From positions 9,939 to 73,938 of the forward strand of contig JAOUEW010000008.1 in assembly GCA_029858505.1 (NCBI GenBank): a stretch of DNA of 64,000 nt, in the 5' to 3' direction. Position 1 is the first letter of the stretch; every line of letters begins with the position of its first letter. Position numbers and translations under genes: made by a program. The stretch is from Deltaproteobacteria bacterium (GTDB taxonomy: Bacteria; SAR324; JACQKK01). Shown piece after piece: positions 1 to 64,000 of the stretch. The notes below the pieces were generated by a model. The model saw nothing but the letters and a program-made list of their open reading frames with translations, did no database searches and was not told where the DNA came from.

Positions 1-1
1 G

Positions 2-730
2 GCCAGCGGCAAGGGCGGGGTGGGGAAATCCACCGTGGCGGTGAACCTGGCGGTGGCCCTGGCCGCCCAGGGGCACAAAGTAGGGTTGTTCGACACCGAT
101 ATCTACGGCCCCAGCGTGCCCATCATGACGGGCCTGAGGGAAGCCCGCCCCCAGGTGGAGGGAAACCAGATCATCCCCCTGCAAAAATTCGGGGTGGATA
201 TTCTCTCGTTGGGCAACTTGGTGGATGAGTCGGCGGCGGCCATCTGGCGGGGCCCCATGGTGCATCAGGTGCTGGAACAATTGCTGCGAGACACCCGCTG
301 GCCCGGCGGCGATTACATGATTTTAGACCTGCCCCCCGGCACGGGAGACGTGCAGATCACCCTGGCCCAACTGTGCGAGGTCACCGGGGCGGTGATTGTC
401 TCCACCCCCCAAGACGTGGCCCTGCTGGATGCCATCCGGGCCGTGGCCATGTTTGAAAAAGTAGAAATTCCGGTGATTGGCCTGGTGGAAAACATGAGCG
501 CCTTCCACTGCCCCCACTGCAACAAAGAAACCCCCATCTTCGACACCGGCACCATCGAAAAAGCCGCCCACCAGCGAAACGTGGCCTTTTTGGGGCACAT
601 CCCCATCGAGCTGGACATCCGGCTGGGCGGCGACAAGGGCCAGCCCGTGGCTTTGCGCCCGGCCAGCCCCGCTGGCAAGGCCTTCCACGCGGTGGCCAAT
701 GCCCTGATGGCGCAGATTCAAGAAGGCTGA
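2..730 (+). CDS. apbC: Fe-S cluster carrier ATPase Mrp/ApbC (NBP35 family). 5' end truncated by the window edge.
   Basis: Reading frame is open from nt 2. It encodes the P-loop ASGKGGVGKSTVAVNLA, the CPHC motif and an Mrp-like C-terminus. Confidence 0.85.
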   Translation, partial: ASGKGGVGKSTVAVNLAVALAAQGHKVGLFDTDIYGPSVPIMTGLREARPQVEGNQIIPLQKFGVDILSLGNLVDESAAAIWRGPMVHQVLEQLLRDTRWPGGDYMILDLPPGTGDVQITLAQLCEVTGAVIVSTPQDVALLDAIRAVAMFEKVEIPVIGLVENMSAFHCPHCNKETPIFDTGTIEKAAHQRNVAFLGHIPIELDIRLGGDKGQPVALRPASPAGKAFHAVANALMAQIQEG

Positions 731-776
731 GGGATTCTCCCGCCCTGTTTTCTACCCCCCGTATTTACGAAGCCTC

Positions 777-1277
777 TTAGGCTTCTACATCGGGGGGGTG
801 GAAGGTCATCACCGGGATTGGAGACACCCGCACCAGTTTTTCGGTGGTGGAACCCATCAGCAGACGGGTCAACCCGGTCCAGCCATGGGTGGAAAGCACC
901 AACAAGTGGGCATCCCACGCCTGGATCTCCTCCAAAATCTGATCCAACACCCGCCCTTGGCGCACCCGAACCTCGGCGCCGGGGGCTCCTTTGTGGGCAA
1001 TGGCCTCCAAATGCTGAACGCTTTCCAGGCTGGCTTTTTCCACCAAGCCCCCTGGCAGGGCGTCTGGCGGAGAAACCAGGGCCGGGGCAGATTCAAACAT
1101 GCCCAACTGCCCGTAAAGGTCGTAGGGAGTCAGCTCGACCACGTGCAGCAGCCGCAACTGGGCCCCCAATTTTTTAGCCAAATGAACCGCCAGGGGCAGC
1201 ACCGCCTGGGCGTTGGCAGAAAAATCCACCGCCACCAAAATCCGTTGAATCGGTTGAATTTGCTGAACCATAGGCAC
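777..1277 (-). CDS. Universal stress protein (UspA family).
   Basis: 166 aa. RILVAVDFS...LLHVVE N-terminus and GSTTEKLVRVSPIPVMTF C-terminus are typical of UspA. Confidence 0.7.
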   Translation of the reverse strand: MPMVQQIQPIQRILVAVDFSANAQAVLPLAVHLAKKLGAQLRLLHVVELTPYDLYGQLGMFESAPALVSPPDALPGGLVEKASLESVQHLEAIAHKGAPGAEVRVRQGRVLDQILEEIQAWDAHLLVLSTHGWTGLTRLLMGSTTEKLVRVSPIPVMTFHPPDVEA

Positions 1278-1357
1278 CTCCTGGAAGGGATTGCCCCTCT
1301 GATTCTAATTATACTAGGATCAGGGGGCGCTTCCCACTGGAAACTCACCTCGAAAGC

Positions 1358-2041
1358 ATGATCCCCATGAAAAACAAGCGGTCGTATGAAATCAACGAAT
1401 TGCGTAAAGAGGAATCCTGGCGGCTGTTTCGCATCATGGGAGAGTTCGTGGAAGGGTTTGACTTGCTGCCACGGTTTTCTCCCGCCGCCACGGTGTTTGG
1501 CTCGGCCCGGGTGAAACCAGGAGAGCCCTCTTATCAACAGGCCCAAGACCTGGGGGCGCTGTTGGTAAGCAAAGGCTACGCGGTGTACACCGGGGGCGGG
1601 CCAGGCATCATGGAGGCCGCCAACCGGGGGGCCAAAGAGGCGGGAGGGGTTTCGATTGGGCTGAATATTGAGCTGCCTCACGAACAAGTTCCCAACCCCT
1701 ACACCACCCACAGCGTCAGCTTCCGCTATTTCTTTATCCGCAAGGTGATGCTGGTTAAATACTCCGCCGCGTTCTTTCTGTTCCCCGGGGGGTTTGGCAC
1801 TTTGGATGAGTTGTTTGAAACCCTTACCCTGGTGCAAACCCACAAAATTCGCCCCCTTCCCCTGGTGCTGATCGGCCGGGAGTTTTGGAGCGGCATGCTG
1901 AAATGGATGGACGCGGGCCCCCTGGGCCAGGGATATCTCAGCCCGGAGGACATGAAATTGCTGTACCTGACCGACGACATCGAAGAAGCCGTGGCCCTGC
2001 TGGAAGGCCACCAGACCAACGGGGAGCACTCTCCCCCCTAA
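1358..2041 (+). CDS. LOG family protein (TIGR00730, cytokinin riboside 5'-monophosphate phosphoribohydrolase-like).
   Basis: Motifs GGGPGIMEAANRGA, PGGFGTLDELFE and KIRPLPLVLIGREFW. Confidence 0.8.
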   Translation: MIPMKNKRSYEINELRKEESWRLFRIMGEFVEGFDLLPRFSPAATVFGSARVKPGEPSYQQAQDLGALLVSKGYAVYTGGGPGIMEAANRGAKEAGGVSIGLNIELPHEQVPNPYTTHSVSFRYFFIRKVMLVKYSAAFFLFPGGFGTLDELFETLTLVQTHKIRPLPLVLIGREFWSGMLKWMDAGPLGQGYLSPEDMKLLYLTDDIEEAVALLEGHQTNGEHSPP

Positions 2042-2107
2042 GCCTGCCGCCTGACACCCATGGGGCCCAATTCATGGTAAAATAATTCTGGGCAACAGGA
2101 ATAGAAC

Positions 2108-2629
2108 ATGAGCCATGAGAACGAGTCTCCGCAGTTCACCCCCACCCGAGGCAGCCCGATGAAAGAGAACTACTGGTTCTACGAACGCGGCGAGGGCGAC
2201 CCCGATCCGCGGCCCCTGACGCTGAAATCTTTGATGACCCCCAGCCCGGCCACCCTCTTGGTGAGCCAGTTGGTGCGCGACGCCATGGATCTCATGACCA
2301 AAAAGAACATTCACCACATTCCGGTGCTGGGCAAAGACGGCCGCCTAGCCGGGGTGGTTACCCGCCACGACCTGCTGGCGAAGATTCTGCACGGGCACAC
2401 CCTGACGGGCGACGAGCAATACCATGCCACCCTGGACACCATGCTGCCCCTGGAGCAGGTGATGACCCCCCGGCCCCACGTGCTGGCACCCGATGACCCG
2501 GTGGCCAAAGGGGTGGCCCTGTTTTTAACCCACGGCGTGCACTGCGTGCCGGTGATGGATGGGTCATCCTTGGTGGGGATTGTCACCGAAAAAGACATCT
2601 TCCGGCTGATGGAACACATGGTGTCCTAA
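2108..2629 (+). CDS. CBS-pair domain protein.
   Basis: Two CBS-like modules: HHIPVLGKDGRLAGVVTRHDLL and HCVPVMDGSSLVGIVTEKDIFRL. Confidence 0.7.
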   Translation: MSHENESPQFTPTRGSPMKENYWFYERGEGDPDPRPLTLKSLMTPSPATLLVSQLVRDAMDLMTKKNIHHIPVLGKDGRLAGVVTRHDLLAKILHGHTLTGDEQYHATLDTMLPLEQVMTPRPHVLAPDDPVAKGVALFLTHGVHCVPVMDGSSLVGIVTEKDIFRLMEHMVS

Positions 2630-2638
2630 ACCCTCGCC

Positions 2639-3427
2639 ATGGCCCATCCAAAACAAAAGACCCCCCGGAAAGCCCCCAAGCCCGGCCCCATGATCTTCTT
2701 GGCCGGGGTGACCAAGCGTTTTGGCAAAAAAACCGTGTTGGACGGTATTGACCTGCGCGTGGACCCCAACACCATCCACGCCGTCATTGGGGGGTCGGGT
2801 CACGGAAAATCCACCATTCTCAAATTGATTCTGGGGTTTCTAACCCCCGACGAGGGGGACGTGCTGGTGGCGGGGAACTCCATTTTGGGGCTGGACGACA
2901 TGGCCCGGCTGGAGGTGCTGAAAACCATCGGGGTGTCCTTCCAGCATTCGGCCCTGTTCGACTCCATGAGCGTGTATGAAAACGTGGCCTTTCCCCTGCG
3001 GGAGCACACCCTTTTATCTGAAGAAGACATTGCCCAGCGGGTGGCCGAAACCCTGACCCGTCTGGGGCTGCCCGGCATTGAAGACAAAATGCCAGCCGAG
3101 CTTTCGGGCGGGATGAAAAAGCGGGTGGGGGTGGCCCGCGCGGTGATGCTTCAACCCAAAATCATGCTGTTCGACGAGCCCGAAACCGGGCTGGATCCCA
3201 TCACCACCACCTCCATCGGCAACCTCATCCAAGAAATGCGCGATGACTTCGGCATTACCTGCTTGGTCATTTCCCACAACCTGGAAAACACCATGCGCAT
3301 TTCGGACCGGGTGAGCATGCTGTACAAAGGGCACATCATTGCCGAAGGCACCCCCGCCCAACTGCGGGATCACGATCACCCGGTGGTGCGGCAGTTTCTC
3401 ACCGGCTCTTCCGAGGGGCCCTTCTGA
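2639..3427 (+). CDS. ABC transporter ATP-binding protein (MlaF/Ttg2A-like).
   Basis: Walker A GGSGHGKST, ABC signature LSGGMKKRV and Walker B MLFDEPETGLD. Confidence 0.85.
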   Translation: MAHPKQKTPRKAPKPGPMIFLAGVTKRFGKKTVLDGIDLRVDPNTIHAVIGGSGHGKSTILKLILGFLTPDEGDVLVAGNSILGLDDMARLEVLKTIGVSFQHSALFDSMSVYENVAFPLREHTLLSEEDIAQRVAETLTRLGLPGIEDKMPAELSGGMKKRVGVARAVMLQPKIMLFDEPETGLDPITTTSIGNLIQEMRDDFGITCLVISHNLENTMRISDRVSMLYKGHIIAEGTPAQLRDHDHPVVRQFLTGSSEGPF

Positions 3428-4041
3428 TGGAATCTTTGGAGTGGGTGCGGCAAGCGGCGGCCCTTCCCCCTGGGTGGTTTTACTTGGCCCTGGTGCTGTC
3501 TGGGGTGGTTGAAAACTTGGTGCCCATGCTCCCCGGAGACATGGCCACCGTGGCGGGGGGCTACCTGGCGGCCCGGGGCACCGTGACCTGGCCCCTGGCC
3601 TTTTTGGCCTCGGCCGCTGGCAACTGGTTTGGTTTTTTGTTGGTGTTTGGGGCGGGGCGCTGGCTGGGCCACAGCCGGCTGCACGCCATGCTGCAAGGGT
3701 GGTTCCCCCACCGCGAACTGGAACGGGCCGAAGGTTGGTTTGCCCGCTGGGGGTACGGGATCATTCTGGTCAATCGGTTTCTGGCGGGCACCCGGGCGGT
3801 GGTCTCGTTGTTTGCCGGGGTAGCGGAACTGCCCTGGCGGCCCGTGGCGGTGTTGTCGCTGGTCAGCTCTCTGGCCTGGACCGGGCTGTTAACCCTGCTG
3901 GGCATGCAAATTCAAGAACGCTGGGAGGATCTGCTGCCCCTGTTGGATGCCTATAACCGGTTGATGGTGGCCCTGGTGACCCTGGCTCTGCTGGGGGGGT
4001 GGGGTTGGCTGGCTTGGCGCAAGCGGCAAAGCCCTGGCTAG
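3427..4041 (+). CDS. DedA family (SNARE-associated) membrane protein.
   Basis: VENLVPMLPGD...GYGIILVNRFLAGTR is the DedA core. Start overlaps the upstream stop (ATGA). Confidence 0.7.
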   Translation: MESLEWVRQAAALPPGWFYLALVLSGVVENLVPMLPGDMATVAGGYLAARGTVTWPLAFLASAAGNWFGFLLVFGAGRWLGHSRLHAMLQGWFPHRELERAEGWFARWGYGIILVNRFLAGTRAVVSLFAGVAELPWRPVAVLSLVSSLAWTGLLTLLGMQIQERWEDLLPLLDAYNRLMVALVTLALLGGWGWLAWRKRQSPG

Positions 4042-4679
4042 GCGCCTTCCGGAAACACCACTTCCATGGAATAAATCCGCTCCACGGCAATGGGCTCTAA
4101 AGAAATCACCTGGGCGGTGCGCCCCTCGGCGTTGGACTTGAACAGATGAAGAGAGCGCCCCCTGGGAGAGTCGAGATACAGCCGCACCAAGGGAGAGCCT
4201 TTTTTGCTCACGTGGTTCAGTACCCGTGGAATGCGGGTGTTGTAGTGGGGGTCGTCTCTGTCGGACAAGAACACCGCCCGCATGCCGGACCAAGTGTGGG
4301 GAAAGGGATCCCGCGGCTCCAAATAACCGCAAGCCTGAATGTGCAGCCAGTTCGACAGGGTCGTGGTGTGCTCCAGCCTCCCCGGCCCGGCATAGGGCTC
4401 CCAAAAGGGCAGGTAGGCGTCGGGGATATCGCGCTTCACAATAGCCCGCTTCCCCAAGGTGGGTGAAGAAGACTCCTCAATCGATCCTTGAAGGGGCATC
4501 TGATAGGTCATAATGGGATTTTGTTGGGCATTCTCTCCGGTCAAAGCGGCGGAAAATCCAACGGAGAGCATAAGGGAAATATACCCGAAAAACCGCCCGG
4601 AAAAAAGAGGAAAGTCGAACCCTCTCTTTCCCTTGAGAATTCCACCGGAATTCCTGGCTTTCCCCAACAGAATCCTCAA
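4038..4679 (-). CDS. Hypothetical protein, possibly exported. True start is uncertain; an internal Met at 4571 precedes a hydrophobic signal-like segment.
   Basis: Long ORF with no recognisable family. N-terminal hydrophobic stretch MLSVGFSAALTG. Confidence 0.35.
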   Translation of the reverse strand: MRILLGKARNSGGILKGKRGFDFPLFSGRFFGYISLMLSVGFSAALTGENAQQNPIMTYQMPLQGSIEESSSPTLGKRAIVKRDIPDAYLPFWEPYAGPGRLEHTTTLSNWLHIQACGYLEPRDPFPHTWSGMRAVFLSDRDDPHYNTRIPRVLNHVSKKGSPLVRLYLDSPRGRSLHLFKSNAEGRTAQVISLEPIAVERIYSMEVVFPEGA

Positions 4680-4790
4680 CCCAACTGGGGTCAGGTGTTT
4701 TTTTCACGATGGTCTGATAACTTGGAATCAAACATCACGGTTTTCGGAAGAACCTTCTCGTATCCCCGTTTTATTTCCTTGAGAGCAACC

Positions 4791-6053
4791 ATGAATGCTT
4801 TTCGAATGGGTAAACTGGTGGCGCTAACCCTGGGGTTGACCTTGGGGGTGGTGTTCATTTCCCCGGTGCTGGGGCAAGAGTCCGCCCCGGTGGCAGTGGT
4901 GGAAGCCGAAGGCGTGGCCACGAACCATCCGGGCAACGCCGGGCTGTCTCACGACGAAGCCCTGGAAGCCGCCCTGCGGGCCGCGGTAGAAAAAGCCAGC
5001 GGAACTTTCATCCAAACCGAATCGGAAATGCGAGAGTTCCAACTGGTGAGGGATGAAGTGCTGACCCGCACCGAAGGATACATTCGATCTCACACGGTGT
5101 TGTCGGAGGGTCCCGATGGAGACCTGTACCGCCTGCGGGTCAAAGCCGAAGTGGTGCGAGAGCCCTTCTTAAAGTCCATGGATCAATCCCTTTCCACCCT
5201 GTACCGCCGGGTGGGCATGCCCAGCGTCATGGTGGTCATCCATGAATCCACCGCCGAGGGGCCGAGCCGCCTCAGCACCCCCAACGTGTCCGAAACCGCA
5301 ATCCGCCAGACCCTGATGCAGAATGGATTCAAGTTCATCGACTTCCGCACCTCGGGGGGCGGCCCCCTGCTGGCCCGCCTGACCCCCGGCCAAGAGCTAG
5401 ACCGAGAGGCCGTGATGGACGTGGGCCGCAAAGCGGGCGTGGCTCTGGTGATCATTGGCACCGCCCAGGCCCAAGAGCCCCAACCCCTGGGAAATGGAAA
5501 AATCTTCAGCGCCCTGGCCGTGGTGACTCTCGATGCCATCCGCACCGACACCGGGCAGGCCATTGCCTCGGCCAATGCTTCTCAAACCATGGCCCATCCC
5601 ATCTCCAGCCAAGCCGCCCTGGGGGCCCTGAAAAAATCCACCGCCAAGGCCCTGGACCCTCTGATGGCTCAGGTATCGTACGCCTGGGTGCAAGAGAACA
5701 ACCAGGGCAAGGTGGTGGAAGTGAAAGTGAACAATATCTCTTATCCCCGGCTGGTTGAGCTACAGAAACGGATGGGGGCGGGTATGTCAGGAGTGCGGCA
5801 GGTTCGTCAGCGCTCCTTCCGCCAAAAAACCGCCCTGCTGGAAGTCACCGCCACGGCCACCCCCCAAAAACTGGCGGAACAAATTTTGGCCGTTGCCCCG
5901 GAAGAATGGGATGTGGAAGTGGAGGAAACCTCGGCCCAGCGGGTGACCCTGCGCCTGCCCGATGTCGTGGCCCCCCTCAAACCCCCACCGCCAGCTTCAT
6001 CGCTTCAAACCCCCGAGTCTTCGGATTCGGAGGAAAGCCCGGAAACCCGGTAA
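4791..6053 (+). CDS. Hypothetical secreted protein with a Pro/Ser/Glu-rich C-terminal tail.
   Basis: Start chosen at MNAFRMGKLVALTLGLTLGVVFISPVLG (signal peptide). The ORF-track 5' extension from 4488 overlaps the upstream minus-strand gene. No family recognised. Confidence 0.55.
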   Translation: MNAFRMGKLVALTLGLTLGVVFISPVLGQESAPVAVVEAEGVATNHPGNAGLSHDEALEAALRAAVEKASGTFIQTESEMREFQLVRDEVLTRTEGYIRSHTVLSEGPDGDLYRLRVKAEVVREPFLKSMDQSLSTLYRRVGMPSVMVVIHESTAEGPSRLSTPNVSETAIRQTLMQNGFKFIDFRTSGGGPLLARLTPGQELDREAVMDVGRKAGVALVIIGTAQAQEPQPLGNGKIFSALAVVTLDAIRTDTGQAIASANASQTMAHPISSQAALGALKKSTAKALDPLMAQVSYAWVQENNQGKVVEVKVNNISYPRLVELQKRMGAGMSGVRQVRQRSFRQKTALLEVTATATPQKLAEQILAVAPEEWDVEVEETSAQRVTLRLPDVVAPLKPPPPASSLQTPESSDSEESPETR

Positions 6054-6811
6054 TGGTTCCGGGTTCTCCATTGGCCGAGTCCTTTCAGCACATTCCCCAC
6101 AATTTGGCGCGGGTTCGGGAAGACATGGCCGAAGCCGCCCGCCGGGCTGGCCGACCCCCCCACGACATCACCCTGGTGGCGGTAAGCAAAACCCACCCGG
6201 CCCAGGCCGTGCTGGCCGCCTGGCAGGCGGGCCAGCGGGTGTTTGGCGAAAACCGCGTGCAGGAAGCCCTAGAAAAACAAACCGCCCTGGCGGGCAACGT
6301 TCCAGACCTGGAATGGCACTTGGTGGGGCACCTGCAGTCTAACAAAGCCCGGCTGGTGCCTGGGCGGTTTGCCCTGCTCCATTCCCTCGATTCTGCCAAA
6401 CTGGCCCAGGCGTTAAATCGGCAAACTGAAAATATCCCCCCACAGAACAACCCGGGTATTCCGGCTAAACGCTTGCGGGTGTTATTGCAGGTGAATACGG
6501 GGGGAGAAGACACCAAGTCTGGCGCGCGCAGCCTGGAGGATTTGAAAGCCCTGGCCGCGGCCGCAGCGGAATGCCCAGGGCTGGACGTGCGGGGGTTGAT
6601 GACCCTGCCCCCGCCAGATTTGGGCGAGGCCCCCACCCGCAAGTTGTTTGCCCAGGTGCGGGAGGCCTGCGAGCTCATCCGTGGAGAGTTTGGGTTAACC
6701 GAATGCCGGGAACTTTCCATGGGCATGAGTCACGACTTTGCCTGGGCCATTCAAGAGGGATCCACCCTCATCCGGGTGGGCACGGCCATTTTTGGCCACC
6801 GAGAAGGTTGA
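6053..6811 (+). CDS. YggS-family pyridoxal phosphate homeostasis protein (alanine racemase N-terminal fold).
   Basis: ITLVAVSKTHPAQAV...GENRVQE...WHLVGHLQSNK motifs. ATG overlaps the upstream stop. Confidence 0.8.
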   Translation: MVPGSPLAESFQHIPHNLARVREDMAEAARRAGRPPHDITLVAVSKTHPAQAVLAAWQAGQRVFGENRVQEALEKQTALAGNVPDLEWHLVGHLQSNKARLVPGRFALLHSLDSAKLAQALNRQTENIPPQNNPGIPAKRLRVLLQVNTGGEDTKSGARSLEDLKALAAAAAECPGLDVRGLMTLPPPDLGEAPTRKLFAQVREACELIRGEFGLTECRELSMGMSHDFAWAIQEGSTLIRVGTAIFGHREG

Positions 6812-6840
6812 TTGCGCTTGAGGATTCTTCTCCATTCCCC

Positions 6841-7332
6841 TCATTGCAACATCTCATTTTCTGTTCTTGGTGGCAGGGAAAACTTTCCATAAAGTTTCAC
6901 GGATGCCAGCAGCACCAAGGTGCTGACAATCGTAAAAACCGGCCCCAAAAACAGCACCCAGAAGGCGACCCGCGCGTCATTGATCAATGCGGCAAACAAT
7001 CTTTGTTGCTCCGGTGTTTGCTCCTCCGGGGAAAAAATCTCATCTCCGTTCAAGTCAAATTGGTACAACCGATATTCGATGTATCCGTAATACAATTGGT
7101 AAATCACCATCATGACCCCATAGGCCAAAGCCGCGTGGATGAGCAACAGTTCCAGAATATTGTTTTTGTTCGTCCAGGGTGTTTTTTTCCAGATCAAGAC
7201 AGATACGGCCATGACGGAAAAAGAATAGACCGTCAAAATGACGCTAAGTTTGAAGGTTACCCCTGCCCACAAAGAGAAGAGCAAAAACTGCCAAAACAAG
7301 TGTTTGTTGATCAGGCTTGAACGTACCTTCAT
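6841..7332 (-). CDS. Hypothetical integral membrane protein, AT-rich gene with an EF-hand-like loop.
   Basis: About four TM helices. DLNGDEIFSPEE matches the Dx(N)xDxxxxxxE calcium-loop pattern. Local GC is clearly lower than the flanks. Confidence 0.5.
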   Translation of the reverse strand: MKVRSSLINKHLFWQFLLFSLWAGVTFKLSVILTVYSFSVMAVSVLIWKKTPWTNKNNILELLLIHAALAYGVMMVIYQLYYGYIEYRLYQFDLNGDEIFSPEEQTPEQQRLFAALINDARVAFWVLFLGPVFTIVSTLVLLASVKLYGKFSLPPRTENEMLQ

Positions 7333-7340
7333 AAGTTGTT

Positions 7341-8534
7341 TTATTTCCCCGGCTCATCCGGCTCAGCCCAGGCTTCTTCCAGGGGGCCGCCCCGTTTTTT
7401 TTCTCTTCCCTTAAAGTGAAACACTTCTTTTTCCCGCAGGCGTTTCACCTGCTCTCGGGAGAGAAACGTGTTCAGGGCGGTGCGCCCCTCGGCATCTACC
7501 CCCCGGATATGCACATGATGGCGCCAGCCGCCGTCTTCGGTGGCGTTGGCCTCCAGCACTTCGGCAATGACCACCGTGGGTTTGTTGTGAATGGTCAGCA
7601 TCATCCGCACCAAGCCTTTTTCCTCTAACTTTTCTTTGCAGAGAAACGAGGCCCCCCCGAACGATAGGTCAATTACCCGGCCCTTGGATTCTTCTGGCAG
7701 ACCGGCGGGTGGTTCTTGACCCTGGGGATTCTTGCGCCGAGAGATTTCCTCAGGGGGCAGGTAATGGAAGGTGATGGGGAGGTTCACCGACAGGCGGTAC
7801 TTGGCCCGGCGGGCTTCGGTGTTGCGAAAAGCGTGGGCCGCCCGAAACATGCGCATCCCCCCAGCCTCCACCACCTCCAGAGTAATGGGGAACAACACTT
7901 CGCCGTCCCGCTCGCGCCAAAAAATCAATTGCACGTCGGGGTTTTGGGTCAGCACCCACTGAATTTCCGGGTCTTCCGGAATGTTCAACAGCAGGTGGTC
8001 GGCGGTGGTGCTCATGATGGAGCAATACACATCCAGGCGCTCTTGCTCCACCGAGGTCACCACCCGCACCGGCAGGTCCCGCATCAGTTGGCGGGTGTGG
8101 GTTAGCTCCATGCTGGGGTTCATCACCGTCATCCGCAGCGCCCGGCGCAGGTTATCCAACTCAACGTCTCGGCCCGGGTGGTCGGCCCGCCAACGGTCCC
8201 AGGCGTTCTCAAATTCTTCCGAAGATTGCAAAAGCTGAAAGTCTTTGCGGACATTGGCGTAACGATGGAGTTCCGCCAGCAATTCCTGGTGGCGGGGGGT
8301 CATGTTTTGCAGCCCCGACAATTTGTAATAGGTGTTTCGTTCAGACTGGGCCAGCAGCCGCCGGTAACGCCACCATTGCACGGTCATGAACGCCAGCACC
8401 ACCGCCCCAATCACCATGAACACAAAGATCAGCCAGCCCACTTCTTGGGGGCTGGGAACGGGAAACCGCAGCCAAGACAGGTCGTCTAGGGTGTACTTGG
8501 GGGGTTCCAGGCTGGGGGGGGCGTCGGGGGTCAT
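7341..8534 (-). CDS. PilZ domain-containing membrane protein (c-di-GMP receptor-like).
   Basis: C-terminal RVIDLSFGGASF...VRMMLTI PilZ motif and one N-terminal TM helix. Start placed at MTPDAPPS; the track's longer 5' extension is Cys/Arg-rich and unlikely to be coding. Confidence 0.6.
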   Translation of the reverse strand: MTPDAPPSLEPPKYTLDDLSWLRFPVPSPQEVGWLIFVFMVIGAVVLAFMTVQWWRYRRLLAQSERNTYYKLSGLQNMTPRHQELLAELHRYANVRKDFQLLQSSEEFENAWDRWRADHPGRDVELDNLRRALRMTVMNPSMELTHTRQLMRDLPVRVVTSVEQERLDVYCSIMSTTADHLLLNIPEDPEIQWVLTQNPDVQLIFWRERDGEVLFPITLEVVEAGGMRMFRAAHAFRNTEARRAKYRLSVNLPITFHYLPPEEISRRKNPQGQEPPAGLPEESKGRVIDLSFGGASFLCKEKLEEKGLVRMMLTIHNKPTVVIAEVLEANATEDGGWRHHVHIRGVDAEGRTALNTFLSREQVKRLREKEVFHFKGREKKRGGPLEEAWAEPDEPGK

Positions 8535-8639
8535 GGTCACCAAAGGAAAGAGATACCTTGCCAGATCACAACATCGTGGATCGTTTGTACACGCTCTGCA
8601 TCGTTGATTGGATGGGGGGGCATCCCAACAGCACCCCTC

Positions 8640-8800
8640 CCTGGCGGCTTCGCCGCCTGTCCCTCCCCTTCGTGGAGGGACTTTACCCGAAACCATCGGC
8701 TATTCGATTCATCCGTGCGGATGGTGAAACCGGGCAAAAGATAATACGACATCCGCGGGCTTCGATTCATTTTCCTTCCACGAAGGGGAGGGGTGCCGTT
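8640..8800. repeat. Single copy of the ~125-bp structured repeat family, flanked by inverted hairpin arms.
   Basis: GAAACCATCGGCTATTCGATTCATCCGTGCGGATGG...GCGGGCTTCGATTC is homologous to the units at 31157, 33803 and 36305. The flanks GTCCCTCCCCTTCGTGGAGGGAC and CCACGAAGGGGAGGGG are reverse complements of each other. Confidence 0.6.
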
Positions 8801-8933
8801 GGGAAGCCCCCCCAAAGCCGAAGGAAATCACGAGGAACAAGTGATATCCTTCCCAGAGCCCCTAACCTATACCACAACACCAGAAGCGCAACATTGTAGC
8901 TGTGGATGATATCATATTTCGTGAGCAATCGGG

Positions 8934-9851
8934 ATGAAAGCAAATATGGGAGCATCTGCCATGGGTGCGCGCGGTTGGAGCCTGCTGCTGTTGGGAGTTC
9001 TGGGGGGGCTGGCGCTGGCCAGCCAAACCGCCCCCAGCGCGGAACCGGCCAATTACATACGCCTAGCCACCACCACCAGCGTGGAGGACACCGGGCTGAC
9101 CCTGGCCATCACCCAGGTATTTCAGGCCAGCACGGGCCTGGAGGTGCGGGTGGTGGCCGGGGGAACCGGCCGCACCCTGGCCCTGGGAGCGGCGGGAGAA
9201 GTGGACGTGGTGCTGGCCCACGACCCCGCCCAGGAAATGGAAGCCGTGGCCAAGGGCGGGTTGATCGAACGCCAACCGCTGATGTGGAACTATTTCGTGC
9301 TGTTGGGGCCGCCCCAGGACCCGGCCGGGGCCGGGCAAGCCCCCAACCTAGTCGAGGGCTTCCGCCGGGTGGCCAGGGCCGGAGAACAAGGGCGGGCGGT
9401 GTTTGTGTCTCGGGGAGATCAGTCGGGCACCCATGGCAAAGAACAGGAACTGTGGCGGCTGGCGGGGGTTTCGGCCGAGGGGCGTCCCTGGCTGAAGGCC
9501 ACGGGGCAAGGCATGGGCCCCACCCTCAAAATCGCCGATGAACTGGGGGGCTATGTGTTGTCGGTGGATGCCAACGTCCGCACCTTTCGGGGGAAGAGCC
9601 GCTTGGTTCCGCTGACCCGCCCAGACAAACGCATGATCAACCGGTATTCGGTGCTGCTGGCCAACCCGGCCCACCACCCCCACATGAACCAAAGCGGGGC
9701 CCGCTGCCTAGTGGAATGGCTGCTGGGGCCCCGGGGGCAAGCCGTGATTGCCGGGTTTGGGCAGCCAGACCACCCGGGCCTGTTCATGCCCGTGGGGCGG
9801 GCTTCCCCGCAGAAACCCCCACGGAAGACTGGGCATTGCCAGAGCCAGTAA
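8934..9851 (+). CDS. Periplasmic substrate-binding protein, probably tungstate/molybdate-type (TupA/WtpA-like PBP).
   Basis: Signal peptide, then RLATTTSVEDTGL...VLAHDPAQEM...GDQSGTH as in TupA-like binding proteins. No permease or ATPase partner is adjacent. Confidence 0.5.
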   Translation: MKANMGASAMGARGWSLLLLGVLGGLALASQTAPSAEPANYIRLATTTSVEDTGLTLAITQVFQASTGLEVRVVAGGTGRTLALGAAGEVDVVLAHDPAQEMEAVAKGGLIERQPLMWNYFVLLGPPQDPAGAGQAPNLVEGFRRVARAGEQGRAVFVSRGDQSGTHGKEQELWRLAGVSAEGRPWLKATGQGMGPTLKIADELGGYVLSVDANVRTFRGKSRLVPLTRPDKRMINRYSVLLANPAHHPHMNQSGARCLVEWLLGPRGQAVIAGFGQPDHPGLFMPVGRASPQKPPRKTGHCQSQ

Positions 9852-11207
9852 TCAACCCGCGGGTTCCTCCGCCGCTGGCTTGTCTTCAAAGGCCGAGGGC
9901 ATCAGGTTAAACGGCAGAATCTTAATGACCACCGGCAGAATCAACCCGCCCCCCGGCAGGGCAAAAATGGCCAAGGCCGGAATGGTTTTCAAAATATCGG
10001 CAATTTGCTCCTGAACCTTCTTTTTTTCATCAGGGGTCAGGGGGGTCTTGGTGGATTTCACCAGCAGAGCCGACAGTTCTTTGGTTTCGTTGATTTCCGT
10101 CACCAAGCGGTCCACGTTTTTCCGCACGGCGATGGCGGCCTTTTCCTTAAAGCGCTCTCCCACGTTCAGCAGATGGAACCGTTTTTTGAAGAACTGGAGT
10201 TTGTCTCCCTGGGCCAGCAAAAAGCTTTCCAGGGCAATGCGGCTTTGGGCCAGCTCGTCTTCCCACAGCCCCAGCCGCTCCACCACCCGGGAAAGCATGG
10301 CTTCCTCTTCTTCAGAAATAGAGCGGTCCAGCAGGGTCATCATCAGCACCACCTCCAGCAGATACCGGCGGATCACCCAAGGCATGTCGGGAATGTGGAT
10401 ATTCTCCAACGCCAAACCGTTTTCCATCTTCAGCCGAAACTCCAGCAGTTTTTCCTTGGAAAAGTGCGAGGTGCGGAAGAATTGGTCGATAATGCGTTTT
10501 TCCTCCGGCTCCACCACGGCGTTGGTGAAGGCCGCCATGATAATCAAGTTCAGCAGGGCTTCTCGCTGGGCGCCAATGCTTTGGTATACCTTGTCAATCA
10601 ACCCCTGGTTCAGTTCTTCACCCATCAGCACCAGCCGCTGCAGGCGCACGCAGGCCTGCAGGTCCACAAACATGAAGTTGTTGAAAAAGATTTGGTAGCT
10701 GAGATCCTTCCCCCCAGACACCCGGTAAATAAAATTTTGCTCAAAGCGGGTCAGTTCGTCGGGGGGGCCGAACATTTTGTGCTTCAATCGGGTGATGAAC
10801 CCGTCTTTGGGTTTGTAGATTTCTGGGGCCTTAAGGTAATAATGGCTCACCACATCGGTGGCCACCTGCAGGTAATCGGGATTGTAGTCGGGCATCCCAT
10901 CGGTCTGATAGATGTGATCCGTCACCAGCACGGCAAAGGTGGCATCCAGCAGGGTCAGCATCATCCGGTCCAGCACATCGTGATATTGGCTTTCCGGAAA
11001 CACCACGTCGGTAAAGGGGAGCTTCACCGGCGCCCCGTACACCAGCCCGGTGGGCTGCAAAAAATAATACACCGCCTGGTCCACCTCGTTGTGTACGCCA
11101 GAATCCTCCACCACCTTCACCCCCAGGGTGGGCAGCTTGGCGGGAAAGGGGTTTTTCCGCCGAAAAGCCAGGTATTGTGTAAACCAACCGTGTTTGCTGA
11201 ATTTCAT
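9852..11207 (-). CDS. LETM1-like domain protein.
   Basis: C-terminal IPALAIFALPGGGLILPVVIKILPFNLMPSAFE matches the LETM1 PFxxLLPVAxKLFPNMLPSTF signature. Start set at MKFSKHGW to avoid overlap with the folC start. Confidence 0.5.
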   Translation of the reverse strand: MKFSKHGWFTQYLAFRRKNPFPAKLPTLGVKVVEDSGVHNEVDQAVYYFLQPTGLVYGAPVKLPFTDVVFPESQYHDVLDRMMLTLLDATFAVLVTDHIYQTDGMPDYNPDYLQVATDVVSHYYLKAPEIYKPKDGFITRLKHKMFGPPDELTRFEQNFIYRVSGGKDLSYQIFFNNFMFVDLQACVRLQRLVLMGEELNQGLIDKVYQSIGAQREALLNLIIMAAFTNAVVEPEEKRIIDQFFRTSHFSKEKLLEFRLKMENGLALENIHIPDMPWVIRRYLLEVVLMMTLLDRSISEEEEAMLSRVVERLGLWEDELAQSRIALESFLLAQGDKLQFFKKRFHLLNVGERFKEKAAIAVRKNVDRLVTEINETKELSALLVKSTKTPLTPDEKKKVQEQIADILKTIPALAIFALPGGGLILPVVIKILPFNLMPSAFEDKPAAEEPAG

Positions 11208-11345
11208 GAATAAGTGTTCCCAAGTGGCAGGTGATTCCCCCCAGGGAAAACAGCGTTTGGAGACTTTGATTAGTATCCTAATTTGGCCCTGGGATTCAAG
11301 TTTTTTCCTCCCCCCGCCTTTTGGGCCGGGCAGCCGGGATAGGCC

Positions 11346-12761
11346 ATGAAACAAGACGCGTATCTATTCTGGCTGAACCGGCTGGAGAACCATGCCCAAT
11401 ACCGTCAGGTTCCCCATGGGGCGGACCAGGGGCGGCTGGCCCCCCTGGCCGCCTTGCTCCAGGCCCTGGAAAACCCCCACCAAGCCTTGCGGGTGGTGCA
11501 CTTGGCGGGAACCAACGGCAAAACCACCACCGCCCACCTGATTGCCCGGCTCTTGGCCAGGGAAACCGGCGGAGAACGGGTGGGGCTATATACCTCCCCC
11601 CACTTGGTCGACATCCGGGAACGCATCCAAATTCAGGGTAGGATGATCTCTCGCCGGGACTTTGTGGCGGCTTCTCGGGCGGTGTGGGGGGCGGCGGAAG
11701 AACTGGGCCTGCTGGGGGGAGAATCTTCTTCCCCCCGGCTAAGTTGGTTTGACCTGGTGACCGCCATGGGGCTGTGGCACTTTCGGCGGCGGGGAGCCGC
11801 CTGGGCCGTGCTGGAAACCGGCCTGGGGGGGCTGGCCGATGCCACCAACCTGGCCCCCAAAACCCTGTGCGTCCTCACCCCCATGGGGCTGGATCATGCC
11901 GCCGTGCTGGGGAACACCCTAGGGGCTATTGCCTGGCAGAAGGCGGGCATATTGGCGCCGGGGGTGCCGGTGGTGCTGGGCCCCCAGCCCCCAGAAGCCC
12001 AGCAGGTGGTGCAAGACCGGGCCGCCGCCCTGGGTTGCCCCATCATCCCCTGGGACCGGGTGAGCCTAGAGAAAACCGTGCCCCAACCCGCAAACCCCCA
12101 GCCGGTCCATCGCCAAAGCCAGCGGCTGAACATCACGGCCCGCTGGCCGGGGGGGGCCACCGCCAGCCGTTGGATTGAATCCGAGGGCTGGAATGAACCC
12201 TTCCGCTTGGCGGCCGCCACGGCCCTGTCTGCCGCGGAAGAACTGTTGGCCCCCCCCCGCAAGCCCCAGTCCCGGCTGGCCGCCGTGCTGGGCGGAGCCC
12301 TGCCCGGCCGTCAGACTTTTTTACCCCATTTGCGCCTAGCCAACGGGCACACCCTGCCCTGGCTGATGGTGGACGGCGGCCATAACCCCCCGGCCTTGGA
12401 AGCCCTAGCCCGGCGGCTGGAACACCGCCGGGGCTACACCCTGGTGTGGGGCATGTTGACCGACAAGTTGATCCCCGAAACAGAGCCGCCCCTGGCCCGG
12501 CTGATGGCGGGGGCCCGCCGGGTGCTGGCGGTTCCCCCGCCGGGGCCCCGCTCCCCGGCCCCTGGGGTGCTGGGGGAGATCACCCGCCGGTTGGCCCCGG
12601 CCAACCAGCCCGACCCCCTACCCCAGGAATTCCCCCGGCTGGAGGAGGCCCTGGCCCAGGCCCTGGCCGCTGGAGACCCGGTGGTGGTGGCGGGGTCCCT
12701 GTGGCTGGCGGGGGAGGCGTGGGCTTGGTTACAGAGCAACCAACGGCAAAAACCCGGTTGA
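11346..12761 (+). CDS. folC: Bifunctional folylpolyglutamate synthase / dihydrofolate synthase.
   Basis: Mur-ligase P-loop VVHLAGTNGKTTTAHL and overall FolC architecture (471 aa). Confidence 0.8.
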   Translation: MKQDAYLFWLNRLENHAQYRQVPHGADQGRLAPLAALLQALENPHQALRVVHLAGTNGKTTTAHLIARLLARETGGERVGLYTSPHLVDIRERIQIQGRMISRRDFVAASRAVWGAAEELGLLGGESSSPRLSWFDLVTAMGLWHFRRRGAAWAVLETGLGGLADATNLAPKTLCVLTPMGLDHAAVLGNTLGAIAWQKAGILAPGVPVVLGPQPPEAQQVVQDRAAALGCPIIPWDRVSLEKTVPQPANPQPVHRQSQRLNITARWPGGATASRWIESEGWNEPFRLAAATALSAAEELLAPPRKPQSRLAAVLGGALPGRQTFLPHLRLANGHTLPWLMVDGGHNPPALEALARRLEHRRGYTLVWGMLTDKLIPETEPPLARLMAGARRVLAVPPPGPRSPAPGVLGEITRRLAPANQPDPLPQEFPRLEEALAQALAAGDPVVVAGSLWLAGEAWAWLQSNQRQKPG

Positions 12762-12781
12762 TGAAGAAATCTCAGGATATC

Positions 12782-12816
12782 GGGGGGAGACACGGGGGAG
12801 ACACGGGGGAGATCCG
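12782..12816. repeat. Short tandem repeat (GGGGGAGACAC)x~3 in the folC-pirin intergenic region.
   Basis: Direct reading: ggggggagacacgggggagacacgggggagatccg, followed by an AT-rich gaataag/gaatagg repeat stretch. Confidence 0.6.
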
Positions 12817-12936
12817 ATTGATCAACGTTGATATAAAGATAGGGTGGAATAAGAAGAATAAGAATCGGTGAGAATAGGAGAATAGGGTCGTCAACGTATA
12901 AATGATGTATCCTGGAAGGTATAGACAGAGACCTTT

Positions 12937-12977
12937 GCATAACCCGGGTTTTTGCCGTGAACGGGGGGCATGGGGAG
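12937..12977 (+). promoter_or_regulatory. Copy 1 of the conserved upstream motif TGCATAACCSGGGTTTTTGCCGTGAA, about 70 bp upstream of pirin.
   Basis: Near-identical to 19406-19446 (+) and to the reverse complement of 43740-43760. All three are co-oriented with the downstream gene. Confidence 0.5.
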
Positions 12978-13031
12978 CGAGGCCCCCCAATAAACTCAGC
13001 CCCCCTGCCCCATCATTTCCGGAGACCCCCC

Positions 13032-13910
13032 ATGACCACCATCCGCCCAGTCACCGCCGTGGTGACCGCCATCCAAACCATGGAGGGGGCCGGGTTCCCC
13101 GTGCGCAGGCCCTTTCCCACCCCCTCCATGATTCAGTTTGATCCCTTTCTGCTGCTGGACCACATGGGGCCAGTGACTTGGCCCCCCGGCCAAGCCCAGG
13201 GCGCCCCGGACCACCCCCACCGGGGGTTCGAAACGGTGACCTATATGTTGCAAGGCAGCATGGAGCACCGGGATTCCATGGGCAACGTGGCCCGCATGGG
13301 GCCGGGAGACGTGCAGTGGATGACCGCCGGGGCTGGCGTGGTCCACGCCGAAATGCCTCCGCCAGCCTTTTTGCAAGCGGGAGGGGTGATGGAGGGCTTT
13401 CAAATTTGGGTGAACTTGCCCGCCCGGGAAAAAATGAGGCCTCCCCGCTATCAGGGCATCGCCCGGGACCTGCTGCCCCAGGCAGAAAATCCACAGGGGG
13501 TATCGGTGCGGGTGATTGCCGGAGAAGCCTTTGGGGTGAAGGCCGCCATTCACACCCACACCCCCATTCAACTGGTGCATGTGACGGTGCCCCCCGGCGG
13601 AGAGGGCCGCATTGAAACCGCCAGCGGCCACAACGTCATGATCTATGGGTTTTCCGGCGGGGTGCTGGCGGGGGAGGAACGGGTTGCCGTGGGGGAAGGA
13701 CAGATGGCCGTGTTTGGGCCGGGCGATGCCATCACGTTTGCCCTGCCTGCCAGTGCCCCGGCTTCAACCCATTTTTTGCTGCTGGCGGGAGAACCCATTC
13801 GGGAACCCCTGGCCCGCTGGGGGCCCTTCGTGATGAACACCGAACAGGAAATCATCCAGGCCTTCGAAGACTTCCAAAGCGGCAGAATGGGCCAAATTCA
13901 GGCCGAATAG
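13032..13910 (+). CDS. Pirin family protein.
   Basis: HPHRGFETVTYMLQGSMEHRDSMGN...VQWMTAGAGVVHAE cupin/pirin motifs. Confidence 0.85.
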   Translation: MTTIRPVTAVVTAIQTMEGAGFPVRRPFPTPSMIQFDPFLLLDHMGPVTWPPGQAQGAPDHPHRGFETVTYMLQGSMEHRDSMGNVARMGPGDVQWMTAGAGVVHAEMPPPAFLQAGGVMEGFQIWVNLPAREKMRPPRYQGIARDLLPQAENPQGVSVRVIAGEAFGVKAAIHTHTPIQLVHVTVPPGGEGRIETASGHNVMIYGFSGGVLAGEERVAVGEGQMAVFGPGDAITFALPASAPASTHFLLLAGEPIREPLARWGPFVMNTEQEIIQAFEDFQSGRMGQIQAE

Positions 13911-13912
13911 CC

Positions 13913-14926
13913 TTACATGCCGATGTCTAAAAAGTCGGCCAGTTCCTCGGCTACCCCGCGCTTCAGGGTCACGCTGTGCTGCTGCAGTTTGTCTAAAGGC
14001 ACACTGGCGTGCACCATCAGGTGGTCCGCGTAAAAACGATAGGTGCGGGCCATGGCCCAGGGGCGCCCCAGTTGCAAAGTCAGGATAACAATCGCGAAGT
14101 TCCCCAAAACAAGCCATAAATATGCCCCCCCCTTGCCGGTAAACTGAAAGGGGGCACCCTCTAGCCGCAGACGGCTGAAGCGGTAGCGGGTCAGGTTCAT
14201 CACCATCCAGGGGCGAAATACCCCCAGGGTCAGCAGGGTCAGCAGGGCGTTCCAGGTATACAACCGGTAATAATCCATCCCCCCGGCGTCGGTGGTGAAG
14301 CGCAGGTTCCCCAGCCGGATGCGGCTCCATAAGTATTGATGCATCCGGATGGACACCATGGGGAAATACAACCCCAGCGAGAGAATCACCAGCAGCATGT
14401 CCAGGTACATCCGCCTTACAAAGGCTGAAAACTCTCCCTCACAGGCAAAGTGAATCTGCCGCCAGCTTAGGCGGCTCAACCGGAACCGATAGGCCGCCAG
14501 AATTACCCAAGGCAGCACCAGAAAAAAAGCCGCCATCACGCTGAACTGATAAATGAGCTGAATTTGAATTTCCCACAGATGACTGGTCTGACCCATGGCC
14601 ATCAACCCAATGGCCAACACCGTGATCAGCAGCCGGCCTTTCAGCAGTTCAATGCCCCGCCCGTGAAAATCGAAGGGGGTGTCTAACACCCGAGAATTGT
14701 GGGCCAGCATTTTGTACCAGCGCACCTTGGCCCAGGGAGAATACAACCCCAGGGTCAACAGGGTAAGCAGCGCGTTGGCCAGAAACAATCCAAACAGTGT
14801 TTTGCCGCTACCGGTAAAATATCCCCGCACCCAGGGACCAGCTGGGGCCTCCGCAGGCTGAACCCATGGCGAAGCCGCGGGTGTGGGCGGGGAAGACAAG
14901 GGAGAAGTTGGGGATATCGTTTCCAT
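13913..14926 (-). CDS. DUF898 (YjgN-like) inner membrane protein.
   Basis: Repeated LLTLLTLGLYSPWAKVRWYK / LLTLLTLGVFRPW modules typical of DUF898. Start set at METISP. Confidence 0.6.
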   Translation of the reverse strand: METISPTSPLSSPPTPAASPWVQPAEAPAGPWVRGYFTGSGKTLFGLFLANALLTLLTLGLYSPWAKVRWYKMLAHNSRVLDTPFDFHGRGIELLKGRLLITVLAIGLMAMGQTSHLWEIQIQLIYQFSVMAAFFLVLPWVILAAYRFRLSRLSWRQIHFACEGEFSAFVRRMYLDMLLVILSLGLYFPMVSIRMHQYLWSRIRLGNLRFTTDAGGMDYYRLYTWNALLTLLTLGVFRPWMVMNLTRYRFSRLRLEGAPFQFTGKGGAYLWLVLGNFAIVILTLQLGRPWAMARTYRFYADHLMVHASVPLDKLQQHSVTLKRGVAEELADFLDIGM

Positions 14927-15141
14927 AGTGTGTTGTTGTCGCTTATTTCCCAGCCGAATGCAAATGCTCGTTCTTTTTTCTGTGTTGCTTTGAGATTTCT
15001 GCATATCTTTACTATCACATGTCCGTGTGCGATCTCTTCTCCCGCGGGAAACTCTTCTCCGGCCCTTGCCTGGCCCCGGCTGGGGCGGTAGGTTGAAACA
15101 CGGGGGCACCGCCAGACACGATCATACGCCAGGAAGGCGCC

Positions 15142-17046
15142 ATGGGAACCATTCACCTGCTGGCCGACAACGTCATCAACCACATTGCCGCCGGTGAGGT
15201 GGTGGAACGCCCCGCCAGCGTGGTGAAAGAACTGCTGGAAAACGCCCTCGACGCCGGGGCCGACCGCATCACCGTGCTGTTGGAAGACGGCGGGCGGGAG
15301 TCCATCGTGGTGCTGGACAACGGCCGGGGCATGGACCCTGCCGACGCCCGGCTGGCCTGCACCCGCCACGCCACCAGCAAAATCTCTACCCCCGCCGACC
15401 TGGAGAAAGTGGCCACCCTGGGCTTTCGGGGAGAGGCCCTGGCCTCCATCGCCGCGGTATCTCGCTTCGAACTGCTCACTTGCGCCGATGAATCTCAGGG
15501 GGGCACCCGGATCAACATGGAAGGCGGCCGGGAGGTTTCTGTGGCCCCCCAGGGGTTTGCCCAAGGCACCCGGGTCACCGTTCGAGAGTTGTTTTTCAAC
15601 ACCCCGGCCCGTCGTAAGTTTTTACGGGTCGCCGCCACCGAACTACAGGCCGCCCAAAACCTAACCGCCACCCTGGCCCTGGCCCACACCACCGTGCATT
15701 TCACCCTGACCCACCATGGCCGGGTGCTGTATGACCTAACCCCCTGCGCCACCCTGGCCGAGCGGGCCTTCCAGGTGTTCGGCGGAGAGTTTGCCGAAGG
15801 CATGCTGCCCCTAGACGTGATCACCCCCCAACTGCGCATGGAGGGGGTGGTGTCGCTGCCCTCCCAGGCCAAATCCAGCCGCCGCTGGCAATATCTTTAC
15901 ATCAACCACCGCCCGGTGAAAAACGCCGGGCTGAACCACGCGGTGTACCAGGCCTACCGCACCCTGCTGATGAAGGACCGCCACCCGGCCTATATTCTCA
16001 AACTGTTCGTGGAGCCAGCGGAGGTAGACGTGAACGTTCACCCGGCCAAAACCGAGGTGCGCCTGCGCAACCCTCAATTGCTTCACACCTTGCTGGCCGA
16101 CAGGTTGCACCAAGTGTTGATGGACGGCGCCCGGCAGCGGGCCTTTGGCGAGAGTGATCCGGGGATTTCCCGCAGGCCCCCCCCGCCCCGGCCCAGCCAC
16201 CAAGCCCCGGCGGGCAGCCAGTTGGAGTTGACCCTGAAAGCCGCCCAGGAGCGGGTGGGCGAAAGCGCCCCAACGTCTTTCACTTCTCCCTCTGACCCTC
16301 ATCTCTCTAACCCAAACCCCATCAGCCCCAACCCCTCTCGCCTCCCAACCTCTCCCGCCCTGGCTTCTATTGCTGGGCCTGCGGGTTCTGACCCCCATCC
16401 CCTCACCGGAGAGGCCTTTCACTTTCAGCCCCTGCACCCCGCCCCGGCGGCAGAGGCACCCATGGGCGGGGGGCTGCGCCTGCTGGGCCAGCACGACCAA
16501 ACCTACCTGCTGGTGGCCAGGGGAGAAGATTTGCTGGTGGTGGACCAACACGCCGCCCACGAACGGGTGCTGTTCGAGGCCTATCGCACCCAGTACTACC
16601 AAGGCCGCCTGCAAAGCCAAACCTTCCTGGTGCCCCCCACCCTGGAACTGTCTCCGGCCAACAGCCTGCTGTTGGAACAATACCTGCCCCAATGGGAACG
16701 GCTGGGGTTTCAGCTGGAGCCCTTTGGGGGAACCACCTTTTTGGTGCGGGCAGTGCCCGCCCTGCTGGCCCGGGGAGATATCTCCGCCCTGGTGCTGGAT
16801 GTGCTGGACGACTTGGCCCTGTTTGGCAAAAGCGGCCGGGTAGAGGAAGTCATCAACGATATTTTGGAGCGGGTGGCCTGCCACGCCGCCGTGCGGGCCG
16901 GGCAGTCTTTGGCCAAGGAAGAAATGGAAAGCTTGGTGGCCCGGCTGGAGGGCCTGGACATGAACCTGTACTGCCCCCATGGCCGACCCGTGTGGGTGGA
17001 AATCTCCCAGCGGGAATTGGAGAAACGCTTCAAGCGAATCGTGTAA
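15142..17046 (+). CDS. mutL: DNA mismatch repair protein MutL.
   Basis: N-terminal GHKL ATPase (AAGEVVERPASVVKELLENALDAGA...LDNGRGM) and a C-terminal dimerisation domain. Confidence 0.9.
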   Translation: MGTIHLLADNVINHIAAGEVVERPASVVKELLENALDAGADRITVLLEDGGRESIVVLDNGRGMDPADARLACTRHATSKISTPADLEKVATLGFRGEALASIAAVSRFELLTCADESQGGTRINMEGGREVSVAPQGFAQGTRVTVRELFFNTPARRKFLRVAATELQAAQNLTATLALAHTTVHFTLTHHGRVLYDLTPCATLAERAFQVFGGEFAEGMLPLDVITPQLRMEGVVSLPSQAKSSRRWQYLYINHRPVKNAGLNHAVYQAYRTLLMKDRHPAYILKLFVEPAEVDVNVHPAKTEVRLRNPQLLHTLLADRLHQVLMDGARQRAFGESDPGISRRPPPPRPSHQAPAGSQLELTLKAAQERVGESAPTSFTSPSDPHLSNPNPISPNPSRLPTSPALASIAGPAGSDPHPLTGEAFHFQPLHPAPAAEAPMGGGLRLLGQHDQTYLLVARGEDLLVVDQHAAHERVLFEAYRTQYYQGRLQSQTFLVPPTLELSPANSLLLEQYLPQWERLGFQLEPFGGTTFLVRAVPALLARGDISALVLDVLDDLALFGKSGRVEEVINDILERVACHAAVRAGQSLAKEEMESLVARLEGLDMNLYCPHGRPVWVEISQRELEKRFKRIV

Positions 17047-17102
17047 ACCGACTCCCTCTATCACCTTGAATATTCAAAAAAATAGGACTAGGGTTGCGGT
17101 AG

Positions 17103-18683
17103 ATGGTCCGACCAGGAGGTCTCATGGACATTGCTCAGAACACCACCCTGCCTGTTTCCAAGGGTGATTCCACCCGAACCGCCCGTTTGATCTCCCGTGT
17201 TCTTGCCCCCCTCGATCGCCTCTTTCAACGCTGTTACGACTCTCCCTACAATCCGCTGTATCTGTCTGGGGCCCTGACCCTGTTCTTTCTGCTGCTGGTG
17301 CTGGTCACCGGCGCCTACCTGCTGATTTTCTATCGGGCGGGTTCTCCCTACGAGTCCATGGCGGCCATCCAAGAGCAAGTCTGGGGCGGCCGCTGGATCC
17401 GCGCCCTGCACCGCTATGCGTCAGACGCCGCCGTGGTGACGGCGGTGCTGCACATGCTGCGCATGTTTGCCCAGGGGCGCAGCTGGGGGCCCCGGGCCCT
17501 GGGGTGGATCACCGGGGTGGGCATGCTGGCCCTGCTGTGGGGTGTGGGGTGGACCGGCTATGTGCTGGTGTGGGACCAACACGGGTTGATCCTGGCCAAC
17601 CGGGGGGCCCGCATGCTAGACGCTCTTCCCCTGTTCTCCGAGCCCATCTCCCGCATGTTTGCCACCGGCCAGGTGGTGTATCACTTTTTTTTCTTCAACC
17701 TGTTTTTGCACATGGCCATTCCGCTGGTGATGGGGGCCCTGCTGTGGATGCACGTGATGCGGCTGGCCCGGTCGGTTCTGTTTCCTTCTCGGGGGTTGAT
17801 GTGGGGGTCGGGGCTGCTGCTTACCGGATTGTCTGTGGTTTGGCCAGCCCCCTTGGAAGGCCCCGCCGATGCCTTGTCCTCTGGCGGGCGGGTGGCGGTG
17901 GATGGGTTCTATACGTTTTGGCTGGGGTGGAATCTTTCCGGCGGGGCCCTGTGGTTGTTTTGGCTGGCCCTGTTGGGGGGGTTGACCGCCGTTCCCTGGC
18001 TGTTCCGGCCGGGCCTTTTGGCCCGCCCCAGGCCCGCCGTGGTGGATGAAGCCCATTGCGAGGGCTGCACCCAGTGCTATCAAGACTGCCCCTACGAGGC
18101 CATTCAAATGGTCGCGGTGGAAGGCCGAGAAAAACCGGTGGCCCGGGTGGACCCCGCCGTGTGCGTGGGCTGCGGCATCTGTTCCGGGTCGTGCAAGCCC
18201 ATGGTGATTGGCCCCCCAGAGCGGCGGGGCGGCCACCAAATTCGCCAAGCCCGGGCCCTTACCCAGGCCCACCCCCAAACCGTGGTGTGCCTGGCCTGCG
18301 ACAAAACCCTGGGGCGAAACCCCACCCTGCCCGTTGGCGTAACGTTATGGACCATCTCTTGCGGTGGAGAGATTCACGCCGACACGGTGGACGCCCTGTT
18401 GCGGCATGGGGCGGCGGGGGTGATGGTGGTGTCGTGCCCGCCAGAAAACTGCCAAAGCCGAGAGGGTGCCCGCTGGCTGGCGGCCCGCTGGGCGGGAGAA
18501 CGAGACATGCCCCTGCGGGCGAGGGTGGACCGCCGCCGCACCGCCTGGGTGACCCTGGAACCGGGAGACACCAAAACGCTGGCCAGGCTGGCCGCTCAGT
18601 TTCTAGACCGCCTGAACGAACCCGGCCTGCTGCCGGTCCGTGAGGAATCGGGCATCACGCCCACAGGAGAAACCCTGACGTGA
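17103..18683 (+). CDS. Fusion protein: cytochrome b (two-haem four-helix core) + 2x[4Fe-4S] ferredoxin + MvhD/FlpD-like domain.
   Basis: Cytochrome b signature RALHRYASDAAVVTAVLHMLRMF...GYVLVWDQ plus a His pair in helix D (HMAIPLVMGALLWMH). Ferredoxin motifs CEGCTQCYQDCP and CVGCGICSGSCKP. C-terminal VVCLACD...ISCGGE...VVSCPPENCQ resembles the hydrogenase iron-sulfur (delta) subunit. Confidence 0.65.
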   Translation: MVRPGGLMDIAQNTTLPVSKGDSTRTARLISRVLAPLDRLFQRCYDSPYNPLYLSGALTLFFLLLVLVTGAYLLIFYRAGSPYESMAAIQEQVWGGRWIRALHRYASDAAVVTAVLHMLRMFAQGRSWGPRALGWITGVGMLALLWGVGWTGYVLVWDQHGLILANRGARMLDALPLFSEPISRMFATGQVVYHFFFFNLFLHMAIPLVMGALLWMHVMRLARSVLFPSRGLMWGSGLLLTGLSVVWPAPLEGPADALSSGGRVAVDGFYTFWLGWNLSGGALWLFWLALLGGLTAVPWLFRPGLLARPRPAVVDEAHCEGCTQCYQDCPYEAIQMVAVEGREKPVARVDPAVCVGCGICSGSCKPMVIGPPERRGGHQIRQARALTQAHPQTVVCLACDKTLGRNPTLPVGVTLWTISCGGEIHADTVDALLRHGAAGVMVVSCPPENCQSREGARWLAARWAGERDMPLRARVDRRRTAWVTLEPGDTKTLARLAAQFLDRLNEPGLLPVREESGITPTGETLT

Positions 18684-19264
18684 AACGGGAACCGATCCAA
18701 GGACAGGCCGGGAAAATCTTGCTGGGGGGGCTGCTGGGATTGGGGCTGGCCATCGCCACGGCTTGGCTGTCGGCCTGGCCCGTGCAAATGGGCGACGACA
18801 CGCCCCGCCTGCGGGTGGCCTTCCGGTCGGCCCACCGCCAAACCCGGCTGTGCCGCCCCCCCACCACGGCGGAACTGGCCGGGGTGCCCGCCCACATGCG
18901 GCGGAAGGAACTCTGCCAAGCCTGGGAAATTCCCTATCGGCTGCGGATAGCGGTGGATGAACAGACCCTGGCCGATCATGAATTGAAGGGCGGCGGCATG
19001 CGGGGCGACCGGCCGGTATTTGTGGAGGAGGAATTCCCCCTGGTGCCGGGGGTGCACCGGGTGGCGGTGGCGTTTACCCCCCAGCCCCCAGAGCTTCCCG
19101 CCGAGGCCGCCGGGTGGCGCCCCGCGGACCGGGAACGATTTGTGGCGGAAGGCCGCCAAGCCCCCGCCTGGACAATCCACCGGCCGATCACCTTTACGCC
19201 AGGGCGGGTGGTGATGCTGTCGCTGGGCCAGCCCAGTGAATTTATTGTCACCGGCGAACAGTAA
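18680..19264 (+). CDS. Hypothetical membrane-anchored protein, translationally coupled to the cytochrome b fusion.
   Basis: GTG start overlaps the upstream stop. N-terminal TM helix. No family recognised. Confidence 0.45.
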   Translation: MKREPIQGQAGKILLGGLLGLGLAIATAWLSAWPVQMGDDTPRLRVAFRSAHRQTRLCRPPTTAELAGVPAHMRRKELCQAWEIPYRLRIAVDEQTLADHELKGGGMRGDRPVFVEEEFPLVPGVHRVAVAFTPQPPELPAEAAGWRPADRERFVAEGRQAPAWTIHRPITFTPGRVVMLSLGQPSEFIVTGEQ

Positions 19265-19405
19265 TTTGGATTGCCGCCTGAAAGGCGGCGGGGAGGGGTA
19301 TTTCAAAGAGAGATCATACGGCAGCATGAATGGAGCCTGAACAAACAAAACCATGGTTTCACCCATGATCTGGGACAACCCCCAGAAAGAAAATAGGAGA
19401 CATCT

Positions 19406-19479
19406 GCATAACCAGGGTTTTTGCCGTGAAAAGGGGGAATGGGAGATGGGAAAAAATAGGTTATGCAGAGGTCTCTATA
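19406..19479 (+). promoter_or_regulatory. Copy 2 of the conserved upstream motif, embedded in an inverted-repeat structure about 170 bp upstream of the oxidase operon.
   Basis: TGCATAACCAGGGTTTTTGCCGTGAAAAGGGGGAATGGGAG. Arms CTGCATAACC / GGTTATGCAG flank the core. The distal arm GGTTATGCAGAGGTCTCTATA is the reverse complement of TATAGA(CA)GAGACCTtTGCATAACC at copy 1. Confidence 0.5.
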
Positions 19480-19605
19480 TGAGAACGAGGAGAAAATAAA
19501 TTGAAACGGGTTGAACACCCACGGAACGAACCGGAACAGGGTTCCCCGGATCGTCCGCCATGAACTGGAACCCCGCCATCAGCCACGCTGAGAAAGGAAC
19601 GTGTT

Positions 19606-19770
19606 ATGGCCAATAAATCCAACCCATCTGGAGGGCAGCCCCCCCTGGGCCAGCGGTTGTTCGACAGCCCCTTCCTGCTGCTGGCCGCGGGCCTGGTCAT
19701 CATGCTGGTGTTCTATACCGCCTGGGGAATCATCGAATTGGTCACCATGCCCCAGGCCTTGCTCCCCTAA
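19606..19770 (+). CDS. Small (54 aa) membrane protein immediately upstream of coxB; possible oxidase-associated subunit. Below the ORF-track length cut-off.
   Basis: ATG with RBS-like GAAAGGAAC 8 bp upstream. Encodes MANKSNPSGGQPPLGQRLFDSPFLLLAAGLVIMLVFYTAWGIIELVTMPQALLP with one TM helix. Ends 25 bp before coxB. Confidence 0.45.
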   Translation: MANKSNPSGGQPPLGQRLFDSPFLLLAAGLVIMLVFYTAWGIIELVTMPQALLP

Positions 19771-19794
19771 CCCCTTATCCATCAGGAGAACCCC

Positions 19795-20370
19795 ATGCAC
19801 AGTGGAATCGTCTCTCCCCAGGGCGTTTGGTGGAAACCCGCGGCCAAGCCGGAACGGCGGTGGGTTCTCATCTCTCTCGTCTGGTGTTTAATTCTGTTCG
19901 CCATGATGCCCCTGTGGCACTGGAAAGGCGGCCAAAACCCTTCCGGCATCCGGGGGCGCGTGGATCCCGCGGTGTTTAGCGAGCGGGTCGAGCGCTTCAA
20001 CAAACAGTATCAGGTGGGCGAAGACAACGGCATTCCGGTGGTGCAACCGCCGCCGGGCAGCCATGCCTACTTGATGGGAAGCCAGTTCCAGTGGAGCAGC
20101 GTGCTCAAACTGGAAAAAGGCGCCAAGTACATCCTGCATTTGTCTTCTCAAGACGTGAACCACGGCTTCAGCCTGTACCCGGTGAACCTGAACTTTCAGG
20201 TGGTGCCGGGCTACGATTATGGGTTGGAGATTGTGCCGAACCAAGCGGGAGAATACCGCATCGTTTGCAACGAGTTCTGCGGCATTGGCCATCACACCAT
20301 GATTGGCAAGGTGATTGTGGTGGAACCCGGCCAAGGACATGAACCCCAACCGAAAGGAGGCGCGAAATGA
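19795..20370 (+). CDS. coxB: Cytochrome c oxidase subunit II, short ba3-type (single TM plus CuA cupredoxin).
   Basis: CuA ligand pattern H...CNEFCGIGHHTM. About 190 aa with no cytochrome c domain. Confidence 0.8.
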   Translation: MHSGIVSPQGVWWKPAAKPERRWVLISLVWCLILFAMMPLWHWKGGQNPSGIRGRVDPAVFSERVERFNKQYQVGEDNGIPVVQPPPGSHAYLMGSQFQWSSVLKLEKGAKYILHLSSQDVNHGFSLYPVNLNFQVVPGYDYGLEIVPNQAGEYRIVCNEFCGIGHHTMIGKVIVVEPGQGHEPQPKGGAK

Positions 20371-22082
20371 GCAGCCCAACCCAATTTCGCACCTGCGGGG
20401 TCACCGGTCTGAAGGTGGACCGCAACGCGGAGAACCTGCTGAAGATCAACGCGGTGGTGGCGGTGGTGATGTTCACCATCGGGGTGGTGGCGGCCCTGAT
20501 GATTGTGCTGACCCGTTGGCAGGCCGTGCATTTGCTGCCCGCCGATTGGTATTACCGCCTGTTAACGGCCCATGGGCTGAACATGCTGATCTTCTTTATT
20601 ATCTTTTTTGAAATGGCCATTTTGTATTTTGCTGGACCCATTCTGCTGAACGCCCGGCTGCCAGCGCCCAAGGTGGGGTGGCTGGCCTTTGGGCTGATGG
20701 TGGCGGGGGCTGGCTTGGTGGAATGGATGGTGTTCGCCGGCCGGGCCGATGTCACCTTTACCTCCTACCCGCCCCTGCGGGCCGACCCCCTTTACTACCT
20801 GGGGATCATCCTGTTCGCCGTGGGCGCGCTGGTGGTGGTGATGTTGTTCTTCGCCACGCTGGTGGTGGCCAAAAGGGAAAAAACCTACCAGGGATCGGTT
20901 CCCCTGGTGACCTTCGGGGCCATTGCCGCGGCCATCATCGCGGTGATCACCCTGCTGCACGGGGCCATGGTGTTCATCCCCACCTTACTGTGGTCCATGG
21001 GGCTGATCCCCATGGATGCCGAATTCTACCGGCTGGTCTTCTGGGGCCTGGGTCACTCTTCCCAGCAGATCAACGTGGCGGCCATGGTGGCCATTTGGTA
21101 CTTCTTGGCGGCCATGACCATGGGCGGCGTGGTGCTGAACGAAAAAATCAGCCGCATCGCCTTTGTGTTCTATGTGCTGTTTATCTCCATGGCTTCGGCC
21201 CACCACCTGCTGGTGGACCCCGGGTTTTCACCGGCGTGGAAGGTGTGGAACACCAGCTACTTTATGTACATGGCGGTGCTGGCCAGCATGATTCACGGCT
21301 TCACCGTTCCGGCTGGGATGGAACTGGGGATGCGCCTGCGGGGCTTTAACAAAGGCCGCTTTGAATGGCTAACCCGGGCCCCTTGGGGCGATCCTGGTTT
21401 TTCGGGGATGATCCTGTCGTTGTTCATCTTCGGCTTTCTGGGCGGCATCACCGGGGTGGCCATCGGCACCGAGCAAATCAACATTATTGCCCACAACACC
21501 ATGCGGATTCCGGGGCACTTCCACGCCACGGTGGTGGGGGGCACGGCTTTGGCGTTCATGGCCGTCACCTACTACGTCATTCCCCTCATCTTCCGCAAGG
21601 AAGTGGCCCTGTGGCCCTTGGCCAAGATTCAGCCCTACCTGTTCGGGGGTGGAATCACCATCATGTCGGTGGGCATGATTCTGCAAGGCTTCTTTGGGGT
21701 GCCCCGCCGCCATTGGGACATCTCCGGAGCCGACAGCCCCTTCCCCGCCAGCTACCCGCCGGTGGTGGATGTGCTGCAAGCGGTCATGGCCTTGGGCGGC
21801 GTCATCGCCTTTTTGGGCGGCCTGATTTTCGTTTTGGTTGCCGTGCTGTCGGTGTTCTTTGGCAAGCCCTTGACGGACCAGGCCGTGAAAAACGGCACGG
21901 CCAAGGTGCCCCAGGGGGTGCTGCGGCTGCCGCCTCAAGCGCACGATGAAGCCAAAGCCTTGAAGGCCCACGAGGAAGGAACCCCCGGAACGGTCATTCT
22001 GGTCACGGTGTTCTTCCTGTGTTTCGTGCTGTATTACCTGACCAACTGGCAAACCCTGTCGAAACTGTGGCAGGTGGGTTAA
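20367..22082 (+). CDS. coxA: Haem-copper oxidase subunit I, B-family (ba3-like).
   Basis: 571 aa, 12 or more TM helices, His ligands in the HHL... and GHFHA contexts. Start overlaps the coxB stop. Confidence 0.75.
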   Translation: MSSPTQFRTCGVTGLKVDRNAENLLKINAVVAVVMFTIGVVAALMIVLTRWQAVHLLPADWYYRLLTAHGLNMLIFFIIFFEMAILYFAGPILLNARLPAPKVGWLAFGLMVAGAGLVEWMVFAGRADVTFTSYPPLRADPLYYLGIILFAVGALVVVMLFFATLVVAKREKTYQGSVPLVTFGAIAAAIIAVITLLHGAMVFIPTLLWSMGLIPMDAEFYRLVFWGLGHSSQQINVAAMVAIWYFLAAMTMGGVVLNEKISRIAFVFYVLFISMASAHHLLVDPGFSPAWKVWNTSYFMYMAVLASMIHGFTVPAGMELGMRLRGFNKGRFEWLTRAPWGDPGFSGMILSLFIFGFLGGITGVAIGTEQINIIAHNTMRIPGHFHATVVGGTALAFMAVTYYVIPLIFRKEVALWPLAKIQPYLFGGGITIMSVGMILQGFFGVPRRHWDISGADSPFPASYPPVVDVLQAVMALGGVIAFLGGLIFVLVAVLSVFFGKPLTDQAVKNGTAKVPQGVLRLPPQAHDEAKALKAHEEGTPGTVILVTVFFLCFVLYYLTNWQTLSKLWQVG

Positions 22083-22112
22083 CCCATCGCTTTCTTTTCT
22101 TGCTTTCTTTTT

Positions 22113-22151
22113 CCGCCGGAGGGCCTTGCCAGCCCCCGGCGGTTTTTTTTT
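22113..22151 (+). terminator. Rho-independent terminator after coxA.
   Basis: CCGCCGGAGGGCcttgccaGCCCCCGGCGG hairpin immediately followed by T9. Confidence 0.75.
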
Positions 22152-22182
22152 GTAGGCCCCTGGGGTAGATTGAAAGGCAAGA

Positions 22183-23217
22183 TTGCTTCACCCCATCGAG
22201 ATTCCTTTTCTCTTTTTCCGGAGCCGCCCCTTGACTCGTTCTCTGCCCCCGTTGTGGTTTTACCTGTTGGTAATGGCCTTGTTCGCGGCGCTGGCCAGCC
22301 CCGCCCAGGCGGCCCCCACCGGCAGCGTGACCGGACGGCTGACCGGTGACGCCGACCAGGGCTCCATGGCCGGCAAAACCGTGGTGCTGCTGCAAATGCG
22401 CATTGGCCCCCAGGGTCAACCCCAGCCGGTGGGCCCCCCAGACCGCACACAAACCGGCCCCGACGGCGGTTTTGTGTTTGAGAACGTGCAGATTCAGGTA
22501 GGCACGGTGTTTCAGGTGGGCAGCCGCACCCGGGGCGGAGAACTCACCGCCACCCGCCCCTTTACCTTTCCTCCTCGCGGGGGGCGGATCACCATGAACC
22601 TGCATTTGGCCGAGCGCAAAGCACCGGTGGATGCCGAAAGCCCGCCGGTGTGGTTTCAACGGGTGATCGTGGCGGTGGAAGCCAGGAGCGGCCAGGCCGC
22701 CGTGACCGAAGTCATTCACCTGGTGAACAACACGGGCAAACTGGCCTTTGGGCCGGAACATCCCCTGCGGATTCCCATTGCCCCCGGCACCGACACCCTG
22801 GAACCGGCCGAAGGTTTGGATGAGAGCAACTTGAGAAAAGAGGGCCAAGAAGCCGTCATCACCCGCTATATGCCCGCGGGGCGGACGGTGATGATTTTTG
22901 CCTACATCACCAACACCCCCCTGGGCTCTCTCAACTTGGACCGCCGCTACCCCTACCCCGTAGAGGATTTCGCCATCTATTCCCCCGCCCAAGACAAACT
23001 GATCATTGACGGCACCGGGTTGCTGCCCAGGGCTCCGGAAAACATTCAAAATACCTTGTTTCAAGTGTGGGGCCGCGCCAATATTCTAGCCGACACCGAG
23101 ATCAGCGCCAGCGTGCAGGGGTTGCAGCCTAGCCAATGGATGTTCGGCTTGCCGGCCCTGCTGTTCTTGCTGGTCATGGGTGGGTTGGTGTTCCGCTACC
23201 TGCGGCAAACCAAGTAG
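22183..23217 (+). CDS. Hypothetical exported protein: N-terminal CarboxypepD_reg-like beta domain and a C-terminal TM anchor.
   Basis: Signal peptide ending ASPAQA. GSVTGRLTGDADQGSMAGKTVVLLQ...TGPDGGFVFENV module. C-terminal hydrophobic helix WMFGLPALLFLLVMGGLVF. Confidence 0.5.
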   Translation: MLHPIEIPFLFFRSRPLTRSLPPLWFYLLVMALFAALASPAQAAPTGSVTGRLTGDADQGSMAGKTVVLLQMRIGPQGQPQPVGPPDRTQTGPDGGFVFENVQIQVGTVFQVGSRTRGGELTATRPFTFPPRGGRITMNLHLAERKAPVDAESPPVWFQRVIVAVEARSGQAAVTEVIHLVNNTGKLAFGPEHPLRIPIAPGTDTLEPAEGLDESNLRKEGQEAVITRYMPAGRTVMIFAYITNTPLGSLNLDRRYPYPVEDFAIYSPAQDKLIIDGTGLLPRAPENIQNTLFQVWGRANILADTEISASVQGLQPSQWMFGLPALLFLLVMGGLVFRYLRQTK

Positions 23218-23403
23218 GGAATTCCAGCATCCCCCTCAACCGTTCCGTTGATTCCGCCGGACGGAAGCCATCCCGTCACTTATCGGCTTCAAACCATCCC
23301 CCCCTCCCTGATTGGGGAGGGGGCAGGGGGGAGAGGTGTTGATGGGGGGTGTTGTTGGGAGAGATGTGAAAAATAAAGGTTAAGCAAATGTCTCCGGGAA
23401 CGG

Positions 23404-24453
23404 TTACTCCACCCAGGTGATTTGACCCTTCAGGGCTTCCACGTTGGCCGGGCGGTATTCCGGATCGGCGGCCATTTTTTGTTTCACGCTCACGTGCAGG
23501 TTGGGGGAGCGGGCCGGGTTCAGGCGGCCGTCTTCCAGCACCCCAATTTCCCGAGGCTTTTGGGTCCAACCCGCGGGCAGCACCCGGTGGGGGTAAATAT
23601 CGGCGGCGGGGTTGGGGTGAATCTGTTGGAAAGCGTTGTCTTTAAAGGTCAGCCCCAGGGCCTGGGCTTTCTTCATCATATACGCCAGCGATAGGTCCGA
23701 CAGCCCCTCCTGGGGCACGCCCCCGCCCACGTCCTCGTGGCCGCCGGGGAACCACACTTCTTCCACCTTGTCTTGGCGGTTCATCTGGGTGGGGGTTAAA
23801 ATTTCCCGGTTCTCATCCACCGCCACCAGGTGCAGGGCCTGCTTAATGTTGGGGGCCACCGTGAGGTTTTTGAACAGGTTGATCTTTTGAAAGGGGCCGT
23901 TTGGAATGCCAAAGGCTGCCATGGTCTCCCAAACGCCCACCAATTCAATGTCCACCGGACGAAACCCGCCCCGGTTTTCAAAGGCCACCACCTCGCCCCG
24001 CATGTTTTTCACAATGCGAATGGCTTCGGGAATGCCCCGCTGATGAATTTTCTGGGCCAGCATCCGGGCGATGGCCGCCCCCCGGGAAAACCCAAACAGA
24101 AAAATGCGGTCGCCGGGGCGGTAGTTCGTCACCAACACCACATAGGCTTGGTCGCGCAGCAAGTCGGCGCTGGCGCCGTCTCCTCCCAGGGGGGGGCCGC
24201 CCACAGAGGCCTCGGCCGGGGCCCCAACCCCTGGAAAATAGCGGGCGAACTGCCGGGAAGAATCGGCCAGCAGGCCGTAGAGTTTCAACACGTTGCTGGC
24301 CGAGCCGTTGTTTTTTTCATCTCCGGCGGGCAGGTTCCAGGTGCCATCCACGCACAGAACAAAATTCCGCGGGGATTCCTGCATTTGCCCTAAGTTGGGG
24401 TAATAGGTGTACTCGTGGCGCATGGTGTGGGTAGGAATAAGGGTGTAAGCCAA
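23404..24453 (-). CDS. DUF2235 alpha/beta hydrolase (same family as T6SS Tle1-type phospholipase effectors).
   Basis: FVLCVDGTWN near the N-terminus and a GFSRGAA nucleophile elbow are typical of DUF2235. Confidence 0.65.
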   Translation of the reverse strand: MAYTLIPTHTMRHEYTYYPNLGQMQESPRNFVLCVDGTWNLPAGDEKNNGSASNVLKLYGLLADSSRQFARYFPGVGAPAEASVGGPPLGGDGASADLLRDQAYVVLVTNYRPGDRIFLFGFSRGAAIARMLAQKIHQRGIPEAIRIVKNMRGEVVAFENRGGFRPVDIELVGVWETMAAFGIPNGPFQKINLFKNLTVAPNIKQALHLVAVDENREILTPTQMNRQDKVEEVWFPGGHEDVGGGVPQEGLSDLSLAYMMKKAQALGLTFKDNAFQQIHPNPAADIYPHRVLPAGWTQKPREIGVLEDGRLNPARSPNLHVSVKQKMAADPEYRPANVEALKGQITWVE

Positions 24454-24486
24454 GGAAAGAGTGTGGGCGGAATATAACGCAGCCTA

Positions 24487-25839
24487 TTATCCTCCAATTC
24501 CCTTCCCGCTGACAAATGCCTGAAGGAACGCCGCCTTGGTCTGGGTTTCCCGGTATTCCTCCTGGGGGTCGGACAACAACGTGATGCCCGCCCCCACCGG
24601 CAGTTGAAACCGCCACCTGGGGGGGGTGCTTAGCCCGGAAAACTGGGGAGTGGAATTTTCTGGTATGAGGGTCAAAGTGCGGATGGCCAGGTTGAACACC
24701 GCCCCCCCGCCGGGCAAAAAACACCCCACCGCTCCGGTATAGGCCTCCCGGGGGTGCGCCTCCAGCCGAGCAATCCTTTCTACCGCCGCCCCCTTGGGGC
24801 AGCCCGTGACCGAGCCCCCTGGCAGCAGGGCCAGCAGGGCCCGTGCTGGCCCAATGCCCGCCGCCAGCCGCCCGGTCACCCGGGTAGAGGCATGCCACAG
24901 GGTGGGCAGGGGCCGCACCTGGCGGGGCTGCACCGCCACGCTGCCGGTTTGGCAAACCCGCCCCAGGTCGTTGCGCAGCAAATCGGTGACCATGTTTAGT
25001 TCGGCCTGTTCCTTGGGGCTGTGTTCCAGCGCTTGGGCCAATTGCTGGTCTTCCTCTGGGGTGGCGCCACGGGGGCGGGTGCCCTTGATGGGGGTGGTGC
25101 TAACCGTTTGCTGTTCCACCGAGAGAAAGTGTTCTGGAGAAAGAGAGAGCACCTGAAACCGCCCCCCCTCCCGCCGGGGGCCCTCCAGGTAAGCGCAATA
25201 CCCGCCGGGCCGCTCCGCCGCCAGCCAGGCGAACAGCGGGCGGGGGGCGGTGTCGCTCCACCCCGAAATCCAGCGGGCCAAGTTGACCTGGTAGACTTCC
25301 CCGTCCCGAATCTGCTCTTGAATCCAGCGAATTTGTTGTGGGTAGTCTTCCTCTGGGGGCGGCGGGTGCGGGTGCAGCCGTGGCGGAAGAGACGCCCCAG
25401 GGGGCAGGGATAGAATCCGGATGAGAGCGGACATCTCTTCGTCAGAAGCCGCCGCGCCCTGCCATTGGGGCTGCCCTTCGTTCCATTCCAGCCAACTGGG
25501 GAAGGCCATCAGGTGCACCCAGGGCAGCCCGTTGCCGGGGGCTTGATGTTCTGCCAAGCCATGTTTTCCAAAACTGTGGCATCCCCCCTCGTACGACACC
25601 ATTCCCCCCACCAGCCGCCCCAAGCCCGTGTGGTGCTCCACAAACCGCACCATCTCTTCTGGGTGAAACTCCCCGGCAAACCGGGTAAACCGTTCCACTG
25701 GGTTCCAGGCCAGGCGGGGGGTCCAGGCGTCCTCCCCAGCGCCCCACAACATCAGGGGGTCGGCCTGCGGCGGCAGGGCCGCCCACACCCGCCAGGGATC
25801 GGCGAACAAAGAGGGCAAAAAAGAGGAGGAGCGAGACAT
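24487..25839 (-). CDS. Chorismate-binding enzyme: aminodeoxychorismate synthase component I or anthranilate synthase component I.
   Basis: C-terminal SPEHFL...TTPIKGTRPRG...NMVTDLLRNDLGRV...GGSVTGCPKGAAVERIARLE...YTGAVGCF motifs of the TrpE/PabB family. Confidence 0.7.
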   Translation of the reverse strand: MSRSSSFLPSLFADPWRVWAALPPQADPLMLWGAGEDAWTPRLAWNPVERFTRFAGEFHPEEMVRFVEHHTGLGRLVGGMVSYEGGCHSFGKHGLAEHQAPGNGLPWVHLMAFPSWLEWNEGQPQWQGAAASDEEMSALIRILSLPPGASLPPRLHPHPPPPEEDYPQQIRWIQEQIRDGEVYQVNLARWISGWSDTAPRPLFAWLAAERPGGYCAYLEGPRREGGRFQVLSLSPEHFLSVEQQTVSTTPIKGTRPRGATPEEDQQLAQALEHSPKEQAELNMVTDLLRNDLGRVCQTGSVAVQPRQVRPLPTLWHASTRVTGRLAAGIGPARALLALLPGGSVTGCPKGAAVERIARLEAHPREAYTGAVGCFLPGGGAVFNLAIRTLTLIPENSTPQFSGLSTPPRWRFQLPVGAGITLLSDPQEEYRETQTKAAFLQAFVSGKGIGG

Positions 25840-25877
25840 GGCAAACTTTCAGCCAAACGGCCTGGGAAACACGGGAA

Positions 25878-26405
25878 TCAGGGGGCGTCGATCAACCCCA
25901 GGGCAGCAAGCCCCTGGCGATAAGCATCGCGCTTGAAGGGCACCACTTCTTCCGGCGCTTGGGCCACGTACACCCAGCGGTAATCATCAAACTCTGGGGG
26001 GTGGTGCTGAAAATGAATGGCCGTGACGGGCACTTTCAGCCGTACTAAAAACCAATACTGAGATTGACCCGTGAAGCGGGCCAAGGCGGGCTTGCCCTCG
26101 GTCAACCGCCGCAGCACATCGGGGGGGTAAAGGTAGGGGATGGGCTGGGGGGTTTGCTTCACCACTTCCACTTCGTCGGTGCCAATCTCTTCTTTCAGTT
26201 CGCGCAGCAAGGCTTGCAGGGGGGTTTCGCCCGGGTCCATGCCCCCTTGAGGAAACTGCCAGCGATATTCTCCCAGGCCGTCTCCCACCCGGCGGAACAT
26301 CAGCACCTCGTTCCCGCCTTCGCTGGCCACCACGGCCAGCACCGCCGGGCGCAAATGGGGGTTGTCTGCCTGGAGAGTCACGGACTGGGGGGTTGGGTTA
26401 GTCAT
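25878..26405 (-). CDS. NUDIX hydrolase (RppH/NudH-like).
   Basis: Nudix box GGMDPGETPLQALLRELKEEIG. Confidence 0.8.
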   Translation of the reverse strand: MTNPTPQSVTLQADNPHLRPAVLAVVASEGGNEVLMFRRVGDGLGEYRWQFPQGGMDPGETPLQALLRELKEEIGTDEVEVVKQTPQPIPYLYPPDVLRRLTEGKPALARFTGQSQYWFLVRLKVPVTAIHFQHHPPEFDDYRWVYVAQAPEEVVPFKRDAYRQGLAALGLIDAP

Positions 26406-27522
26406 CGGGGTATCTGCTTTTAATGGCCACCACGTGGTCTATATTGCCCAAGAATTGTTCCACCAAGGTGGGGTCAAAATGGGTTCCCGCCATTTTACGC
26501 ATCATGCTCACCGCCTCGTACCACGAGAAAGCGTCTTTGTACACGCGGCGGTTGGTGAGAGCGTCGAACACATCGCATATGGCCGTGATGCGGGCCTCGA
26601 GGGGGATGTTTTCCCCCTTCAATCCTTTGGGATAGCCCGTGCCGTCCCATTTTTCGTGGTGGTGCAGGGCCACCATCGCGGCCATTTCCAACAGGGGCAC
26701 CTGGGACCCCCGCAAAATTTGATAGCCGATGTCCACGTGAGTTTTCATCAATTCATATTCCGCCGGGGTGAGTTTTTCCGGCTTGTGCAGCACGTCGTCG
26801 GGAATGCCGATTTTCCCAATGTCGTGCAGGGCGGAAGCGGGGCGGATCATCCGCTGGGACGGCTCGTCCATGCCAGCCAGTTCAGCCAAGTATTGAGAGT
26901 AATGACTCATCCGCTGCACGTGGCGGTGGGTTTCGTTGTCGCGGAATTCGGCCACCCGCATCAGGCGGTTCACGATTTCCTCCTGAGCATATACCAAGTT
27001 CTGCTGGGTGTTTTTCAGAGTCACCAGGGTGGTACGCAGGTCTTCCGTCCGTTCCTGAATATCCAGTTCCAGGTTCACGCGTGCTTGGCGCTGGGCCATT
27101 TCCAACTGCCTTCGGCGCAGGGCGTTCGTCACGTTGATGATGAGCTCGATGGTCTTGAAGGGTTTGATTAAGTACCCATAGGCCCCTAAGGCCAGCACCT
27201 TGTCCGAGTTTTCCCGCTGATCGGAGGCGGTGACCATGATGGTGGCCATGTCGGGGAAGACTTTCAGGGTGCGTTCAATCAGTTCCAGGCCGCTCAACCC
27301 CGGCATGTTGATGTCGCACAGCATCAAGTCAAACGTATGCTCGCTTAACTGGGCCAGGGCATCCAAGGCATTCACCGCCTCAACGGGGGCAAAGCCCTCC
27401 CGACGCAAAATATCGCAGATCATTTTGCGCACCAGCCGGTCGTCATCCACCACCAGTGTCCGCACCGATTGGGGCGGCGCCAAAGGCGCTTCGGCGGGGG
27501 GCTGGGGGTTCGGTGGTTCCAT
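26398..27522 (-). CDS. Response regulator with an HD-GYP phosphodiesterase domain.
   Basis: Receiver LVVDDDRLVRKMICDIL...CDINMPGLSG, then HDIGKIGIPDDVL...HHHEKWDGTGYPKGL (HD-GYP). Confidence 0.85.
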   Translation of the reverse strand: MEPPNPQPPAEAPLAPPQSVRTLVVDDDRLVRKMICDILRREGFAPVEAVNALDALAQLSEHTFDLMLCDINMPGLSGLELIERTLKVFPDMATIMVTASDQRENSDKVLALGAYGYLIKPFKTIELIINVTNALRRRQLEMAQRQARVNLELDIQERTEDLRTTLVTLKNTQQNLVYAQEEIVNRLMRVAEFRDNETHRHVQRMSHYSQYLAELAGMDEPSQRMIRPASALHDIGKIGIPDDVLHKPEKLTPAEYELMKTHVDIGYQILRGSQVPLLEMAAMVALHHHEKWDGTGYPKGLKGENIPLEARITAICDVFDALTNRRVYKDAFSWYEAVSMMRKMAGTHFDPTLVEQFLGNIDHVVAIKSRYPDD

Positions 27523-27617
27523 GGGTCTTTGCTTAGGGGGGTCAATATTTAGGGGATAAAAAATAGAGGAAAATTTTTAGGCAAACGGTTTGAACAAACC
27601 TTTTGAAAATACCGAGA

Positions 27618-28316
27618 TCAGCGCCCCAGCACCGTGTTCAACACACGGGGGTCGGCCAAGTTGGCAAACAAATGACCCGGTTGGTGGGCGGCCAAGTCTT
27701 CCAGAGAATACCGCCCCGTGGCCACCGCCACGGCGGTCCAACCCAGGGGCCGACAACAGGCAATGTCTGCCGGGGTATCCCCCACCACCACCACCGACCG
27801 GCCGGGAAACACCGTTCCCCACTCCAAGCGGGCGGCCTCCAGGGCCAGGGGGGGCAGGTCCATCCGGCTTTCGTGGTATTGCCCAAAGGCCCCCAGGGCA
27901 AATTCTTCTTCCAGCCCGGCGGCTGATAATTTTAGGCGGGAAGATTCCTCGCAGTTGCCGGTGAGCAGCCCCACCAGCACACCCTCCATCGCGTTCAGCC
28001 GACGCAACAGGTCTTTCACCCCAGGATGAACCGTGATGTGCTCCGCCGACATGCGCTGGGGCAGCAAAAAAAAATAAGCCTCCCACAGGGCCTCTAGCCG
28101 GGGAGGAACCGCCTCTCTGGGCAAACCAGCCGCCGCGGCAAAGTCATACACAATGGCCAGTTCGGTTTTCCCGTCCATCAGGCGGCCATCGTTGGGCGGG
28201 CGCACGCCGTAAACCTCGGTAAAAGCGTCTTCCAGGGCTTTCACCGCCCGCCCGTTGGTGTCGAGCAGAGTGCCATCGATGTCGAACAACACCATCCGGT
28301 GAAAGGTATGATCCAT
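27618..28316 (-). CDS. HAD-superfamily hydrolase (phosphoglycolate phosphatase-like).
   Basis: Motif I MVLFDIDGTLLDT. Start set at MDHTFHR. Confidence 0.7.
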   Translation of the reverse strand: MDHTFHRMVLFDIDGTLLDTNGRAVKALEDAFTEVYGVRPPNDGRLMDGKTELAIVYDFAAAAGLPREAVPPRLEALWEAYFFLLPQRMSAEHITVHPGVKDLLRRLNAMEGVLVGLLTGNCEESSRLKLSAAGLEEEFALGAFGQYHESRMDLPPLALEAARLEWGTVFPGRSVVVVGDTPADIACCRPLGWTAVAVATGRYSLEDLAAHQPGHLFANLADPRVLNTVLGR

Positions 28317-28563
28317 GGGTGATGATTCGCGTTCAGCCTGAAAATAAAGCCGTTTTTTCACCGCCAGTGCGGCCCCGGAAAGAGGGCCCAAAACCGCCGG
28401 TGAAAGAATATTGGATCCGGTTGATGAACCAAAGTTTACCCCAGGCGCCCCCTGGGGGCAAAAATATTTTTACGGAATTTCTTTTCCATCCGGGGGATTT
28501 TTTTCTAAAATAGGTACCATGGTATAAGAGATTCATTCACCCTTTTTCGTTTGGAATGGCCCC

Positions 28564-29934
28564 ATGGATGTCACCAGTGAAATGCTGAACAAATACAACG
28601 TATCGGCCCCCCGGTACACGTCCTATCCCGCCATTCCCTTTTGGAAGCCCGCCGACGGCACCCAGGCCGCGGCTTGGATTGCCGCCATGGAACCCGCCCG
28701 GCAAACCTCTTTGTCTTTGTACACCCACATTCCCTTTTGCAAAACCCGCTGTTACTACTGCGGCTGTTTCGTGGTGATTTCTCCCCACGAAGAGATTGCC
28801 CAGCCCTACGCCGATGCCCTGGAAAAAGAAATGGAACTGGCGGCGGGGCAAATGAAACACCGCTGGCCGGTGGCCCAGTATCACCTGGGGGGCGGCACCC
28901 CCAATTACCTAAACATTGCCCGAATGGAACGCTTGGTGGCCAAAGCCCGGGCGTTGTTTCCCTTTCAAGACGATGCCGAGATGAGCATTGAGGTTGACCC
29001 CCGCACCCTGAACAAAAATTATCTGGAACGGGTAAGGGCCCTGGGGTTCAACCGGCTGAGCCTGGGGGTTCAAGACTTCGACCCCGAAGTGATGGAAACG
29101 GTGAACCGGGTGCAGCCTTACGACATGGTGGCTGGCGTGGTGGAGCAGGCCCGCAAACTGGGCTTTTTATCGGTCAACTTTGATTTGATCTACGGGCTGC
29201 CCAAGCAAACCACCGCCACCTTTCAAAAAACCATGGCCCAGGTAAAAACCTTGGGCCCGGACCGGGTGGCGCTGTACCACTACGCCCACCTGCCCGACTC
29301 TCATCCCTATCACCGCCGGTTCGACCCAGCGGACCTGCCCGGCAGCCAAGAAAAGATGGATATTTTTCTGCAGGCCAGGGAGCGGTTTTTGTCGTGGGGT
29401 TATCAACCCATTGGGTTGGACCACTTTGCCAAGCCCGATGATGACCTGTCGGTGTCCTTCCGCAACCGCTCTATGCGGCGGAACTTTATGGGCTACACCA
29501 CCAAAGCCGGAACCGACATGCTGGCCTTTGGCATCAGCGCCATCAGCGATTTCAACCATGCCTTCTGGCAAAACGAAAAAAAGCTGCCCCATTATTACAA
29601 AGCCCTGGAAAAAGGCGAGCTGCCCGTGATTCGCGGATTGGAGCTGAGCGGAGACGACCGCCTGCGCCGCCAGGTCATCCAAAACCTGTTCTGCCAGGGG
29701 GGGGTAAATTTTGGGCAGATGGAGCAGGCCTACCAGATTCCGTTCCAAAGCCACTTTGCCGGAGAACTGGAAGCCCTGGCCCCCCTGCAAGACGATGGCT
29801 TGGTGACCCTTTCTCCAGAGGGCATCACCGTCACCGATCAGGGGCAGTTGTTCCTGCGGAACATCGCCATGACCTTCGACGCTTACCTGCGAAAAGGCAG
29901 CAAACCCCCGGTGCAGTTCTCTCGCACGGCATAA
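28564..29934 (+). CDS. hemN: Oxygen-independent coproporphyrinogen III oxidase (radical SAM).
   Basis: YTHIPFCKTRCYYCGC radical-SAM cluster motif. About 456 aa with an HemN C-terminal domain. Confidence 0.85.
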   Translation: MDVTSEMLNKYNVSAPRYTSYPAIPFWKPADGTQAAAWIAAMEPARQTSLSLYTHIPFCKTRCYYCGCFVVISPHEEIAQPYADALEKEMELAAGQMKHRWPVAQYHLGGGTPNYLNIARMERLVAKARALFPFQDDAEMSIEVDPRTLNKNYLERVRALGFNRLSLGVQDFDPEVMETVNRVQPYDMVAGVVEQARKLGFLSVNFDLIYGLPKQTTATFQKTMAQVKTLGPDRVALYHYAHLPDSHPYHRRFDPADLPGSQEKMDIFLQARERFLSWGYQPIGLDHFAKPDDDLSVSFRNRSMRRNFMGYTTKAGTDMLAFGISAISDFNHAFWQNEKKLPHYYKALEKGELPVIRGLELSGDDRLRRQVIQNLFCQGGVNFGQMEQAYQIPFQSHFAGELEALAPLQDDGLVTLSPEGITVTDQGQLFLRNIAMTFDAYLRKGSKPPVQFSRTA

Positions 29935-29982
29935 CGGGCGCCCCACAACCGGGATGGACAACCTCACCCCCAGAGAACCCCC

Positions 29983-31134
29983 ATGGCTGCGTCTCCCACC
30001 GATCAGGCCGAACGGATTTTGGCCGGAAAAAACAAAGAAACCATCCAGCGCCTGATGCAGGGGGTAATGCCCGTGCTGCAAGAAACCTGGGGAAACCCCG
30101 GGCGCTTTCAAGAAAAAGCCGTGGAGGCCCTGGACAAAGCCGCTCCCAGCTTGCTTTCCGAGATGGAAGCCGTGACCCTGTCTGGCCCCCTGGCCCAAAG
30201 CGTGTATCACCTGCTCGATGTCCACTTTCGCGCGGCATCGTCCACCCCAGAATTAAACGCCCTGCAAGTGAAGCTGGGAGCCAGCATGGTGTCTCCCTTC
30301 CGCCAGGGATGCCTGTGGCTGGCGGTGAAACTGCGCCAAGCCCAGTTGGTGTACCTGTCGGGGGAAGGCAAGGGCGCCCTAACCCGGCTGGCGGCGGGGC
30401 TGCAAAAAAACCTGGACAACCTGCCCCCTGAGTTGCGGGGCCTGGAACCCACCACCCTGGCTCGTCTGGAGTCGAAGCTGGCCGACGTCACCCTGCAGAT
30501 TTTGGGTCAGGCGTTGGGGCGGTTCTCGGCGGCCACCCTGGCTGGCCGCCTGCTGGAAATGGCCCGCGGCCAAGCCCGCATAGCTCCAGCGGCGGGGGCC
30601 GCGGAAGCCACGGCACCATCGGGGTACGGGGCCCTGCTGGCCCGCCTGGGCGACGCGGTGGTGAAGGCCGAAACCGCCCAGGCCCAATTCCGGTTTTCTC
30701 ACCTGGATGAAAACGGCCGGAAAACCCTGGCCAACAAAATGCGGCAGGCCATGGGTCAACAGCTTCCCCCCCTGCTGGCCCTGGCGCCGGAAGGATTCGA
30801 AACATTTTGCCGGGGAGTAGAAGCCGTGGTGTTCCCCTACCCCGAACAGGTGGAGTTTATCCGGGGGTTTTTGAAAACCCTGTATACCACCGCCAAGCAG
30901 GCCGCTTGGTTCAACGATTGCCCCACCCAAGCCAGCATCGTTCAGCAATACCGAAAACTGGCCGAAACCAAAACCATCAACCCCCTGACCCTGGCCCTGG
31001 CCAGAACCTTCGCCACCCACTCCCTGGCGGGCGGCGGGTTGACCCAGGCCTCCCTAGACGTGTTCTCCCTGGACCTGGTGGGGGAATTCCATTGGCCCCG
31101 CACGGTCGAAGACCTGCTGGCCCAATCGGCGTAA
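29983..31134 (+). CDS. Hypothetical protein (383 aa, helical). First gene of a three-gene cluster of unknown function.
   Basis: Intact ORF with good codon periodicity. No recognisable family. Confidence 0.45.
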   Translation: MAASPTDQAERILAGKNKETIQRLMQGVMPVLQETWGNPGRFQEKAVEALDKAAPSLLSEMEAVTLSGPLAQSVYHLLDVHFRAASSTPELNALQVKLGASMVSPFRQGCLWLAVKLRQAQLVYLSGEGKGALTRLAAGLQKNLDNLPPELRGLEPTTLARLESKLADVTLQILGQALGRFSAATLAGRLLEMARGQARIAPAAGAAEATAPSGYGALLARLGDAVVKAETAQAQFRFSHLDENGRKTLANKMRQAMGQQLPPLLALAPEGFETFCRGVEAVVFPYPEQVEFIRGFLKTLYTTAKQAAWFNDCPTQASIVQQYRKLAETKTINPLTLALARTFATHSLAGGGLTQASLDVFSLDLVGEFHWPRTVEDLLAQSA

Positions 31135-31156
31135 ATCTTCACCCCCCAATCCTTTT

Positions 31157-31376
31157 CTCGAAGCCATCGGCTATTCTCTACAACCGTTCGGTGGATGAAG
31201 ATTGAACGGATGCAAGCGCATAGCATCGCGGCTTCGAGTGATTCCCAAAAGCACCTCTCCCCTGCCCCCTGGCGGGGGCATCCCCTCCCCAATCAGGGAG
31301 GGGAAAGACTCGAAGCCATCGGCTATTCTCTACAACCGTTTGGTTGGTGAAAACTGAACGGATGCAAGCGCATCAC
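31157..31376. repeat. Two copies of the ~125-bp structured repeat family between the first and second genes of the unknown cluster.
   Basis: CTCGAAGCCATCGGCTATTCTCTACAACCGTTCGG...GCGGCTTCGAG (31157-31238) and a second head CTCGAAGCCATCGGCTATTCTCTACAACCGTTTGG at 31309-31376. A GC hairpin GCCCCCTGGCGGGGGC lies between them. Confidence 0.65.
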
Positions 31377-31501
31377 CCACCGGAGGGGAGTATTGGGTGC
31401 GGATGGGATGCCGCAAATAAAAATACACTTGATCTTGGAAAAACAATTGAATTAAGGTGAGGTGTCCACTGTCGCACTCCTGATCACCCCTCCCCCCCAA
31501 G

Positions 31502-32326
31502 GTGCCCATGCCCCCTGAATCTGGAACTGGCCAAGCGGCCACCATTTTACAAACCTTGTCGGATTTTATCGGCATAGAAGCCGGAAAACTCATTGAGGTC
31601 GGCGAGGTACTGGTGGCGGTAGGCTTACTGGTCATGACCCTGATGGAGCTGGTGAAAAACATGTTTCACCTGCGGTTGTTTTTTCACCGCTGGCAGGTGC
31701 GGCGCTGGCTGAACGCCCGGCCCAACCCCCGAGCCTACGAGCAGTTGATTCTGCTGGCCACGGGCTCCGCCCCCGGATCGTCTCCTGGCCTGTTGGGGCG
31801 GATGTCTGGTTTGCTGCTGGGAGACTTCCACCCCGGCGATGCCCTGTTTGACCAACCCACCACCAAAATGATGGGCCAGATCCAAGCGGCGGCCAACCAG
31901 GCCCTGGACTTCCCCCATTTGTTCCCCCATGTGTATGGCGTGTTGGCGGCGGCCTCCCCCGGCACCCTAAGCCCAGAGGGTGAAACTTGGCTGGCCTATG
32001 CCCAATCTCTCCAGGGCAAATCCACCAAAGGGAAAACACCGGTGTCGCTGGAGCAGGCCCTGCAAGCCAAAACCCAGGTGACCAAACTGGCCGCCCGCAA
32101 ACTAGACGCCCTGCAAAACAAAATAGACACCCTGTGGGCCCAACTGAACCAGCGGGTTTCGGTGGTCTCCGGTGCCCTGTTGATTGGCTACGCCCTGTCG
32201 AACGGAGCCGGGCGTGAAACGATGAGCGGATGGACCATCGCGGGCCTGGCGGTGATGGGCGGCATGATCTCTCCCTTTGCCAAAGACGTGGTGTCGGCGC
32301 TGGCGGGCCTGAAAAAGAGGGGCTGA
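31502..32326 (+). CDS. Hypothetical membrane protein (274 aa). Second gene of the cluster.
   Basis: ORF with N- and C-terminal hydrophobic helices. No family recognised. Confidence 0.45.
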   Translation: MPMPPESGTGQAATILQTLSDFIGIEAGKLIEVGEVLVAVGLLVMTLMELVKNMFHLRLFFHRWQVRRWLNARPNPRAYEQLILLATGSAPGSSPGLLGRMSGLLLGDFHPGDALFDQPTTKMMGQIQAAANQALDFPHLFPHVYGVLAAASPGTLSPEGETWLAYAQSLQGKSTKGKTPVSLEQALQAKTQVTKLAARKLDALQNKIDTLWAQLNQRVSVVSGALLIGYALSNGAGRETMSGWTIAGLAVMGGMISPFAKDVVSALAGLKKRG

Positions 32327-32329
32327 CCC

Positions 32330-33313
32330 ATGGACACCCAACCCTGGCTGGAATTGAGCTTTCGGCAATCCCCCGTGGGGGGAGACACCCAAGAAGCCCA
32401 CGGCGATATTACCGCCCTGGGCGAAGCCCTGGCCGGAGACCCCGCCCTTGGCGTGGTGTTTCTGGTGCATGGGTTTAACGTAACCCAGGCAGAGGGGCGA
32501 GAGGCTTATCGGGGGATGAACTTGGCCCAGGGGGCCCTGGCCCCCGGCCGCGACAACACCCCCCTGGCGTCGGGGCGGCAGGTGGTGCAGGTGTTTTGGG
32601 CCGGAGACCTGGACGCCCCGGAACTGGCGCGGCCCGCCTTTTATCCCTTTGCCATTGGCCGGGCCAGAGAAACAGGCCGGTTGTTCGCGGCCTTCCTGAG
32701 CAGCCTGGGGGCCCACCGCCCGGCGGACCAACCGCTGTCGGTCGAATTCATCGGCCATTCCATGGGCTGCCGGGTCATTCTGGAAACCCTGAAAAACCTG
32801 CCCGTGAAAGATCGGCTGTGGATTCACCGCGTGTTGTACTTGGCGGCGGCGGTGCCCACCCATAAGTTAGAAACCGGTAAGCAGGGAGACCTGCGCCCCA
32901 CCTGGCTGCAATGGAGCCAGGGAGAGATTCCCTGGCACAGCCTGCATTCTTGGGATGACCTGGTGCTGACCTATGCCTTTCCCCTGGGGCAAAGCCTAGG
33001 GGGGCCGGGAGAAGGCGTGCTGCCCACCGCCTTGGGCCGAAACCATTGCTGGATTCCCCTGCCCTACTTTCAGCAAACCCGCATCGCCCACGCCGGGCAT
33101 TCTGACTATTGGGGGAACCAACTGCAAAACCCCGGCGGGTGCTCCAAAGAAGAAACCCAGGCCAACAAAGATGCCGCCTGGGCCATCAACCAATACATGG
33201 GTTTTACCCAGGGCGGCCCCCGAGAATCCGCAGCCCGAGAAACCGCCGCTCGGGCGGTGATGGAAGCTCAGTCTGCCGGGCTGGAGCGGACCACCCCCCA
33301 AGTGGATTTATAA
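32330..33313 (+). CDS. Alpha/beta hydrolase of unknown function (DUF900-like serine hydrolase). Third gene of the cluster.
   Basis: VVFLVHGFN...FIGHSMGCRV nucleophile elbow (GxSxG). Start is 4 bp after the upstream stop. Confidence 0.55.
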   Translation: MDTQPWLELSFRQSPVGGDTQEAHGDITALGEALAGDPALGVVFLVHGFNVTQAEGREAYRGMNLAQGALAPGRDNTPLASGRQVVQVFWAGDLDAPELARPAFYPFAIGRARETGRLFAAFLSSLGAHRPADQPLSVEFIGHSMGCRVILETLKNLPVKDRLWIHRVLYLAAAVPTHKLETGKQGDLRPTWLQWSQGEIPWHSLHSWDDLVLTYAFPLGQSLGGPGEGVLPTALGRNHCWIPLPYFQQTRIAHAGHSDYWGNQLQNPGGCSKEETQANKDAAWAINQYMGFTQGGPRESAARETAARAVMEAQSAGLERTTPQVDL

Positions 33314-33453
33314 TCTTCAACACGATCAAACCGTTAGCCCATGGGGCCCATTTGTGGTTTGTAAACCCCGCCAGGAGAGGATAGAGTGGAGGTAACCTTC
33401 ACTGGGCAGTTCTTGATCTTCTGCCCCTGCGTCGCCCGAATCCCCCGCTTCCC

Positions 33454-33792
33454 ATGACCAAACGAGAACGCACTTACTACCGCGTGACCTTCACCAATGA
33501 AGTCGGTGAAGAAGAAGAAATCATCCAGGTCACGGCCCGGTACGTGTCGCCCTCCGACATGTACGGGCTGGTGGAAATCTCTGGCTTTGTGTTCCCCGAA
33601 GGGGGCCTGCTGCACAACCCCCAAACCGAACGGATCCGCAAAGAATTCGCCGACATCAAGCGCACCTGGCTGCCCTACCACGCCATTTTGCGCATTGACG
33701 AGGTGAGCGATGCCTCTGCGGCGGACCTGCGGGTGGTCCCCATGGACGGCACCCGTAAATCCCCCGAAAAAGTTCCCTCCAAAAACAGTTAG
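33454..33792 (+). CDS. Small conserved hypothetical protein (112 aa).
   Basis: Clean ORF, acidic N-terminus. No confident family assignment. Confidence 0.4.
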   Translation: MTKRERTYYRVTFTNEVGEEEEIIQVTARYVSPSDMYGLVEISGFVFPEGGLLHNPQTERIRKEFADIKRTWLPYHAILRIDEVSDASAADLRVVPMDGTRKSPEKVPSKNS

Positions 33793-33802
33793 GGGCCCTT
33801 TA

Positions 33803-34325
33803 CTCGAATCCACCGGCTATTTCATTCGGCCGTTCGGATGGGTCGGGTGAACGGAAACAAGCAACGCCCTAACGCCATTGAACTCCCCCTCTCTTCGGGA
33901 GAGGGGGGCGGGGGGTGAGGTCCAATGGCTCGAATCCACCGGCTATTCTATTCTCCTGTTCGGATGGGTCGGGCGAACGGAAACAAGCAACGCCCTAACG
34001 CCTTTGAACTCCCCCTCTCTTCGGGAGAGGGGGGCGGGGGGTGAGGTCCAATGGCTCGAATCCACCGGCTATTCTATTCTCCCGTTCGGATGGGTCGGGC
34101 GAACGGAAACAAGCAACGCCCTAACGCCTTTGAACTCCCCCTCTCTTCGGGAGAGGGGGGCGGGGGGTGAGGTCCAATGGCTCGAATCCACCGGCTATTC
34201 TATTCTCCCGTTCGGATGGGTTGGGCGAACGGAAACAAGCAACGCCCTAACGCCATTGAACTCCCCCTCTCTTCGGGAGAGGGGGGCGGGGGGTGAGGTC
34301 CAATGGCTCGAATCCACCGGCTTCG
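33803..34325. repeat. Tandem array of about 4.2 copies of a 126-bp unit of the structured repeat family.
   Basis: Unit starts at 33803, 33929, 34055, 34181 and 34307, exactly 126 bp apart and over 97% identical. Each unit carries the CCGTTCGGATGGGTCGGGCGAACGG hairpin and the CCCCCTCTCTTCGGGAGAGGGGG UUCG-loop hairpin. Confidence 0.85.
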
Positions 34326-34375
34326 AGAATCAAGAGGTGATTGAAGAATAAACGGGGAGAGAAAAACCGAACCCT

Positions 34376-34876
34376 TTACCAGCGGTATTCAACCCGAGAC
34401 CCAGGCCGCAACCCCAACCGTTCGGCCTGCCCGGCAGCCAGTTCCAGCACAAAGTTGGCCTCGGCGTCTGGGGCATAGGTGGGCAAATCACCATCGGGGG
34501 TGCCGGGGGGCTGGAACGGCACCCTGGAAGCCACGTACACCACCTGATTGTTATGCAACCACACGATATCAATGGAAAACACCATTCGCTTCATCCAAAA
34601 CCCATAGCGCCCAGGGCTGGCATACACAAACAACATGCCTTCGTTGGGCCCCAGCCCTTTCCGCCCCCCCAACCCCATGGCCCGCAGGGCGTCGGAGTCG
34701 GCGATGTCTACCCGAATCTCCTTGCCCCCCGCCACCACGACGGCCTGATTCATGCCTTGGTTCTTGGCCCCCCTGGCGGGGGTCCCCTGTAGAACCGAGA
34801 TGCTTAGGGCCAGCACCAGCAGGCCTTTCCCTAACCATGAGAAGCGCACATGTTGATTGGCGGACTTCAAACGCAT
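34376..34876 (-). CDS. DUF192 (COG1430) secreted protein.
   Basis: GMLFVYASPGRYGFWMKRMVFSIDIVWL core motif. Start set at MRLKS with a signal peptide. Confidence 0.65.
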   Translation of the reverse strand: MRLKSANQHVRFSWLGKGLLVLALSISVLQGTPARGAKNQGMNQAVVVAGGKEIRVDIADSDALRAMGLGGRKGLGPNEGMLFVYASPGRYGFWMKRMVFSIDIVWLHNNQVVYVASRVPFQPPGTPDGDLPTYAPDAEANFVLELAAGQAERLGLRPGSRVEYRW

Positions 34877-34983
34877 AGCGGAACCTGGAGAGAATGGGAT
34901 GGGGAAGGCTGATCTTTCGGTATGATAAGATGGACAAGACGGATAAGACCGAATGTGTTGCATGGCAACCGTAACCCGTACCG

Positions 34984-35502
34984 TTAGGCCATGGCGGCCA
35001 CCTTGGCCAGCCGTTTTTTCACCATATCCCGCCGTAGGGGAGGAAGATAGTCAATGAACAATTTTCCCTCCAGGTGATCCACCTCGTGCTGCAGGCACAC
35101 CGCCTCCAGACCCTCCAAGGTTTCCCGGCGGTGTTCCCCCTCCACCGTTTGGTATTCCACCGTTACCCGGCGGGAGCGCTTTACGTCGGCCCGAAATTCG
35201 GGAACGCTGAGGCAGCCTTCTTCCCCCACCCATTCGCCTTCTTGTTCCGTCAGGCGGGGGTTCACCCACACCCTGGGCTTCCGCAGGGCGGGGTCATCGT
35301 CTCCAGCGAAAATGTCGGTCACCACCAACCGGATGGAGCGCCCCACCTGGGGGGCCGCCAAGCCCATGCCCTCATTTTGATACATGGCGGCGGTCATCTG
35401 CCGGGCCAGCTCGGCCAAGGCGGCATCGAAGGTTTCCACCGGATCGGCTTTTCGCCGCAGGAAGGGATCGGGGAAGGTCAGAATGGTAAAGGGGGAAGAC
35501 AT
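34984..35502 (-). CDS. def: Peptide deformylase.
   Basis: GMGLAAPQVG, EGCLSVPEF and HEVDHLEG motifs. Confidence 0.9.
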   Translation of the reverse strand: MSSPFTILTFPDPFLRRKADPVETFDAALAELARQMTAAMYQNEGMGLAAPQVGRSIRLVVTDIFAGDDDPALRKPRVWVNPRLTEQEGEWVGEEGCLSVPEFRADVKRSRRVTVEYQTVEGEHRRETLEGLEAVCLQHEVDHLEGKLFIDYLPPLRRDMVKKRLAKVAAMA

Positions 35503-35799
35503 AAGTAAAACAAGCTCCTAAGAACAATCTTCCGTAAACCGTCTGGGTAAAACCATCGCCCAGTGAGCGCGGGGTGGATGGGTTATATTTTAACGCCAGA
35601 ATGCGCCCCGATCAATGGGATGGTAACTTGGTCACAGTGTAACCTCTGGGGGGATACTATCCTAAGATTGTCTGGATGATCGTTGTCCGTGAAAACCAGG
35701 GCTATGCCCCCGGCAAGTCAACGGCACAAAACAACTGAATAACGGAACCTTTCGCGAAATCTTCCGTTACAACCACAAGATCAATTGGAGGAACAGCCC

Positions 35800-36150
35800 A
35801 TGAGTTTGGTCATGGAATTAACCGATGAAACGTTTGTGAAAGAAGTGGTCGAAGCCGGGGTGCCGGTGATGGTGGATTTCTGGGCCCCCTGGTGCGGGCC
35901 TTGCCGGGCCGTGGCCCCCACCATGGAGGAAGTGGCCAGCGAGTTTCAGGGCCGGGCCAAGGTGGTAAAAGTCAATGTGGATGAAAACCAGGGCGTGTCT
36001 GGGGCCATGAACATTCGCTCCATTCCCACCGTGGCGGTGTTTGTGGGCAACACGGTGGTGGATATGCGGATGGGGGCCCTGCCCAAACCCCATTATCAGC
36101 AGATGTTGAACAATGCCTTGGCTGGCCAGGGAACTTCTCCCACAGCCTAA
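35800..36150 (+). CDS. trxA: Thioredoxin.
   Basis: WAPWCGPCR active site. Confidence 0.9.
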   Translation: MSLVMELTDETFVKEVVEAGVPVMVDFWAPWCGPCRAVAPTMEEVASEFQGRAKVVKVNVDENQGVSGAMNIRSIPTVAVFVGNTVVDMRMGALPKPHYQQMLNNALAGQGTSPTA

Positions 36151-36304
36151 CGTTATACCATAGAACGAGACGCCGTGGGTTCCGGTCGCAGCCCCCCCCT
36201 CCCCAGCGACCGGAGCCCCGGCGTTCCTCGTTTTTTCCCCATCGGATTCTTTCCCTTCCTTTTTTATCCCCTTTATTCTCATTTCTTCTTCCGCCGTCCC
36301 GATA

Positions 36305-36745
36305 CTCGAAGCCAGCGGTTATTCTGTTCATCCGTTAAAGCACCCCTCCCTGGCACCTTCGGTGCCTGTCCCTCCCCATCGTGGAGGGACAATACGGCTT
36401 AGGCCGAGGGGTGGAGATAGAATCCGTTTGGATGAGGAGACCGGAAGGAAGCAAGCGATTAACTTTTCGGCTTCGCTTTATTTCCCCTCCACGAAGGGGA
36501 GGGGATGTCCGCACAGCGGGCAGGGGAGGGGTGCTTTACGAGAGGGGCAGTGCTCGAAGCCAGCGGTTATTTTCTTCAACCGTTCAGTTGGTGAAAACTG
36601 AGCGGAAACAAGCAACGCCCAAACGCCATTGAGCTCCCCCTCTCTTCGGGAGAGGGGGCGGGGGGTGAGGTCCAAATACTCGAAGCCATCGGTTATTTTC
36701 TTCAACCGTTCGAATTGAGAAGACAGGAGGGCGGAAATACACCCC
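36305..36745. repeat. Cluster of three units of the structured repeat family (one expanded unit with nested inverted repeats, one full unit, one partial).
   Basis: Unit heads CTCGAAGCCAGCGGTTATT at 36305 and 36553, and CTCGAAGCCATCGGTTATT at 36678. The 36553-36677 unit is about 85% identical to the 33803 array unit. 36340-36534 contains nested palindromes GCACCCCTCCCTG...CAGGGGAGGGGTGC and GTCCCTCCCC...GGGGAGGGGATGTCC. Confidence 0.8.
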
Positions 36746-36765
36746 CCGATTGCGAACTGCCCCCC

Positions 36766-38694
36766 TTAGGGGGCGGGCTGAGGGGGCTGAGACGAGGCAG
36801 GTTCAGTAGGTGGAGCTGGGGCGGGAGCTTCCAGCATGGGCGCCGCAGTGGTGCCGGGGATATCCACAAACGGGATGTTTTGACGGAACAACACGCCTTC
36901 TTCCGGCGGGCGGCTGCCCTCGAATAAAACCGGGTCACTGGCGGTGAGGTACAAGATGAGGGTTTTTCGGGCTTTCTCCTGGTTGTTCATCCGCCGATAC
37001 ACCCGGCTGAGCCGCTCTAAAAACACCGTGCGGTAATGGTTGTTTTTTTCCAGCCCGGCTTCGAGCAGATCCCGGGCCAGCACCCAGTTGCCGCTTTCTT
37101 CGGCCACCCGGCTGGCCCCCTCAATCAACCCATAGTTTCGGGGATACAACGCCAGCCCCCGGTTGAACACCGCTTCGGCCTGCTTCAGGTTTCCCTCCAT
37201 TTGATACAGGTTCCCCACGGCCCGGTGAAAGGCCCCCAGGCCTTCTCCCCGGGTAAGGTAGGGGGTGAGCATTTGCAGCGCCTTGCGGGTGTTTCCCAGG
37301 CGGCCTTCCGCGGTACCGGCCAGATACACCGCCTCCCAGGGGGGGTCTTTCATGGCCAGCAGGGGTTTCGCCCCCTCCAGCGCGGCATTGTAATCGCCTT
37401 GAATGTAGGCCAGCCTGGCCCGGGCAAACAAGATGGCCGTTCCATGGTCGGGCAGCCCATCCAACACTTGTTTGGCTTCCGCAAAGCGGCCGGTCAGGGT
37501 GAGCCACTCCCCCTTCACCAGCAATCCCCGAAAATCGGTGGGGTTCAATTTCAAGTATTCTTCAATCCGCAGCCGTGCCTCCTCCAGTTTTCGCTCGGCC
37601 ATCAGCCGCTGAATTTTCAGCAGCTTGATCTGCGGATTTTCCGGATTGATTTTTTCCGCGGCGTTCAACAGGGTTTGCGCTTGGTCGGTTTCCTCTGCCC
37701 GGAACAGCAGCACGGCTTTCCAATACAGGGCTTCCTGTTGGTTGGGCTCAATATCTAGCAGGGTATTCAGCGATTCCATGGCCTGGGGGTGTTCCCCCCG
37801 GGAGATGGCCCCCCTGGCCAGGGCCAACAACACCCCCGGATGGGAAGGTTGGTGGCGGGCCAGCCCAGCCAGCAACTGGTCGGCTTGTTGAATTTCTCCT
37901 TTGCTCCGCAAGATCTCCACCCGCACCAATTGATCTTCGGTTTCCAAACCATCTTTTTGGCGCAATTGGCCCATCACCTTCAGGGCGTCGTCCCATTCCT
38001 GTCGCTGGTAATGAATATCCAGTTGCTCACGCAGCAAATCCGGGTCTCCCGGCCACTGGCGAAGGTCATCGCTGATCACCAGGGAAGCCACCGAAAAGTT
38101 ACCGCTGGCCTTCAAGATGCGAATTTTCAGCACCCGGGCATCGTGATCGTTGGGAGACACCCCCAGGGCGGCTTCCACCTCTCGGCGGGCCTCGGCCTGG
38201 CGGCCCAAGGCAAACAGCATGCGGGCATACTGAAACCGGCCTTCGAAATAACGTGGATCCCGCGCGGTGATTTTGGCTAAGATTTCCAACCCGCGGTCGG
38301 TTTGGTTCACCAGTTCATGGGTCATGGCCAGTTTCACGCTGGCCGACAGCAGGTCGGGGTCTATTTGGCTGGCTTGGTTGTAGGCCATCAGGGCGGGGAA
38401 ATACTTCTTTTGCCCCAGGTTGGCATCCCCCAGGGTCACTAAAATTTGGGCGTCGTAGGGATTCAACTTGGCAGCCTGGGCCGCGTAGGGCTCGGCTTCG
38501 GCGGGTTTGTTTTCTTTCACCAGCACCTGGGCCAACTCATGCAGCAATTCGGCATCCTCCGGCTGGCTCTCAACTTGTTTCCGGAGTTCCAACTCTCTCT
38601 GGGCCAGCTGGGTGGATAGTTCTTTGGCGCGCCAGGGGTTCAGCACCGACAGGTCGGAACAGCCGGAGAGGACGATCAACACGCCCGCCAACAT
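36766..38694 (-). CDS. Tetratricopeptide-repeat lipoprotein.
   Basis: Multiple TPR units across the full length. Start chosen at MLAGVLIVLSGC (lipobox); the ORF-track 5' extension is Arg/Gly-rich and overlaps the upstream gene. Confidence 0.65.
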   Translation of the reverse strand: MLAGVLIVLSGCSDLSVLNPWRAKELSTQLAQRELELRKQVESQPEDAELLHELAQVLVKENKPAEAEPYAAQAAKLNPYDAQILVTLGDANLGQKKYFPALMAYNQASQIDPDLLSASVKLAMTHELVNQTDRGLEILAKITARDPRYFEGRFQYARMLFALGRQAEARREVEAALGVSPNDHDARVLKIRILKASGNFSVASLVISDDLRQWPGDPDLLREQLDIHYQRQEWDDALKVMGQLRQKDGLETEDQLVRVEILRSKGEIQQADQLLAGLARHQPSHPGVLLALARGAISRGEHPQAMESLNTLLDIEPNQQEALYWKAVLLFRAEETDQAQTLLNAAEKINPENPQIKLLKIQRLMAERKLEEARLRIEEYLKLNPTDFRGLLVKGEWLTLTGRFAEAKQVLDGLPDHGTAILFARARLAYIQGDYNAALEGAKPLLAMKDPPWEAVYLAGTAEGRLGNTRKALQMLTPYLTRGEGLGAFHRAVGNLYQMEGNLKQAEAVFNRGLALYPRNYGLIEGASRVAEESGNWVLARDLLEAGLEKNNHYRTVFLERLSRVYRRMNNQEKARKTLILYLTASDPVLFEGSRPPEEGVLFRQNIPFVDIPGTTAAPMLEAPAPAPPTEPASSQPPQPAP

Positions 38695-38714
38695 TCCGGC
38701 CAATCCCTTTCCCG

Positions 38715-39548
38715 TTATTGCCGAGCGGCTTCTGCCGGCTGCACCTGAACCACGGGAGACAGCGGCCCCTCTCCGCCGAATTGATCCACCAGCCGCAGGG
38801 CATACTCCACCCGTGGGGAGGGCTTGGTCGGATCGGGTGTGGGGATGGCATCGGTCCAATGGTAGATATCCAAAGGTTTGGGGTTCAGGGGGGCCAAAGG
38901 CCAGGGGTTACCCTCGATTCGACGGTAAAGATTGGCCCTGAAATAGCGGACCTGGGTCTCCCGGGTTTCTGCTGGGTGATAGGAACGCAAAACTTGTTCC
39001 CTTCGGGGCTGCCAAGACAAAAGAAGGTTCCTCCGCCCCGTGGATTCCCGGGAGGAACCATTGGAAGGTGATTCCCAGGCCCAAGATACCGAGTGGGCTG
39101 GGATTTGGTTGAGCCGACCCAGGGGCAATTTAGCGGAAGGGTCTGATATTCCGGATGAATACCTCACAGAAATCTGAAATTCCCACTTTCCCGGCGTGGG
39201 GCGCATTCTGTACAGGGTAAACAGGCGGTCAAACTCCGCTTGCACCTGGTCGGACCCTTCCGGCAGAAAAGCCTGTTCCGTATTGGGAGAACAGGTCTCA
39301 CAATCCACCGGATACACATCTATCCGCAGCCAGTACCCCATCACCTCTCCCCATTGGCCGCGCAAATCGGCAGAGGGACGGATCCAACTGATCAGGGCGT
39401 AATCTTCCCGCTGCTGAATCCGCACCCCGGTGAGGGGGGGAATTCGCCGCAAGTCGGGGTGGGGGGGGGTTTTATACCCACAACCGGCAGGGACCAACAA
39501 ACACCCCGCCACCACCCACCACGACCACATCCTCCGTTTTCCTTTCAT
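38715..39548 (-). CDS. Hypothetical lipoprotein.
   Basis: Start set at MKGKRRMWSWWVVAGCLLVPAGC (signal plus lipobox). No family recognised. Confidence 0.45.
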   Translation of the reverse strand: MKGKRRMWSWWVVAGCLLVPAGCGYKTPPHPDLRRIPPLTGVRIQQREDYALISWIRPSADLRGQWGEVMGYWLRIDVYPVDCETCSPNTEQAFLPEGSDQVQAEFDRLFTLYRMRPTPGKWEFQISVRYSSGISDPSAKLPLGRLNQIPAHSVSWAWESPSNGSSRESTGRRNLLLSWQPRREQVLRSYHPAETRETQVRYFRANLYRRIEGNPWPLAPLNPKPLDIYHWTDAIPTPDPTKPSPRVEYALRLVDQFGGEGPLSPVVQVQPAEAARQ

Positions 39549-39595
39549 ATTACCAAGACCTTTGGATTTCCGGCAAATATCCGGGGGTGGGGAAA

Positions 39596-40387
39596 TTAGG
39601 AGGGTTGAGGAGAAGACAGGCCCCCGCCCAGACCACTGCCTTGGTGCTCTCGCAGGGGCTGCTGAAAGTGAATGTGCACCCGGTACATGCCGATTTCTCC
39701 CGGCACCCGTTCGGTTTTCATCACCGTGCCCTTGGTGGGCTGATACAATCCCGTTCCATCGGGCTTGGGAAATTGCAGCACCAACGTGGTTCCCAGGCCA
39801 TAGTTCAGGTTGGAGCGAACGACGCATTTTTGAGACGATACTTCCTCGCACTCCCCCCGGGAAGCGTTGCGGTCGTGAATCAGGGCCACTGGCATCCGGG
39901 TTTCAAACGAACGAGAGGATTCCAGGGCGATTTTAAAACTATCGGCCCCGGAAATTTGCTTGCGTACTTCCACGGCTTCTTGCACTTTTTCTAAAAACTG
40001 CCCCGCCGAGAAGGGCTTACCCAAAAACACATCGGCCATGGCGTCGAGGGCTTGGTTGGCGGCTTGGGGGGTGTTGTCTTGAGAAGTGAGCAAAAAAGCC
40101 GGTTGAAATTTGATGTCCTTGTCGCTCCGAATCCGGGTGAGGATGTCGATCCCACCCATTTCGGGGAGCAGGTTCGAGCAGATAACCACCTGAAAGTTTT
40201 TATCTTTTTTCCATGCCTGCCAGGTTTCCGCCCCATTCTCTTGGGTGGTGATTTTATAGGCCCCGGCGTCTTTCAAGGCTTTGGTCATCATGCCCAGCAG
40301 GGCTGTGTTTTGCTCGGCCACCAGGTAATGAAACCGGCGCAGTTCATCGCTGAGGGTGGGTTGATCGGCCATGAGAAGGGCTTCCAA
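39596..40387 (-). CDS. Response-regulator receiver fused to a C-terminal PilZ domain.
   Basis: Receiver-like N-terminus (VVICSNLLPEMGGIDIL...FLLTSQ). PilZ-like C-terminus (CVVRSNLNYGLGTTLVLQF...GMYRVHIHF). Confidence 0.6.
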   Translation of the reverse strand: MEALLMADQPTLSDELRRFHYLVAEQNTALLGMMTKALKDAGAYKITTQENGAETWQAWKKDKNFQVVICSNLLPEMGGIDILTRIRSDKDIKFQPAFLLTSQDNTPQAANQALDAMADVFLGKPFSAGQFLEKVQEAVEVRKQISGADSFKIALESSRSFETRMPVALIHDRNASRGECEEVSSQKCVVRSNLNYGLGTTLVLQFPKPDGTGLYQPTKGTVMKTERVPGEIGMYRVHIHFQQPLREHQGSGLGGGLSSPQPS

Positions 40388-40551
40388 AAAGGCGGGGTTT
40401 CTTCGGGTTAAGGGTCAAACTTTTTTTATGTTAGCGGGTTATCGAGAAAAACGGAACCGTGTAGGATGGCCCCATGGCCTTTCCCCAGGCAGGAATGGTA
40501 AGAACAAGAAACTGTGGGAACAGGGTCCCCATTTCAGGAAGGAGAAAGCAG

Positions 40552-41034
40552 ATGACACGGTCAGGAAGACGAATTCAGGGCCTTGGGCAGCGCATCCTTT
40601 GGGGGCTGATCTTCGCCGGAGCGCTGGGGGGGCTCCCGGCCCAGGCCACCCCCAACCGTTACGAGGTGCAGGCCCTGGAGGAAGAATCCATGAAATCCTT
40701 CCGCCGCATTTTAACCATGTGGCAGGAAGAATCGTTTTTTGAGTTGTATGACGAAGGGTGGGCCGACAGCAAAAAACGAATTACCCGCGAAGACTTTGCC
40801 CAGCGGATGGTGGGGCAGAATTGGGTACCCGTGGGGCGGCCCGACCCTCGGTTTCTGAAGGCCGATTTCCGCTTTCGCACCATGGTGTACATTCGCGCCA
40901 AGCTGACTTTTCAAAACAAGGCCAACAAAAAAAACCTAACCCGCGACCTGAACATGCTGCTGTTAAAAGAAGCCGATGGCCGCTGGAAGGTGGACCTGGT
41001 GGAACTGGTGCGGATTCCCTACGGCGGGGCCTAA
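40552..41034 (+). CDS. Hypothetical secreted protein.
   Basis: Signal peptide ending PAQATP. No family recognised. Confidence 0.4.
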   Translation: MTRSGRRIQGLGQRILWGLIFAGALGGLPAQATPNRYEVQALEEESMKSFRRILTMWQEESFFELYDEGWADSKKRITREDFAQRMVGQNWVPVGRPDPRFLKADFRFRTMVYIRAKLTFQNKANKKNLTRDLNMLLLKEADGRWKVDLVELVRIPYGGA

Positions 41035-41044
41035 CCCCGGAAGA

Positions 41045-41638
41045 TCACCAAACCTTGGGCAGCAGCCGTTTTAACCCCTGGGTATGGGTTTTCCAGGCAG
41101 TGTCTTCCCCCCAGCGGGCCTCCTCGGCCCTGATCTGCCACAGCACTGCCCCCCCCACCAAGCCCCCCCCCACCGCCAAGGACCACCAGCCCCCGGTCAA
41201 CAATTCCACCGCCAGCACTTCCCCCAGCACCGCGGCGTATTCTGGATGGCGGAGAAACCGGTAGGGCCCCTGGGTGACTGGGGGGAGCGACAGGTTTTTC
41301 GGGGCATGGGGGGCTTTTGGCCCTGGGTTGACAGGCCATTGCTCCAGAGAAGCCTGGGCCCAGCCCCGCAGAGCCAGGGTGCCCCCCCACAGCCCCAACC
41401 CCACCACCATGGCCCACCCCCCAACGTGGGGGCGGTTCATTCCGTATTCTCCCAGCGCAAGGCCAGCCCACACCAGGGTGGCCCCATAGGGGGCCCAACC
41501 TCCGGAAGAATGCTCGGAGGGTTCGAGGCGGGCGGGGGCCCCGCGCCAGCGGCGCAGCTCCCACAGGCTCCTGAAGCCAATGGCCACCGGAACCAAGTAG
41601 GGAAGAGACAGCAGCCGGATGATGCTTTCAGGGATCAT
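41045..41638 (-). CDS. Isoprenylcysteine carboxyl methyltransferase / PEMT-family membrane methyltransferase.
   Basis: RFLRHPEYAAVLGEVLAVELLTG C-terminal motif plus multiple TM helices. Confidence 0.6.
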   Translation of the reverse strand: MIPESIIRLLSLPYLVPVAIGFRSLWELRRWRGAPARLEPSEHSSGGWAPYGATLVWAGLALGEYGMNRPHVGGWAMVVGLGLWGGTLALRGWAQASLEQWPVNPGPKAPHAPKNLSLPPVTQGPYRFLRHPEYAAVLGEVLAVELLTGGWWSLAVGGGLVGGAVLWQIRAEEARWGEDTAWKTHTQGLKRLLPKVW

Positions 41639-41749
41639 GAAGAACGGAAGGATGTGAAGAGTGTGGGGGAGCGTATGGGGGGAAGACTTTCGTCTAACTT
41701 CTATTTTCCCCTCCCCCCCGACCATACCGGAAGGAACTGTTGAACAGAC

Positions 41750-43639
41750 CTAAAACTGAGAGAGTTCCTGGGGAGATTTCAGGTCAATACTGGCCTGCTC
41801 TCTCAGATGAAAAAACAGTTTCTCCCGGAAATAACTTTCCCACTCGGCGTACATACGAGAGCGGATCTCGTTTTTTCGCTCTTGTTCTTTTTCCGGGTTG
41901 GCGATGAACCGCCGCTTCAGCAGCAGCAGGTAAATATCCGCGCCGGAACCGCTGACTTGAACAGGCTGGCTGTCTCGCAACCGGAAAGCGGCGGAACGAA
42001 ACGCCGGGTTGTTGCCCACTTTGGGGATGGGAGCCCCCGCCGTGACGGTGGTGGTTTCTACCCGAGCGCCCATGGAGCGGGCCAGTTGGGCCAATTCTTG
42101 GGGGGTTTTGATCCGGCCAGCCTGGGCCTGAGCGGCTTGGCGGGTTTTGTCTTGCCGGGCCCGCTCCAAGGCCCGCTGGGTGACCTGGTCCCGCACCTCA
42201 TCCAGGGGGCGCACATGGGCCGGTTCCACCGCGGTCACCCGGTAAATCACATGGCCCATCACTGGGTTGCGGCGCCACAGGCCCCCGGCCCCCGGCTTTT
42301 GCCCACGAGCCATGGAAAACAATTCTCCCGCCGACCCCAGCCCCGGCAGCAGAGAAGCCCCGTTGAACGAGGGGGTTTCGGCCAGGGGCCGACCAGCCGC
42401 ATGGGCCGCGGCCTCAATGCCCTTGTCGGCGGCCAGGGCGTTCAGCCGATCCAATTCGGTTTCCAGTTTGCGCTCGGCCCGCATGTCCAACAGTTTGCGC
42501 TCAATGCCCGCTTTGGCTTGGGCAAAGGGGGTCACGCTGCCGGCTTTCACCGCGGTGGCTTTGATAATATGGAAACCAAACGGCGAGGTGACCACGTCGC
42601 TGATTTCCCCCGGTTTCAGGGCAAAGGCGGCCGCTTCAAACGGCCCCACCATTTGGCCATGACCAAAAAAGCCCAGGTCTCCCCCCTGGCCGCGGCTGCT
42701 GTCTTGGGAGTATTTTTTCGCCAACTGCGCGAAATCGGCCCCTTTGCGGGCTTCCTCCCGAATGGCCTTGGCCTGCTTCAATAACTTCTCCCGTTCGGCG
42801 GGGGGGGTGTCTTTGTTCACCTTGAGCAGAATGTGACTGGCCCGCACCTTTCCAGGGGTAGAAAACTCCTGAAGGTTCCGCTCGTAATAATGCTGGGCGG
42901 CTTTTTCGGGCAGGGTGGTTTGGGCCCGCACCTGGTCTAGGGTCAGGGTAAAGTAACGCACCCGCATGGTTTCCGGCACGGAATACATGCTTTGGCTGAC
43001 CTCGTATTCCTGCTTGATGTCGGCCTCGCTCACGGTTGCGTCTTTCACCTGAGCCGGGTCCAGGCGCACAAACTCCACCTCCACGGTTTGGAACTCTTCC
43101 TGGTAGCGGCGGTCCACTTCGGCTTGGCCCACAAATATTCCCAGGGTGGCGTTTTGGTGAAATTTCTTGGTGAGCTGCTCTTCACGGATACTGGCTTCGT
43201 ACTGCCCCGGAAGCAGGCCGTTTCGGCTGAGCAGGTTTGTATAGGCAGAATAATCGAAGCGGTTTCCCGACTGGAAGCCGGGATTGGTGCGAATGACGGT
43301 TTCTACCTCGTAATCGGTCACCAGCATTCCCCGCTTTTTGGCGGCCTCCAGCACCAGCAGCCGCTCAATCATTTCATCCAACACCCGGCGGGCAAGATTG
43401 GTCTGACGGGCGATTTGCTCGGTTTGGGGGCCAAACTGACCCCGCATATCGTTCAGTCGATATTGGTAGGCCCGTTCAAAATCTCGCTTAAGAATTTCTT
43501 CCCCATCCACCTTGGCCAAAACGGTTTTGCTGGCCTCAAACGAGCCCACGCCAAAGGAGATCACGAAGGTAATGACGATAAACCCCAACAGGGTCTTGAT
43601 GATCCACGATTGAGAGTGGTTGCGGATGGTGGTGAGCAT
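41750..43639 (-). CDS. ppiD: Periplasmic chaperone / peptidyl-prolyl isomerase PpiD.
   Basis: N-terminal TM anchor, SurA-like N domain and a parvulin domain (ASHILLK...GGDLGFF...GFHIIK). Confidence 0.8.
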   Translation of the reverse strand: MLTTIRNHSQSWIIKTLLGFIVITFVISFGVGSFEASKTVLAKVDGEEILKRDFERAYQYRLNDMRGQFGPQTEQIARQTNLARRVLDEMIERLLVLEAAKKRGMLVTDYEVETVIRTNPGFQSGNRFDYSAYTNLLSRNGLLPGQYEASIREEQLTKKFHQNATLGIFVGQAEVDRRYQEEFQTVEVEFVRLDPAQVKDATVSEADIKQEYEVSQSMYSVPETMRVRYFTLTLDQVRAQTTLPEKAAQHYYERNLQEFSTPGKVRASHILLKVNKDTPPAEREKLLKQAKAIREEARKGADFAQLAKKYSQDSSRGQGGDLGFFGHGQMVGPFEAAAFALKPGEISDVVTSPFGFHIIKATAVKAGSVTPFAQAKAGIERKLLDMRAERKLETELDRLNALAADKGIEAAAHAAGRPLAETPSFNGASLLPGLGSAGELFSMARGQKPGAGGLWRRNPVMGHVIYRVTAVEPAHVRPLDEVRDQVTQRALERARQDKTRQAAQAQAGRIKTPQELAQLARSMGARVETTTVTAGAPIPKVGNNPAFRSAAFRLRDSQPVQVSGSGADIYLLLLKRRFIANPEKEQERKNEIRSRMYAEWESYFREKLFFHLREQASIDLKSPQELSQF

Positions 43640-43739
43640 GGGAGCCTAACTCTGGCATAAAGGTGAACGAAGCTGGGGAATAAGAAATACCCCCTACTTT
43701 ACGGTCTGGGTGCCTATGGGGTCAATATGCGGGGTGAAG

Positions 43740-43760
43740 TTCACGGCAAAAACCCTGGTG
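43740..43760 (-). promoter_or_regulatory. Copy 3 of the conserved upstream motif, on the minus strand about 90 bp upstream of ppiD.
   Basis: Reverse complement reads ATCACCAGGGTTTTTGCCGTGAA, matching copies at 12941 and 19410. Confidence 0.5.
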
Positions 43761-43890
43761 ATGCGGCGGTTGGTGAGGCCGAAGTCTCGAAATAAACCCG
43801 GCCATGACAAGACCATAGGGGGATAACATCAGGATATCGGATAGATGGGTCTCAGGATGGCGCCCAGGGGGGGGATCCCAAGAATTTCCG

Positions 43891-44541
43891 TTAGATTCCG
43901 TGGGGCGCTTGGCCTGGTTGGGTGGCCGAGGCGTATCGGTTCATGTAGTCTTGGGCGGTTTGCTCAATGGGAAGAGACAAAGCCGCCGCCACCAGCTTGA
44001 CAAACCCCCGCACGTACACCGATGCCGGAAGGCTGGAAAACGATTCGGCCTCCAGATAGCTCAGATAAGTTTTCCGGATTTTGGTTTGGCTGGCCAGTTC
44101 ATCCAGGCTGATGCCCGCCAGCAGCCGGGCGGCTTTCAGGGCCGAGCCATCGAAAGGTTTGGTGCCCGCGATATAGGGCTGCAAGGCGTTTTTCCCCATG
44201 GGAGGAAGATCATCCTCTTGGGAAGAAACCGATTGGATGGAGGGTTTGTCTGGAGATGCCGGGGTTTTGGTTTTTCGTTTGGTGGTGGAGGTCTGCTCTT
44301 CACTTTGCAGTTGCTGGTCATAGGCTTGGCGCAGGTTCAAGTTGAACAGCGTATTGTAAGCCTTTTGCGTCAGCGTTAAAATCTCCCTGTTTTCCTCGTC
44401 GGAAAACAGGGAATAGGTGGCCAGAGAGTTGGACTCGAAAGTTTGCTTGCTCATTTCGAAGGCTTTGCGGATTTGCTCCGGCGTGGCCTCTCTGGGGATA
44501 CCGAGGATTTCGTAATAATTTTGTTGATGCAAAGGTTTCAT
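43891..44541 (-). CDS. J-domain (DnaJ-like) protein with a C-terminal XRE/RodZ-like helix-turn-helix.
   Basis: YYEILGIPREATPEQIRKAF J-domain N-terminus, Ser/Thr/Pro linker, and a C-terminal LLAGISLDELASQTKIRKTYLSYLE HTH. Confidence 0.55.
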   Translation of the reverse strand: MKPLHQQNYYEILGIPREATPEQIRKAFEMSKQTFESNSLATYSLFSDEENREILTLTQKAYNTLFNLNLRQAYDQQLQSEEQTSTTKRKTKTPASPDKPSIQSVSSQEDDLPPMGKNALQPYIAGTKPFDGSALKAARLLAGISLDELASQTKIRKTYLSYLEAESFSSLPASVYVRGFVKLVAAALSLPIEQTAQDYMNRYASATQPGQAPHGI

Positions 44542-44662
44542 GGTATTTTCATTCCCCCACCCAAAATCAGGTTTCCCCGGCCAGTAGGGTCCGGGGGGCC
44601 GGGTTGGGGATTGGTCTGAGTATAAAAATGTTTTTGGTGTAGAGATAGGTATACCCGAAAAG

Positions 44663-45583
44663 TCACTCGGGTTTCAACTGTTGATTGGACAAAAGATTAA
44701 AGGCGATGGTTTCAAAACTACGGAAGAGTTTTCCTCCCCCCATGGCGGCCAAAGGCTGGCGGGTGCGGATGGAGCGCCACACTTGGTCGTCGTTTTCCAG
44801 ATAACCCACAAAATCCACTTCCAGCCCGAAGTATTTCTGACAGGCCGCCTGCATGGCAAACCCAATCCGGATATCGGCCAGGGAGCGCACCTGATTCAGC
44901 ACAATCCGGGGGCGAAACTGCTTCAGAGAGTCTCGCAACATTTGGCCGGTGGTGGGATCCATTTTCACCACCTGTTCCACCAGTTCCGCCGGGGTGCGAA
45001 TGCCCGCGTCGTTGCGCCGGTCGGAGGCTTTCTCCACCAGGTCCCGCACCGCCGGGTCCGAGGCCAGCACGATCAAACGGCGATAGAGGGCGCTTTTGAT
45101 GAAGCGATAGGCGTTTTCCACCGAGGTCGGCTCGGGCATAACGACCATCACGCCTTTGTCGGCCACCAGAAAAAAATCGAGGGTGTTGTGGCCGGTGCCC
45201 GCCCCCAGGTCCAGTAGCACCACTTCCACATCCACCTCTTGCAGGGCTTTCAATAGTCGCATTTTTTGGGTGTGCTTGGGGTTGGCAATCCCCAAAATGT
45301 CTTGCCCGCCGCTGATCAGCCAAACGTTTTCAAAGGGCGTGCGGATGATGGTGTCTTGGATGGGACGGTTGTGGTGAATGAAATCCGAAAGGTTGGCTTC
45401 GGGGGCGGGAATGCCCAGGCAGGTGTGCAAATTGGCCCCCCCCAGGTCGGCATCCACCAGCAGCACCTTGCGGCCCTTGCGGCCCAGCACCAGGGCCACA
45501 TTGGTGGCCAAGAAGCTTTTACCCACGCCGCCCTTGCCGCTGCCGAAGGCGAAGATTTCTTTGTGATCGAAGAGCTGTCCCAC
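44663..45583 (-). CDS. MinD/ParA-family P-loop ATPase (FlhG/MinD-like).
   Basis: Deviant Walker A GSGKGGVGKSF and a LLVDADLGGANL region. Confidence 0.7.
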   Translation of the reverse strand: MGQLFDHKEIFAFGSGKGGVGKSFLATNVALVLGRKGRKVLLVDADLGGANLHTCLGIPAPEANLSDFIHHNRPIQDTIIRTPFENVWLISGGQDILGIANPKHTQKMRLLKALQEVDVEVVLLDLGAGTGHNTLDFFLVADKGVMVVMPEPTSVENAYRFIKSALYRRLIVLASDPAVRDLVEKASDRRNDAGIRTPAELVEQVVKMDPTTGQMLRDSLKQFRPRIVLNQVRSLADIRIGFAMQAACQKYFGLEVDFVGYLENDDQVWRSIRTRQPLAAMGGGKLFRSFETIAFNLLSNQQLKPE

Positions 45584-45767
45584 GGGTTTCCTTTCCCTTT
45601 GGCCCTTCTGGGCCTATTTCCCTTTGGCCCTTGCGGGCCCTTTGGCTCCCATCCTTCTGCCCCACAAAACCAGGGAAACGGAAGGGTTGTGGCCGATCTA
45701 CCGGCCCAATGCCCAAACAGAAAGCCTATTGAGGCATCCGTTTCAAAGCAAGGACCGGGCCACTGGG

Positions 45768-46910
45768 TTACCGGGCACGCAAAAACAGCCATCCTCCCAG
45801 ACCCGTAAACAAAAAATTGGCCATCCAGGCTCCCAGAAAGGGGGTCAACGTCCCCCCCCGGCCCAACATCTGGAACACCTCGTTCGACACCCAAAAGCAC
45901 AGCCCGATCACAATGGCGATCAGCAACTCACCAGAACCCCGGGCGAATCGCACATGGCCCTGAGACAAACAAACGGCGATCCACACCATCAGGAACATGG
46001 CGTACAGGGCCGCGGGGATGCCATACCAAGCCAACAAGGCGTTGGTCACGTTTCGGCCTTCCTGGGCCAGCCGTTGAATTTCCCCATACAGGTCTAAAAA
46101 CGGGGTGTGGGCCAGGTCCAGGTCCATCGGCCGAAACACCTGAGGAAAGGCCTCTGGGGGAACCCACTGGTTGTCTTGGCTTTCCATCACCCACAGGGTC
46201 CCTTCGGCCCGCTGTTGGGAAATACGCTGGAACCGCCACCCCTCCCCGTCCCGAACGCCCCGTTGAATGGCGGCCAGGACCGAAATTTTCCCGGTCAGGG
46301 GGTCGGTTTGATACATTTGGATTCCCCCCAGGCTGCCGTTGGGCATGTCCATCCGGCTGAAATAATATAACCGGTTCCCGTGAATGCGCCATTTCTGGCG
46401 CTCTGCCGAGGCCTCGGTCAGGCTGGCGTTTTCCGGGTTAAGCCACGGCCGGAAATAACTTTTATTCACGTAAGAAAACGCCGCGATGGGAACCATCAGA
46501 ACCATCAACGGAATCATCATCCGCAGCGGGCTAAAGCCGGCGCTTTTCATGGCCACCAGTTCCGAGGTGCGCCCAAAGCCGGTGAAGGTAAACAGGGCCG
46601 CCAGCAAAATGCCCATGGGCAGCATCAGGTCCAGGGTATCGGGCAGGGTTTGCAGGGTTTTTTCCAGGAACCCCCGCACCCCGGCCCAGCCGTTGAACAC
46701 TTTGTCTACTTCGCCCAAAAACGTGCTGATCACCACCAGAGTGATTAAAAAAGCCACCACCAGGAACAGATTCTTCAAAAAAGCCCGGCTGACATAGCGG
46801 GAAAGAGCATCGGTGGGAAGGTGAATCCCCCAGGCACTGCCGCCCGAAGCCCTGTTTCTCCAGGGGGCACCAGGGTTTAACCGTTTCAACAGCAGCATAA
46901 CAGGGTTCAT
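45768..46910 (-). CDS. LptF/LptG-family LPS export permease (YjgP/YjgQ).
   Basis: 380 aa with six TM helices, a periplasmic beta-jellyroll insert, and an LptFG-like N-terminus (FLKNLFLVVAFLITLV). Confidence 0.7.
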   Translation of the reverse strand: MNPVMLLLKRLNPGAPWRNRASGGSAWGIHLPTDALSRYVSRAFLKNLFLVVAFLITLVVISTFLGEVDKVFNGWAGVRGFLEKTLQTLPDTLDLMLPMGILLAALFTFTGFGRTSELVAMKSAGFSPLRMMIPLMVLMVPIAAFSYVNKSYFRPWLNPENASLTEASAERQKWRIHGNRLYYFSRMDMPNGSLGGIQMYQTDPLTGKISVLAAIQRGVRDGEGWRFQRISQQRAEGTLWVMESQDNQWVPPEAFPQVFRPMDLDLAHTPFLDLYGEIQRLAQEGRNVTNALLAWYGIPAALYAMFLMVWIAVCLSQGHVRFARGSGELLIAIVIGLCFWVSNEVFQMLGRGGTLTPFLGAWMANFLFTGLGGWLFLRAR

Positions 46911-47067
46911 GGCCGGGGCTCGAATTCCTCTGGCAGAAAACGGGCGGATTCTGATACATTGTGAAGATGATCCGCCTTGTTATTTCTATCGTATCGTTTT
47001 ATCAAAGAAGAGTACAAAAGAGTACAAAGCGGTACCCGTCGGTGGCGCCCATGGAGGAAGGAAAAAC

Positions 47068-49602
47068 ATGCCAAAATCTATTCTGATTCTGGAGGAAAAC
47101 TCGGTTGTTCACGGGCTGATTGCCTCCTCCCTCGACGTGGAAGGGGTCACCCTGCATCACGAGTTTGATCCGGCCCGCTTCTTGGAAAAAGTGAAAGAAG
47201 TCCGCCCGGACCTCATCCTGATCAGCAATGAGGAACACCAACAGGGTTACCCCGTGTGCCGCCACCTGGGTGCCGATAAAGCATTTTCAGCCATACCATT
47301 GATTCTGCTGGCCAATTCCAGAGATTTTTTAGAGCCCCAAACCCTGAAAGACCTGCGCATTTCTGGGGTGATTCGCAAGCCCTTCGAGGCGGGAGACATT
47401 CAGCAGCAGGTGAGCAAGCACCTGGATTTGAACGATTTCATGGAATCCTCCTTCGAATTCCGCCGCTCTGGGGCCACTGGAGAGGACACCCCCCATCCCT
47501 TGTCGGGGGTGAAGGTGCTGGATTCGGATGTGTTGGGGTTGCTCCAAGATGACCCCGAAATCCCTGAAGAAGAAGCCATTCCAGACGTAAACTTTAACCA
47601 GGACCTGGAAACCGAGGGTTGGGGTGCCCAGGCGGCAGCCCCGGCGGCCCAGCCCACCCGACCGTTTGCCCCACAGGCCCCTGCTCCGAACGCGTTTCAA
47701 CCCCAAGTTGAGACCCAACAAGATTTTTCGGTGGATTCCTTCCAGGAAGAACCCTACCCGACAGAGACCTTCCCATCAGAGGACTTCCAGCCGGAAGAAA
47801 TCACCGAGTTGGGCGGCCAGGATATTCTATCGGCCCCCCAGCCCGGCCGAGGGGGCATGGCCCCGGCCTTCATGGAACAGCCCCTGAGAACAACCCCCCA
47901 GCCCCCTGCCGTGGAACCGGAGAGGGTGGAAGTGGAAATTCACGCCGAAGAAATCGATTTTCAGCGGATGAGCGCTTCGCTGCAAAGCGGAATTACCTTG
48001 TTTGAGGAAACCCCGGCCCCGCCCTCCCGCTCCTTCACGACCCCCGAGCCCTCTCGCCCGGCTGGCAAGCCAGCAAGCCAGTTTACTTCCCAGCCGGCCC
48101 CCCAGCCCGAACCCATGGTGGAGGCCTCGTCTTTCGACAGTTGGAACGCCGGGGAAGAATTTGACGCCCCTGCCCAGCCTGTGGCTCAACCCGCAGCCAA
48201 ACCCGTTGCCCAACCGGCCCCCCAGCCTGAGCCAGGGATGGAGCCCCTCGACAGTTGGAGCTCCGAGGAAGACTTTGCGGCCCCCTCCCTGGATGCCGAT
48301 GAAACCGGGTTTGAAACCGATCTGTCCTCGGCGGAAGAAGAAGAACTGCCCGACGCGGTCCGCCGGATGACCGAAATGAACTCGCCCCTGTCCATGACCC
48401 CAGAGGAACGGGCTACGATGGTGGAGGGCATGGCCCAAGAGGAAGGGGTGACCTTCGATTCTTCCGATGCCGAACTGTCTTCCATGGCCGACGACATGCG
48501 CAGCGTGGAGCTGGGCCAGCCCGAACCCTCGGCCTTCGAGGCCGCCCTGCCGACCCAAAACATTCCCCGGCGGGCGCCCGAACCAGAGTTTTTCACCACC
48601 CCGGATACCTTCAACGCAAACCCGGCAGACACCGCCAAACCTGTCCAAACCGGCCCGGATACCTGGGAATCTCCCTACCTGGAAAGCCCGCTGGAATACA
48701 GCATCGAGGAAGAATCCCTGACGGCGGACCCCTTTACCCCAGCGGCGCCCGCCCCGCGGGAAACACCCGACTTCCAGTTTGATGACGGCATGACCTATGA
48801 CACCGGAGAATCTTCCGTGCCCCCGGCCAGCAGCGGCCTGGATGCCTTTGAGGCCGAAACCATGGAGGGGCTGGACAGCATGACCCGCTCCTTTGAAGAA
48901 AAGCATTCCACCGAAACCCCCATGGAGTTCACGCCAGAAATTCATCACGAGAGCCCAGGATGGGAATTCGATGGAGCGGCCCCAGAACCCGTCAAAGAAG
49001 AGCCCCTGGCCCTGGATGGATTTTCACGGTCCACCAGCCCCGCCTCGGGAGGGTTAGAAGACCTGGAGGGCGTTCCCTCGTTTGACGAGCAAGAATTTTC
49101 CTTCGACGGGGGTGGGTCCTCTGCCGGAGGCTGGGATTCTTCTCCCCAGGGCGGTGAAAGCGATGGCTTTGATGACGCCCTGAGTATGCTGCGGGAAGAA
49201 ATTTACGCCCACCCGGAAGGCGAGCGGCTGGATGACCTGCTGACCCACGAGGCCGTGCAAGAAGCCGCCGCCAAGTTGGAAATGCCTTCGTTCTCTTCCC
49301 ACTCCACCTACATTCGGGCCATGGGGGTTTCGGTGCTCCCCGCCCAAGGAGACGTAGCCCCCCAAGAGGATGGATTAGACCAAGGCATGTTTGAAACCGA
49401 TTGGGCCAACCCCCCCACCAGATTTCAGCCCCCCGCCGGAGACCTGGACGGCCCCCACGCCTACCTGGACGAAGCCAGCATGGCCAAGCTGAACACTGTG
49501 CTAGACGAGGTGATTTCCACCTCGGTGCGCAGGGCGCTGGAAGAAGAAGTGCCCAAGATGATTCAAAAAGCCAGGCAGGATAAAGGACGGCATGGAGCTT
49601 GA
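47068..49602 (+). CDS. Response-regulator receiver fused to a long acidic, Pro/Glu/Asp-rich disordered region with internal repeats.
   Basis: Receiver ILILEENSVVHGLIASSL...DLILISNEE...IPLILLAN (phospho-acceptor Asp context retained). About 700 aa of low-complexity sequence with duplicated QPAPQPEP...DSW..EE(F/D)..AP blocks. Confidence 0.6.
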   Translation: MPKSILILEENSVVHGLIASSLDVEGVTLHHEFDPARFLEKVKEVRPDLILISNEEHQQGYPVCRHLGADKAFSAIPLILLANSRDFLEPQTLKDLRISGVIRKPFEAGDIQQQVSKHLDLNDFMESSFEFRRSGATGEDTPHPLSGVKVLDSDVLGLLQDDPEIPEEEAIPDVNFNQDLETEGWGAQAAAPAAQPTRPFAPQAPAPNAFQPQVETQQDFSVDSFQEEPYPTETFPSEDFQPEEITELGGQDILSAPQPGRGGMAPAFMEQPLRTTPQPPAVEPERVEVEIHAEEIDFQRMSASLQSGITLFEETPAPPSRSFTTPEPSRPAGKPASQFTSQPAPQPEPMVEASSFDSWNAGEEFDAPAQPVAQPAAKPVAQPAPQPEPGMEPLDSWSSEEDFAAPSLDADETGFETDLSSAEEEELPDAVRRMTEMNSPLSMTPEERATMVEGMAQEEGVTFDSSDAELSSMADDMRSVELGQPEPSAFEAALPTQNIPRRAPEPEFFTTPDTFNANPADTAKPVQTGPDTWESPYLESPLEYSIEEESLTADPFTPAAPAPRETPDFQFDDGMTYDTGESSVPPASSGLDAFEAETMEGLDSMTRSFEEKHSTETPMEFTPEIHHESPGWEFDGAAPEPVKEEPLALDGFSRSTSPASGGLEDLEGVPSFDEQEFSFDGGGSSAGGWDSSPQGGESDGFDDALSMLREEIYAHPEGERLDDLLTHEAVQEAAAKLEMPSFSSHSTYIRAMGVSVLPAQGDVAPQEDGLDQGMFETDWANPPTRFQPPAGDLDGPHAYLDEASMAKLNTVLDEVISTSVRRALEEEVPKMIQKARQDKGRHGA

Positions 49603-52246
49603 CCGTTATTCCCCCGCCCTGCTGGAGGAAAAGTGGTACCGTTACTGGACGGATCGGGGGTTGTTTCAACCCTCCATGGATAAGAACCGCCCGCCCTTCT
49701 GCATCGTCATTCCCCCGCCCAACGTCACCGGCTCCCTGCACATGGGCCACGCCTGGGACAACACCCTCCAGGATTTGTTGATCCGCTGGGAGCGGATGCG
49801 CGGCAAAAACACCCTGTGGGTCCCCGGCACCGACCACGCTGGCATTGCCACCCAATGGATGGTGGAAAAAATGCTGCGGAAAGACGGCAAAACCAAGGAA
49901 GGCCTGGGGCGGGAGGCATTTCTCAAAACCACCCACGCCTTCGCCGAAGAATCGAAGCGAACCATTACCGGCCAGCTGCGGCGGCTGGGGGTTTCGTGCG
50001 ACTGGAGCCGGGAACGGTTTACCCTGGACGAAGGCCTGACCCGGGCGGTTCGGCGGGAATTCGTGGAACTGCACCGCCGGGGGCTGGTGCGCCGCGACAA
50101 ACGCCTGGTGAACTGGTGCCCCCGCTGCCTCACCGCCCTGTCAGACTTGGAGGTGAACCACGAGGAAAAAGAAGGGGGCATGTGGCACATTCGCTACCCC
50201 CTGGCCCAAGGCGGGGGGCACATCGTGGTGGCCACCACCCGCCCGGAAACCCTGCTGGGAGACACCGCCGTGGCGGTGCACCCAGAAGATGAACGCTACA
50301 AGGACCTGGTGGGCAAAATGGTGAACCTGCCCCTCACGGGGCGGGCCATTCCCATCGTGGCCGATGACTACTGCGACCCCTCGTTTGGCTCTGGCGCGGT
50401 GAAGGTGACCCCAGGCCACGACCCCAACGACTTTGCCATCGGCCAGCGGCACAACCTGCCCATCCTCACCGTGATGAACGACGACGCCACCCTCAACGAC
50501 CTGGCGCCAGAAGCCTATCGGGGGATGGACCGGTTCAAGGCCCGCCAGCAAATGGTGGAGGACCTGGCCGCCCAGGGGCTGCTGGAAGGCCACAAAAAAC
50601 ACGTGCACATGGTGGGGGGGTGCAGCCGCTGCCACACCGTGGTGGAACCCCGGGTGTCGCTGCAGTGGTTCGTGAGCATGGAGGCCATGGCCCGCCGGGC
50701 GGTGGAAGCCGTGCGCTCGAAGCAGATAGAACTGCTGCCAGACTATCAGGAAAAGATTTTCTACGAGTGGATGAACAACATCCAAGACTGGTGCGTGTCT
50801 CGCCAGTTGTGGTGGGGCCACCGCATTCCGGTGTGGTACTGCAGCGCTTGCGGAACGGAACACGTGTCGGAGCAAGACTTGGCCGCCTGCCCGGCCTGCG
50901 GCGGGGGGCTAACCCAGGACCCCGACGTGCTGGACACCTGGTTCTCCTCGGGATTGTGGCCGTTTTCGGTGATGGGCTGGCCGGAGAACACCCCAGAGCT
51001 GAAGACCTTTTACCCCACTTCGGTGTTGGTCACCGGGTATGATATTCTGTTCTTCTGGGTGGCCCGCATGGCCATGCTGGGGCTGACCTTCATGGATGAG
51101 GTCCCTTTCCGCCAGGTATTTTTGCACGGCTTGCTGCGCGACAAAAACGGCGAGAAAATGTCGAAGACCAAGGGGAACGGCATTGACCCCCTGGAGGTGA
51201 TTGACCAGCACGGCGCCGACGCCCTGCGCTTTACCCTGGCCGCCCAAACCGTGATGGGCAAAGATATGTCGCTGTCGGAAGCGGCCATTGTGGGCTACCG
51301 GAACTTCATCAACAAAATCTGGAACGCCACCCGCTTTTACCTGGGCCACCAGGAACGCCTGGGGCCGCCCCCAGCCTGGCAGGGCCGGGCCCTGGGGCCC
51401 TTCGATCAGTGGATTCTCTCCCGGGCCGACCTGGCCGCGGGCGAGGCCAACCGCCACATGGAGGCCCGCCGCTTCAACGAAGCGGCCAAGGCCTTGTATC
51501 AGTTTGTGTGGGGCGAACTGTGCGATTGGTATGTGGAAACCGCCAAGCCTTCGCTCACCGGCGGCGATGCCCAGCGGGCCCTCACCACCCTGGGGGTTCT
51601 GCGGAGCGTGCTGGACCAGGCCCTGCGCCTGCTGCACCCCTTCATGCCTTTTGTCACCGAAGAACTGTGGCAGGCCCTGCGGGGAGACGCCCAGGAAAAC
51701 GAACGGCAGGGCCTGAGCGTGATGGTGCAGCCCTACCCCCAAGGAGGGGAGTACGCGGCCCCGGCGGAGCAGGTGGCCCGGGCCGGAGGGGTGATTGCCG
51801 TGGTGGAAGCCCTGCGGGCCATCCGAGGGGAATACAACGTGCCCCCCAAGCACAAAATCGAAGCGGTGCTGGTGACCACCCGGGACGACCTAAAATTGGC
51901 GGTGGAGGGCGAGGGCGACATGCTGCGCTTCTTGGCGGGGGTGGCCCGGCTCGACATCGCCCCGGCCCAGGCCGAACGCAAAGGGTACAGTTCCGCCGTG
52001 GGGGAAGGATTCGAGGTGCTGGTGTCGCTGGCGGGGCTGGTAGACACCGCCGCGGAACGCGCCCGGATGGGCAAAGAAATGGGGCGGCTGAAAGAAAAAG
52101 CGGAGATGCTGGCCGCCAAGCTGGACAACCCAGCCTTCCGCGACAAAGCCCCCCCGGCGGTCATTGAAAAAAACCGGGCAGAACTGGCCAGCCTGGAAGA
52201 ACAAATGGCCGCCCTGGCCAACAGCCTAGAGGCCCTGCCAGGATAG
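49592..52246 (+). CDS. valS: Valine--tRNA ligase.
   Basis: Class I HIGH (PPPNVTGSLHMGHA) and KMSKS (EKMSKTKGN) motifs, plus a C-terminal coiled coil. 884 aa. Confidence 0.95.
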   Translation: MELDRYSPALLEEKWYRYWTDRGLFQPSMDKNRPPFCIVIPPPNVTGSLHMGHAWDNTLQDLLIRWERMRGKNTLWVPGTDHAGIATQWMVEKMLRKDGKTKEGLGREAFLKTTHAFAEESKRTITGQLRRLGVSCDWSRERFTLDEGLTRAVRREFVELHRRGLVRRDKRLVNWCPRCLTALSDLEVNHEEKEGGMWHIRYPLAQGGGHIVVATTRPETLLGDTAVAVHPEDERYKDLVGKMVNLPLTGRAIPIVADDYCDPSFGSGAVKVTPGHDPNDFAIGQRHNLPILTVMNDDATLNDLAPEAYRGMDRFKARQQMVEDLAAQGLLEGHKKHVHMVGGCSRCHTVVEPRVSLQWFVSMEAMARRAVEAVRSKQIELLPDYQEKIFYEWMNNIQDWCVSRQLWWGHRIPVWYCSACGTEHVSEQDLAACPACGGGLTQDPDVLDTWFSSGLWPFSVMGWPENTPELKTFYPTSVLVTGYDILFFWVARMAMLGLTFMDEVPFRQVFLHGLLRDKNGEKMSKTKGNGIDPLEVIDQHGADALRFTLAAQTVMGKDMSLSEAAIVGYRNFINKIWNATRFYLGHQERLGPPPAWQGRALGPFDQWILSRADLAAGEANRHMEARRFNEAAKALYQFVWGELCDWYVETAKPSLTGGDAQRALTTLGVLRSVLDQALRLLHPFMPFVTEELWQALRGDAQENERQGLSVMVQPYPQGGEYAAPAEQVARAGGVIAVVEALRAIRGEYNVPPKHKIEAVLVTTRDDLKLAVEGEGDMLRFLAGVARLDIAPAQAERKGYSSAVGEGFEVLVSLAGLVDTAAERARMGKEMGRLKEKAEMLAAKLDNPAFRDKAPPAVIEKNRAELASLEEQMAALANSLEALPG

Positions 52247-52465
52247 CCCCAGCGCGAAGCAGAACGGGGAACGCACGCAACCCGCGCGAAATTCCTGACG
52301 AACACCTGATTTTACCGAAGGCCATTTTAGTAAGCCAAGGGGCATCAAAGACCACAGCCCCCGAAGTTTTTCATCCATGGAGACCGAATCTGCCCTGGCT
52401 TCAACATGCCTTGGGTGTTCAACATCACGACGTCAACCGACGTATTCTTTTGAGCGAAAACCACC

Positions 52466-54052
52466 ATGACCCACAAAATTCTCATCACTGGCGCCCTGGA
52501 CCCCCTGGCCCTGGAAATCTTCTCCAAGGCCAAAGACGTGAGCGTGGACTACAAGCCCGACATTCCCTACGCCGAGGTGCTGAAGATCATCGGCGACTAC
52601 CACGCCCACGTCAGCCGGTCGGAAACCGACGTGACGGCGGAGATGATTGACAAGGGGGTGAACCTGAAGGTCATCGCCCGGGCGGCGGTGGGCATTGGCA
52701 ACATTGCCGTGGAGCACGCCACCGAGAAGGGCATTCTGGTGATCAACACCCCAGGCAAAAACACCAACTCGGCGGCAGAGCTGGCCTGGGCCCTGCTGCT
52801 GGCCGCCATGCGCAAGGTGGTGAGCGCCCACCTGAACGTGGCCGGGGGCGGCTGGAACCGCCACAAGTTCACCGGCAGCGAACTGATGGGCCGCACCATC
52901 GGCATCATCGGCCTGGGCAACGTGGGGCACCGGGTGGCCCGCTTTGCCAACGGGTTCGACATGAAAGTGCTGGCCTACGACCCCTACATTGCCGATGAGG
53001 TGTTTGAGTCTCACCAGGCCCAGAAAGTGGACCTGGCCACCCTGCTGGCCCAGTCGGACGTGGTGAGCCTGCACGTGCCCAAGACCAAAGAGACCACCAA
53101 CATGATTTCCGCCAAGGAAATTGCCCTGATGAAAGACGGGGCCGTGCTGCTGAACACCGCCCGGGGCGGGGTGGTGAACGAAAAAGCCCTGGTGGAAGCC
53201 CTGACCGCTGGCAAACTTTCCGCCGCGGGCATTGATACCTTCGACGTGGAGCCCCCCAAAGACAACCCCCTGGCCAAACTGGACAACGTGGTGCTCACCC
53301 CCCACATTGGGGCCTCGACCCTGGAAGCCCAGCTGCGCATCGCCGAGTCGATTTCCACCCAAACCATCCGCGCCCTGCGGGGCGAAGTGGTGGATTACCC
53401 GGTGAACATGCCCCGCATGAAGTCCATGATGACCCCCCTGGCCAAATACTACACGGTGCTGGCGGAAAAACTGGGGGTCATCGCCTGCCAGTCGTTAACC
53501 TTCAACCCCCGGCAAATCAGCCTGCTGTACCGGGGGGCCCTAAAGCGCGATGAAGGCGAACTGGTGCGCATGGCCTTCCTCAAGGGCTTCTTAACCATCT
53601 CGGCGGGGGCCAACATTACATTCGTGAATGCCGACAAAACCGCGGCCCAGCGGGGCATTCAGGTGCAAGAAGACGCCGACCCCGGATTCGCCGATTATCA
53701 CTCGGCGGTCAAGGTGGTCATTACCGACAACGAGCACACCTTTACCATCGGCGGGGTGGTGTTTGGCGAGAACAACTACCGGCTGAGCCTGATCAACAAC
53801 TTCGCCTTCGAGGTGGTGCCGGAAGGCCACATGCTCACCATGGTCAACCGGGACCGCCCGGGGGTCATCGGCAAGGTGGGCACCCTGCTGGCCGAAGGCG
53901 AGGTAAACATCTCTCAGTTTGAACTGGCCCGCAACCGCCCCGGCGGAGAGGCCATGAGCGTCATCCGGGTAGACTCCCCCGTGCCCGAAGCGGTCATCGC
54001 CAAAATTCGGGAACTTCCCTTTGTGCTGTCGGTGGTTCCCATCACGGTGTAG
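52466..54052 (+). CDS. serA: D-3-phosphoglycerate dehydrogenase (long form with ASB and ACT domains).
   Basis: NAD-binding GIIGLGNVGHRVA, catalytic His/Glu region, 528 aa. Confidence 0.9.
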   Translation: MTHKILITGALDPLALEIFSKAKDVSVDYKPDIPYAEVLKIIGDYHAHVSRSETDVTAEMIDKGVNLKVIARAAVGIGNIAVEHATEKGILVINTPGKNTNSAAELAWALLLAAMRKVVSAHLNVAGGGWNRHKFTGSELMGRTIGIIGLGNVGHRVARFANGFDMKVLAYDPYIADEVFESHQAQKVDLATLLAQSDVVSLHVPKTKETTNMISAKEIALMKDGAVLLNTARGGVVNEKALVEALTAGKLSAAGIDTFDVEPPKDNPLAKLDNVVLTPHIGASTLEAQLRIAESISTQTIRALRGEVVDYPVNMPRMKSMMTPLAKYYTVLAEKLGVIACQSLTFNPRQISLLYRGALKRDEGELVRMAFLKGFLTISAGANITFVNADKTAAQRGIQVQEDADPGFADYHSAVKVVITDNEHTFTIGGVVFGENNYRLSLINNFAFEVVPEGHMLTMVNRDRPGVIGKVGTLLAEGEVNISQFELARNRPGGEAMSVIRVDSPVPEAVIAKIRELPFVLSVVPITV

Positions 54053-54054
54053 CC

Positions 54055-54267
54055 ATGCCCCAAGACCTGGGCAAAACCCTGATCGTTGTGGGGCTGGGGC
54101 TGGCGGCCCTGGGGGTATTGTTCACCCTGGGAAAAAGCCTGGGTTTGGGCCGCCTGCCAGGGGATTTCCTCCTCAAGCGAGAGAACGTCACCCTTTATTT
54201 TCCCCTGGCCACCAGCGTGTTGCTGTCGGTGGGGCTTTCCCTGGTGTTTTGGCTGTTCCGCCGGTAA
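54055..54267 (+). CDS. DUF2905 small membrane protein.
   Basis: 70 aa, two TM helices, LPGDFLLKREN motif. Confidence 0.55.
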   Translation: MPQDLGKTLIVVGLGLAALGVLFTLGKSLGLGRLPGDFLLKRENVTLYFPLATSVLLSVGLSLVFWLFRR

Positions 54268-54461
54268 GTCCACAATTCCCGCCCTATTTGTTCTATTCTT
54301 TTTATATATATTGCCCTGTCTCTTGCCCCCTTTTTTCCGTTGTCTTCCAATCAAATCAACCCCCTCTTTGTTCTACGGATCCTTTTTTCTGGGATTGTCG
54401 TATATTGAAACAGTGCGTTCTTTTTTGGAGCATCTCCTGAGCATCCCGATCCCAGGTTCCC

Positions 54462-55931
54462 ATGACCGCTGCCCCCCCGGAAAACGAATCTGCCCCCACT
54501 TCCCCCCCGCCCTACAACGTACTGCTGTGCATCGCCGACCCCCGGATGCGTCAATTGCTGGCGTTTAGCTTCCGACGGAGTCAATTGCACGTGGTGGAAA
54601 CCTCCACCGCCCAAGAGGTGCTGGCCCAAAGCAAACAGATGAACTCCTACGCCGCGGTGTGCGTATGCGACCTTCCCCCCCAGGGGATGGACGGAGTGGC
54701 CTTTCTGCGGGCCATGCAAAAAGCCTCAGTCTATCATCCCGTGGTGATGATCACCGAGGATGTGTCTCCGGCGGAATTGATCCGGCTGGAAAAAGCCGAT
54801 GTGTACCGGGTGATCAAGCGAGACGTGGGGCTGGAAGACCTGCGCATGACGGTGCGAAACGCCATGGTGTTCTCTCATCTGCAGATCCGGGTAGAGCAGA
54901 TGGAGCAGGAGCATCAAGGCATCATCCCCGACATGATTGGCAGCAGCGCGGCCATTGTAAAGGTGCGAAAACTGGTGAACAAAGCCCTGAACCGGGATAT
55001 TACCGTTTTGCTGGAGGGAGAAAGCGGCACGGGAAAGGAACTGGTGGCCCGGGCCATTCACACCCAATCCAACCGCAAGGAGCACAAATTCGTGGCCATC
55101 AACTGCGCGGCCATCAACCCCACCCTGCTCGACAGCCAGCTGTTCGGCCACGAGCGGGGAGCCTTCACCGGCGCCATCAACCGCCAGGTGGGCCGGTTTC
55201 AAGAGGCCGACGGCGGAACGTTGTTCTTGGATGAAGTGGGGGATTTAAGCATGGAGCTTCAGGCCAAACTGCTGCGGGTCATCCAAACCCGGGTGGTGGC
55301 CCCCCTGGGTGGAAAGGAAACCAAGGTCGACGTGCGGCTGGTCTCGGCCACCAACGTGGATTTGCAGGCCGCCGTGCGCGCCGGGCGGTTCCGCCAAGAT
55401 TTATACTACCGGCTGGCCGGGTACCCTATTCCTCTTCCCCCCCTGCGTTCTCGGGGAGACGACGTGATCACTCTGGCTCGGTTCTTCTTGCAGCAGTTTG
55501 CCAAAAAGGAAAACAAAAAAATCCAGGGCATCAAGCCCGACGTGGAGAAAGCCCTGTTAAAACACAACTGGCCGGGGAACGTGCGGGAGCTGGAAAACAT
55601 GATCTTCCGCGCGGTGGTGATTTGCGAGGACAAAAAACTGTCCATGGAGGATTTCCCCGCCCTGCTGGGGGAAGACCTGCGGGAAAGCGCTCCTTTTCCG
55701 GCCCCGCCTGCCTGGGCTCCGCCAGCGCAGGCCGTGCCGGTGGCTGCCGCCCCTTCTTTTGGAACTCCAGAGCCTCCCGCCGGGCCGCAGTCGCTGGCCA
55801 ACCTGGAGGCCCATGCCATTCGCCACGCGGTGGAACAAGCCCGGGGAAACCTGAGTCTGGCCAGCCGGACCCTGGGCATCAGCCGGGCCACCTTGTATCG
55901 CAAGGTCGAACGCTACGGGCTGAAAATGTAA
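54462..55931 (+). CDS. Sigma-54-dependent transcriptional activator (NtrC family: receiver + AAA+ + Fis HTH).
   Basis: GESGTGKE Walker A, GAFTGA sigma-54 contact loop, and a C-terminal HTH (LASRTLGISRATLYRK). Confidence 0.9.
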   Translation: MTAAPPENESAPTSPPPYNVLLCIADPRMRQLLAFSFRRSQLHVVETSTAQEVLAQSKQMNSYAAVCVCDLPPQGMDGVAFLRAMQKASVYHPVVMITEDVSPAELIRLEKADVYRVIKRDVGLEDLRMTVRNAMVFSHLQIRVEQMEQEHQGIIPDMIGSSAAIVKVRKLVNKALNRDITVLLEGESGTGKELVARAIHTQSNRKEHKFVAINCAAINPTLLDSQLFGHERGAFTGAINRQVGRFQEADGGTLFLDEVGDLSMELQAKLLRVIQTRVVAPLGGKETKVDVRLVSATNVDLQAAVRAGRFRQDLYYRLAGYPIPLPPLRSRGDDVITLARFFLQQFAKKENKKIQGIKPDVEKALLKHNWPGNVRELENMIFRAVVICEDKKLSMEDFPALLGEDLRESAPFPAPPAWAPPAQAVPVAAAPSFGTPEPPAGPQSLANLEAHAIRHAVEQARGNLSLASRTLGISRATLYRKVERYGLKM

Positions 55932-56058
55932 GCTGGTCTTTTTTTCTTTTCCTCCCGTTTATGGTAGAGATTGACCAGACAAGAAAACGCCAAGAAACGA
56001 AAGCATCGCGCACAGAGAACACAGGCACTGAATCGTTCACCCCTTCCAGGGAATACCC

Positions 56059-57342
56059 ATGACCGACAAAGCAAAGCTAGACGTAGGCGGTAAAACCGTG
56101 GAACTCCCCCTGGTGGTGGGATCGGAAAAAGAGGTGGGAATTGATATTTCCGCCCTGCGCCAAGCCACCGGCGCTATTACCCTTGATTATGGCTACGGCA
56201 ACACGGGTTCTTGCGAAAGCGCCATTACTTTTCTCGATGGCGAGGAAGGCATTCTGCGCTATCGGGGTTATCCCATCGAGGACTTGGCCGAAAAATCGTC
56301 CTTTTTAGAGGTCAGCTACCTGCTGATCTACGGTGAACTGCCCACCCCCCAGCAGATGAAAGACTTCAACCGCAACATCGCCCGCCATTCCCTGCTGCAC
56401 GAAGACATGAAAAATATTTTTCAGGCCTTCCCGCCCGACGCCCACCCCATGGCCATCCTGGGGTCGGTGGTGTGCGCCCTGTCTACCTATTATCAGCACG
56501 GCGATGAAACCCATGAGGAAGGGCTGAATCAGTCGATTTACCGGCTGATGGGCAAGCTGCCCACCATTGCTTCCTTTGCCTATAAAAAATCCATCGGCCA
56601 GCCCTACATTTACCCCCGCACCGACCTGGATTATTGCACCAACTTTTTCCACCAAATGTTCGCCGTGCCCACCGAGCCCTACCCGGTGCATCCCGACATC
56701 GCCCGGGCGCTGGACGTTTTGTTGATTTTGCACGCCGACCACGAGCAAAACTGCTCCACCTCCACGGTGCGGTTGGTGGGCTCTAGCCAGGCCAACCTGT
56801 TCGCCTCCATCTCGGCGGGAATTTCAGCCCTGTGGGGGCCCCTGCACGGCGGGGCCAACCAAGCCGTGCTGGAAATGCTGGAGGCCATCAAGGCCGGCGG
56901 GGGAGACGTGAAGAAATACGTGGCCATGGCCAAAGACAAAAACTCCTCGTTTCGGCTGATGGGCTTTGGCCACCGGGTTTACAAAAACTTCGACCCCCGG
57001 GCCAAAATCATCAAAGCCCATGCCGACCGGGTACTGAGCCTGCTGGGGATGGACGACCCTTTGATCCACATTGCCCACGAGCTAGAGGAAGCCGCCCTGA
57101 AGGACGACTACTTCATTCAGCGCAAGTTGTATCCCAACGTGGATTTTTACAGCGGCATCATCTACCGGGCCTTGGGCATTCCCCAAAACATGTTCACGGT
57201 GATGTTCGCCATTGGGCGGCTGCCGGGCTGGATAGCCCATTGGAAGGAAATGAACCGCTCCGACAAAAACCGCATTGGCCGCCCCCGGCAAATTTACACC
57301 GGCAGCACCAAGCGGGAATACAACCCCATACACAAGCGGTAG
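56059..57342 (+). CDS. gltA: Citrate synthase (type II).
   Basis: GFGHRVYK and HADHEQN catalytic motifs. 427 aa. Confidence 0.9.
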   Translation: MTDKAKLDVGGKTVELPLVVGSEKEVGIDISALRQATGAITLDYGYGNTGSCESAITFLDGEEGILRYRGYPIEDLAEKSSFLEVSYLLIYGELPTPQQMKDFNRNIARHSLLHEDMKNIFQAFPPDAHPMAILGSVVCALSTYYQHGDETHEEGLNQSIYRLMGKLPTIASFAYKKSIGQPYIYPRTDLDYCTNFFHQMFAVPTEPYPVHPDIARALDVLLILHADHEQNCSTSTVRLVGSSQANLFASISAGISALWGPLHGGANQAVLEMLEAIKAGGGDVKKYVAMAKDKNSSFRLMGFGHRVYKNFDPRAKIIKAHADRVLSLLGMDDPLIHIAHELEEAALKDDYFIQRKLYPNVDFYSGIIYRALGIPQNMFTVMFAIGRLPGWIAHWKEMNRSDKNRIGRPRQIYTGSTKREYNPIHKR

Positions 57343-57361
57343 CGCGTGGCGTGGAAAATAA

Positions 57362-57399
57362 GACTGGGGGGTGAACCCCCCAGTCGCCTGTTTTTTCTT
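57362..57399 (+). terminator. Rho-independent terminator after gltA.
   Basis: GACTGGGGGGtgaaCCCCCCAGTC hairpin followed by a T-rich run (CCTGTTTTTTCTT). Confidence 0.65.
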
Positions 57400-58066
57400 A
57401 CCCCTCCAGAATTTCCACCAGGGTTCCCACTTCCACCAGGTCGAACAACTCGGCCACGGCTTGGTTGGCCATCCGCACGCAGCCGATGGAGCGGGGCTGG
57501 CCCAGCCAGCCTTCTTCCCGGGTGCCGTGGATGTAAATGTAGCGGTCGTGGGTGTCCACCTCTCCCCCCTGGTTTTTCCCCGGCTCTAACCCCCCCAGCC
57601 ACAAAATGCGGGTGGTGATGGCGTCCTCCCCCGCTGCCGGCTGGCCTTCCAGCGGCAAAACCACCTGTCCGGTTTCTTTGCGGCCTTTGAACACCGCCCC
57701 CAGGGGGGCGCCTGCCCCGATTTTTTCTTCCACCCGGTGACTGCCCATGGGGGTTTGGTGAGAGCCCCGCTGGCAGCCTAACCCCCGGGCGCTGGTGGAC
57801 ACTGGCCAGGTTCGTTCGATCTTCCCTTCCCGCACCAGCCACAGTTCCTGCCGGGGGGGGCAAACCACCAGCACGGGCTGCCGGAAGCTCAACCCATGGG
57901 GTGCCAAGCGGGCCAGGGCGGCGGCCAGGGCCTGGGCGACGAAAGCGGCAGATTCAGTGGAAGAAGCATTGCTCATGGCAAATGGGCGGCGTGTGCGTTC
58001 AAGGAGGAGTGAGACCCGTTTTGGGGCTTTCCCAGTCATTTTCACCCGGCCCACCCCCAGGAGCAA
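57398..58066 (-). CDS. L,D-transpeptidase family protein (YkuD domain).
   Basis: YIYIHGT...GCVRMAN catalytic His/Cys motif. The exact start is uncertain. Confidence 0.65.
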   Translation of the reverse strand: MLLGVGRVKMTGKAPKRVSLLLERTRRPFAMSNASSTESAAFVAQALAAALARLAPHGLSFRQPVLVVCPPRQELWLVREGKIERTWPVSTSARGLGCQRGSHQTPMGSHRVEEKIGAGAPLGAVFKGRKETGQVVLPLEGQPAAGEDAITTRILWLGGLEPGKNQGGEVDTHDRYIYIHGTREEGWLGQPRSIGCVRMANQAVAELFDLVEVGTLVEILEG

Positions 58067-58214
58067 GGAAAACGGAGAACCAAAGAGGGATTTGTTTGGC
58101 CGTATTTGGCTGGCATGCCAAAAGTTCCTGGCAGCCTGGGCTGTCCAAATGAGTCCGCCAGAAAGCAGAAGTGGAAGGTTTTGTTTTCCTTTTATTCCAG
58201 ATATTATGAGGAAA

Positions 58215-58228
58215 TATGACCGGTCATA
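58215..58228. promoter_or_regulatory. Perfect 14-bp palindrome TATGACCGGTCATA in an AT-rich region upstream of the cNMP-kinase/adenylate cyclase operon.
   Basis: Direct reading. Lies about 90-140 bp upstream of the candidate starts, in an AT-rich stretch. Confidence 0.35.
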
Positions 58229-58318
58229 AAATATATCTTTTTAGGTTATACTCCCCCCAGAAAAGCTACGGGAAGACGAACGATTTTTAGGGGGCTGTGA
58301 AACGGGCCATTCCAAAGG

Positions 58319-60058
58319 GTGATAGATCACAAGATTGGGCTTGGGCTGAAAGGAATTGCGATGGAAAAACCCGGAAACATTCAGCTACAAGAGGAAGTGG
58401 GCGTTTTGGAGGAATTGCGCACCCTGGTTCCCTTTGCCCCGTTTACCCCGGATGAGCGTCGGTTTTTATCTGTCTATTGCAGCCTGAAATCGGCGGGAGA
58501 AGGGGAAGTCTTGATCCGGGAGGGGGACCCCTCCGACAACCGGGCTTATTTTCTGCTGTCTGGCGAAGTGTCTGTGTACGTGAACGAGAAGTTTATTTTG
58601 TCGTTGGGGAGGAAGGGAGACATTTTTGGGGAAATGAGTTTGGTCAGTGCGGAGCCCCGGTCGGCCACGGTGCGGGCCACCCGCCCCTGCCGCCTGATGG
58701 TGGTTACCTCGCCCCTCACCTTTCACGGGGCCGAGGAAGAATCTCTGCTGTCGTACCGCCTGCGTTATTACTTTACCCGGATGTTCAGCAACATCATGGC
58801 CGAAAAACTGCGCACCACCTCGGACCGGGCCAAGATGTACGAGGAGGCCATCGCCCAAAGCCGCCAGGCCGAAGCCCATTCCGCCAGCCTGGAAGAAACC
58901 GTTGCCCATAACCTGGAGCAGATCCGGCTGTACTCTCACCTGGTCGAAAGCGCCAACGATGCCATTTTGCTGCTGAATCTGGACCGGCGGGTGCGGGACG
59001 CTAACCAATCGTTGCATGCCCGGTTTGGGCTAGACACTGGCCAAGTGGTGATGCGCTCGATCAAAGAGGTGCTGCTGCTGCCACCGGGAATGAATTGGGA
59101 TGACGTGTTTGCCCAGGCCGACACCGCGGGTTGGAGCGGGGAAGTGGAAGTAGGAACCGACCGCCATCCCGCCGGGTGCTCCATCTCTTTGGTGGCCGAC
59201 ACCCAGGGCAACCGCATGGCCTACTCGGTGATTCTGCACGACATTCGCGCCCGCAAAGAATATGAAGCCCGTATTCTTCACCAGCAGGCAGAGTTGGAAA
59301 AATCCTACAAGGAATTGCAGGTGATGGACCGGTTGAAAACCCAGTTTCTCACCCTGGTGTCTCACGAGCTGCGCACCCCCATCTCCATCGTGATGGGATC
59401 GCTGGAGGTGTTGGCCATGCCGGGCGACATGGACCCGGCCGATGAAGAGTCCTTTCTGCAGTCTTCCTTGGGGGGTATCCAGCGGCTGGCGTCGCTGGTG
59501 GACCGGGTGATGATGTTCTCGAAACTGGAAAGTGGAGAAATGCCCTTCGACCTGGAGGAAGGCGTGCTGCCCGACCTGGTGCGGGCCCAAATCAACGCCT
59601 GCCAAAAACAGGCCGAAGAACACCATGTGCGGTTGGTTTACCAGGGGCCAGAAAGCTTGCCCCCCTGCGCCTTCGACCACAAAATGATGGCCATGGCTCT
59701 GGACCAGGTGCTGCACAACGCGGTGAAATTCTCCCCCAAGGGAGAGGTGACCGTAAGCCTGGAACAAACACCGGAAGAAACATTGATCCGGGTGCGGGAT
59801 ACGGGTAAAGGTATAGAGATTGACCGCCCCGAACGACTGTTGAACAAGTTTGAACATATGGCCTCCACCCGCGACAAATCCGAAGGCATTGGGCTGGGCC
59901 TGCCGCTTACCCATCTCATTGTCCGGGGGCATCAAGGGTCATTGGATATCACCTCCCAACCTGGCCAAGGAACCGCCGTGACCTTTCACCTGCCCTGTCT
60001 TTCGGCGGCAGACGCCAAAGGCGAAGCCGCGTTCCCATTCCACCGGAAGAACACCTAA
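58319..60058 (+). CDS. Sensor histidine kinase with an N-terminal cyclic-nucleotide-binding (cNMP) domain.
   Basis: cNMP-binding motif GDIFGEMSL...RSATVRA, PAS-like middle region, H-box LVSHELRTP, HATPase N/G boxes. Start may instead be M15 at 58361. Confidence 0.8.
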   Translation: MIDHKIGLGLKGIAMEKPGNIQLQEEVGVLEELRTLVPFAPFTPDERRFLSVYCSLKSAGEGEVLIREGDPSDNRAYFLLSGEVSVYVNEKFILSLGRKGDIFGEMSLVSAEPRSATVRATRPCRLMVVTSPLTFHGAEEESLLSYRLRYYFTRMFSNIMAEKLRTTSDRAKMYEEAIAQSRQAEAHSASLEETVAHNLEQIRLYSHLVESANDAILLLNLDRRVRDANQSLHARFGLDTGQVVMRSIKEVLLLPPGMNWDDVFAQADTAGWSGEVEVGTDRHPAGCSISLVADTQGNRMAYSVILHDIRARKEYEARILHQQAELEKSYKELQVMDRLKTQFLTLVSHELRTPISIVMGSLEVLAMPGDMDPADEESFLQSSLGGIQRLASLVDRVMMFSKLESGEMPFDLEEGVLPDLVRAQINACQKQAEEHHVRLVYQGPESLPPCAFDHKMMAMALDQVLHNAVKFSPKGEVTVSLEQTPEETLIRVRDTGKGIEIDRPERLLNKFEHMASTRDKSEGIGLGLPLTHLIVRGHQGSLDITSQPGQGTAVTFHLPCLSAADAKGEAAFPFHRKNT

Positions 60059-60061
60059 CCC

Positions 60062-62905
60062 ATGAGCAATGGAAAACAACCTGGGGGATCGGACGACCGA
60101 GCGAGAGGAAAAACCCATGGTGGAACGGGCCTGGCCGCGTTGTTTGCCGCCCCCATGGATCTTCCCACGGATTGGACCCAGCTGTTGCGGGCGGGGTATG
60201 ACCAGGGTACGGCCTTTTTCGAGCGCTTCAACAACAACCGGCTGGAACTGGCCTTTAAGGCGTTCGATGAAGAAATGAAGAAGGCCTTGTTCGAGGTGTT
60301 GTTCCTGTTGCACGTCAATGACCCTCGAATGGCCCAATGGAAATTCACGGCCACCCGCCGAGTATCAGAAAACGGAATTTTACGGGAAAAACAGGTGCAA
60401 GAAACCGCCGACCTGTATGTGGACGGCGCCCCCCACGGCCTGGAAGGGATTGAAGCGCTCTCTCCGTTGTTCCGCAAAGAGTTTGAAGAATACACCCGCA
60501 AAGTCTTCGAAATCCCCATCAACCCCCTGTCTTCCTACGGATTCAACCCGGTGGTCAGCGTTCACTCGCTGGGTTCAATTGGCACGGTGGGGCATAAATC
60601 GAAAGCCTCCGACCTGGACCTGCAGGTGCAGTTTGAGTTGGAACCCTTTTTGTTCGACACCTCGGATTGGAGCGACAACACCTTTGTGGATGCCCTGCAG
60701 CGAGAAACCTTGGCCCGGGCCAACCGCATTCGTGCCGCCGACCAACTGCCCCCCGATGCCATGAAGGACCCCAAGTTTCGCCAAGACCTGATGGCCCGGG
60801 CAGGGCAAGACATGCGCAAAGGGTTCCCCACGCTGTACAAATATCTTGTCGCCAAAGAGGGCGACTACTCCCGCGACTTGGCCGGGGCCAAGGGGGGCCC
60901 GCTGCGCAATCAGCTGCTGATGGAAATCATGATGCTGATGAAGCGGGCGGGACGCATGGCCCAGCCCGAGGTCTACAAAAAGCGAGAAACTTCCTTCCGC
61001 GAGAGAATCGGGAAGATTCAAGAATACATCATGGCCAAGTTTCCCGCGGCCGAGATTTATTTGTTTACCTGCAACAACGACGACTACCGGCGCGGCTACC
61101 ATGGAACCACCCTGGAGTCGAAAGAGGCTTCGGGATCGGCTTATGAGTTGATTTTGAATTACGAGACCCTGATGCCGGGAATCCAACTGACCCCCATGAT
61201 TCCCCTGCATTTTGTCGTGCCCAAACCCATGAACGATGAGCCCGCCCGCTATGACCGGGTGGTGGATTACATCCGGTTCAACCTGCTGGATATTTACCAG
61301 CCCGTGCGCAAACGGCTGGTGAACCTGGGCCCCACCCCCGACATGACCCTGGACTACATGGGCGCCCACGGCGGGGCGGTATATTGGGAGGCCTTCAAGG
61401 CGTCCTCTGGCAACCTGCCCAAGGCCACCTTGAACCTGTTCCGCATTGAAATGCTGCTGAACAAGGCCTTTCTGAAAACCATCATTCAATTGATCAAAGA
61501 GCCCAAACTGCTGCACGCCTTTGCCGCCCCCAAGCCGGAAGACCCCGGTAAACAGATCGAGCAAATGGTGGCCGGGAAAATTGGCCTGCCCGCCTGGGCG
61601 GTGATTGAAATGGAAGCCCTGTTCCCAGGCCTAACCTTCGACCCCTGGTGGCTGCGCTACAAAGCCCTCAAGATTGGCTTTGGGGAAGAAAAGGGCGTGC
61701 CTGGGCTGGACAAAGAAGAGCGCGGACGGATTTCGTCGGTGATTGACTTGGCGTTTGCCCTCCATGTCCGCCTGTCCGACGTATTCACCAAACCCGGAGA
61801 CACCCGGCCCCTGGATTCGTTCCGGGAAAAAGTTCTGCTGGAATTCCTCAAACGGGCGTTTCCACCCGTATCCGAACGGCGAACCTATCTGGAACATTTG
61901 TTTATCGGCGAAGTGCGCTCGGTGAATCAGTTTGAAATGGAGCTGCGCGACTTGTTCAAACGCAGTCTGGCCCGGGCCAACAAGCGGCTGGAAGACATGA
62001 ACGTGGCGGGGATGGGCAACAAAAAAGAGTTCGAAATTTGGTTTCACTATTATCAAGAAAACTTCGAGCCCGCCGCCAACGTGGTGCAGCGCACCATCAT
62101 GAACCACTTGAAAACCCCCCGGGGCCGGCTGCAAGTGGGCTATGTCCCCAAAGAAGGATGGTTCTTTAAGTCTCTGCAAAAACAGTCTGGGGTGGGAAAG
62201 CGCTTCGACACGTTTGGAACCCTGGATCACCTGCCCGATGAGGTGATGCTGCTGGAAAAGTCTCCGTTTCTTTCGGGGCTGGCCCACTGCATCATCAACG
62301 GTTACTACGGCATTTTGAACAAGGGTACCCTGAAAGAAAGCCGAACCCAACTGGAGTTCGACGCCCGCCACATGGACATGGGCAACAAAACCGATAACGA
62401 ATACGCCTTCATCCGCCCCGACAGCGTGGAACGAATTGTCGACAAAATCCTGCGGCACTTTCCCTTTCAACCCTATCACTACATGGACTGCATTCGGCTG
62501 AAACGTAAAATTACCGAAGTCATGGTGTTTTACAACCTGGTGCATTACGGGAGGGTCAGCATTTTATACAGAGACAACCTGCGCACCTGGTATGCCGATG
62601 AATTCGACCACCCCGACATTTACGGCCAGGCCCAAAAGCTCGTCCACAGCAGGCAGGCCTCCATGGCCGCCAAGCCGCTGCATATGACCCTCTCCAAGTT
62701 TTTTAAGTCGAAGGGAATTGCCCTGGACGATGTGGCGCTGGATGTGTGGGTGAACCCCCACAGCATCGAAATAGAGGGAGGCCTAGCCCAGATGGGCCAA
62801 AAAGAAGCCGCGCTGGGGCGTGACTTCCTCAATATTTTAATGCAGATTCACGGGCCCAAACCGGTACCCGGAGCCCCCAAGCCGGTCCAGCCGCCCCCAT
62901 CGTAA
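60062..62905 (+). CDS. cyaA: Class I (enterobacterial CyaA-type) adenylate cyclase.
   Basis: Nucleotidyltransferase motif SLGSIGTVGHKSKASDLDLQV parallels E. coli CyaA (MGSTSSVGQSCSSDLDIWV). 947 aa, about 4 bp downstream of the kinase. Confidence 0.65.
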   Translation: MSNGKQPGGSDDRARGKTHGGTGLAALFAAPMDLPTDWTQLLRAGYDQGTAFFERFNNNRLELAFKAFDEEMKKALFEVLFLLHVNDPRMAQWKFTATRRVSENGILREKQVQETADLYVDGAPHGLEGIEALSPLFRKEFEEYTRKVFEIPINPLSSYGFNPVVSVHSLGSIGTVGHKSKASDLDLQVQFELEPFLFDTSDWSDNTFVDALQRETLARANRIRAADQLPPDAMKDPKFRQDLMARAGQDMRKGFPTLYKYLVAKEGDYSRDLAGAKGGPLRNQLLMEIMMLMKRAGRMAQPEVYKKRETSFRERIGKIQEYIMAKFPAAEIYLFTCNNDDYRRGYHGTTLESKEASGSAYELILNYETLMPGIQLTPMIPLHFVVPKPMNDEPARYDRVVDYIRFNLLDIYQPVRKRLVNLGPTPDMTLDYMGAHGGAVYWEAFKASSGNLPKATLNLFRIEMLLNKAFLKTIIQLIKEPKLLHAFAAPKPEDPGKQIEQMVAGKIGLPAWAVIEMEALFPGLTFDPWWLRYKALKIGFGEEKGVPGLDKEERGRISSVIDLAFALHVRLSDVFTKPGDTRPLDSFREKVLLEFLKRAFPPVSERRTYLEHLFIGEVRSVNQFEMELRDLFKRSLARANKRLEDMNVAGMGNKKEFEIWFHYYQENFEPAANVVQRTIMNHLKTPRGRLQVGYVPKEGWFFKSLQKQSGVGKRFDTFGTLDHLPDEVMLLEKSPFLSGLAHCIINGYYGILNKGTLKESRTQLEFDARHMDMGNKTDNEYAFIRPDSVERIVDKILRHFPFQPYHYMDCIRLKRKITEVMVFYNLVHYGRVSILYRDNLRTWYADEFDHPDIYGQAQKLVHSRQASMAAKPLHMTLSKFFKSKGIALDDVALDVWVNPHSIEIEGGLAQMGQKEAALGRDFLNILMQIHGPKPVPGAPKPVQPPPS

Positions 62906-63003
62906 GAATCACTGAAGGGTTGGCCAACGTAGAGCACCCCGTGCGGCGGTGAATGTTCCGCCCCACCGTTTCACCACCCACTGAACTCTTGTCCAAGGCA
63001 CCC

Positions 63004-63432
63004 ATGGACAGCCTCATCGCCCTGCTGCTGTTTATTCTGGTGTTGGCTTTTTCCGCTCACCGGCTCACCCGCCCGGCCCCCACCACCCGTGTTTTGCTGG
63101 AAGACAAGGTGGCCCATATCCATGGGCAAGAGGGAGACATGCGTGAAAAAGTGAAAGCCGTGGTGGAAGCAATCCCCCCGGGCCGGGTGCTGCCGCTGGC
63201 GGTGGTGGGGGAACTGGCGGGGGAGAAAGATACGTTTAAGGTTATTCGGGTCATGCGCCAGCTGGCGGCAGACCCGGCGGTGCCTTGGTGGCGGGTGGTA
63301 AAGGGCACGGCTGGCAGTGGCCACATGGCCGCCTATGCCGATCCGGCCCGGCAAGAGGCACTGCTGGCGCAAGAGGGGGTGACGGTGGAGGGGGGTGCTG
63401 TGGCGTTGGATGTTTTTCGTTGGGAGGTTTAG
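63004..63432 (+). CDS. MGMT-family / alkyltransferase-like DNA-binding protein with an N-terminal TM helix.
   Basis: AAYADPARQEALLAQEG...VPWWRVV resembles the Ogt/ATL C-terminal domain, but the active-site Cys is not evident. Confidence 0.45.
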   Translation: MDSLIALLLFILVLAFSAHRLTRPAPTTRVLLEDKVAHIHGQEGDMREKVKAVVEAIPPGRVLPLAVVGELAGEKDTFKVIRVMRQLAADPAVPWWRVVKGTAGSGHMAAYADPARQEALLAQEGVTVEGGAVALDVFRWEV

Positions 63433-63668
63433 GCAAAGTATTTCGATCTACTAGCGCTGTCGGTTTAATCTTTTTCAGCTTGATCTTTTCTCTCTGCTCT
63501 CTTTGCGCTCGGTTCCCGGTCTCTTCTCTTTTATTCTTTTTTCCTGCGGCTTCTTTCTGGTTCTTACTGCTGCTTATAAAATGTATCTCCCCCCTTTTTC
63601 TTGCTCTCGCTCTTATTCTGGCTTCGCCCCCCCTTTCACGACAACCCCTGGTCGCTCAGAGGTCTCTT

Positions 63669-63738
63669 CTTTCTGGCGGCCTGTCTAGCGGGCTGGGCCC
63701 GCCTTTCTTTCTGGCGGCCTGTCTAGCGGGCTGGGCCC
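63669..63738. repeat. 35-bp direct repeat x2, each carrying a GCGGGCtggGCCCGC hairpin, at the end of a ~300-bp polypyrimidine (CT-rich) tract.
   Basis: CTTTCTGGCGGCCTGTCTAGCGGGCTGGGCCCGCC occurs twice back-to-back. Positions 63430-63700 are about 80% C+T on the plus strand. Confidence 0.6.
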
Positions 63739-63789
63739 GCCCAAGAACGCAGCACTGGAATCTCGTGGGGGATGGAGAAAATCCGCGGC

Positions 63790-64000
63790 CTATTCCTGAA
63801 CCACGGGGGGCAGGCCGGGAATGGTCTCGTCAAAGTCTGGCGGAGGCAGTTCCGGCAGGGTGTTCTCTTGGGGCTGGGGTGCTACTCTAGCGCCGCCCTT
63901 CAGCACAAAGTGAGACATCAGGTCTTTCAGCATTTGCACTTGGCCCTGGAGTTCCTGGGCCGCAGACGCGCTTTCCTCGGCGGTGGCCGCGTTTTGGTGG
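63790..64000 (-). CDS. Methyl-accepting chemotaxis protein, C-terminal end only (continues beyond the window).
   Basis: Reverse-strand translation gives ...AEESASAAQELQGQVQMLKDLMSHFVLKGG...*, the canonical end of the MCP signalling domain. Stop codon at 63790-63792. Confidence 0.6.
   Translation of the reverse strand, partial: HQNAATAEESASAAQELQGQVQMLKDLMSHFVLKGGARVAPQPQENTLPELPPPDFDETIPGLPPVVQE

Follow-up and report, generated by a model that had tools for sequence, protein, structure and literature searches.

We analysed a 64,000-nt stretch of the genome of a Deltaproteobacteria bacterium of the GTDB lineage SAR324 (contig JAOUEW010000008.1), hereafter the window. Near its end, a gene for a soluble sensor histidine kinase with a cyclic-nucleotide-binding (cNMP-binding) domain is followed on the same strand by a gene for a class I adenylate-cyclase-like nucleotidyltransferase. 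The features of the locus are listed here by position in the window:

57398-58066, minus strand: YkuD L,D-transpeptidase gene, divergent from the kinase gene
58067-58360, no strand: 294-bp intergenic region separating the divergent YkuD (minus) and kinase (plus) genes
58215-58228, no strand: perfect 14-bp palindrome TATGACCGGTCATA without evidence of function, at 133-146 bp before the kinase ATG
58361-60058, plus strand: soluble sensor histidine kinase of 565 aa (Pfam), 100% identical to NCBI protein P0350 (565 aa)
58493-58705, plus strand: core of the cyclic-nucleotide-binding domain (PF00027, E 4.9e-17; 62.1 bits against a cut-off of 27.5)
58625-58672, plus strand: phosphate-binding cassette FGEMSLVSAEPRSATV inside the cNMP-binding domain
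58943-59260, plus strand: PAS domain (PF08448, PAS_4, E 3.3e-6)
59336-59995, plus strand: kinase core, HisKA and HATPase_c
59336-59536, plus strand: HisKA (PF00512, E 3.5e-13, 49.8 bits)
59363-59365, plus strand: phospho-acceptor His335 of the kinase, in an H-box (SHELRTP) invariant in orthologues
59687-59995, plus strand: HATPase_c (PF02518, E 2.2e-21, 76.8 bits)
60062-62905, plus strand: class I adenylate-cyclase-like nucleotidyltransferase of 947 aa, its ATG 3 nt after the kinase TAA (60056-60058)
60194-61741, plus strand: homology to the catalytic region of class I enzymes, covering residues 45 to about 560 (hhalign)
60572-60628, plus strand: nucleotidyltransferase motif GSIGTVGHKSKASDLDLQV, invariant in 31 family members
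60668-60979, plus strand: ~105-aa helical insertion at residues 203-306 (hhalign gap, alignment A1, AlphaFold helices 205-326)
61742-62905, plus strand: C-terminal half, residues 561-947, helical then mixed alpha/beta, AlphaFold pLDDT mostly >85
63004-63432, plus strand: small-protein gene, candidate third operon member (PF01035, E 1.3e-9)

The kinase likely starts at ATG 58361, which has AAAGGA 7 nt upstream and yields an exact match to the NCBI protein; GTG 58319 is a less likely start. Its domains are ordered cNMP-binding, linker, PAS, HisKA and HATPase_c (Pfam). The cyclic-nucleotide-binding domain that the first-pass annotation had placed at the N-terminus was borne out, as the PF00027 cut-off is passed and the Glu and Arg of the phosphate-binding cassette are intact. 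BLASTP aligned the kinase with E. coli CRP (E 5e-10), pairing Glu91, Arg100 and Ser101 with CRP Glu72, Arg82 and Ser83; the Glu and Arg-Ser of the CRP cassette contact ribose and phosphate. The cassette (FGE...R-SATV, here PRSATV) is kept across all 49 kinase orthologue clusters, which share one architecture and form a group as narrow as the cyclase-like clade described below, and the H-box His and the G1 and G2 boxes are conserved. The sensor thus has the canonical cassette of CRP/PKA-type receptors (PF00027). Unlike in CRP, the output is a HisKA/HATPase_c kinase reached via a PAS domain, not a helix-turn-helix or a protein-kinase regulatory interaction, and the readout would be a phosphorelay. 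The PAS domain is a possible second input. The sequence of the sensor domain is compatible with cAMP, cGMP or cCMP/cUMP as ligand. cNMP-binding histidine kinases appear in domain censuses, and we found no biochemical study of one in the searchable literature.

The downstream gene had been described as lying about 4 bp from the kinase gene and encoding a class I adenylate cyclase of ~950 aa. The tight adjacency (a gap of 3 nt), the size (947 aa) and the nucleotidyltransferase motif (residues 171-189) were all recovered, while the class I label fails by curated thresholds and holds as remote homology. Profile searches, whose failure the first-pass annotation had named as evidence against this label, were divided. 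PF12633 (Adenyl_cycl_N) was passed by 0.2 bits, a marginal match (27.2 bits against a gathering cut-off of 27.0, E 4.6e-6, residues 51-189) that is also precomputed for most family members. PF01295 (Adenylate_cycl), against which E. coli CyaA scores 858.7 bits, gave no match to the 947-aa protein even at E up to 10; divergent class I enzymes likewise lack the regulatory-domain part of this model. All NCBIfam class I equivalog models were missed widely (24.6, 24.1 and 10.5 bits against cut-offs of 1300, 802 and 1035), and they match two collinear segments, residues 56-189 and 311-466.

Direct alignment with E. coli CyaA, the check that had been proposed for the cyclase call, recovered the motif alone by BLASTP (E 0.002) and the catalytic region when the family profile was compared by hhalign. 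Against a diverse class I set, the family aligned with 99.0% probability (E 4.7e-18) over 539 columns, spanning CyaA residues 4-559 and residues 45-827 of the 947-aa protein; this score may be somewhat inflated, because the set consists of sequences that an exhaustive search with the family profile had found. Fragment 300-620 alone aligned to the same set at 93.6% (E 2e-7). In the comparison with an enterobacterial CyaA alignment, residues 54-190 aligned at 87.8% and the rest was not significant; this alignment is shallow, as the homologue search behind it gave solely sequences at least 84% identical. Run against 1.84 billion representatives, the family profile found, beyond its own family, solely Pfam-confirmed class I cyclases (PF12633 and PF01295, E 2.6e-8 to 3.4e-4). 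On this profile evidence we regard the 947-aa protein as truly, if remotely, homologous to the catalytic region of class I enzymes and not as a canonical class I adenylate cyclase. A literature search returned no papers on SAR324 adenylate cyclases.

Like CyaA, the 947-aa protein is large and soluble, has its catalytic part in the N-terminal half and carries the same G-S...S-D-L-D nucleotidyltransferase motif. The motif residues align with CyaA Gly102/Ser103, Ser113, Asp114 and Asp116, so that the catalytic core of the E. coli enzyme (Ser103, Ser113, Asp114, Asp116) corresponds to Ser172, Ser183, Asp184 and Asp186, none of which varies among 31 family members; we take Asp184 and Asp186 to be the metal-binding residues. 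Gly171/Ser172, Ser183, Asp184, Asp186, Glu355, Gly358, Trp442, Lys446 and Lys454 are family-invariant and align with class I-invariant residues, and Asp527, which aligns with CyaA Asp300, is nearly invariant (0.97). Equivalents of CyaA Glu172, Gly175, Trp249, Lys253, Lys260 and Asp300 are thereby conserved. Unlike CyaA, the protein has Gln188, Met371 and Asn458 in place of the class I-invariant Trp118, Arg188 and Lys264; of these, at least Trp118 is reported to be important for activity. It further differs by the ~105-aa helical insertion, which separates the DxD strand from the following core strand in every family member examined and is absent from canonical class I enzymes, by a 26-aa beta-hairpin insertion, and by a C-terminal part without kinship to the regulatory domain of enterobacterial CyaA: when hhalign compared residues 560-947 with the full-length enterobacterial proteins, the probability was <1% and no similarity to that domain was detectable. 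The AlphaFold model is confident (pLDDT 86.8, pTM 0.84). Foldseek searches of the PDB with the full model and with a 444-residue catalytic fragment brought up nothing with an E-value of 0.001 or lower, an uninformative outcome, and a PDB sequence search matched neither the 947-aa protein nor E. coli CyaA; we know of no solved class I cyclase structure.

The three replacements mean that substrate, product or even reaction type may differ from those of CyaA, and cAMP is a product that we infer, since Trp118 and Arg188 are otherwise invariant in class I enzymes. We therefore weighed a reading in which the protein is a class I-fold nucleotidyltransferase that makes something other than cAMP (a different cyclic mono- or oligonucleotide, or a nucleotidylated protein or small molecule) and in which the kinase reads that product or a cNMP from another enzyme. 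The replacements, the two insertions (the longer one beside the active-site strand) and the wide margin by which the curated class I models were missed fit this reading, and so does the sensor domain, which scores equally against the cNMP-binding domains of Pycsar effectors, sensors of cCMP/cUMP, and against the general Pfam model. We nevertheless think it unlikely, though it deserves weight, because adenylate cyclases are the sole relatives that could be detected, the Ser/Asp-x-Asp core is kept together with all of the equivalents of Lys253, Lys260 and Asp300, no PADLOC cyclase or CD-NTase model matched, and a sensor with a canonical Glu/Arg cassette, strictly linked to the gene, argues for some 3',5'-cyclic mononucleotide.

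A CBASS or Pycsar cyclase was also considered for the 947-aa protein and rejected because it matched none of the PADLOC cyclase models. The locus does resemble Pycsar in encoding a dedicated cyclase and a dedicated cNMP sensor side by side, and the kinase sensor domain matches the cNMP-binding domain of Pycsar effectors (E 2e-14). Those effectors fuse the domain to TIR or transmembrane effector parts, unlike the two-component kinase found here, which has no cell-killing domain; nor is there a defence-island context, as the neighbours of the pair in the window are housekeeping genes.

The cyclase-like family comprises 114 representatives, solely from SAR324/Lambdaproteobacteria MAGs, with 2-3 paralogues per genome, again unlike CyaA. 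The kinase-linked genes form one clade in a neighbour-joining tree. A cNMP-kinase gene lies immediately upstream in 13 of 13 other loci of this orthologous clade as well as in the window, at 56-67% identity and with flanking genes that differ between loci. Approached from the kinase side, both contigs recovered (two of three look-ups) carry a 954-956-aa gene downstream that abuts or overlaps the kinase gene. The kinase and cyclase-like genes are thus a conserved pair, strictly so within one clade, which suggests that one gene product generates a signal and the other senses it. Other paralogue clades have no cNMP-binding neighbour, and we found neither a second cNMP-binding protein nor a second cyclase-like paralogue in the window.

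This distribution bears on two further readings. An incidental adjacency in which the cyclase-like protein is an inactive relic is barely credible and already disfavoured: all database copies are annotated hypothetical, but the catalytic residues show no variation among 31 sequences of just 43-62% identity, the AlphaFold model is confident as noted above, and every orthologous locus retains the pair despite changing flanks. Somewhat better placed, yet still quite improbable, is co-transcription of the two genes with a sensor that does not read its neighbour's product, the kinase instead regulating the cyclase-like protein by contact or both responding to a shared upstream signal. The clades that work without a cNMP-binding partner, the large C-terminal half as a potential docking or regulatory domain and the PAS domain as a possible independent input all fit such an arrangement. 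Against it, the cyclase-like protein has no receiver domain and therefore cannot be a phosphotransfer target, and producer and receptor is the simplest account of a cyclase homologue that sits next to a sensor for cyclic nucleotides in 13 of 13 loci.

We lean, by a small measure, towards a conserved two-gene and possibly three-gene signalling cassette of one SAR324-type clade, in which a divergent cyclase feeds a cNMP-sensing kinase. The 947-aa protein would be an active enzyme, a highly divergent offshoot of the class I adenylate-cyclase superfamily with its polymerase-beta-type nucleotidyltransferase core, most likely converting a nucleoside triphosphate to a 3',5'-cyclic mononucleotide, with cAMP as the default guess. 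The soluble histidine kinase upstream would be co-transcribed with it and probably translationally coupled to it, and its N-terminal cyclic-nucleotide-binding domain would bind the product. Ligand binding, relayed through a coiled-coil linker and the PAS domain, would alter autophosphorylation at His335, upwards or downwards, and the phosphoryl group would pass to a response regulator whose gene lies at another genomic location. Within this scheme, cAMP as product of the 947-aa protein and as ligand of the kinase sensor is putative, and so is the response regulator.

Neither in the window nor in the orthologous loci is the pair flanked by a gene with a receiver domain. The receivers closest to it in the window, at 54462-55931 and 26398-27522, are not syntenic elsewhere. 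The first-pass description of a complete cAMP module hence overreached in its completeness, since no response regulator is linked to the pair. The underlying idea of a circuit between a cNMP kinase and a class I cyclase retains the conserved pairing, the sensor domain and the class I homology, with cAMP as the product remaining conjectural.

To our knowledge, nearly all that is known of class I cyclases comes from E. coli-type CyaA. A remote branch that folds well, present in uncultured SAR324, would offer a second vantage point on the essentials of the class I fold, and the cyclase-like family extends the class I superfamily well beyond its classical hosts. The strict pairing provides a concrete, testable example in which a two-component kinase would read a cyclic nucleotide. 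SAR324 is an abundant, uncultured marine and groundwater lineage known solely from metagenomes, and the present findings point to an expanded nucleotide second-messenger system in its biology. A bolder proposal, which we consider doubtful, is that the class I fold has a branch that had gone unrecognised, the SAR324/Lambdaproteobacteria family with its 2-3 copies per genome, one clade of which is hard-wired to a histidine kinase as its dedicated receptor, giving a second-messenger-to-phosphorelay circuit without a transcription-factor receptor; the messenger may not be cAMP, because the active-site surroundings are remodelled (Trp118 to Gln, Arg188 to Met, 105-aa insertion).

The promoter of the kinase/cyclase-like operon is presumed to lie in the 294-bp divergent region (58067-58360), which has a G+C content of 46% compared with 60% for the window. 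Scans of this region found no sigma-70 or sigma-54 consensus and no Rfam RNA, and a terminator scan gave nothing usable. By eye, a -10-like TATACT is present at 58247-58252, which would set the centre of the palindrome near -38.

The perfect 14-bp palindrome is present as described, in a single copy within this AT-rich region, and is unique in the window with up to two mismatches allowed. Its proposed role as an operator did not hold up. An operator bound by a dimeric transcription factor, such as one responsive to cAMP, and controlling the kinase/cyclase operon or the divergent YkuD gene, would suit a perfect, unique palindrome in a divergent promoter region, the position relative to the TATACT seen by eye, and a chance of 0.016 for such a palindrome in this one 294-bp region; the window, however, has dozens of such regions, and its perfect palindromes of at least 14 bp number 4, at or below the 5.3 +/- 2.4 in shuffles. 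In 12 orthologous loci, the kinase gene has neither the palindrome nor its half-sites upstream, and no further copies of either occur in the window beyond chance. The sequence reads TATGA-CCGG-TCATA and fits neither CRP (TGTGA-N6-TCACA, with no half-site match) nor FNR (TTGAT-N4-ATCAA), and the promoter scan gave no consensus promoter. We accordingly give the operator little credence; the palindrome looks like a chance occurrence, any role is unlikely, and it contributes nothing to the significance of the locus.

Downstream of the pair, the small-protein gene at 63004-63432 is possibly the third gene of the operon. Its product combines an N-terminal hydrophobic helix with an MGMT-type DNA-binding domain without the active-site Cys (PWWRV), and the same kind of small MGMT-type gene lies directly 3' of the cyclase-like gene in loci L011 and L002/L078.

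Strong comparative evidence suggests that the gene for the 565-aa cNMP-binding histidine kinase and the cyclase-like gene downstream of it form a functional pair. Scanning one genome per species for the cyclase-like family yielded 75 loci, all in SAR324-type MAGs and often two to three per MAG; all relatives derive from MAGs of the SAR324 cluster or Candidatus Lambdaproteobacteria. Wherever the product shares at least 56% identity with the window's 947-aa protein (13 of 13 loci), a cNMP-kinase gene lies immediately upstream; this holds for none of the remaining 62 loci (product identity of 52% or less). The kinase-linked cyclase-like genes, including that of the window, form a single clade in a neighbour-joining tree, and the genes outside the pair vary from locus to locus. 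Approached from the kinase side, the contigs of two kinase orthologues carry a 954-956-aa gene that abuts or overlaps the kinase gene. The unit recognized in the first-pass annotation, a cyclase-like gene next to a cNMP-sensing kinase, is confirmed.

Features of the pair and its surroundings in the window
46909-49602, plus strand: 897-aa ORF, no Pfam match at E 1e-5 or better
57398-58066, minus strand: YkuD-type L,D-transpeptidase gene, left of the kinase gene and divergent from it
Between the YkuD and kinase genes: intergenic region of 294 bp, 46% G+C vs 60% on average in the window
58361-60058, plus strand: kinase gene, 565 aa
60062-62905, plus strand: 947-codon cyclase-like gene, ATG 3 nt past the kinase stop
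63004-63432, plus strand: short gene for a protein with an MGMT-type DNA-binding domain; gap of about 100 nt to the 947-codon gene

ATG 58361 is the most likely start of the kinase: AAAGGA lies 7 nt upstream, and the product is then identical to the deposited NCBI protein. The 3-nt gap in the window and a second ATG that lacks a clear Shine-Dalgarno sequence are compatible with the translational linkage proposed earlier. The convergent citrate synthase and YkuD genes are separated by a strong G+C-rich hairpin of 10 bp (57362-57385), which has T-runs on both strands and looks like a bidirectional terminator. The last 11 nt of the 897-aa ORF are shared with the start of the valyl-tRNA synthetase gene (49592-52246).

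The 947-aa protein had been called a class I adenylate cyclase, which holds as remote homology but not at the cut-offs of curated models. PF12633 was its sole Pfam match (27.2 bits, 0.2 above the cut-off of 27.0), PF01295 gave no match even at E 10, and the NCBIfam class I models, which need 800-1300 bits, were reached with 24 bits. BLASTP against E. coli CyaA aligned the GS...SDLD motif alone, but hhalign of the family against a diverse class I alignment extended over 539 columns (residues 45-827 to CyaA 4-559) with 99.0% probability and E 4.7e-18, a score that may be flattered by the choice of class I sequences, namely E. coli CyaA and divergent enzymes picked because the family profile had found them. 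Segment 300-620 alone reached 93.6% (E 2e-7). Library-wide profile E-values are unaffected by this choice: an exhaustive search of 1.84 billion representative proteins with a profile built from 31 family members retrieved 114 sequences at E up to 0.001, comprising the family itself, relatives of 1250-1320 aa that form a second tier, and a handful of further proteins (E 2.6e-8 to 3.4e-4). Four of this last group were scanned and are bona fide class I cyclases, since all carry both PF12633 and PF01295. The second-tier proteins P0278, P0284, P0286-P0297, and P0311 (1160-1320 aa) match the profile in the region after the family's insertion at E 1e-30 to 1e-68; for P0278, PF12633 was the sole match. 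These longer proteins are a sister group that is less characterised still.

Residues invariant in both the family and class I enzymes are Gly171/Ser172 (CyaA 102/103), Ser183 (113), Asp184 (114), Asp186 (116), Glu355 (172), Gly358 (175), Trp442 (249), Lys446 (253), and Lys454 (260), and Asp527, which corresponds to CyaA Asp300, is retained by 97% of family members. The class I invariants Trp118, Arg188, and Lys264 are replaced in the 947-aa protein by Gln188, Met371, and Asn458, respectively. Two insertions distinguish the family, a 26-residue beta-hairpin (residues 92-117) and a helical segment (203-306, about 105 residues) that immediately follows the DxD strand. AlphaFold confidently modelled the whole protein with a pLDDT of 86.8 and a pTM of 0.84 and the catalytic fragment with a pLDDT of 87.7. 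A Foldseek search of the models against the PDB returned nothing significant, which is unsurprising as no class I cyclase structure is deposited there. The enzyme is very probably active with class I chemistry; it represents a new, divergent form of the class I cyclase fold and, by curated standards, is not a class I adenylate cyclase.

The kinase contains the Pfam domains cNMP_binding (E 4.9e-17), PAS, HisKA, and HATPase_c, and a Pfam scan matched no membrane-associated domain in it. Its sensor domain aligns with E. coli CRP (E 5e-10), and in its phosphate-binding cassette, FGEMSLVSAEPRSATV, the Glu and Arg-Ser equivalents of CRP Glu72, Arg82, and Ser83, the cyclic-nucleotide contacts in the CRP structure, are retained; the N-terminal cyclic-nucleotide-binding domain noted in the first pass was recovered with this cassette intact. 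The 49 kinase orthologue clusters (40-49% identical) share the cassette residues, the H-box SHELRTP, and the G-boxes; these clusters form a narrow orthologous group, beyond which the match list falls sharply to generic kinases. The pair is a conserved cassette in which a producer-like gene stands beside a sensor gene, and we slightly favour a reading in which the 947-aa enzyme would make a cyclic nucleotide that the kinase reads. cAMP as the product, feedback, and operator control are all inferences. The chief rival, that the enzyme makes a product other than cAMP, seems rather unlikely. The sensor domain scores as highly with the cNMP-binding domains of Pycsar effectors as with Pfam's general model, and its sequence does not single out a ligand.

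The module is not as complete as had been claimed: no response regulator is linked to the pair in the window or the orthologous loci. The 947-aa protein has no receiver domain and is thus not itself the phosphorylation target. The window encodes two receiver proteins, neither of them syntenic with the pair elsewhere:

54462-55931: NtrC-type activator with receiver
26398-27522, minus strand: response regulator, REC plus HD-GYP-type domain (HD_5)

The REC-HD-GYP protein, a putative c-di-GMP phosphodiesterase, shows more nucleotide second-messenger signalling in the same genome.

The perfect palindrome TATGACCGGTCATA was found at 58215-58228, where the first-pass annotation had placed it, but its significance as an operator was not upheld. 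Perfect palindromes of at least 14 bp number 4 in the window vs 5.3 ± 2.4 in composition-matched shuffles; the chance of one in this single intergenic region is 0.016, but the window has dozens of such regions, so that about one is expected among them. In 12 orthologous loci, the 330 bp preceding the kinase gene contain neither TATGACCGGTCATA nor its half-sites TATGAC/GTCATA; this comparison is limited by the closest orthologue being only 67% identical at the protein level. A relaxed search of the window revealed no further copies above chance, and the palindrome fits the half-site geometry of neither CRP nor FNR. Scans of the intergenic region for sigma-70-like and sigma-54-like promoters and for known RNA families came up empty. 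Given its chance-level frequency, lack of conservation and of CRP/FNR geometry, and the missing promoter match, the palindrome is unexplained and probably fortuitous. The longest perfect palindrome of the window (16 bp, TGAAAAATATTTTTCA, 56408-56423) lies within the citrate synthase coding sequence and illustrates that such palindromes arise here without regulatory context. Apart from the significance of the palindrome, the earlier observation of the region was real, and its interpretation was right in part.

The small protein encoded directly after the cyclase-like gene in the window recurs at L011:8593-9072, L078:10546-10953, and L002:5051-5455. At its N-terminus is a hydrophobic helix; its MGMT-type DNA-binding domain carries another residue in place of the catalytic Cys (PWWRV), as alkyltransferase-like proteins do. 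Three separate lineages within the kinase-linked clade have the gene, with a 4-nt overlap in L078, and others, e.g. L079, lack it; it could belong to the operon as a third member. At least six orthologous loci encode a 154-186-aa protein without Pfam match, with an N-terminus that is hydrophobic by eye, on the same strand just upstream of the kinase gene; it is missing from the window, where the divergent YkuD gene takes its place.

Loci of the 154-186-aa upstream protein
L007:5523-5996
L011:3380-3934
L060:5574-6041
L068:5231-5791
L078:5368-5832
L079:5424-5906

Several other paralogue clades of the cyclase-like family lie among housekeeping genes. One clade always follows a TPR-CHAT protein of 1115-1190 aa (L055, L057, L062), and another follows a 246-aa FecR-domain protein (L051, L056, L061, L069) and is itself followed by a 503-aa protein without Pfam match. 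CHASE2-type class III cyclases likewise occur alongside FecR and CHAT proteins, and such neighbours would fit a signalling role. The paralogue P0056 (1082 aa, SAR324 MAG) has a PilZ domain (PF07238) in the precomputed Pfam list, which hints that at least one paralogue may be under c-di-GMP control.
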